A stretch of DNA of 32,151 nt from Catajapyx aquilonaris. Taxonomy: Eukaryota. Under the pieces are notes generated by a model. The model ran no database searches and was not told where the DNA came from. It saw only the letters and a program-made list of their open reading frames with translations. Positions 1 through 32,151 of this stretch are shown here, piece after piece. The DNA is taken from NCBI GenBank assembly GCA_000934665.2, contig JYFJ02004498.1, positions 1-32,151 of the forward strand. Reading direction: 5' to 3'. How positions within the stretch are numbered: the stretch's first letter is position 1; the number at the start of each line of letters is the position of its first letter. The position numbers were made by a program, and so were the translations under genes.

Positions 1-63
1 TGGCAGCTGATCTTTTAACAAACCCGTACGGTAATGGGTGAATTTCATTTAGGTTCAAGTGTG

Positions 64-138
<75 letters not shown>
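64..138. repeat. (TCA)n microsatellite
   Basis: About 25 perfect TCA units; the paralogous site at ~8275-8292 has only ~6 units. Confidence 0.95.
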
Positions 139-139
<1 letters not shown>

Positions 140-2192
140 GTTGTTGTTGTTTAATTATTACTATGTTGTTGGAGTATGCCTTTGCGTTTCATGTCGAATG
201 TAGGGACAACAGAATTATTAATCAGTACAGAGCCGGTCAATAGTACAGTAGAAACCTGCACGTACAGTAGGCTAATGCATAAGGGAGGTCACTTCTAAAC
301 ATGCTGCTTGATCAAAAGACTTTTGCACAAGGTCACATCGATTGAACGACTCTAATCGTTATATTTGCACTCCAATGATATATTCACTAATATTGTATAA
401 CTTTTTTGAACATTGCATATGTCACCTCAACTTGATGAGTTTAAATGCAGTGCATCTTTATTCACATTATTAATTTTCCAAATGAATCGTCATACGCCTA
501 AACTTCGTCACTTATGTGGAGGAGAATCCAGCTGAACAGGATTTCTAGTGAAAAATGGCACAACCTACAGTAAGTGGAAAACATATTAAGGTCAACTCAA
601 AGTATAGTACATTCCCACCGATTGCTTTTATTTTCACTTTGTCAGAGTTTAAGTGAAATATTGTTACATTAATTCGAGTCATTGGCAGTTGCGTGCGCAT
701 AACAAAAATCCTATGGACTGATCAGTTCATTCGTGAGAGTTCGAAATCACAATCACTATTTGTTGCATTGAAAATGTGTACACTGTACAGTCTTGCAATA
801 AAAATAAATCAAATTAAGAGTACTCGAAATATTAAAAATGCTTTAAGATGAATTATTTAAACACAACTGCTCTCTCATACATCATAGGTTCTGGACTTCT
901 GGTGATACGCTATAAAAAGATTAGAGAAGAGTTCATGAATGTATATGGTGTGTGTGCCCACCACAGCAAGCCCGCAAGGCTTATTGATTAGGAAAAAAAA
1001 AAAAGATTACAGAAGAGTGCTAGTTAACATAGTTATATGATTGAGACGACAAGGTGTACAAAATGAACAGAGTGAACATCTACGTTTGCCTCTCACAATC
1101 TCTCTTTAAATAGGTTACGCAATGAAAATATCACTTCAGTTAGTTTTATCAAAAGCAGGTAAACTATACCCACAGTCTACTATAGCTCCATCCAGCTTAC
1201 ATAGCTGTTTATGTAAATCCCAAGCCAACATAATATCTGGAAGACTGGAACCTAAAATCACCTCTAGCATGTGACAATAATTGTAATGTAATTAATAATC
1301 TTGTGAAATAAATTGAAATCTGCCTGAGACAATGTCACCGCTTCTTCTTCCAAAACTTCCACCACTTGCCAGTTGCTGCCTGTTAAATTAATTGAAATTA
1401 ATTTAATCCGCTCTTACATGAAACATCTTCTCGGTTGATATGATCTATAAATACATCTACAGTAGTTGGTGAAATAGGTAAAACTTCAAAGACAGATGAG
1501 GCATTAAAAGGACTCACATTCAGATATTGCGCCACATTTTTGTGACCGATCACATTGGCCAGGTCAGCTGGTGTTTCTCTTTTCTTGTCCTTGGCCCTTG
1601 GATTGGCCCCTTTGGACACCAGGAACTGGACCATCTTCAGGCGGCCATTCAATGCTGCCTCGTGAAGAGGGGTCCGATCACCCCACCCCTTGACCTCCAC
1701 CTCGACCCCTTCCTTCAGCAGGAGGTCAACCACTGGGAGGTGGCCTTCTCTTGAAGCCAAGTGGATGGGCTGGTATCCGTCACTGGCCAAAGCGTGTATG
1801 TTAGTGCCTCTTCTGATTAGGAGTTGACAAGTCGAAGGGTTTCCCCCTTCGGCTGCCACATGGAGGGGTGTCAATCCGCCAGCCCCTTCCTGGTCCACAG
1901 GCCACCCTTCCTCCAACAAGAGGGACACCACCTCGTCCTGTCCACTTCCGGCTGCCATGTGTAGTCCACCCAGCCCTCTCTCCCCAACCTCCTCCAACAA
2001 GCCTCCCACTCCCCCCATCCTCTCAACCACCCCCCTCACCTCCTCCAATCCGCCCTTTTCGCAGGCTGAGAGAAACATCCTCACCTGAAAAAAAATATAG
2101 GAACATCGGTCATGCAATAGTAGTAGTAATATACCGCGACGCGTAAAAGACTAAAGGCAATCGTTATAACTTCCTGCGGCTGGGTTGTTGGG

Positions 2193-3161
2193 TTTGTAAA
2201 AAAAAAAAAAAAAAAAACAGTTTTAGTCAACATTGGAAGTCATAATGACATTGAATTTGATATCTGAATATGCGTGTGTTACATCTCTGATGATCAGAGC
2301 ATAATCGTTCGTTCTCATCTTGATCATCGTTTATCTCGTTACCGGTTACCGCCTCGACATTACTCCTCCCTACATTTACGACTTGTTTTGGGCCAATGAG
2401 TGCATTGCCGGACTGAAGGGCGACTAGTAAGGGACACCCTGTATGCTATGCTGGGTTCTGCGCGTGCTGGATGGATTAACCACCAAGATATATTGTGGAT
2501 TTTGAATCAACAGCACATTCAACTGTCCATTTTACTCGCTTTTCATTCTGATACAATCATATTAACTCAATCCCGCTAAATCAGGGCTATTCAACTGGCG
2601 GACCGCGACGCAATTTTGTCCGGACCGCGACAATATACAGGACAGTTTGAAATAGCATGATAAATTACTAATTCATGATTTTTTTTTGGAAAAAGTGCTA
2701 CCAATTTCATCAAATACACACCCATTCAAATCTCCCACATCTCACCTAAGCTCGTGTGACCTTGAACCCCCCCCCAAGAAATTCCGCCTGCGGCGGGCTC
2801 GTTCCCCTCCTTTTACGGCTTGTTCACCTTGTGCTTACGAAATGGGCCCCCCTCCGAAATTCTTCTGCCTACGTGGCTGTACAGGACATCGTAAAGGCCG
2901 AAAATGTCTTCATATGCCCTGTCTTGATAGGGCCTTCTACCCTTGCTGCACACGTTTATATTTTCGAATATGAACCCTGTGTACGTGGTACCATCTGAAA
3001 AGTCCGGAATTCCGGAGTCGGAAAGTCCGGACCTTCAATGGCCCAGGAAAGGTAAATACTGGAGCTTGTCAGAAACTAGTTGAATACCCCTGCGCTAAAT
3101 GATCATTAGCACGCGGATTACGCACGTCACACCTCACGCACGATACTTTTGTTGCGCATGA
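2193..3161. mobile_element. Copy-A-specific ~970-bp intronic insertion (or deletion in copy B)
   Basis: Absent at the paralogous site ~11665-11675 (gttgttggggcctag); bounded by TTGGG on both sides (2188-2192, 3162-3166); starts with a poly-A run and contains a nested hAT MITE. Confidence 0.6.
2582..3092. mobile_element. Non-autonomous hAT (Charlie-like) MITE, 511 bp
   Basis: TIRs CAGGGCTATTCAACT / AGTTGAATACCCCTG (14/15 match); perfect 8-bp TSD CGCTAAAT at 2574-2581 and 3093-3100 with central TA. Confidence 0.9.
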
Positions 3162-6100
3162 TTGGGCCTGGTGCATTATTTTATCAGTGCACTAAAGCCG
3201 ACCAAAGTGGGTTTATTTCATTCATTTTCATAATGCCGGCACCTTGTATTCAAGGTCTTCTCTTTCACTTGTAGTGCACTTCTTGCTACTACTGTAACTA
3301 TACATGGGATTTTTGTGGAGACTTTGGAACTGTACCTATGCTCAGTACACAGTACATGCAGACTTACACTGTCTTTAATATTCATGGCTCGGTAGTTGTA
3401 AACGTAATAACCTTGCCTGTTTATTTTGTCCCGAAGAGTGCTCCTGACCAGCATGTGAACCACGCCACTCCTTCTCCTTTTGCTTCAGAAGGAGGGAGAG
3501 GGAAGGGTGGCCTAGTTCTTCTGCCCTATCTCCAGGGGTTATGCCATCCCAGTCTCTCCTATAGTTGGGTCAGCTCCTCTCTCCAGGAGGAGGTGGACTG
3601 TGGACGTATGACCATAACATGCAGCGATGTGCAGGAGGGTGAAACTCCACACACACACGTGGTCCACTTCCATACCCATGTCGAGAAGAAATTTGACCAC
3701 ATCGGAGTGACCCGCATAGGCAGCCCAGTCGATTCCACTATACTCTTCTACCCTCCTCTCCACGTCCACTCCCCTCCTGTCCACACTATCCTGTACATCC
3801 GACAAGCGACCTTCCTTGCAGGCGTCTATGTATTCGGATATGTCCAACTGAAACAGACGACAGGACACGACTAGGAGTAATAAACAATGCAAAGTAAGTA
3901 ATATGTGTGAAACTCCCTGTATATACAGTAAATCCACCTTTCGCATTCCATCCAGTAATGACATCACTTCTCTCTCAACAACCATGGATGCCAGACGTTG
4001 TGATGGATCAGGAAGAAGCATCTTCCTCAGGATCTCTGCTTCACTCGAGTTCAGTCGAAGAAAGTCCTCTGGGTATGGGTCCTGATTTCTGAGGAGTCCA
4101 AAGACACGTCTCCTCTCTGCCGCATCATCTCCAAAGGGATACAGAATTTCATAAAGGATGAGGCCAAGAGAAAACACGTCTGATTTGGACCCATACCCCT
4201 TTCCATCCAGCTGCTCGGGGGACATGTACATATGGGTCCCAACACCAGCCGTTTGTTCCTGTGAATTAGGGTTCTTGAAAGAGGATTCTTGACCCGACTG
4301 CTCCGTTTCATAGGCCTCGATCAAGGAGGTGCTGAGACCAAAGTCCCCTATTTTGATCTTCTTTCCGTCAAGAGTGAAGAGAATATTATGTGGCTTGAGA
4401 TCACGATGGATCATGCCTTTACTGTGGAGGAAGCAGACCCCTGACACGATCTGCTGGAAAATGGACAGTTTCGCGAACTTGCAAGACTTGAATCCCTCTT
4501 CCAGCCTGTGACCGAGAGTCTTCTCGTGGCATAACTCCATCTGGATGTAGAGCAGGTCCATGGTTGGTCCATAGACGGGAAGCGGTGCGGTAAAGTATTC
4601 AGAGGCCTCCTTACTCGCTTCTTGACCATTGGAAGTGGACATGTCGCAGTTGAGAAGTGAGGCGTCCCATTCCTTTTGGAGGTAGCGAGGCGGGTGTTCC
4701 TCCCAAGAGTGGTAGTATCTGACGATGTTCTCATGTTCAAGCACAACCAGTGCTCGGACCTCCCTCAGGATGATGTCCTTGTACTTTTGATCTGCAGGCA
4801 GCCGAACCCTCTTTACGGCGTAGATGGCCTTGGCTATGTTGTACTCTGCCTTAAACACATCTCCAAAGGACCCTCTTCCCAGCAGATCCAAGTGGGTGAA
4901 ATTCAACATGTACCATGATTGGAATGTACGAGTAGGCTGACCTCCAATCTCTTCTCCACCAGATCTGAACGCGACATGAAATTGTAATGAAATTATTAAC
5001 ACAATTATGTGCTGGCTCGTAAATGTTTAGGAACAGCCTATCCCTAAGGTAGATACGTATATTGAGTGTTGTGATGTTGCATGCACTCACCTGTACTGTC
5101 TGGCATGAGTTGAGTTCAAGTGACCCATGATGAATCGATGCACGTGTATGTGACCCTTGAGAAGAGCGAGTGAGGCGGGTGTGGCCTCCTTCTTGTCCAT
5201 CGCCTGGGGGTCACTCTTTCCTTCCACCAAGAGGATCCTGGCCACCTCCAGATGTCCAAACATGCAGGCCAAGTGAAGAGGGGTATGTCCGATGTGGATG
5301 GTGCAGGCTTCCACCGAGGCCCCTTTGTCCAGCAGGATTCTGCAAGTGTCAGTCAGGCCTCTTCTGGCAGACCAGTGAAGGGCTGTCCTTCCGTGGTCGT
5401 CCCTCGCGTCCACCTCCTCGTGTCCAATCCTGTCCAGAAGACACTTGCAGGTGTCCACCTTCCTGGCCCTACACGCGATCATCAGGGGGGTCTCCTGATA
5501 ATCGTTCCTCTTATTCACCTTCACTCCTTCTCCCAACAGTCTCCCGACGTCCTTATCTCTTCCGATGGCTGCCATGATGTGAATGTCCTGCTTAATCCCT
5601 AAGAGGAACGTGGTCATGAAACCTTGATCTTTCTTGACAGCCACTCCAACAGGCGTCATCTTCTCCCGATTATTTTCTTTGGGATCTGCCCCCCACTCCA
5701 AGAGAAGCCTCCCCGCAACGAGGTGTCCAAATTCCGCAGCTATGTGGAGACAGGTGTCTCCTGACCTGGTCTTCACCATTGGGTCGGCCCCTTCCTCCAG
5801 CAGGAAGCGACACACAGGCGGCCAGTTGTTCTCCGTCGCTTCGTGCAGAGCAGTCTTCTCTTGGTCAGTGGAGGCCCTATTGACCCTGGCCCCCCTCTTG
5901 ACCAGCTCCTGGCACACCTGCAGCCATCCCCGTCTGGAGGCCACCATCAGTGGGGTGACCCCATTCCTGCTCAGGGCGTCCACATTGTCCCCTCTGTCCA
6001 ACAGCTGCTTGACATTGGTCAGAGACCCATTCTCGGCTGCCCAGTGCATGTCTGCCAGACTTTTGTCCTCCGATGCCACTGGTGCTGCTGCCATATCCCT

Positions 6101-7863
6101 ACAAAGTACAGTATCAATGTTATAATAATGGTATACGTACACATTGGCAGTTCCCGGCAGTCTCCGAGAGAAGCAGCCTTTTTCCTCTGGCGCCAGTAGT
6201 TATCTTACAGGAAGGTGCGGTTTACAGATATCAATGAGCGCTCACAAATAAGGTGCCCTTTGCTCTGTTTAATATCAGTATAACATTGGTTTTAAAGCTG
6301 CCTTATGAGATCTTGCTCATGAAGTCAGTGTTCTGCTTGATCGCTGTTTTGTTAATAACTATTGTTTATTTGATTTTGTGTTTGTTACCCGGGTGGCCAT
6401 TGGGGGAGACGGCCAATGACATCACAAAATTTTACAATAGTAAAAGCAACATATTTTTAAACTATTTACAGTAACAGAGTGCAGAGGTAGGCACCATTTA
6501 AACAAAAGAAAATAACTACCGTATTAATTATGAATATGCAGCAAAGGTTAGTGTACCATTATTTTCCTTATCACATGTAAAATTGGCTTGGGTCTATGCC
6601 TCTCTTTGGATGCAGTGGGCTATTTGATATTAGTATAAATAGCCAGAATATTATAGCTCGAGTCCAAATTTCATCTGGAAATTAATATCCGCATTCTCAT
6701 CTTCATTAATTGTCACGAGTACCCTAAGTAACCTAAATCCCTTACTTCGCAGTATGTAAGATGTTTCACTGGTTACCACATTACACTGCAGAGGATTCAC
6801 ACTGTTAGCAGGCCTGTGTCCTCTGGATCACTGCGAAGAAAAGGATGTGATAAGAAGTCCCTTTCCTCTATTAGTCTATGCTCAGCCGTTATCCTGAAAA
6901 TGAGGTGAGGTATACTGATATCTATCTCAAAAATAGATGCCATTTGCGCTGCTCAAATGAAATCAATAAGGTGCTACAGGTGTGTTAGAAAGATGTGTGA
7001 AAATTATACAAGTGTAGGCGCTAAATTACAAATTATTGCAACCCGGAACTACTTCTTTTATTATAATAATGCTTTTTTAATGCGTCGTTGTCGTCGTTGT
7101 TGTTTATTGTATCGATTTCATAATCTCTCTCCACATAAAGCAGCCCTATTTTGATAAACTTGCATTGTACTATTTTATTTTTTAGAAAATATTGTTTAAC
7201 AGGGGGGTTGCTCACTTCAGAAACATTCTTAAAATTTTTGTAACTCTTCGGGCTGGTCTCCTTTTATGTTATTTTCGTAGCCTACTCTTGAACTCAGGAC
7301 ACCACCCTGTAGTTTAGCACACAACCAATAGAAGTCGAGATATTGGCACAACAAAGTGCATATTGGTGGAAGGGACCTCTGAGACGATTCAACTATTTTT
7401 ACCCGTCTCGTAAAATGCATAATCTTTTTGACCTGGAGAGATAGCATTACTGAACTGATAGAATGATAACCTGCTCTGGGGTCACAGGAAGAGCTTTTCT
7501 AAGCACAACTTGTCCTTCGCACGAGCTCAGTTATTCCCTGCTTGTGAGCGGAACATGTCATCTGAGTCCATCTCCAGGTAAATTGATAGAGTGTTAAATT
7601 TCAAAACAAGGCCTGGTATTCCATCGTGATATGGAAAGAAAGACGCATCTACACATTGTGGTAACATTGTGCTTTCAGAAAACGTGAATTTATCACACGT
7701 TCTTCTAATATGCAGATAATATGCTATTCCTCTGCAATATTCCACTGGATGTTATGTACATTTTACATTATGCAAGTTATGCACAATTTATGTACATTCT
7801 ATATTATGTAAATACTGTATTTCATCATGTACCATTCAGTTATTGCGTTTTTGTATTAAGCTG

Positions 7864-8162
7864 TACTGTACAGGCGTGTAGGCTAAAGGACAGCGTGTAC
7901 TCCGAGAGCATCAACAAAATGGATGCACGTGTTCAACAGCATCGGTTCGGATTTGCGTCGCAAGAGTATCATCGATCATTTGGATTCGCTGAATGTTGCC
8001 AGGACGAAACGGATGAGAAAGGTTCCATTTGTGGAGGTAAATGAAGTGCAGTTCTCATGGCGTCATGTCGAAGGCACCTTCCTGATCCTGCTCACTGGAG
8101 CCTTGGTGGCATTGGTAGCATTTTTGAGAGAACTGTGTCGTGGACACGTTCGTAAGAGGTAA
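7864..8162 (+). pseudogene. 3' fragment of an ionotropic receptor (variant iGluR)-like gene
   Basis: LKDSVYSESINK then a +1 shift in the A-run at ~7916-7919 into WMHVFNSIG...FSWRHVEGTFLILLTGALVALVAFLRE, resembling the end of S2 plus the last TM helix of IRs. Begins at the duplication junction; no upstream exons present. Confidence 0.65.
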
Positions 8163-9372
8163 AGACGCCCATTTCTGGTGTAGGTTCCTGTATGAGCAAC
8201 CAAGTACACTTGGCAGCTGATTTTTTAACAAACCCCGTACGGTAATGGGTGAATTTCATTTAGGTTCAAGTGTGTCATCATCATCATCATCATGTTGTTG
8301 TTGTTTAATTATTCCTGTGTTGTTGGAGTATGCTTTTGCGTTTCATGTCGAATGTAGGGACAACAGAATTATTAATTAGTACAGAGCCGGTCAATAGTAG
8401 GCTACTGTAGAAACCTGCACGTACAGTAGGCTCATGCATAAGGGAAGTCACTTCTAATCATGCTGCTTGATCAAAAGACTTTTGCACAAGGTCCCATCGA
8501 TTGAATGACTATAGTAGTTATATTTGCACTCGAATGTTATGTTCACTAATATTGGATAACTTTTTTGAACAATGCATATGATGTCACCTCAACTTGATGA
8601 GTTTAAATGCAGTGCATCGTGGTATCTTTATTCACATTATTAACTTTCCAAATGAATCGTTATACGCCTAAACTTCGTCACTTAATAATATGTGGAGGAG
8701 AATCCAGCTGACTTTGTAAGTGGAAAATGCAGGTTTTCAAGTGAAAATGGCTCAACCTATATAGTAGTGGAAAAAATATTAAAGCCACCTCAAAGTACTA
8801 CATTTCCACCGTTTGTCTCAGTGGAAGTGGAATATTTTTACATTAATGCGAATCATTGGCATTTGAGTGCCATAACAAAAATCCGATGGACTGATCGGTT
8901 CATTCGTGAAAGTTCAAAATCACAATCACTGTCTGTTGCATTGAAAATGTGTAGGCCTACAGTTTCGCAATAAAAATAAATCAAATTAAGAGAACTTGAA
9001 ATTCAAAATGCTTCAAGATTAATTATTTTAACACAACTGCTCTCTCATACATCATAGGTTCTGGACTTCTGGTGATACGCTATAAAAAGATTAGAGAAGA
9101 GTTCTTGAATGTATATGGCGTGTGTGCCCCCCAAAGCAAGCCCGCGAGGCTTATTGAGAAAGGAGTAGGAAAATAAGAAATAAATAGATTACAGAAGAGT
9201 GTTGGTTGACATAGTTATGATTGATATTACATGGTATATGCAAAATGAACAGAGTGGACATCTACGTTTGCCTTTCGCAATCTCTCTTTAAATAGGTTAC
9301 GCAATAAAAATATCACTTCAGTGAGTTTCATCAAAATCAGCTCATCAACTACCCACAGTATACTGTACTATA

Positions 9373-10679
9373 GGGCAATTCCACGTGAACGTGATCACCT
9401 TTTTCACGAAAAAATTTGCCCGTCGATGAGTGTGAGATATGTTTGAGTCCATGTCAAGTTATGACCTTTCCCGTAAGGATTTGGTCCGCCGATGCGTGGT
9501 TGCCTATCTACAGGCGTAAAATGTACTTTGATCACATTTACACGACAAGATGTAGTAAATGCTTGATATGATACAAGTTTCATGTGTGAAATTGTCTCCT
9601 CTTTTCGACAAAAATGCTAACTTCCTGATAGATGTGCAAATTCATGGCAAAAAGCGAGAATTTTGCAAACAAAGCAATTTTCAAAACGAGAGGCGAAGTT
9701 AAATACCATCAGTCATCACATTGATATCAAAAAATTCCTCATAGTGTATGTCCTCTATCAGCCATATACAAACGGAATTTTGGCATGCGCAAGGGTTACG
9801 GAGCTATAATCACTGACGTGGAGGGGTGCAGGAGTGCAATATATTCCATTATAGTGAAAGCAAGGGGCCCGTATATGGATCCGCACGGAATTCCGTACAG
9901 GCCTCAACCGTGAACATTCATTTGGACTGTGACTAGGAACGAATAGAAGAATGAATATAAAAATAAAAAGTAGGCTACATGTTTCTCTATTGTAAATAAT
10001 CAAGCATATTTTAACACACACTTGACACTTGTGAAAATTGAAACTGTGTTGAACATGACAAGGGAATTTTCATTTATTCTTACTATTCTATGGTAAATTT
10101 TTTTTGAACTATATTATTAAGTGAATTAAACACAAAGGACAAGCGTACACTATACCTGAGACATGAAGACGGACCTAGGTGGGCCGCTCATTTTCATTCA
10201 GCGGCGTGGCCACTAGCGCAACGATCCACGTCAGTACCTATAGCTCCGGAACCATTTCGTATTCCAAAATTCAGTTTGTACCACTGATAGAGGACACTGT
10301 GAGGTGTATTTGATATCAATATAATGCCATTTGACCTTGGCTCTCTTTTTGAAAATGTCATTTGTTTGCAGAAATGTCGCATTTTGACATGAATTTGCAC
10401 AGCTATCGGAAAGTGACTATTTTTGTCGGAAAGAGGAGACAATTTCACACATGAAACATGTATTACATCATGCATTTACGTTGTCATGTAAATGTAATAG
10501 GGGGGCGCCTCTAACCGTGATCCAAGTGCAATTAGCGCCTGTAGATAGGCAACCACGCATCGGCGGAACAAATCCTTATGGGAAAGGTCATAACTTGACA
10601 TGGACTCAAACATATCTCACACTCATCGACGGGCAAATTTTTTCGTGAAGAAGGTGATTACGTTCACGTGGAATTGCCC
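9373..10679. mobile_element. Non-autonomous DNA transposon with ~450-bp TIRs and TATA TSD
   Basis: Termini GGGCAATTCCACGTGAACGT / ACGTTCACGTGGAATTGCCC; inverted homology ~9373-9823 versus ~10225-10679; TATA at 9369-9372 and 10680-10683; empty site ctacTATAgctc at ~1177-1188 in unit A. Superfamily uncertain (Sola- or Kolobok-like). Confidence 0.92.
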
Positions 10680-10825
10680 TATAGCTACATCCAGCAGCTA
10701 TACAGAGGTCTCTATGTAAATTCCAAGCCAACATATCTGGAACCTAAAATCACCTCTAGCATGTGACAATTGTAATGCGTAATTAATAATCTTGTTAAGT
10801 AAATTGAAATCTGCCTGAGACAATA

Positions 10826-13800
10826 TCACCGCTTCTTCTTCCAAAACTTCCACCACTTGCCAGTTGCTGCCTGTTAAATTAATTGAAATTAATTTAATCC
10901 GCACTTACATGAAACATCTTCTCGGTTGATATGATCTATAAATGCATCTACAGTAGTTATTGGTGAAATATGTAAAACTTCCAAGACAGAGGCATTAAAA
11001 GGACTCACATTCAGATATTGCGCCACATCTTTGTGACCGCTCTCATTGGCCATGTCAGCTGGTGTTTCTCCATCCTTGTTCTTGGCCCTTGGATTGGCCC
11101 CTTTGGACACCAGGAACTGGACCATATCCAGGTGGCCATTCAATGCTGCCTCGTGAAGAGGGGTCTGATCACCCCGCCCCTTGACCTCCACCTCGACCCC
11201 TTTCTTCAGCAGGAGGTCAACCACTGCGAGGTGGCCTTCTGTAGAAGCCAAGTGGATGGGCTGGTATCCGTCCCTGCCCATAGCCTGCAGATTTGCGCCT
11301 CTTCTGATTAGGAGTAGACAGATGGAAGGGTGTCCACATTGGGATGCCACATGGAGGGGTGTCCATCCTCCAGCCCCTTCCTGGTCCACAGGCCACCCTT
11401 CCTCCAACAAGAGGGACACCACCTCTTCATGTCCACTTTTCACTGACAGGTGCAATCCACCAAACCCATCCTCCCCAACCTCCCCCAACAGTCCCCCCAC
11501 TCCTCCCATCCTCCCAACCACCCCCCTCACCTCCTCCAACCTGCCCTCGTCGCAGGCTGACAGAAACAGCCTCACCTGAAAATGAGGAACATCAGTCATG
11601 GAAATAGTAGTACGCCGACGCGTAAAAGACTAAAGGCAATCGTTACAACTTCCTGTGTCTGGGTTGTTGGGGCCTAGTGCATTATTATATCAGTGCACTA
11701 AAGCCGACTAAAGCGGATTTATTTCATTCATTTTCATAATGCCGGCACCTTGTATTCAAGGTCCTCTCTTTCACTTGTAGTGCACCTCTTGCTACTACTG
11801 TAACTACATGTGATTTTTGTGTAGACTTGGTACTGTACACAGTACAATCAGACTTACACTGTCTGTAATAATCACGGGTCGTGGTTGTAAATGTAGACTT
11901 GCCTGTTTGTTTTGTCCAGAAGAGTGGTCCTGACCAGCGTGTGAATCACGCCACTCCATCTCCTTTTGATTCAGAAGGAGGGAGAGTGAAGAGTGGCCTT
12001 CGTCTTCTGCCCTTTCTCCAGGAGTCATGCCATCGAAGTCTCTCCTGGTTGGGTCTGCTCCTCTCTCCAGGAGGAGGAGGACTGTGACCATATGACCACA
12101 ACCTGCAGCTATGTGCAGGAGGCTGATATTCCACAAACCCACGTGGTCCACTTCCACACCCCTGTCGAGAAGAAATTTGACCACATCGAAGTGACCCTCC
12201 ATGGCAGCCCAGTCGATTCCTCTAATCGCTTCTACCCTCCTCTCCACGTCCACGCCTCTCCTGTCCACACTATCCTGTACATCCGACAATCGACCTTCCT
12301 TGCAGGCGTCCATGTATTCGGATATGTCCAACTGAAACATACAAGACACGACCAGGAGTCAGAAACAACGCCAAGTAAGTAATATGTGTCATGCTCCCTG
12401 TATAAACCCACCCTTCGCATTCTATCCAGTAATGACATGTCGACTTCTTTCTCAACAGCCATGGATGCCAGACGTTGTGATGGATCAGGGAGAAGCATCT
12501 TCCTCAGGATCTCTGCTTCACTCGAGTGCAGTCGAAGAAAGTCCTCTGGGTATGGGTCCTGATTTCTGAGGAGGCCAAAGACACGTCTCCTCTCTGCCTT
12601 ATCATCTCCAAAGGGATGCAGAATTTCATACAGGATGAGGCCAAGAGAAAACACGTCTGATTTAGACCCATACTCCTTTCCTTCCAGTTGCTCGGGGGAC
12701 ATGTACATTTTGGTCCCAACACCAGCCGTTTGTTCCTGTGAATTAGGGTTACCACCTGAAGAGGAATCTTGACCCAACTGCTCCTCTTCACAAGCCTCAA
12801 TCAAGGTGGTGCTGAGACCAAGGTCCCCTATTCTGATCTTATTTCCATCCAGAGTGAAGAGAATATTATGTGGCTTGAGATCCCGATGGATCATGCTTTT
12901 ACTGTGGAGGAAGCAGACCCCTGACACGATCTGCTGGAAGAGGGACAGTTTCGCGAACTTGCAAGACTTGAATCCCTCTTCGAGCCTGTGACCGAGAGTC
13001 TTCTCGTGGCATAACTCCATCTGGATGTAGAGCATGTCCATGGTTGGTCCATAGACAAGCATAGGTGCGGTGAAATATTCAGAGGCCTCCTTACTCGCTT
13101 CTTGACCATTGGAAGTGGACATGTCGTACAGAAGGAGAGATGCGTCCCATTCCTTTTGGAGGTAGCGAGGAGGGTGTTCCTCCCAAGAGTGGTAGTACCT
13201 GACGATGTTCTCATGTTCGAGCACAACCAGGGCTCGGACCTCCCTCAGGATGATGTCCTTGTACTTTTGATCTGCAGGCAGCCGAACCCTCTTTACGGCG
13301 TAGATGGCCTTGGCTATGTTGTACTCTGCCTTAAACACATCTCCAAAGGACCCTCTTCCCAGCAGATCCAAGTGGGTGAAATTCAACATGTACCATGATT
13401 GGAATGTACGAGTAGGCTGACCTCCGACCTCTTCTCCACCAGATCTGAATGCGACATGAAATTGAAATGAAATTATTAGCACAATAATGTGCTGGATCGT
13501 AAATGTTTAGGAAGAGCCTATCCCTAAGGTATATTGAGTGTTGTGGTGTTGCATGCACTCACCTGTCCTGACTGGCATGAATTGAGTTCAAGTGACCCAT
13601 GATGAATCCATACACGTGTCTGTGACCCTTGAGAAGAGCGAGTGAGGCGGGTGTGGCCTCCTTCTTGTCTATCGCCTGGGGGTCGCTCTTTCCCTCCACC
13701 AAGAGCAACCTGGCCACCTCTAGATGACCAAACATGCAGGCCAAGTGCAGAGGAGTATGTCCGATGTGGATGGTACAGGCTTCCACCGAGGCTCCTTTGT

Positions 13801-14569
13801 CCAGCAGGATTCTGCAAGTGTCAGCCAGGCCGCTTCTGGCAGACCAGTGAAGGGCTGTCCTTCCGTGGTCGTCCTTCGCGTCCACCTCCTCGTGTCCAAT
13901 CCTGTCCAGAAGGCACTTGCAGATGTCCACCTTCCTGGCCCTACACGCGATCATCAGGGGGGTCTCCTGATAATCGTTCCTCTTATTCACCTTCACTCCT
14001 TCTCCCAACAATCTCCCGACGTCCTCATCTCTTCCGATGGCTGCCATGATGTGAATGTCCTGCTGAATCCCTAAGAGGAACGTGGTCATGAAACCTTGAT
14101 CTTTCTTGACAGCCACTCCAACAGGCGTCATCTTCTCCCGATTATTTTCTTTGGGATCTGCCCCCCACTCCAAGAGAAGCCTCCCCGCAACGAGGTGTCC
14201 AAATTCCGCAGCTATGTGGAGACAGGTGTCTCCTGACCTGGTCTTCACCATTGGGTCGGCCCCTTCCTCCAGCAGGAAGCGACACACAGGCGGCCAGTTG
14301 TTCTCCGTCGCTTCGTGCAGGGCAGTCTTCTCTTGGTTAGTGGAGGCCAGATTGACCCTGGCCCCCCTCTTGACCAGCTCCTGGCACACCTGAAGCCATC
14401 CCCGTCTGGAGGCCACCATCAGTGGGGTGACCCCATTCCTGCTCAGGGCGTCCACATTGTCCCCTCTGCCCAACAAGAGCTGGACAGTGGTCAGAGACCC
14501 ATTCTCGGCTGCCCAATGCAACTCTGCCAGGCTCTTGTCCTCCGCTGCCACTGCTGGTGCTGCTGCCAT
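10826..14569 (-). CDS. Ankyrin - PERK-like eIF2-alpha kinase - ankyrin protein with C-terminal KWWKFWKKKR tail, copy B (1026 aa)
   Basis: Exons 14569-13563 (about 9-10 ANK), 13444-12412 (kinase), 12331-11903 (ANK, GC donor CAG|GCAAGT), 11575-11009 (ANK), 10870-10826 (AATGKWWKFWKKKR*); total 3081 nt, all phases compatible. ATG in gccATGg context just after a splice acceptor. eIF2aK motifs HENIVRYYHSWEE, insert, LYIQMELC, HRDLKPHN, DLG, TAGVGTKMYMSPEQ, KSDVFSLGLILYEIL. Confidence 0.85.
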
Positions 14570-15803
14570 GGCGAATCCCTGCAAAGTGCAGTATCAGTAC
14601 CATATAGTTAGAATATTGCAAGTAGCCCTACAGATTGGCAGTATCAAATGCCTGATAAGTAGGTCTACGCCACCGTACAGAGGACTCAAAAGCGGGCAGG
14701 CTTATGTCGTCTGGATCTCTGCGAAGAAAAAGGACGTGATAAGCAGGTTTTTCCTATATTGCCAGCCATTATCTGAAAATGAGGTGACGTATATACCGAT
14801 ATCTGTGAACGGGCAAAAATAGTTGCCCTATGCGCTGCTCGAGTAAGATTAATACAAGATGAATAAGGTGCCATAGAGGTGACCTGGGAAAGAGTTATGA
14901 ATATGATACCAGTGTAGGTGCTAAATCACAGTGATTCACTTTGCGTAACAATGTGGTGTGACATTTCAAATGAAATCTTTTAAAAACATTTATCACAACA
15001 AACCACTCCACAAACCCTGAATGTCACATCATCCGTATATTATGATTATTATGACTGTAATTGTTATGTAATTATCCATGGCATTTTCTCTGCAAGAAGT
15101 AATGAACTTCGACCCCAGTTATGAGTGCAATATGACCCACATTGAATGAAAACTTCACATCTCATTTCTTCACTCTCAGATACAAGACGAAATTAGCGTC
15201 CTTAACATGCGATTTACCTTATATAATCTTGATCAAACCTTTCCGCTTGTCCGACACATTAAAAGATTCCTTGGTCACAAATTTACTAGACTCTTTTCCA
15301 GCCAGAAGATACTTTCCTTCGTGCCCAAAGGAAGCTTCCATTGGTTGTGCAAATACGTGGAAGGTACGGTATACGTGTACGAAACACATCATGAAAATGA
15401 TCGCACCCATCTTGCATTGTTTCTCAGGTGATATCTTACCTCCGATGTGTAAATGCAATGTGTTTCACTGTACAGTTGTCCACCCCACAGAGGAATCGTC
15501 CTAACAGGCCTGTGTCGTCTGGATCACTGCGTAGAAAAGGATGTGATAAGAAGGCCCTTTCCTCTATCTATCCCCAGCAGTTATCTGAAAATGAAGTATA
15601 CCGATATCTATCTCAAAAATAGATTCTTTGCGCTGCTCAAATGAAATCAATAAGGTGCTACAGGTGCTATAGAAAGATTTGTGAAAATGATACAAGAGTC
15701 GGTGCTAAATTACAAATTAATATCTACTAATTCTTTTATTATAATAATGCTTTTTTAATGCGTCGTTGTCGTTGTCGTTTATTGTATCTACAGTATTTTA
15801 GAA

Positions 15804-15966
15804 TCTCTCTATATATAAATCAGAAGGTTTGTCTGTAGGTCCGGGCTACCTAACCCACTTTCGGACTGCTGACAGTGAGAGTGCTGAAATTTGGCATACC
15901 GATGTCTTATAAACTTAATTCATTTACGTATCAATCCCCGAGTGAATAACGGGTCCCCTGCTATAG
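15804..15966 (+). mobile_element. Short non-autonomous Helitron-like element
   Basis: 5' a|TCTCTCTATATATAAAT...GTTTGTCTGT, internal CTGAAATTTGGCA, 3' imperfect hairpin cccgagtgaataacggg then CTATAG|t; absent from unit A. Confidence 0.5.
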
Positions 15967-17156
15967 TTTTATCAATGTACAGGACGGCTAAAAGCACTGT
16001 TGAACACACGTGAACAGTGTTAAAATCTCTTTCTCATTTCTCCGGTTCGTTGTAGTTCACATAGCAGGGTACGTTCTTGCCCGGTCGTACCAAAAGTATT
16101 GTATAGCGGACAGTTGTAAGCAAACGTGTTATTAGTAGTGGACACCACCCTGTAGTTTGGCACACAACCAATAGAAATCGAGATATTGGGACAACAAAGT
16201 GCATATTTTGGTGGAAGGGACCTCTGAGATGATTCAACTATTTTTACCCGTCTCGTAAGATGCATAATCTATTTTGACCTGGAGAGATAGCATTACTGAA
16301 CTGATAAAAATGATAACCTCTGGGGTCACAGGAAGAGCTTTTCTAAGCACAACTTGTCCTTCGCACGAGCTCAGTTGTTCCCTGCTTGTGAGAGGAACAT
16401 ATCATCTGAGCCCATCTCGAGGTAAATTGATAGAGTGTTCACTTTCAAAACAAGGCCTGGTATTCCATCGTGATATGGAAAAAAAGACGCATCTACACAT
16501 TGTGGTAACATTGTGCTTTCAGAAAACGTGAATTTATCACACGTTCTTCTAATATGCAATATTCCACCGTTTATGTTATGTACATTTTACATTATGTAAA
16601 TTATGCACAATTTATGTACTACATTCTACATTATGTAAATGCTGTATTTCATCATGTACCATTCAGTTATTGCTTTTTTGTATTAAGCTGTTTCAATTCC
16701 TTTTGAATTGTTAATTTTAGTGGTTATCTAGAGTATTCGTTGACAACACTAGAATAAATATATTATAAAATCATATATCCGAGGTCTGATTTTTTGTGAT
16801 AAGAAAATAATTGTGCTGGACTGCAAGTAATATGGCCAATGTCCAATACGGAATTTGGGGGGTCAAGTTAAAGTTGTGAGAAATAACAAAATCTTACACA
16901 ATGTGGCCAACTTTTGCATCACTTTATATAGAAGGATTTGGCTGTCTTTCTAAATGTCACATACCAGTTGTTGGACCTACTGTAATACCCTACGTAATAA
17001 AAACTTATTTGAGTTCACGACCCTTGCAGCAGCAGTTTGACCTCCGCATGAGTGTCGAGACAGTGCAGCTTTAATCGTGAAATGTGCAATCACATGGTAG
17101 TGCACTGCTGGTGTAGACTGGAGGACTGTGTGGACAAAATATTTTCGGATTGACTG

Positions 17157-17194
17157 TATAAAGTCACGGGGAAGTCACTGTGATGGCCGTCAGT
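17157..17194 (+). promoter_or_regulatory. Candidate core promoter of ANK1 (TATA box + arthropod-type Inr)
   Basis: TATAAAG at 17157 and TCAGT at 17190; spacing slightly long. Confidence 0.35.
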
Positions 17195-18688
17195 GAATAT
17201 GAGTCTCCCTCATGCTGGAGCAGAAGAAGAACCAGCTCCACGCCCATGTGTCCAATCAAGAGGATTCGACGAAACAAGCCGAATAAGGGTGTCTCTGAAG
17301 CTGATTCGATCCAGCTTCCCAGCTCTGGTCCAGACACGAGTCAAATCTTGCTGGACAAAATGGCCGACCAGTTCAGAAGAAGCGTGTATCGCAGGACACC
17401 TCGAGGGTCCATCGCAGCAGAGAGCGTCCAGTCGGTGTCCATACTTCTGGAGAACAAAGAACAGGTGTTGGATGATCATCCACCTTGTCAAGACGACACT
17501 GCAAAACATGCCAAAAAGGTAACGCTTATTCCAACAATACACTAGTTGGTGTTCGGTGCTGTTAATTCATGGAACCAAATGTATATCTTCAGGTGGCTAA
17601 ATTTCTCACTGCCTGCAAGGAAGGCCGGTTGCAGGAAGCACAGGGTGTTGTTGAAGGAATGGGAGGTGTTGGACAGCTGTTTGAAGAAGAGGACAAGGAC
17701 GGATGGAGTGGACTTCACCTGGCGGCCAAAAGAGCTAAGGATGATGTGGTGTCCTTTTTGTTGAAGGAAGGGTGGCCTGCGAATCAGGAAGATGCTGTGG
17801 GGGACACTCCTCTTCAGCTGGCAGCCTGCTGTGGTCATCTAACGACCTGCGCTGTGCTGATCCGAGAAGGTGCCAAGGTTGGATCAAGGGACGCGGATGG
17901 AGACGAACCCATTCATTGTGCATCATCCGGAGGTCACCTCGCTGTGGTTGACCTCCTGCTGCAACAAGGGGCCAGGTTGGAGGTCAGGGGAATGAAAGAT
18001 TGGACACCTCTTCACAAAGCAGCGTTCAATGGTCATCTAGAGCTTGTCCAGTACCTGATGTCACGAGGAGCCAATCCGGATGCCAGGGACCAGTTTGGAC
18101 AATCACCATTGGATATCGCAGAGGAAGAGGGCAATACAGAAGTGGCCCGAATTTTGACTGTGAGTGCATTTCCGGTTTCATGAACGTAAAGTAAGCAAAT
18201 TCTACAATTAGCTACAAGCAATACGATAAAATTGTAAAATTTTGCGACACACAAAAAATAAGCAATATTGTTTGATGTCACAATAATGAGAGTTGTTCTC
18301 TTAGTTTGAATTGCTATGACAGACTGGCAGTAGGCCTAATTATTACGTCATCACTACACTCTTAACCACTCTTAACACTATTGAAAAGAGACCCTTTTTA
18401 CCCTCTATTTTATAAGGTAATACATGCAAAAGTTACCTTCTAATAAAGTTACCCTCTAATCTCTAATGTAAGGTAAAAAATTGCCACTTTCTTACCCTGT
18501 ATTTTTACCTTCCACATTTATACCTTATATCGTAGGGGAATCAGGACCCACATTTTACCTTACATTTTCTTACCCTTTATACCTGTAATTACCCTCCTTT
18601 TTACCTTTGCTGTGATTTTTTCTTGCAGAAAGAAGTACGGAAGAGGAGACATTACAAGTGGTGGGAGTTTTGGAGAAGATGGCAGTGA
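17183..18688 (+). CDS. Ankyrin-repeat protein ANK1 with KWWEFWRRWQ tail (~320 aa)
   Basis: Exons 17183-17518 (AAG|GTAACG), 17593-18159 (567-nt ANK module), 18629-18688 (KEVRKRRHYKWWEFWRRWQ*), all phase 0. Start could instead be ATG 17246 (MCPIKR). Confidence 0.82.
18355..18610. repeat. Degenerate TTACC(T/C)T-rich repeat, probable DNA-transposon remnant in ANK1 intron 2
   Basis: Many TTACCTT/TTACCCT motifs plus inverted TAAGGTAA copies; no clear TSD. Confidence 0.35.
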
Positions 18689-19498
18689 CTGTAACCTAAC
18701 TTAAGACAATTTAGCTTATAATCTATTATAAGATTGATAACAGACCACCTTGTGACAAAATAGTGAGATTTTTTTGGTACCTGATTGGTTTGTGCACAGT
18801 TCTGTGACAATGAAAGTGCTTCCAAATGGATTGTTTGTCACTTAACTGTCTTCAGTTGGAATATACACAAGTGACTTGCACACTCCATTAGGCTATATAA
18901 TTACATTAAAAAATAAAAATGGCAACTAAATGATAAGTGCCTAAAATGGCAAGACAAAGAAGTTGTTCCAGTTCCAGTCCATACGTTGTGTTTGTATGAT
19001 ATCATGTGAACAAATAGATGCAAATTTTCGCTATTCCTGACAAAGTCAGATGGAAACCAAATTTTCTATCACAGATTCGGGTTTTGCGAAAATTTCAAAT
19101 TACAATTATCAATTTTCTAAAACTTTCCAATTTTAAATCACGACAGGAGGCGCAAGGAAAGTTAGCCAATGTTTGTAAACAATGTCCCAGCGTGACTAAT
19201 TTTTTGAGATGACAACTGTTTATTAAAACTCTGCTCAATTCTTCTGGTAATCATAGTTAAAAGAAGCTTCCCTGATAAGCAATGCCCGTTTCCAAGGTGA
19301 TGTCCAGTTCTTGATGAGATAAAACACGCCTTAGGGTATCGCCTTTTGCAGGCTATCGCTGTCGCAACATCAGTCTTGAGAGAAGTGCCAAGCTTTTACC
19401 AGAGGTAGAATTAATGTACTTATCTCGCACAGTTTCGCAAACAGTCAGAAGTGAAGTGGTCGAGTCACCTCTAAGGGCATACTGCAACTAGGCTGGGA

Positions 19499-22153
19499 AT
19501 GTCCATATGTAAGGGTATATGTTGCGGATTATGCTGCTACAACTCCGATGGAGATGACAGCAGTGAGTCGACACAATTCTTTCCTAGACGCAACCAGGAG
19601 GTAGGTGGATAGCAAGGCACCTCTAATAATAAGTGACAACAGAAGTTATCTCTGCAGGAAGAGGAACTTCATACTCTTGGGCCCTGGCAGCAGAATTCTA
19701 GGAGAAGAAACAAAAAGGCAAGGCAATAATATTTGTTTAGCACAAGTAGATGCTAAATATGGTTATAAGTCAGTATTATCAGGTTAGGTTAAGTTTGGTC
19801 TGTTACATTAAGCCCCTGATTAAGATGCCCTGGATAGGCTCAGGTGTCAAGATTCTTGTCTGCATGCGAAAGGGGTCGACTGGATGAAGTTCGAGAAAAT
19901 GTTAATGAAATGGGAGGTGTTGCACAGATGTTGAGGGAGGAGGGCAACTGCTGGAGTGGACTTCACCTGGCAGCAAAAGGAGCTAAGGACGAAGTGGTGT
20001 CATTTCTGTTGAGTGAAGGATGGCCTGCAAACCAGGAAGATGTTGGGAAAGACACACCTCTTCACATGGCAGCTTCATACGGTCACGCGACGACATGTGA
20101 AATTCTGATCCAAGGAGGAGCCAACATTCGGGCAAAGGACAAAGACGGTGACCAGCCCATCCACAGCGCTTCGTCTGAAGGCCGTCAAGAAGTGGTTGAC
20201 CTTCTTCTACATCATGGGGCCAGGATGGAAGCGAAGGGAATGATGGATTGGACACCACTTCACAAAGCGGCGTTCAAAGGTCACTCGGAACTTGTCCAGC
20301 ATCTGGTATCAAAAGGAGCCAAAGCAAGGGCCAAAGACGAGGAAGGACGCACACCAGATGACCTCGCCACAGATAGAGGTCACTCAGCCTTAGCCCGATA
20401 TTTGAAAGTGAGTACGCTAAGGATAGCTTCTGTCATTTTGGTCATTGTACGTATGACAAAATAATACTATTGTTACTGGCCACTCAGAGGGTCATCGCAC
20501 CGTCTCCCTGACCGCCAATTTCCTTTACCGCCAACACACATTTTCCTTTACCGCCAAAAGTCTTGACCGCCAATTTCCTTTACCGCCAACACACATTTTC
20601 CTTTACCGCCAAAAGTCCTGACCGCCAATTTCCTTTACCGCCAACGCACATTTTCCTTTACCGCCAAAAGTCCTGACCGCCAATTTCCTTTACCGCCAAC
20701 GCACATTTTCCTTTACCGCCAAAAGTCCTGACCGCCAATTTCCTTTACCGCCAACGCACATTTTCCTTTACCGCCAAAAGTCCTGACCGCCAATTTCCTT
20801 TACCGCCAACGCACATTTTCCTTTACCGCCAAAAGTCCTGACCGCCAATTTCCTTTACCGCCAACGCACATTTTCCTTTACCGCCAAAAGTCCTGACCGC
20901 CAATTTCCTTTACCGCCAACGCACATTTTCCTTTACCGCCAAAAGTCCTGACCGCCAATTTCCTTTACCGCCAACGCACATTTTCCTTTACCGCCAAAAG
21001 TCCTGACCGCCAATTTCCTTTACCGCCAACGCACATTTTCCTTTACCGCCAAAAGTCCTGACCGCCAATTTCCTTTACCGCCAACGCACATTTTCCTTTA
21101 CCGCCAAAAGTCCTGACCGCCAATTTCCTTTACCGCCAACGCACATTTTCCTTTACCGCCAAAAGTCCTGACCGCCAATTTCCTTTACCGCCAACGCACA
21201 TTTTCCTTTACCGCCAAAAGTCCTGACCGCCAATTTCCTTTGCCGCCAAACTGAACAGGGCTCCAAATCCGGTTATTTTAGTAGGGTGCCAACTGGGTCG
21301 CCTGCCTGACCGCCAAAATTCTTTTCCGCCAATAATAGTATAACCTAAGGTTTGTCTGAAATATGTGAGCATACTGCCTATGGTCAGGTGTCAAGATTCT
21401 TGTATGCCTGCAAAAAGGGTCGACTGGAGGAAGTTCGAAAAATAGTTGAGAAGATGGGAGGTGTGAGAAGTCTATTGGAAGAGCATGAAAAAGGTCGGAG
21501 TGGACTTCACCTGGCAGCACAAGGAGCGAAGGATGATGTGGTGTCCTTTCTGATTAGCAAAGCATGGCCTGTGAACCACGAAGATCGTCTACGAGACACA
21601 CCTCTTCAGTTGGCTGCTTCAGACGGTCACATGGAGACATGTAAACTTCTGATCCAAGGAGGAGCCAACATTCGGGCAAAGGACAAAGACGGTGACCAGC
21701 CCATCCACAACGCAGCATCTTTCGGCCATCAAAATGTGGTGGGCCTTCTTTTGCAGCACGGGGCGTTGCTGGAAGCAAAGGGGATGAGGGAAAGGACTCC
21801 ACTTCACAAGGCGGCATTTAACGGTCACAGGGACCTTGTCGACTATCTGGTATGGAAAGGAGCAAAACTGGGGTCCAAAGACGAGGATGGTCGCACACCT
21901 GCTGAACTTTCCGAGGAAGAGGACTACCATGAAGTAGAAGAATATTTGAAAGTGAGTCCGCTTTCTCAGTTCTGGGTCAATCTAACCAATGCTGGATGGA
22001 TGACCTACCATCCTTATTCATTTGAGAAAGTGTTGAATTGATCCCGTCTCATCTGAGGGTAAATGCACATTTCTCTTGCAGGAAGCCGACTTGGAGCAGA
22101 ATCCTGTCGATTGCACATCGTATTTGAAAAAGAAGCTCCGAAGAACGCTCTGA
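19499..22153 (+). CDS. Ankyrin-repeat protein ANK2/3 with Cys-rich N-terminus and two tandem ANK modules (~453 aa)
   Basis: Exons 19499-19600 (MSICKGICCGLCCYNSD...QE|GTAGGT), 19658-19717 (...RRRNKK|GCAAGG), 19844-20407, 21388-21951 (both 564 nt, phase 0), 22082-22153 (EADLEQNPVDCTSYLKKKLRRTL*). Joining the two modules in one gene is inferred. Confidence 0.72.
20508..21250. repeat. 55-bp minisatellite, ~13.5 near-identical copies
   Basis: Unit ctgaccgccaatttcctttaccgccaacgcacattttcctttaccgccaaaagtc with three ACCGCCAA cores; no unique spacers. Confidence 0.97.
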
Positions 22154-22394
22154 AAATTTGGAGAAAAAATGTGACCCTCGAGATGACCGAGACTTTGAAC
22201 TGACAGTCTTCACTAGAAAGGCGTCATAATTTTCTCGCTATCATGGTGATTCTAATGATAACGTAGTGCGTCCTTCGCATGTCTATCACCAGTTCCTGTC
22301 CTTATCTATACAGAGACGTGGCAAATATGTACCTGAACACACATATCACAAGTCAGATCCGTACAGCAAGTATCCTTGGTCGCATGTGGGGAAT

Positions 22395-23446
22395 ATGTTT
22401 TGTTGCGGAAACAAATCGAGCGAGAGTGTCGCAGAATCGCAGAGCTGCAATGAGTGGTCCATTGTGGATGATTCTGCTGGAGAGAAGCTGGAGACACCAG
22501 TCGGACGGAAAGATTCGTCCATATGTAGCCAAAGTGAAAGCACAGCAGCATCTACCATGTTGGAACTGGAGGAAGAAGAGACGGCGCGTTATCGTGAAAT
22601 TCAGAAGACTCGAGAAGAAAAAGCCAAAAAGGCAAGTACTTATTCAGAAAAAATGGACCCATAATATAAACACTACCATTGCAGTTGGCAAGATTTCTCA
22701 TCGCCTGCCAAGAGGGTCGGTTACAAGAGGTGCAAGAGGTAGTGAATGGACTAGATGGGCTGGATGATCTGCTAGGGCTTGCGAACCACGCAGGATTGGA
22801 TGGGCTTCATTTGACGGCGAAGAAAGGGCATGACCGTGTGGTGTCCTTTCTGTTGAGCGAAGGGTGGCCTGCAAATCAGGAGGATGCTGTGGGGGACACT
22901 CCTCTTCAGCTGGCAGCCTACTGTGGTCATCTGACCACATGCGCTGTGCTGATCCGAGAAGGAGCCAAAGTTGGGTCAAAGGACGTGGACGGGGATGAGC
23001 CCATCCATAACGCGTCGTCTGGAGGTCACCTCTCAGTGGTTGACCTCCTTCTGAAACAAGGGGCCAGGTTGGAGGTCAGGGGAATGAGGGACCGGACGCC
23101 TCTTCACAAGGCAGCATTCAATGGTCATCTGGAGTTGGTACAATTTCTGTTGTCCAAAGGGGCCAATCCAGGGGCCAGGGACCGATTTGACCATACACCA
23201 GGTGACCTTGCCAAGGAAGAGGGAGAGACAGAAGTGGCACGAATATTGAAAGTGAGTCCTCTGGACATCCTTACATACATCACGTACTGTGCAGCTGTTT
23301 TGTATTTTTATATTTTATTACTGTGCAATTTATTCCATTTATTTTTAAATTACTCATGAGAAGCAATTATTCCTTCCTCGTTGCAGAAAGCCTTGAAGAA
23401 GGAGGCGACTCGCAAGTGGTGGCAGTTCTGGAAGCGATGGAGTTGA
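22395..23446 (+). CDS. Ankyrin-repeat protein ANK4, MFCCG N-terminus and KWWQFWKRWS tail (~287 aa)
   Basis: Exons 22395-22631 (…EEKAKK|GCAAGT), 22685-23251 (567-nt ANK module), 23387-23446 (KALKKEATRKWWQFWKRWS*), all phase 0. Confidence 0.8.
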
Positions 23447-24053
23447 TTGTTGCTGAAAAGACCGGAAGCAGCCATTGTTGCTTTCTGGGCTTTAATCATA
23501 TCCGTGTTGCACTTGTTGCTTCTCAATGCGCCATTTCTTAAACGGTTCCTGCTGCAATAATCTCGCTTGCCATATCAGTAGTGCATCAAGTAGGAATCAT
23601 GACAGATGCATTGTTGTTGCAATTTTATTTGCATGAAGCTCAACGAATAGTAGACCACAAAGTAACTCCAGAATGCAGTACAGTGAGTACACAGTACTGA
23701 TGATAAGTACAAACATAGAGAGTACAAAACAATCTGTAATAAAATGAGTTTATGAAGTTGTTCTTGGCTACCTTTATTTTTTATTTCACATTGGCCACAA
23801 AGGCCTCGCGCATTTTGGGTCGATTTTCTTCGGATTTTATTTTCTGAAATTTTGGATTGTTCCCTCATATTGTTCGAGTGGAAACGGGCCTTAACAATAT
23901 ATTATGTGTCCGAAAATACATATCCGGAGTAAATATTTCCACACGCGCAATCAGACAGTATAATCGCATAATAATAGATGCCATAAACTCCACTGACAAG
24001 AAAGCCTAATCGTACCCTTCTTGACCCTAGTTTAATGGCCGTACTACCAGGTA

Positions 24054-24086
24054 TACTATTAAACCGTACGTGCATGAATAGTATCT
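24054..24086 (+). promoter_or_regulatory. Conserved upstream motif shared by Kazal genes 1 and 2
   Basis: TACTATTAAACCGTACGTGCATGAATAGTATCT matches the reverse complement of 27490-27521; both are followed by a TGACGT (CRE-like) site. Confidence 0.5.
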
Positions 24087-24172
24087 CCGGTCAGATGACG
24101 TGGGTTCATGAGTAGTGGTTACAGCGATGCTAGCAACCCATTGTATTGAGGCTCATTCTTTCGTACAGCAAG

Positions 24173-25206
24173 ATGTGGGCCAGGTGGTTCCTACTCTGTG
24201 GAATGATCCTTCTCTCGATCATGGAATTGACCAAAGGCGACGAACAAGAATGCCACATGAGCTGCAAGTGTCCGGGTGGTAGTGAAACCCCGGTGTGTGC
24301 TACTGACGGGAAGACATACGACAACAAATGCAGGCTCCGCTGCGCCAAGACCAATTGTGGCAAGAGTAAGTCAAAAGTCGGGAGTCAATAATAATAATTA
24401 TAACATAATTATATTGTTTTAACTAGCAGTTAAGCTAGGGGCGGCAGAGGGGCTGGGGCGGCAGGGGTGGAGGGAAATTTGACACACCGACAAACCTCCT
24501 CTTATATAATTATGAGGCATTCCAAGTCAAGTGGGCCACACTTTGCCAATACCTCCTCCGATTTTGACCACATTCGAGAATATTTTAGTGTCCATACCTG
24601 TATATGTTAGGCTCAAACCCCGAAAACGGCCATTGGGCGAAAAAAAACGTCCATTCTGCAGAATGCTTCTTGTCCAACCATCCATTCTGCGATCACCTAA
24701 ATGGCACGACGCAGAGGGCTGGGAGTTGTGTCGTTGGAAAGCTACCATCGCTAATTGTGGACCGAAAAATCCTCAGAATTTCATATTTCCCAGCCGTTTT
24801 CGAGCTATGGCCAAAAAACGAAATTTTGCACCTTCGGCCTTGGCCGTTGCGCTCGGAAGCACAACAGTCCCTTCCACCCGCTGATATCTGTTTCCATCCT
24901 CCACTCGACCCGGTCCCGTTTGAACGATCGGGTTCGTCAGAGGACGTATTCAGATCCTCCTCACCTGTAGCGGTGACGTCAGAGGACGTATTCAGAACCT
25001 CCTCACCTGTAGCGGTGACGTCACCGGTGGATGTTCTCTAACCGGGTGCGACCGGGTGCCTAGTCTTTAAAATACTTTAAATCCTCCCAATGCATTTTGT
25101 ACATCAAAACAAGTGCTTCAAAATGTGAGTAACAGCTTTTTTTTTTCTTTCTTTATCATTCGCAGCGACGATCGCTTTCAATCACGATGGACCCTGCAAA
25201 GCCTGA
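24173..25206 (+). CDS. Secreted single-domain Kazal-type protease inhibitor 1 (77 aa)
   Basis: Exons 24173-24365 and 25166-25206 (phase 1); signal peptide, CKC...PVCATDGKTYDNKCRLRCA...HDGPC. Confidence 0.9.
24423..25063. mobile_element. Mosaic of TE fragments in Kazal 1 intron (Helitron-like ends, 42-bp direct repeat)
   Basis: CTAG-terminated ends at 24423 (minus) and 25060-25063 (plus, after ccgggtgcgaccggg); 42-bp tandem duplication at 24935-25020. Boundaries uncertain. Confidence 0.35.
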
Positions 25207-26730
25207 AGGTATCCTACCCTGTGTCTGGCAACGAGAATTTTTTTACTCTATTTATGCTGTACGGTACTGTATGGCGGATTCAGTAAAAATTTGAAACTTT
25301 TGACAGGCTGTCGTTTATTGTTGTTTCTTACTACTGAACAATATGAAGCAACTAAACTCGAGTCAACTGTGTAAAAACTACATGTTCTTACATGTATGAC
25401 CTATATTTTTTATATAGTATATTCAAAGCTCGTTTGCTATAAATTAATGGCCTTCCATGCTGATTGCATTCGTATAAAGTATTAACGGCCGGAATTACAT
25501 TGTTAACCTGACAATTAAGGCAATAAAATTCACGCCGTTAAATTTTTACAGGCTTGGACACAATCCCAGCAGTATCGATAAAATATCTCGCGAACACGCG
25601 CCCACATATTACATCACCTTCAGGTTTGGAGTTGTACCGTGCATATTAATTAAAAGGTAATTAAATGGGCTGTCTGATTGTTGCTGGCCAACAATGATGC
25701 TCCACGAGGCGGCCCAGGATACTTCGCTTACCATTGTCTGGATCCGAGGATTGTCATCTCATATTCTTGAAGGGTTTTTGGTGAAGACACCGGGATTGTT
25801 AGCCCCAGCAACCCTCCCAATGAGCAAACAGTGTTTGTTAACATTATACGCACGCATACATTAACCTAATTACAATAATCAACATAATAAGAAATGCAGT
25901 AATAAAATATAAAATAAAATTAGTTGAAAATAAGTCATTACATTTGTCGCCTCTACTGTTGATATTGTTAACAGTCATTGTTGCCAATTATGTGACATCA
26001 GCACTATTTTAAGGTTGAACATAATAGCTCACTGTCTTTTTCTTTTAACTCTAGGAGTGACGTGATCATTGTTGCCATTTATAAGTTGCCACAACAATGA
26101 CAAGTTTTCTAGACTTTAAAATGTAATAAAATCGGATATAATATTTATGAATTTATGAATGGACGTACCTGTATTGTTGTTGGTGAAGTCGTTGTCACTT
26201 TTCCTCGATATTTCTCCAGATGGAAACTAGTTTTTTTTGTTACACCTATCATTACTCGCTAACTTCTAAACAGCTTATTTTGAACCTGTTACTTTTAAAG
26301 GATATCAACATAATAGCTGCTAACAATCGGTTGATTATTACGATTAAAACATGCAACAATTTAAGTGCTTTACAGCATTCGGAGACATTGCTTGTTTTTT
26401 AAAAGTAACATATGCCTTGTTGATTCAATTCGGCCTAACATTTATCAGCAACTTTTAATAGCTGGGTGTTCCTGGCTTAAAAATATATTTAAGCGAAAAA
26501 ATGTCAGTTCAGTGGTCTAAACAGCTTTTTGTCTCCATAATATGCAGATTACATTGCGGACTGATGTGCTATTGTACTAGCTCTAAATAGGACTCACTGT
26601 CTTGTTGATAAGTGCGGTATGAATTGCGTCACAATTTTTTTACTGCTCATTCTTGTTACATGTGAATTGATAAGCGCTATCTAAAGTATTTCTATGCGAG
26701 ATGAGCCTTAAAATATTTACTTATCTATAG

Positions 26731-26846
26731 CCTCCTGAGACTCCTGGTACAGTATACTGTACCTTTGTTTTTTCCAGCACCTTCTGACTAACTCAAACGC
26801 GTAAAAAAACAAGGGTACAGTATACTGTACTCCGGGTCTCAGGAGG
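26731..26846. mobile_element. 116-bp piggyBac-like MITE with ATAG TSD
   Basis: TIRs CCTCCTGAGAC / GTCTCAGGAGG; two internal GTACAGTATACTGTAC palindromes; ATAG at 26727-26730 and 26847-26850. Confidence 0.75.
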
Positions 26847-26993
26847 ATAGTAATATTTTTAAATGAAGGAAATATTTTCAGTGATTGTTGTCACAGTCTA
26901 AATTGCAGGCTAGTTTGAGTCAAAAAAACAGCAACTCAGTACAGTATTCCCGATATGTATTTGCTCGTTACCAAAAAATACAGGGTGCCATTT

Positions 26994-27358
26994 TTATTTG
27001 CACGGTCCTTTGTGTTTGAGAGTAATTGCTGGAAAGGACCAGAAAAGAATGCGATTACTAACATTGAAACATTTTTTTTGTTTGGAAGAAAAACGCACCT
27101 TAAAGGCGTATGAAACATTATGGATTAACCATTGAGTTGAATATAATCTCAGAATTGCTTACATTTGCTGCACTTTCGGGCGCAGCGGATCTTGCACATG
27201 TTGTCGTAGGTCCTTCCGTTGGTACCGCACACCGGCTCTTTCAGTCCCGGACACCTGCAGGCGAGACACTCCGGTACCGACTCTTGGACATTGGCACCTG
27301 ACCATGCGACCATCGAGAGCAGGACCAATGCGCAGACCAGGAACCACCTCGCAGCCAT
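26994..27358 (-). CDS. Secreted Kazal-type protease inhibitor 2 (76 aa)
   Basis: Exons 27358-27163 and 27028-26994 (phase 1); MAARWFLVCALVLLSMVAWSGA signal, CRCPGLKEPVCGTNGRTYDNMCKIRCA...HKGPCK. Confidence 0.9.
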
Positions 27359-27681
27359 CTCGATCAACAAAGGTATGAGCCACGGTACAAAAGGGTTGTC
27401 CACTTCAAGCCCCCTTCAAAACCAATACAATACGTGGACCTGACGTCATACCACTGCAATTAGGTGATACACGGTACGTATCAGGACTCAGATACTATTC
27501 ATGCTATACGGTTCAATAGTATTCAAAGGGTACTTGCAATGACACATTTACTTTTCGTCAGTGCGCATTGTACCGACATTATTTAATGAGATAAACAGTG
27601 CGTTGTTGCCAAATTTTTACAGCGCCTATTAGTAACTCCGGAAAACACTTGGCGCCTATTGTAGCGCCTATTAAGCTTAAA

Positions 27682-27744
27682 ACAACAGAAATAAGTAATT
27701 ACCGTAAGTAATAATTACTTACGGTAATTACTTATTTCTGTTGT
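27682..27744. repeat. Perfect 63-bp palindrome (31-bp arms, 1-nt spacer)
   Basis: ACAACAGAAATAAGTAATTACCGTAAGTAAT-a-ATTACTTACGGTAATTACTTATTTCTGTTGT. Confidence 0.95.
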
Positions 27745-28042
27745 AATTATTACATAATTAATTAACAAAAAGAGAATTGCGAATATCTAGATATAGTTGT
27801 GTGTGAATATTATTATTCCCTACATTTGTGTTGTTTTCAGTGCATTTTGTGACTGCGATACAATTAATTAACATTTAGCACGTCAGTAATTATAACCGGC
27901 CTTGACGCGGACACTTGCACTTGAAGATCTCGGGAGAAGAAAAACAATCAAGGTCCACTTTTTGTCAAAAATTATATCTGATTAATTATATTTATAAGTA
28001 CCGTAAGTGAACTAATTATGAAACACACGGTTATAACTACAT

Positions 28043-29062
28043 TCAATGTGATTCAGGGTCCATAATGGGCGTGTACAGCAGGTCGTGTTTATCGCAGTGT
28101 CTCTTCATAAGTCGAAACACGATTCGGGTCACAAAGTTCAGCAGGGTCACCAGAGGTCCGACCCGACACAGCACCTGGGTCACGAACCGGATGACCGCAA
28201 AATGAGTCTTGGCCACCCAGGACACGTGTCCTTCCAGTTTCCGTTCGACCTCTGAAAATCCGTACGACCAGAAGGTGAACAGGGCAACAGCGTCGAAGTT
28301 GATGGCCGTACGCAGTACCACCGATGCGTCACCAACACTGGACAGCACCATCCTCCAGTGGTACTCGTGCTCTTTAGAGAACCTTCTCATCTGGGGCAGG
28401 AACACCTTGTCCTGTACGTCCAAGCACACGGACCTGATTTCGGACATGGTACCGGACAGTGGGTTGTACCGGTCCTGCACTCCCATGTGGTAGCACAGCA
28501 CTCTCCAGACGTACACGTAATCCGCAATGTCCTGCTCCGATGCACCGTGTATACCGACTCTCTCAGGGTACAGCACCACAGGAATGAGTAGTAAGAACGC
28601 GGTAATCGCCAGGTCCAGCTGGCTCATGTGTACTCCGCTGTACTGTACGGCAGGACATTCCGATTCGATATAACCTGCCAGTCTACACTCATCGGCAATG
28701 TCAGGCAATTTCGTCTCAATCGTGGCAACGTCGACCTTTGACCTGTCCCGGTTGGCGATGCGACCCACCTCGTGATGCTTGACCTGCAGGTGCTTCATGC
28801 TCCGGTACGCGTTGTCGTTCGGATTCCAAAGGTCGCCCAGCAACATCGTTGTCATGTGCACCGCAGTGCTGAATATGAGCCTTCGAAGTGTGGTCAGCGT
28901 CTCGGACTTTCTGATGTACATGACCGCTTGAAAGGGCGGCTGCCACAGGTACACGTTACCCAGAGGTACTATTGTGCCCAGCAACATACCGAAGAGGTGT
29001 CTCCGCACAAAGTCCTGTCCCCTCCTGTACCTCTCCTTGTCCAACCACACAGGAGCTGGTAC
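28043..29062 (-). CDS. mpaB / rubber-oxygenase (DUF2236-like) family protein, intronless, 5' end damaged or unresolved
   Basis: PxWLDKERYRRGQDF, RR..ST..H, SQLDL..T, YVWRVLCYHMGVQDRYNP match the animal mpaB/Lcp-like family pattern; no in-frame ATG upstream of the conserved WxD motif before a stop at ~29126. Confidence 0.7.
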   Translation of the reverse strand, partial: VPAPVWLDKERYRRGQDFVRRHLFGMLLGTIVPLGNVYLWQPPFQAVMYIRKSETLTTLRRLIFSTAVHMTTMLLGDLWNPNDNAYRSMKHLQVKHHEVGRIANRDRSKVDVATIETKLPDIADECRLAGYIESECPAVQYSGVHMSQLDLAITAFLLLIPVVLYPERVGIHGASEQDIADYVYVWRVLCYHMGVQDRYNPLSGTMSEIRSVCLDVQDKVFLPQMRRFSKEHEYHWRMVLSSVGDASVVLRTAINFDAVALFTFWSYGFSEVERKLEGHVSWVAKTHFAVIRFVTQVLCRVGPLVTLLNFVTRIVFRLMKRHCDKHDLLYTPIMDPESH

Positions 29063-29234
29063 CGTACGACACCACCAACTCCTGTACCCTGAGAGAGTCG
29101 GTATACACGGTGCATCGAAGCACTTTTACCTTTACGAGCGTATTAGATACCAATATTTAATTGTCATTATAAAATAAATTATTGAAACACTTTGTTACTT
29201 TTAGCAATATTTTTATTTCACATCAAAAAAAAGG

Positions 29235-30154
29235 CTAGCTGCTACACATTCCTTTGTGGACGATGTACAGACCTGAAGAGAAACATTTCGTTATTAATAT
29301 TGCATTGTTGAGTGCGACATATGACCAAGTCAGGGAGCATATACTACATAAGAGGCGCAAACATTCGATTTCCGCGTCTCTCTGTTTGCGGCGCTGCCAA
29401 GGCTGGCGGCCATTTTGAAGTGTGGGCAACGCCAACGAGGTATAAATAGGGTACAGGCAAAAATAGGGTCTGCCATCTTTGATGGTCTTGCCTTTCTTGC
29501 CATGTAGTTGCCATGGCCGCCACAATCATCAAAGATGGCGGACCATATTTTTGCATGTACCCTATTTATACCTCGTTGGCGTTCCACACACTTCAAAATG
29601 GCCGCCAGCCTTGGCAACGACCCAAACAGAGAGACTCGAACATCAAAGGCGCCGACACAAGTTTGCGCCTCTTATGTAGTATATGCTCCCTGATATGACC
29701 AAGTCGTACTGGTGGCGCCACGAGCCGATTCACTGGCGGCAAAAGAGAAAATTGAAGAGTAGTGTTGGTTGCTAATTCATCTCTTCGACTCGCTCTTTTT
29801 CCTCCAATGCAATGGCTCATTGAGGCACCAGTACGACATGTGGATTTAAAGATTATAAGGATTTAAGTAGAATCTTATGGGATTGTCATAAGGATTTATG
29901 GCCAAGAGTGTTCGCCGGATTTACATAAGTTTAGTTGTTACTCCATCGTACTTACTCTTATTGCACTTTCTGGCGCACCGGAATAGGCACTTGTTGCTGT
30001 AGGTTTTCCCATCCGAAGCACAAACAGGCTTGTAATCCTTTGTGCAGGGACAACTCTGGCATGGCCCCTCATCATCCGGGTAGCCGTACGCGCATGCGCA
30101 GACCAGCATCAGAACCACTGCGCAGGTCAGAAGAAAGGTCCGTTTGGAAGACAT
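29235..30154 (-). CDS. Secreted Kazal-type protease inhibitor 3 (78 aa), predicted P1 Lys
   Basis: Exons 30154-29956 and 29272-29235 (phase 1); signal peptide, CPCTKDYKPVCASDGKTYSNKCLFRCA...HKGMC; TATATAAA at 30216-30209. Confidence 0.92.
29331..29692. mobile_element. 362-bp foldback MITE with 12-bp TSD in Kazal 3 intron
   Basis: 32-bp perfect TIR CAGGGAGCATATACTACATAAGAGGCGCAAAC plus ~95-bp internal inverted arms; ATATGACCAAGT at 29319-29330 and 29693-29704. Confidence 0.92.
29703..29837. mobile_element. 135-bp hairpin element (old MITE candidate)
   Basis: GTCGTACTGGTG...AAAAGAG / CTCTTTT...CACCAGTACGAC, ~45-bp imperfect inverted arms. Confidence 0.6.
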
Positions 30155-30604
30155 CTTTGCTTCAGCAATGTATGAAGAGTAAACGTACCTTCTTGGATTA
30201 ATCAGGCCTTTATATACCCCCATAACGCACGTACAATTGGAGCGCGTGTTAATGAGCGTTGTTGTGATAACGCAAGCGGGACGTGTCTAACGACGCAATT
30301 TCAGGTGCGTTGGAATTGCCGACGTGACATCTTTACAAAGGAATCACGTACCGGTACAGTATACAGTAGATATGTTATCTTCATGCAGTTTGGGTTGTAA
30401 TAATGCTGGACAAAAAATAAATTGAGCAATATGTGTTAAGCAAAGTTTCATTACAACATTTGAAATTTTTATTACATGATGTACTGTAGTTGAACAATAC
30501 TGTAACAAGATCATTCCAAAACAAAAGGCTGTTTAATGCGATAGTGAAGAGAATTTAAATGAATAAAGGTGACATTTGAAGGTGACGGGCGAGCAATGTG
30601 ACAA

Positions 30605-31668
30605 TTAGAAGCAATTTCGGACGTATCTGGTCAAGTCCTTTCCTTTGCACTTCCTCTTCCAGCCATTCCAGGCGGAGAATCCGTGTCGCTTGAAGATGAG
30701 TCTGACGCACCTCACGTCGTCGGTGATATCGTCGTCGCGCAGGTCAGAGCACTTCATGCCACACTCGTTGTACTGGACCGGAGGAGAGCACCAGTACCGG
30801 TCGTTGATCTGGGTAAACATGATCATTTTTTTTTTCTTGCAGGGTTCAGCAATTATTCAAATATTTTGAGCCATAAAATAGCATTCATGTACCAAACAAT
30901 TAAATTAAACTGACAGTTAAATAATTATAGCAATAAAATTCAAATTATTATTACTTAATTAATATTAAATGCGGTACCCTATTAATAAAATTAAAGAAAA
31001 GAAGAAACTGAAATAAAAATAAACAAACTGTAGTTAAAATAAAAATGCAAACTATATTGATAATTACCCTATAAGTTATATCAATAATAATCAAACTAAT
31101 CAGTCGAGTTACGTTATTAAATTAAACGGCGAAGTTAAATCCAGGAATTAACCGATGAAATCAGACACTTTAATAAGGCGATTAAATTACAAATGTAATT
31201 GAATACATTAAAAATAATACATTTAATTCAATATATCAGCAATAAAATAATAACTTACTAATAAAACTGAGCAAAATAAACAATACAATAACTTTTATGA
31301 TAATATGAAATAAAATTATTAAATAAGTAATACCAAAATGTTGGCATAATTGTTACTCCGTTATATTATATTATATTTAGTACCTGGAATAGACCGTGGT
31401 CGTGGCTTCCGTCCGAGTTGGCCGGTCCAGTCACATGAGTTCTGTAGGAGCTCTCCGAAAACGCCAGACACACCCCTGAAAGGTCATAATATTGTTGTTG
31501 TTGGATTGTCGCAAAATGTGCGTTTGGCAATAATTATGTTGTCTCACAATCGGCGATCTGGTCTGGAGGGAAATGGTGCTTGTTGAGAAGCTCTCTGGCC
31601 AGCTGGCATCGCTCGTACAACATCCCTCGGGTCAGGGTCAGCAACAGAAGCAGGCAGAAGCAGCGCAT
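30605..31668 (-). CDS. C-type lysozyme (138 aa)
   Basis: Exons 31668-31548, 31475-31384, 30808-30605; signal peptide, [18 protein letters not shown] (catalytic Glu), [19 protein letters not shown] (catalytic Asp), GFSAWNGW. Confidence 0.95.
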
Positions 31669-32035
31669 GGTTGCAGCCAGTGTTGCAGAAATAGTTAGCG
31701 ATAACAACAATGCAACTTCACACCTTCCATATCTGCTGCTGCCCTCTTCCCGGAAGAGGAAAATCCGGTGACAGATATCCCACAATGCCACATGTGTATA
31801 TATCCAGCACCTGTCTCGAGAGCTTGTGGTCATTTACATATCTACTTTTACGCCTAACTTTAAATAAAATGTTTACCGCATTGCCTGGCCGGAAATCCGG
31901 AGAATTCTTGCCAATAATAATCAAACGGCCATACATTATAAGTTATAAGAAAAGCATTATTAAATAATACGTCGTAATGTATGTCGAAATCAAAATGTGA
32001 CTCTGATAGTTCTGAATTTAATCATGAGCTTCAGT

Positions 32036-32151
32036 CAGGGAGCATATACTACATACTCGCTTTGCGAGGCGGGGGGGCTCCGCCCCCCCACACCCCCCCT
32101 TGGGGCTGCGCCCCAATTGGCGCGCCTTCGGCGCTACGCGTTCCCGGTCGG
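32036..32151. mobile_element. Left end of a second CAGGGAGCAT-terminus element (runs off window)
   Basis: First 20 nt CAGGGAGCATATACTACATA identical to the 29331 MITE TIR, then a different GC-rich interior. Confidence 0.7.

Follow-up and report, generated by a model that had tools for sequence, protein, structure and literature searches.

The locus at 10826-14569 raises the question of whether an eIF2-alpha-kinase-family domain has been placed between arrays of ankyrin (ANK) repeats in a single cytosolic protein, and whether such a protein would be a sensor of the integrated stress response. It lies in a stretch of 32,151 nucleotides from Catajapyx aquilonaris (hereafter the window), which also contains a second, tandem copy of the gene and several neighboring genes with related ankyrin exons.

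The gene predicted at this locus (copy 2) lies on the minus strand and consists of five exons, and their in-frame joining gives a coding sequence of 3081 nt (1026 codons) whose sole stop is terminal and whose phases match at all four predicted junctions. The first-pass annotation had proposed that four open reading frames and a 45-nt exon splice together in this manner, and all five pieces were found in place (Table 1). The predicted 1026-residue protein comprises, in order, ~10 ANK repeats, an eIF2-alpha-kinase-family domain, 3-4 plus 6 further ANK repeats, and a Trp/Lys tail. The repeat counts (~10 N-terminal of the kinase and ~3-4 plus 6 C-terminal) were made by eye on the translations, and the proposed order was borne out by Pfam matches to Ank_2, Pkinase, Ank, and Ank_2 in exons 1 to 4, respectively. 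The start codon is found within GCCATGG, and exon 1 ends at the donor AG/GTGAGT (the slash marks the exon border). Exon 2 is bordered by an acceptor AG and a donor GTGGGT, and exon 4 by an acceptor AG and a donor GTGAGT; exon 3 begins at cag/TTGG and ends at CAG/GCAAGT, which is a GC donor and not a GT donor. Neither a signal peptide nor a membrane segment was seen in a scan of the predicted protein, in which the only hydrophobic window above 1.6 falls inside an ankyrin repeat, and this agrees with the earlier description of the protein as cytosolic. We consider it most likely that copy 2 is an intact gene of five exons that encodes a cytosolic 1026-residue ANK-kinase-ANK-tail protein with a catalytically competent kinase; this forms part of our best explanation of the locus, which, taken as a whole, we judge to be about evenly balanced between right and wrong.

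Table 1. Predicted exons of the two copies and neighboring ankyrin and tail exons in the window
Feature	Position	Strand	Content	Pfam match or other detail
Copy 2 exon 1	14569-13563	-	Start codon and N-terminal array, ~10 ankyrin repeats	Ank_2 2.1e-56, 7 Ank stretches
Copy 2 exon 2	13444-12412	-	Short linker and complete kinase domain with short insert	Pkinase 1.8e-47
Copy 2 exon 3	12331-11903	-	3-4 ankyrin repeats and polar linker	Ank 5.1e-12
Copy 2 exon 4	11575-11009	-	567-nt ankyrin cassette, ~6 repeats	Ank_2 2e-46
Copy 2 exon 5	10870-10826	-	45 nt: 14-codon Trp/Lys tail AATGKWWKFWKKKR and TGA stop	Acceptor aacag/GCA
Copy 1	6094-1335	-	Exons 6094-5091, 4964-3938, 3847-3417, 2084-1518, 1379-1335	~92% identical to copy 2
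Gene A	17184-18688	+	112-codon first exon 17184-17519; cassette exon 17593-18159 (567 nt); Trp/Arg tail exon 18629-18688	Cassette, Ank_2 2.8e-57
Three more ankyrin cassette exons	19844-20407, 21388-21951, 22685-23251	+	Ankyrin cassettes	Behind AG, before GTGAGT
Further tail exon	23381-23446	+	Tail peptide with shared motif	

Family, tree placement, and putative substrate of the kinase

A sequence search of the PDB with the kinase returned PERK (3qd2, 9e-54), GCN2 (2e-47), HRI (1e-38), and PKR (1.5e-37). The hits to eIF2-alpha kinases spanned the range from 9e-54 to 2e-33, and kinases outside the family began only at 9e-23; among the 60 listed, these were CDPK, SIK, LIMK, and NEK. An AF2 model of the kinase exon had a pLDDT of 84.9, with lower confidence (block means of 61-75) in the N-lobe insert region of ~40 residues (kinase-exon residues ~93-133), and the top 12 Foldseek matches of the modeled kinase were PERK, followed by GCN2 and PKR. 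Both copies contain GRGSFG, AVK, the Glu in REV, HRDLKPHN, the activation-loop Thr (QTAGVGT), and YMSPEQ, and both retain the family-invariant columns. The LYIQMELC motif and the Glu480-equivalent are also kept, and the DLG of copy 2 reads DFG in copy 1. The first-pass annotation had described the motifs as of the eIF2-alpha-kinase type and closest to PERK, which both the PDB search and the fold comparison confirmed. On sequence grounds, the kinase is a member of the eIF2-alpha-kinase (PEK) family and is catalytically complete by its motifs.

In the careful tree, the window kinases grouped with PERK and PKR (support 99/96). The PERK clade, which includes Daphnia proteins (98/98), excluded them, as did the PKR clade (96/94), and they were placed as sister to PERK only weakly (76/26). 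A tree holding the window kinases with PKR was not rejected (p-AU 0.774), and nesting among the arthropod PERKs was borderline (p-AU 0.048). A quick 71-row tree that had placed them inside the PERKs (support 86) was dropped as unreliable because the PKR-constrained tree scored 9.56 log units better. In this phylogeny against the eIF2-alpha kinases, the window kinases thus stay within the PERK/PKR supergroup; the proposal that a PERK kinase domain was recruited does not stand, since they fall outside the PERK clade and the sister position is weak. We take the kinase to be a rapidly evolving branch within the PERK/PKR supergroup and not an orthologue of PERK.

The column corresponding to PKR Thr487 holds Asp in both copies, compared with Thr in 34 of 35 relatives and Ser in the remaining one, and this Asp is followed by a one-residue insertion that none of the 35 relatives has. 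According to PMC11556786, Thr487 is one of a small number of PKR sites under strong constraint and is required for the conformational change of eIF2-alpha. Because of the Asp at this position, eIF2-alpha can be called only a putative target, and an active ANK-flanked kinase that phosphorylates another substrate, and so is no sensor of the integrated stress response, has to be considered. The very long stem branch of the window kinases (2.44 changes per column), which fits a functional change, and their position outside the PERK clade point in the same direction as the Asp and the insertion. Against this reading, the Glu480-equivalent, YMSPEQ, LYIQMELC, and the activation-loop Thr are all retained, the nearest folds found by Foldseek are all eIF2-alpha kinases, and in the AF2 model a helix (282-293) still follows the Asp immediately. 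Since Asp commonly caps the N-terminus of helices, it could assume the stabilizing role of Thr487. On balance, we regard an altered substrate as somewhat unlikely; if the substrate has changed, the locus would hold a new signaling kinase born out of a stress-response family. The putative substrate is eIF2-alpha Ser51, provided that the specificity of the family is retained.

Transcription unit and the duplicate copy

In the five-exon model, a single transcript would cover the ANK and kinase exons. Alternatively, the model may join more than one transcription unit, with a kinase gene that ends after exon 3, or comprises ANK and kinase alone, and exons 4-5 forming a separate ankyrin-tail gene, or with exon 1 as a stand-alone ankyrin gene. 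The GC donor of exon 3 would fit such a division, but GC donors usually read CAG/GCAAGT. A canonical GT donor 45 nt beyond this site (11858/11857) likewise keeps the frame. AATAAA is present in intron 3 of copy 2, so that a shorter isoform stopping after exon 3 is possible, and the frame of exon 3, when read through its donor, closes at 11804. Exon 1 can also be closed as a stand-alone open reading frame because its frame meets a TGA inside the donor. The kinase exon, on the other hand, contains no start codon ahead of its conserved N-terminal segment, which aligns with the SRY/F-x-DF segment in other members of the family, and it therefore needs an upstream coding exon; the end of exon 1 lies 118 nt upstream of it with matching phase.

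A separate ankyrin-tail gene would also be favored by the small size of the neighboring cassette genes, by 972 extra bases (2193-3164) that separate exons 3 and 4 in copy 1, and by an ATG 24 nt before exon 4 of copy 2 that is in frame through the acceptor. However, this ATG is absent from copy 1, and since every one of the six cassette exons begins at an acceptor, each requires an upstream exon; no mini-exon running from an ATG to a donor was seen when the sequence of intron 3 of copy 2 was read. Exon 4 is best taken as an internal exon because the four cassette exons homologous to it each lie behind an acceptor, and the cassette of gene A is preceded by a coding first exon. Moreover, the phases match at all junctions in both copies. 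We therefore consider a division into several units to be quite unlikely. In one sequencing run of unspecified kind (share 0.23), the contigs listed over 10600-14800 (8 of 18; 134-377 letters) span no proposed intron, and two of them end at 11902 and 12332, at most one base from the borders of exon 3; we give these contigs no weight as evidence. A search for a CaaX tail exon downstream of exon 4 yielded no credible candidate in either copy.

Copy 1 arose by recent duplication and has a disrupted frame in exon 3. A 2-bp insertion in this exon leaves a coding sequence of 3074 nt with the first stop (TAA) at codon 780. In this copy, the kinase and the following ankyrin block form a single open frame of 495 amino acids, which speaks for the gene model. 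No second copy of the 972-base insertion in intron 3 was found within the window. The earlier claim that the junctions are conserved in both copies holds for the splice sites, all eight of which are kept in copy 1, but not for the reading frame of exon 3. This conservation is weak evidence for the gene model because the two copies are ~92% identical, introns included. The dN/dS values between the copies were 0.48 for exon 1, 0.34 for the kinase, 1.33 for exon 3, and 0.87 for exon 4; all 45 nucleotides of the tail exon are the same in both.

The shared ankyrin cassette and a proposed mechanism

Six cassettes in the window, including exon 4 of copy 2, align nearly without gaps, with a single gap column in cassettes B and C. 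The motif KWWxFW[KR][KR] was found in all four tails in the window, namely, those of copy 2 and copy 1, the tail of gene A, and the further tail exon. Exons 4-5, the ankyrin cassette and the tail, form a shuffled 3' cassette, which the neighboring genes carry behind unrelated first exons.

Between copy 1 and copy 2, the cassette differs at 14 of 29 binding-surface positions compared with 21 of 126 framework positions (Fisher p 0.0006). The surface dN of 0.313 against the exon dS of 0.137 gives an omega of ~2.3 (rough Fisher p 0.018), and the framework omega is 0.62; these estimates come from two sequences only, one of them frame-broken, and the surface positions of ANK repeats are loosely constrained anyway. 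In the N-terminal array, omega was 0.52 for the surface and 0.36 for the framework. Decay of both copies, such that neither makes a working protein, is in agreement with the frameshift and early stop of copy 1, the high dN/dS of exons 3 and 4, and the failure of our searches to find a relative of the architecture elsewhere, but it is very improbable given that copy 2 is open over 1026 codons, that the kinase and N-terminal array have dN/dS values of 0.34-0.48, that the tail exon is identical, and that the cassette differences avoid the framework, which random decay would not do.

For the intact gene, we propose that the role of the conserved N-terminal array is to hold or regulate the kinase, and that the variable C-terminal cassette would bind a changing protein target. 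The basic-aromatic tail may keep the protein at a membrane surface. Binding of the target would then cluster the kinase domains, leading to mutual phosphorylation at the activation-loop threonine, and the active kinase would phosphorylate its substrate; if this is eIF2-alpha Ser51, as the specificity of the family would imply, translation would be shut off. Any role in defense is likewise putative.

In a broader reading, the locus would represent a family of innate immune receptor kinases of arthropods that are tethered to membranes. Hypervariable ankyrin cassettes would recognize pathogen proteins directly, the eIF2-kinase domain would then stop translation, and the cassette would move between genes through exon shuffling and evolve in an arms race. 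We offer this reading as speculation and think it rather improbable. If it is true, the protein would be an invertebrate counterpart of PKR that senses proteins and not nucleic acids, as opposed to the dsRNA sensed by PKR. PKR is not known from animals outside the jawed vertebrates, and a protein of this kind would bear on how pathogen sensing is coupled to translation arrest in invertebrates.

The architecture among known kinases

We searched for the ANK-flanked layout elsewhere. Three word-index protein searches were made, with the kinase exon against longer proteins, the kinase exon against proteins of near length, and the kinase and ANK frame of copy 1 against proteins of near length; an ANK Pfam accession occurred in 0 of 120 listed hits in each, and identities were at most 47%. 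An exhaustive search of representatives gave hits of up to 51% identity among the best 150, and a Pfam scan of 39 of these 150 revealed no ANK. Using phmmer, three ANK blocks of the window gave no hits at E up to 10 in 467 fetched relatives, and the positive control was recovered. A metagenome scan found five loci of 31-45% identity, in all of which ANK was absent by tblastn, and the ESM Atlas yielded nothing beyond generic clusters of ANK-kinase proteins. In the literature outside subscription journals, we found no description of an eIF2-alpha kinase bearing ankyrin repeats, and the word "ankyrin" does not occur in PMC11305385 or PMC5851622. The assertion that canonical eIF2-alpha kinases have no ankyrin repeats and that this layout is undescribed was thus upheld, with no ANK in any of the 467 fetched relatives and the ANK-flanked layout in no relative examined. 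An eIF2-kinase-family domain under ankyrin arrays would constitute a fifth sensor layout for the family, with one of the arrays being an exon-shuffled cassette whose binding surface is the part that changes fastest between the copies.

Ankyrin repeats are combined with a kinase fold in ANKK1/RIPK4, DAPK1, and TEX14, which were the nearest named clusters by language-model features. These are kinases of other families, and none was among the 60 best PDB sequences listed for the window kinase. The latter is an eIF2-type kinase, not one of the RIPK/TKL or CAMK type found in known ANK-kinase families, and the resemblance of these families to the window protein is confined to the domains they contain. 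RNase L, ILK, and TNNI3K also combine ankyrin repeats with a protein-kinase fold, and RNase L, an antiviral enzyme that blocks translation, has approximately nine ANK repeats and a kinase-like domain. A PDB search with the N-terminal ANK array gave only generic ankyrin and DARPin entries, and RNase L was absent among the 60 best listed.

The Daphnia proteins annotated as "eIF2-alpha kinase 3-like" (P0082, P0098, and P0099) are similar in being crustacean PERK-type kinases that lack the luminal domain and have a foreign domain attached. By contrast with the window kinases, they are nested inside the PERK group (98/98), and they have a Ras/Arf-type domain (precomputed Pfam PF00071, PF00025, and PF08477, small-GTPase domain) and no ankyrin repeats. 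PERK (EIF2AK3) itself has the nearest kinase domain by sequence and by fold, and the catalytic, YMSPEQ, and LYIQMELC-type motifs are common to both. However, PERK has a signal peptide, a luminal beta-propeller, and a membrane span, in place of which the window gene has ankyrin arrays: the PERK relatives carry PF13360/PF13570, whereas only ANK families were matched by Pfam before the kinase in the window gene. The kinase insert is also much shorter than that of PERK, and the Thr487-equivalent is Asp.

The closest parallel in design principle is with PKR and PKZ (EIF2AK2), in which a cytosolic eIF2-kinase-family domain is likewise under a swapped-in sensor. PMC11305385 argues that PKR originated through the addition of dsRBDs to an EIF2AK that already existed, and PKZ through their replacement by Z-alpha. 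The window gene differs in having no Pfam match to a dsRBD or Z-alpha, and its candidate sensors are the ankyrin repeats on both sides of the kinase; after PKR and PKZ, it would be the second case in nature in which domain swapping has produced a new sensor for stress or immunity.

Predicted exon structure of the ankyrin-kinase gene and its tandem duplicate

The minus strand of the window contains four long open frames (13559–14593, 12232–13506, 11804–12358, and 10889–11629), and the exon borders of the gene within them, hereafter copy 2, were read off the strand and then checked by script. The phases are compatible, and the predicted coding sequence comprises 3081 nt (1026 codons) with a sole, terminal stop. 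By eye, approximately 10 ankyrin repeats lie N-terminal to the kinase, and 3 to 4 plus 6 repeats lie C-terminal to it. The first-pass annotation had proposed that four ORFs and a 45-nt exon are joined into an ankyrin-kinase-ankyrin protein with a Trp/Lys tail, and this assembly was borne out by in-frame splicing at the sequence level, the Pfam matches, and the single stop. No hydrophobic stretch of copy 2 qualified as a membrane span; the best 19-residue window (1.88) falls within an exon 3 ankyrin repeat.

Features of the window, with Pfam E values
Feature	Position	Strand	Borders or remarks	Pfam
Copy 2 exon 1	14569-13563	-	starts at ATG, GCCATGG context; GTGAGT after	Ank_2, 2.1e-56
Copy 2 exon 2	13444-12412	-	AG ahead, GTGGGT after	Pkinase, 1.8e-47
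Copy 2 exon 3	12331-11903	-	AG ahead, GCAAGT after	Ank, 5.1e-12
Copy 2 exon 4	11575-11009	-	AG ahead, GTGAGT after	Ank_2, 2e-46
Copy 2 exon 5 (45 nt)	10870-10826	-	AG ahead; ends in TGA	
Cassette cluster	17184-23446	+	four further 567-nt ankyrin cassette exons; two of the four followed by a KWWxFW-type tail exon	
Tail exons of the cluster	18629-18688; 23381-23446	+	KWWxFW-type	
Open frame, 360 residues	28043-29125	-		no match at E 0.01
Small open frame	29921-30286	-	hydrophobic N-terminal stretch	Kazal-type protease inhibitor (PF00050), 4.6e-10

The kinase exon has no ATG upstream of its conserved N-terminal segment and therefore requires an upstream coding exon; the exon 1 donor lies 118 nt away in matching phase. 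From the sequence, the junction between exons 2 and 3 is predicted with high confidence, that between exons 1 and 2 is very likely, and that between exons 3 and 4 is fairly probable. All six homologous ankyrin cassettes of the window, including exon 4, have an acceptor ahead and GTGAGT behind. In gene A, a neighboring plus-strand gene (17184–18688), the cassette sits between a 112-codon first exon and a tail exon and is thus an internal exon; this first exon is unrelated and contains no Pfam-scanned domain. The other three plus-strand cassettes (B, C, and D) may be parts of a single gene or of three. Several features count against the model: the exon 3 donor is GC, an in-frame GT donor is present 45 nt past it, AATAAA occurs inside intron 3, a TGA within the exon 1 donor closes the exon 1 frame, and an ATG 24 nt upstream of exon 4, absent from copy 1, is in frame through the acceptor.

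Copy 1, the tandem duplicate at 6094–1335, shares approximately 92% identity with copy 2, introns included. The earlier claim that the junctions are conserved in both copies holds for the splice sites, all eight of which are kept, but not for the reading frame: a 2-bp insertion in exon 3 causes a frameshift into TAA, and the 3074-nt coding sequence has its first stop at codon 780. Because the copies are so similar, the shared junctions are weak evidence of splicing. Intron 2 of copy 1 (90 nt) is open, so that the kinase and the next ankyrin block form an unbroken 495-residue frame. Intron 3 of copy 1 holds 972 bases beyond copy 2 (2193–3164), opened on the plus strand by a poly(A) run and with no second copy within the window; the insertion is possibly a retroposed element. 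Intron 4 (10871–11008 versus 1380–1517) differs by 3% between the copies, exon 5 by 0%, and the remaining introns by 6 to 15%. Local gene conversion could account for this low divergence of intron 4 and exon 5, as could a conserved element.

Affiliation and putative substrate of the kinase

In a PDB sequence search, the kinase matched PERK (9.1e-54, 3.9e-53, and 3.1e-51), GCN2 (2.3e-47), HRI (9.7e-39), and PKR (1.5e-37), and the earliest match outside the eIF2α kinases was 9e-23. An AlphaFold2 model built from 37 aligned sequences had a mean pLDDT of 84.9 and a pTM of 0.84, and its 12 best Foldseek matches were PERK, followed by GCN2 and PKR. Every catalytic motif and the family activation-segment signature are present in the window kinases. 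A quick 71-row tree nested them among PERKs (support 86); a PKR-constrained tree scored 9.56 log-likelihood units higher, and the quick tree is therefore untrustworthy.

A careful 42-row tree was then considered, from which 19 unlabeled and 10 labeled rows (redundant or long-branched) had been removed beforehand and which had no outgroup from other kinase families. It separated GCN2 and HRI from a PERK/PKR/window group (99/96) and recovered a PKR clade (96/94) and a clade of PERK with Daphnia GTPase-fused kinases (98/98). The window pair, whose stem carries 2.44 changes per column, was weakly placed as sister to PERK (76/26), and constraining it among arthropod PERKs cost 14.6 log units (p-AU 0.048, borderline). 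The domain is thus of the eIF2 kinase family and closest to PERK by similarity and fold, as first proposed, but it is not a PERK orthologue, since the PERK clade excludes the window pair. It represents an old third lineage or else a PERK duplicate that has evolved very fast.

According to PMC11556786, Thr487 is one of a small number of positions in the PKR kinase domain that are under strong constraint; it stabilizes helix αG and induces a conformational change in eIF2α. In a 37-row alignment, this column is Thr in 34 of the 35 other sequences, Ser in the remaining one, and Asp in both window copies, and the residue after this Asp is an insertion found in none of the 35. Weighing for eIF2α are the retained Glu480 equivalent and a modeled helix (282–293) directly behind the Asp, a frequent helix N-cap residue. 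The chances that the kinase would phosphorylate Ser51 of eIF2α appear roughly even.

Divergence of the ankyrin cassettes and conservation of the tail

The six cassettes have 188 to 189 codons each and align with one gap column only (cassettes B and C). Between copies 1 and 2, dN/dS was 0.48 for exon 1, 0.34 for the kinase exon, 1.33 for exon 3 (94 codons upstream of the frameshift), and 0.87 for exon 4. With the repeat register anchored on the TPLH motif, six positions per repeat (2, 3, 5, 13, 14, and 33), those conventionally randomized in designed ankyrin binders, were defined as surface. Exon 4 differed between the copies at 14 of 29 surface positions, compared with 21 of 126 in the framework (Fisher p 0.0006). 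With a surface dN of 0.313 and a dS of 0.137 for the whole exon, surface ω was approximately 2.3 (rough Fisher p 0.018, rounded counts) versus 0.62 for the framework, in one of several tests comparing two sequences, one of them frame-broken, at a surface that is loosely constrained anyway. Across all six cassettes, the mean pairwise difference was 0.67 at the surface versus 0.36 in the framework (p 6e-7). The N-terminal array of exon 1 is conserved even at the surface (ω 0.52; framework, 0.36). The sparing of framework positions argues that both exon 4 cassettes were maintained as folded domains through most of the period after the duplication, and the divergence pattern of the C-terminal cassette hints at a recognition role.

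The exon 5 peptide, AATGKWWKFWKKKR, is encoded by 45 of 45 identical nucleotides in the two copies. The two neighboring tail exons end in KWWEFWRRWQ and KWWQFWKRWS, and KWWxFW plus two basic residues occurs in all four tails of the window. By analogy with polybasic and Trp-rich membrane-binding peptides, this basic-aromatic C terminus may be a peripheral membrane anchor; no CaaX tail exon was found downstream of exon 4 in either copy.

Comparison with other eIF2α kinases

Ankyrin repeats were found in none of the 467 eIF2-kinase-family proteins fetched through database searches and in none of five distant metagenome loci. The best database match to the kinase has at most 51% identity, so the lineage is thinly sampled and absence of the layout elsewhere is weakly established. 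The literature searched describes no ankyrin-bearing eIF2α kinase, and the word is absent from the available text of two family-evolution papers (PMC11305385 and PMC5851622). Judged from its sequence, copy 2 is a real and probably functional locus; its predicted product would give a known kinase family a domain layout that is new, and the gene belongs to a cluster of ankyrin genes that share cassettes. Domain swapping on eIF2α kinases is already known: in the available text of PMC11305385, PKR is argued to originate via dsRBD gain and PKZ via Zα replacement. In Daphnia, PERK-type kinases have a small-GTPase domain attached; three such proteins (P0082, P0098, and P0099; approximately 625–635 residues), with an N-terminal kinase and Ras/Arf-family Pfam domains, form a 100/100 clade within the PERK group and are another crustacean rewiring of an eIF2α kinase.

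What the first reader, a model, noticed from the sequence alone, without database searches (positions are those of the whole stretch)
10826..23446. Hidden terminal mini-exon encodes a conserved KWWxFW(K/R) tail on kinase and kinase-less ANK proteins
Seen (not in the ORF track frame): last exons translate to AATGKWWKFWKKKR* (1379-1335 and 10870-10826), KEVRKRRHYKWWEFWRRWQ* (18629-18688) and KALKKEATRKWWQFWKRWS* (23387-23446). The motif is kept while flanking residues diverge. Inference: a Trp/basic amphipathic membrane-interface anchor, reminiscent of K(P)WWxFW C-termini I recall from bacterial proteins; it could replace PERK's lost TM helix and co-localise the family on one membrane.
Basis: partly seen in the sequence, partly recalled or inferred. 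Interest (0 to 1): 0.75.

Follow-up and report, generated by a model that had tools for sequence, protein, structure and literature searches.

The report
Tryptophan tail exon on ankyrin proteins
Four ankyrin-repeat genes of an animal end in a tiny last exon for a tryptophan-rich basic peptide that also caps many unrelated bacterial proteins; some sister genes appear to carry a lipid-anchor signal in the same place, so the peptide is probably a membrane anchor, though no binding test exists.

Summary
All four exons translate as stated, follow an AG acceptor in phase 0, and are the only WWxFW hits in the window (0.04 expected). Splicing is shown for one of the four: a public contig joins 18159 to 18629 (GT..AG). 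Two more copies lie elsewhere in the genome. Across four divergent variants, WWxFW and a stop nine codons after the first Trp are kept, while intron and UTR are at shuffled level. The bacterial resemblance is real: 48 of 76 in-frame prokaryotic hits lie within 5 residues of a stop, on unrelated families including Pfam DUF3967. Several paralogues instead have a candidate polybasic CaaX mini-exon after the equivalent donor. Best reading (0.62): a short amphipathic Trp/basic helix that binds membrane surfaces, working like MinD/RocS/TubY tails or the RIT1 tail. No binding is shown. 'Replaces PERK's TM helix' is loose: the kinase is PERK-like, but canonical PERK persists, and I infer anionic membranes, not the ER. 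'Co-localises the family' is overstated, since most paralogues lack the motif. This scan noted the peptide before on an archaeal gelsolin, and the CaaX exons on other contigs. New variant of a known kind.

The parts
1335..1379 (-). Gene A terminal mini-exon, AATGKWWKFWKKKR*
   Evidence: identical to B's. A-specific 3' UTR letters are seen in a contig of run X1; no joint seen
1518..2084 (-). Gene A last ankyrin-module exon (189 codons), phase-0 GTGAGT donor
3417..3847 (-). Gene A exon 3 (ankyrin), GC-AG donor; carries a 2-base insertion relative to B, so the assembled A frame stops before exon 4 and the tail
3938..4964 (-). Gene A PERK-like kinase exon (GRGSFG, YAVK, HRDLK, DFG intact)
5091..6094 (-). 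Gene A exon 1, N-terminal ankyrin array
10826..10870 (-). Gene B terminal mini-exon, AATGKWWKFWKKKR*
   Evidence: best-scoring acceptor of 48; splice not observed
11009..11575 (-). Gene B last ankyrin-module exon
11903..12331 (-). Gene B exon 3 (ankyrin), GC-AG donor
   Evidence: X1 contig 11902-12160 with 0 differences
12412..13444 (-). Gene B PERK-like kinase exon (DLG in place of DFG, other motifs intact)
13563..14569 (-). Gene B exon 1, N-terminal ankyrin array; the five-exon model gives an open 1026-aa ANK-kinase-ANK-ANK-tail protein
17183..17518 (+). Gene C (kinase-less) exon 1
   Evidence: X1 contig 17121-17516 joined to 17591 (GT..AG, cut +2 = 17518/17593)
17593..18159 (+). Gene C ankyrin-module exon
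18629..18688 (+). Gene C terminal exon coding part, KEVRKRRHYKWWEFWRRWQ*; the exon runs on as 3' UTR to about 19233 (ATTAAA at 19222)
   Evidence: joint 18159->18629 GT..AG in X1
19499..22631 (+). Gene D (kinase-less) upstream exons, model: 19499-19600 (Cys-rich start MSICKGICCGLCC), 19658-19717, 19844-20407, 21388-21951, 22314-22631. The model gives an open 744-aa protein; a split into two genes is not excluded
   Evidence: no transcript joint seen
22685..23251 (+). Gene D last ankyrin-module exon
   Evidence: D-specific letters present in X1 contigs
23387..23446 (+). Gene D terminal mini-exon, KALKKEATRKWWQFWKRWS*
   Evidence: best-scoring acceptor of 52; outside the stretch laid

Best explanation
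A phase-0 terminal mini-exon, inherited within one branch of a lineage-specific ankyrin / ankyrin-PERK-like-kinase family, adds a 14-19-residue tail. SHOWN: the exon exists; it is spliced in gene C; WWxFW and the stop position are kept while the flanks diverge; as a helix the aromatic residues lie on one face and the K/R and x residues on the other; the same peptide caps many unrelated prokaryotic proteins; several paralogues have a candidate polybasic CaaX exon after the equivalent donor. INFERRED: the tail folds on contact with a bilayer, sinks Trp/Phe into the headgroup interface and pairs K/R with anionic lipids. This gives a reversible, lipid-free membrane anchor that fills the role prenylation fills in sister genes. 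The anchor probably needs avidity (kinase dimers, ankyrin contacts, or the Cys cluster of gene D). The target is more likely the plasma or endosomal membrane than the ER. The match to the bacterial peptide is most likely convergent.
For: Splicing: joint 18159->18629, GT..AG, with 255 letters on the short side. The 16 mismatches on that contig are exactly the 16 gene-D letters upstream of a shared 33-mer, so the side next to the joint is pure gene C. C's tail exon occurs once in G000, so no intronless copy is assembled. Selection: C vs D tail exon 42 of 61 identical, against intron 52% and UTR 44% with a shuffled baseline of 49%; the stop falls 9 codons after the first W in all 4 variants. Helical wheel: aromatics at 300, 340, 0, 40 and 100 degrees, hydrophobic moment 0.59-0.86. 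Slot swap: phase-0 basic CaaX candidates in 7 of 33 paralogue donors, against 1-3 hits in each of 5 phase/strand controls. Three share KKR(x1-2)RNPCxxx*, and two of these have the top acceptor score of their locus. C4100 has a hybrid candidate, PKKYLWWCTIL*. Prokaryotes: 48 of 76 in-frame hits of 111 sampled genome matches, and 28 of 60 of 120 viral matches, lie within 5 residues of a stop. Carriers include cytosolic MerR/DUF3967 proteins and BamD/YfiO lipoproteins, which share no obvious protein partner. Precedents: RocS and TubY C-terminal helices (PMC13042908, PMC7762940); RIT1 lacks CaaX and needs Trp204/Leu207/Phe211 plus basic clusters for plasma-membrane binding (PMC10348673).
Against: No lipid-binding or localisation data exist for this peptide, in the animal or in bacteria. 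Splicing was seen for 1 of 4 window genes, in one run whose kind is not on record. The CaaX exons are predictions without transcripts: 26 of 33 donors had no such candidate, the acceptor score is my own, and one CaaX carrier (C4338) has a broken ankyrin exon. The C6883 tail has net charge -1 overall, so a polybasic patch is not required there, though that copy is broken. Strict W-W-x-F-W identity is more than lipid binding usually needs and fits a protein-binding motif as well. There is no Gly kink as in RocS in 2 of 4 variants. Gene A cannot make the tail as assembled.
Confidence: 0.62

Rival explanations
1. The tail is a protein-docking motif: a Trp-anchored basic helix bound by calmodulin, by an ankyrin groove of a family member, or by another adaptor. 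It would bring kinase-less and kinase-bearing members together without direct lipid binding.
For: W-W-x-F-W is invariant in 4 of 4 variants while net charge ranges from +6 to -1. Basic helices with hydrophobic anchors are the usual calmodulin target (abstract start of PMC7216078; otherwise recalled). The tail is shared by kinase-bearing and kinase-less genes.
Against: The same exact peptide recurs on unrelated cytosolic, periplasmic and phage proteins, which are unlikely to share one partner. Candidate CaaX exons fill the same slot in paralogues. This rival is not exclusive: calmodulin could switch a membrane tail off.
Confidence: 0.22
2. The tail is a structural C-cap of the ankyrin stack: the last ankyrin helix runs on into the tail and the Trp residues pack on the repeat.
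For: In A and B the motif starts 4 residues after the last ankyrin helix. A bacterial ankyrin protein (L296) has similar spacing, and its single-sequence model shows one continuous helix 184-201.
Against: The linker is 9-10 residues in C, D and C6883. Internal modules of D and many paralogues end without the motif. Only 1 of 37 prokaryotic carriers scanned is an ankyrin protein. Model confidence falls to 68-76 over the tail.
Confidence: 0.06
3. The tail is a nuclear-import, nucleic-acid-binding or C-terminal degradation signal.
For: Basic clusters are present (KKKR, RKRR). The TubY tail also binds DNA non-specifically (PMC7762940). Arg-ended or hydrophobic C-termini can act as degrons (recalled, not searched).
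Against: The conserved part is the aromatic core. The last residues differ (KR, WQ, WS, QQ), and the C6883 tail has no polybasic patch.
Confidence: 0.06
4. The exon came in by horizontal transfer from a bacterial ankyrin or other gene that already had the tail (an origin question, compatible with the best explanation).
For: The peptide is the same as in prokaryotes, and one bacterial ankyrin protein ends in GKWWQFWR.
Against: That protein is only 32-36% identical to the module, the generic ankyrin level. The best database relative of the module is 44% or less. The tail is a separate spliceosomal exon. A Trp/Lys/Phe heptamer can arise independently, and one more occurs in frame in an unrelated transporter-like gene here.
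Confidence: 0.04

Closest known systems
Bacterial C-terminal membrane-targeting sequences of MinD, RocS (DUF536) and TubY (PMC13042908, PMC7762940)
   Same: About 10 residues at the extreme C-terminus, basic residues flanking a short aromatic/hydrophobic face, appended to an otherwise soluble protein.
   Different: Here the tail is Trp-dominated (WWxFW), on animal ankyrin proteins, and encoded by its own exon. The Gly kink that is critical in RocS is absent in C and D. No membrane binding has been measured.
Pfam DUF3967 (PF13152) and the uncatalogued prokaryotic KWW[KQE]FW(K/R)* end
   Same: The same heptapeptide near the stop. The DUF3967 model covers it in two MerR-type proteins.
   Different: The window tails do not hit DUF3967 or any Pfam, NCBIfam or PHROG model, and the upstream DUF3967 residues are absent. 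No function is described for the motif in the papers searched.
RIT1/RIT2 (Ras-like without CaaX) C-terminal extension (PMC10348673, PMC13565119)
   Same: An animal family in which a basic tail with Trp/Phe/Leu stands in for the prenylated CaaX end of its paralogues.
   Different: RIT tails are about 35 residues, with three polybasic regions and spaced single hydrophobics, and are described as mainly electrostatic. This tail is shorter with a compact four-aromatic core, and is unrelated in sequence.
PERK (EIF2AK3)
   Same: Best solved relative of the kinase domain (E 2.5e-55, against GCN2 2.9e-48 and PKR 2.4e-39); catalytic motifs present.
   Different: No luminal domain or TM helix in the gene model; ankyrin arrays on both sides. 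A canonical-looking PERK remains elsewhere in the genome. The substrate is untested.

Membership tests
MinD/RocS/TubY-type membrane-targeting sequence | Short, at the extreme C-terminus | tested here: met
   stop 9 codons after the first W in all 4 variants
MinD/RocS/TubY-type membrane-targeting sequence | Amphipathic helix pattern with net positive charge | tested here: met
   moment 0.59-0.86, aromatics within a 160-degree arc; net +6 in the window tails, but -1 for the whole C6883 tail
MinD/RocS/TubY-type membrane-targeting sequence | Lys-Lys-Gly kink before the helix (RocS Gly155) | tested here: not met
   C and D have no Gly; A/B have G-K-WW and C6883 G-Q-WW, in another register (PMC13042908 sections 2.1 and 3)
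MinD/RocS/TubY-type membrane-targeting sequence | Folds on and binds lipid bilayers; needed for localisation | not testable with these tools
   needs liposome and imaging work
Pfam DUF3967 | Match to the PF13152 profile | tested here: not met
   0 families for both tails at E up to 10; 20-24-residue queries are short
CaaX prenylation signal | Cys four residues from the C-terminus | tested here: not met
   no Cys in any of the window tails; met only by candidate exons of paralogues
Tail-anchored / PERK-type transmembrane helix | About 18-20 uncharged residues | tested here: not met
   hydrophobic core of 5-8 residues broken and flanked by charges
eIF2-alpha kinases (carrier genes A, B) | Kinase domain closest to PERK/GCN2/PKR/HRI with catalytic motifs | tested here: met
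eIF2-alpha kinases (carrier genes A, B) | Phosphorylates eIF2-alpha Ser51 | not testable with these tools
   no assay
Calmodulin-binding helix | Ca2+-dependent calmodulin binding | not tested
   no complex prediction was run

The most novel reading that the evidence does not exclude
KWWxFW(K/R) is an undescribed, transplantable membrane-targeting peptide used in bacteria, archaea and phages and, independently, in an animal. In this animal a large ankyrin/PERK-like kinase family treats its last mini-exon as an exchangeable address label (prenyl-CaaX, Trp-helix, hybrid or none). That would sort kinases and kinase-less ankyrin adaptors or decoys to distinct membranes, where they form a stress or immune signalling platform.
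Probability: 0.25. Interest if true: 0.72.

Novelty: new variant of a known kind. Interest (0 to 1): 0.45.

Why it matters
If the tail is an anchor, it names a function for a very common but uncatalogued prokaryotic C-terminal peptide (part of DUF3967). It would also give a natural experiment in which one animal gene family exchanges prenylation for a lipid-free Trp helix by swapping a 45-60-base exon, which is easy to test with short fusions. It would place a large family of PERK-derived kinases at a membrane other than the ER. If the tail is only a local docking motif, the finding is a useful gene-model correction: a missed last exon that changes the C-terminus of several genes.

Tried and rejected
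No RNA holder was listed on record; the one run, X1, has no kind on record. In X1 no joint was listed for the B/A tail and part of the piece table was cut, so this says nothing either way. The D tail lay outside the laid stretch, because a long tandem repeat (20480-21340) lies between. The profile search with the ankyrin module was swamped by giant ankyrin proteins. A database search with the tail itself could not be run (query under the tool's minimum length), so its spread among eukaryotes is open. The ESM Atlas gave no usable hit, which shows nothing. Tails gave no Pfam, NCBIfam, PHROG or PDB match. A suspected decayed tail in the alternative exon at 22082 was rejected: 504, 332 and 7 of 1000 shuffles reached its score, the last on a Lys-codon run. 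My first split of D into two genes was replaced by a single 744-aa model after a better in-frame acceptor was found at 22314. A possible degenerate variant (RRQEWWTFC) in C2682 has a very weak acceptor (0.6) and was not counted. Most of the 78 genome-wide WWxFW-type DNA matches look like chance or other-frame hits. I examined the 30 returned as loci and 20 fetched stretches; only C9669 and C6883 were tied to this family. C-mannosylation (WxxW) was considered and dropped because I saw no signal peptide in the models (by eye; the pathway is recalled). Paper searches that found nothing on the motif or the family: five motif strings, 0 papers; 0; 4 listed, none relevant by title; 1, irrelevant. 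Sequences printed only in figures or supplements are not searched, and most subscription papers are missing. No complex prediction was run.
Full report
1. Observation. The window is contig C2482 of a 285.6-Mb animal genome. It holds four ankyrin genes: A (6094-1335, minus) and B (14569-10826, minus), a tandem duplicate pair with a kinase exon, and C (17183-18688) and D (19499-23446), plus strand and kinase-less. They are the only WW.FW matches in six frames, against 0.04 per window in 200 Markov simulations. With one mismatch allowed there are still 4, against 0.47 expected, and 0 of 100 shuffles reach 4. In all four genes the preceding 189-codon ankyrin exon ends at a phase-0 GTGAGT donor, so the tail joins in frame. 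On my own simple acceptor score the tail acceptor is best of 50 (C), 52 (D) and 48 (B) AGs within 900 nt, and 4th of 54 in A. Read-through would give unrelated ends of 7 to 39 residues.

2. Is it spliced? One run, X1, holds 0.29 of the sampled words; its kind is not on record. Laid on 10690-20470, its contigs skip both predicted introns of gene C with GT..AG ends (17518/17593 and 18159/18629). The contig that crosses into the tail exon runs to 19233, just past an ATTAAA at 19222. That contig has 16 mismatches in its ankyrin part. They equal the 16 C-versus-D differences in 17889-17962, upstream of a 33-base stretch shared by C and D, and none of the 43 differences downstream appears. So it is an assembly-graph chimera whose joint side is pure C, and D's last ankyrin exon is also present in the run. 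C's tail exon occurs once in the assembly, so an intronless retrocopy is not the source. I infer that X1 is cDNA. No joint was listed for A or B, although B exon pieces with 0 differences and A-specific UTR letters are present. D's tail was outside the stretch. Splicing is thus shown for 1 of 4.

3. Gene models. B is open over five exons (1026 aa: ankyrins, kinase, ankyrins, ankyrin module, tail). A has 2 extra bases in exon 3 and stops before the tail as assembled. C is about 320 aa. D is best read as one 744-aa protein with a Cys-rich start, three ankyrin modules and the tail; this is a model only. The kinase belongs to the eIF2-alpha kinase family and is closest to PERK among solved structures. 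The top database hits were fish PKRs and invertebrate PERKs, and none of the 120 listed carries an ankyrin domain. The genome also matches Artemia PERK over its luminal part and kinase on C197, so canonical PERK appears to be retained. The ankyrin module has no database relative above 44% identity among 197 candidates, so the family looks lineage-specific.

4. Conservation. Genome-wide patterns and follow-up found two more ankyrin-linked copies: C9669 (A/B type) and C6883, a broken kinase paralogue ending DAILEQQPGQWWEFWKKQQ*. Across the four distinct variants W-W-x-F-W is invariant, followed by K/R-K/R, and the stop lies 9 codons after the first W, while the linker is unrelated. Between C and D the exon is 42 of 61 identical, while intron (52%) and UTR (44%) are at the shuffled level (49%). 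This points to one ancestral exon under selection for the peptide. In a tree of 34 final ankyrin modules the five tail carriers fall in two well-supported subclades, kinase-bearing and kinase-less. These sit inside a weakly supported group that also holds members without the tail (C6883 was left out because its module is deleted).

5. What sits in the same slot in paralogues. An earlier scan note (e1-7683149) pointed to CaaX micro-exons, and I tested this. The family is large (61 kinase matches, a lower bound). Of 33 paralogue donors with downstream sequence, 7 have a phase-0 candidate exon ending in a basic CaaX, against 2, 2, 1, 3 and 1 hits in five phase and strand controls. Three share KKR(x1-2)RNPCxxx* (C2025, C6322, C4338), and two of these have the highest acceptor score of their locus. 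A fourth copy, on C2119, is broken. C4100 has a hybrid candidate, PKKYLWWCTIL*. Four CaaX carriers group apart from the Trp carriers, with weak support (64/78). None has transcript support here, and 26 of 33 donors had no such candidate; several end in short neutral peptides.

6. The bacterial resemblance. In prokaryotic genomes 76 of 111 hits lie in a frame open for 60 or more codons upstream, and 48 of those 76 are within 5 residues of the stop. In viral contigs the figures are 60 of 120 and 28 of 60. I scanned the 37 C-terminal carriers among the 80 genome loci with full flanks. Of these, 18 have a Pfam match: MerR (4, two with DUF3967, whose model covers the motif), BamD/YfiO (3), TPR (3), AMP-binding (2), and one each of ankyrin, CpsB, cNMP, ParA-like, MORN and CarboxypepD_reg; 19 have none. 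The single ankyrin carrier is only 32-36% identical to the module, and its model ends in one helix with falling confidence. Convergence is more likely than transfer.

7. Mechanism. On a helical wheel the aromatics lie at 300, 340, 0, 40 and 100 degrees and the charged residues mostly on the opposite face; hydrophobic moments are 0.59-0.86. The core is far too short and charged for a transmembrane helix. Papers read: RocS (PMC13042908; abstract, passages, discussion and the first part of section 2.1) shows a ~10-residue basic C-terminal helix that folds only on membranes and depends on a Gly kink. TubY (PMC7762940; passages and section 8) shows a Lys/Phe tail needed for membrane localisation but not sufficient as a single GFP fusion. 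RIT1 (PMC10348673 and PMC13565119; passages) lacks CaaX and needs basic clusters plus Trp204/Leu207/Phe211 for plasma-membrane binding. With the slot-swap result, these make a reversible interfacial anchor the best reading (0.62). Every step from sequence to membrane binding is inferred. Against it: no assay exists, the C6883 tail has net charge -1, and strict aromatic identity also fits a docking motif (0.22). Capping, import/degron and transfer readings are weaker.

8. 'Replaces PERK's TM' holds only in the sense that a PERK-derived kinase without a TM helix may regain a membrane tether. The position, and probably the membrane, differ. 'Co-localises the family' applies at most to one branch: six ankyrin-linked copies were found.

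9. Novelty. Short basic amphipathic C-terminal anchors are a known kind, and so is the replacement of CaaX by a basic/aromatic tail. I found no paper on this peptide or this family; figures, supplements and most subscription papers were not searched, and supplements of the RocS and TubY papers, which I did not open, may show the motif in alignments. Its spread in other eukaryotes could not be tested. The scan had noted the peptide on an archaeal gelsolin and the CaaX exons on other contigs; these notes were leads, not support. Verdict: a real, selected, spliced mini-exon with a probable membrane-anchor function; new variant of a known kind; interest 0.45.

Noticed in passing
L093 / G000:C1591:30226 (minus): KWWQFWK is in frame in an exon of a transporter-like gene, about 25 residues before GAGNLWRFPFLC, which I recall as the SLC6 first-helix signature (family not tested). 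This would be a juxtamembrane use of the same peptide in an unrelated protein.
   Followed up: partly
window 19499-19540 and 22395-22410: Gene D starts with a Cys cluster (MSICKGICCGLCC) and has a CC pair in its linker exon: candidate palmitoylation sites, a possible second anchor.
   Followed up: no
window 3416, 11902, 19718, 22632: The intron before the 189-codon ankyrin-module exon uses a GC-AG donor (AG|GCAAG) in genes A, B and twice in D, but GT in gene C.
   Followed up: partly
L068 / G000:C4100: Candidate last exon ending PKKYLWWCTIL*, combining a Trp pair with a CaaL box; possible link between the two tail types.
   Followed up: partly
L073 / G000:C2485: Candidate last exon ending RAPIFW*, a third, aromatic-ended type.
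   Followed up: no
L309, L320, L337, L339, L353, L360, L369, L381: KWWxFW also recurs internally in a set of related bacterial proteins (F-x-G-N...KWWKFWS), which I recall as BamA POTRA-like; not tested.
   Followed up: no
window 24173-24364(+), 27152-27358(-), 29924-30154(-), 30608-31668(-): Three small Kazal protease-inhibitor genes and a c-type lysozyme gene lie beside the ankyrin cluster, an immune-flavoured neighbourhood.
   Followed up: partly
window 28046-29098(-): A 351-codon open frame with no Pfam or PDB match; a 41-base stretch near 28533-28573 recurs inverted at 29082-29122.
   Followed up: partly
window 20480-21340: Tandem array of a unit of about 58 bases (read by eye) inside an intron of gene D.
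   Followed up: no
window 9364-9822 / 10225-10689 and 29330-29693: Long inverted repeats (80% identical) that look like non-autonomous DNA transposons; one interrupts the 3' region of gene B.
   Followed up: no
window 7890-8159(+): Short open frame with a hydrophobic stretch near its end, duplicated with the A/B unit and on C9669; it resembles the last exon of a receptor-like membrane protein; no Pfam match.
   Followed up: partly
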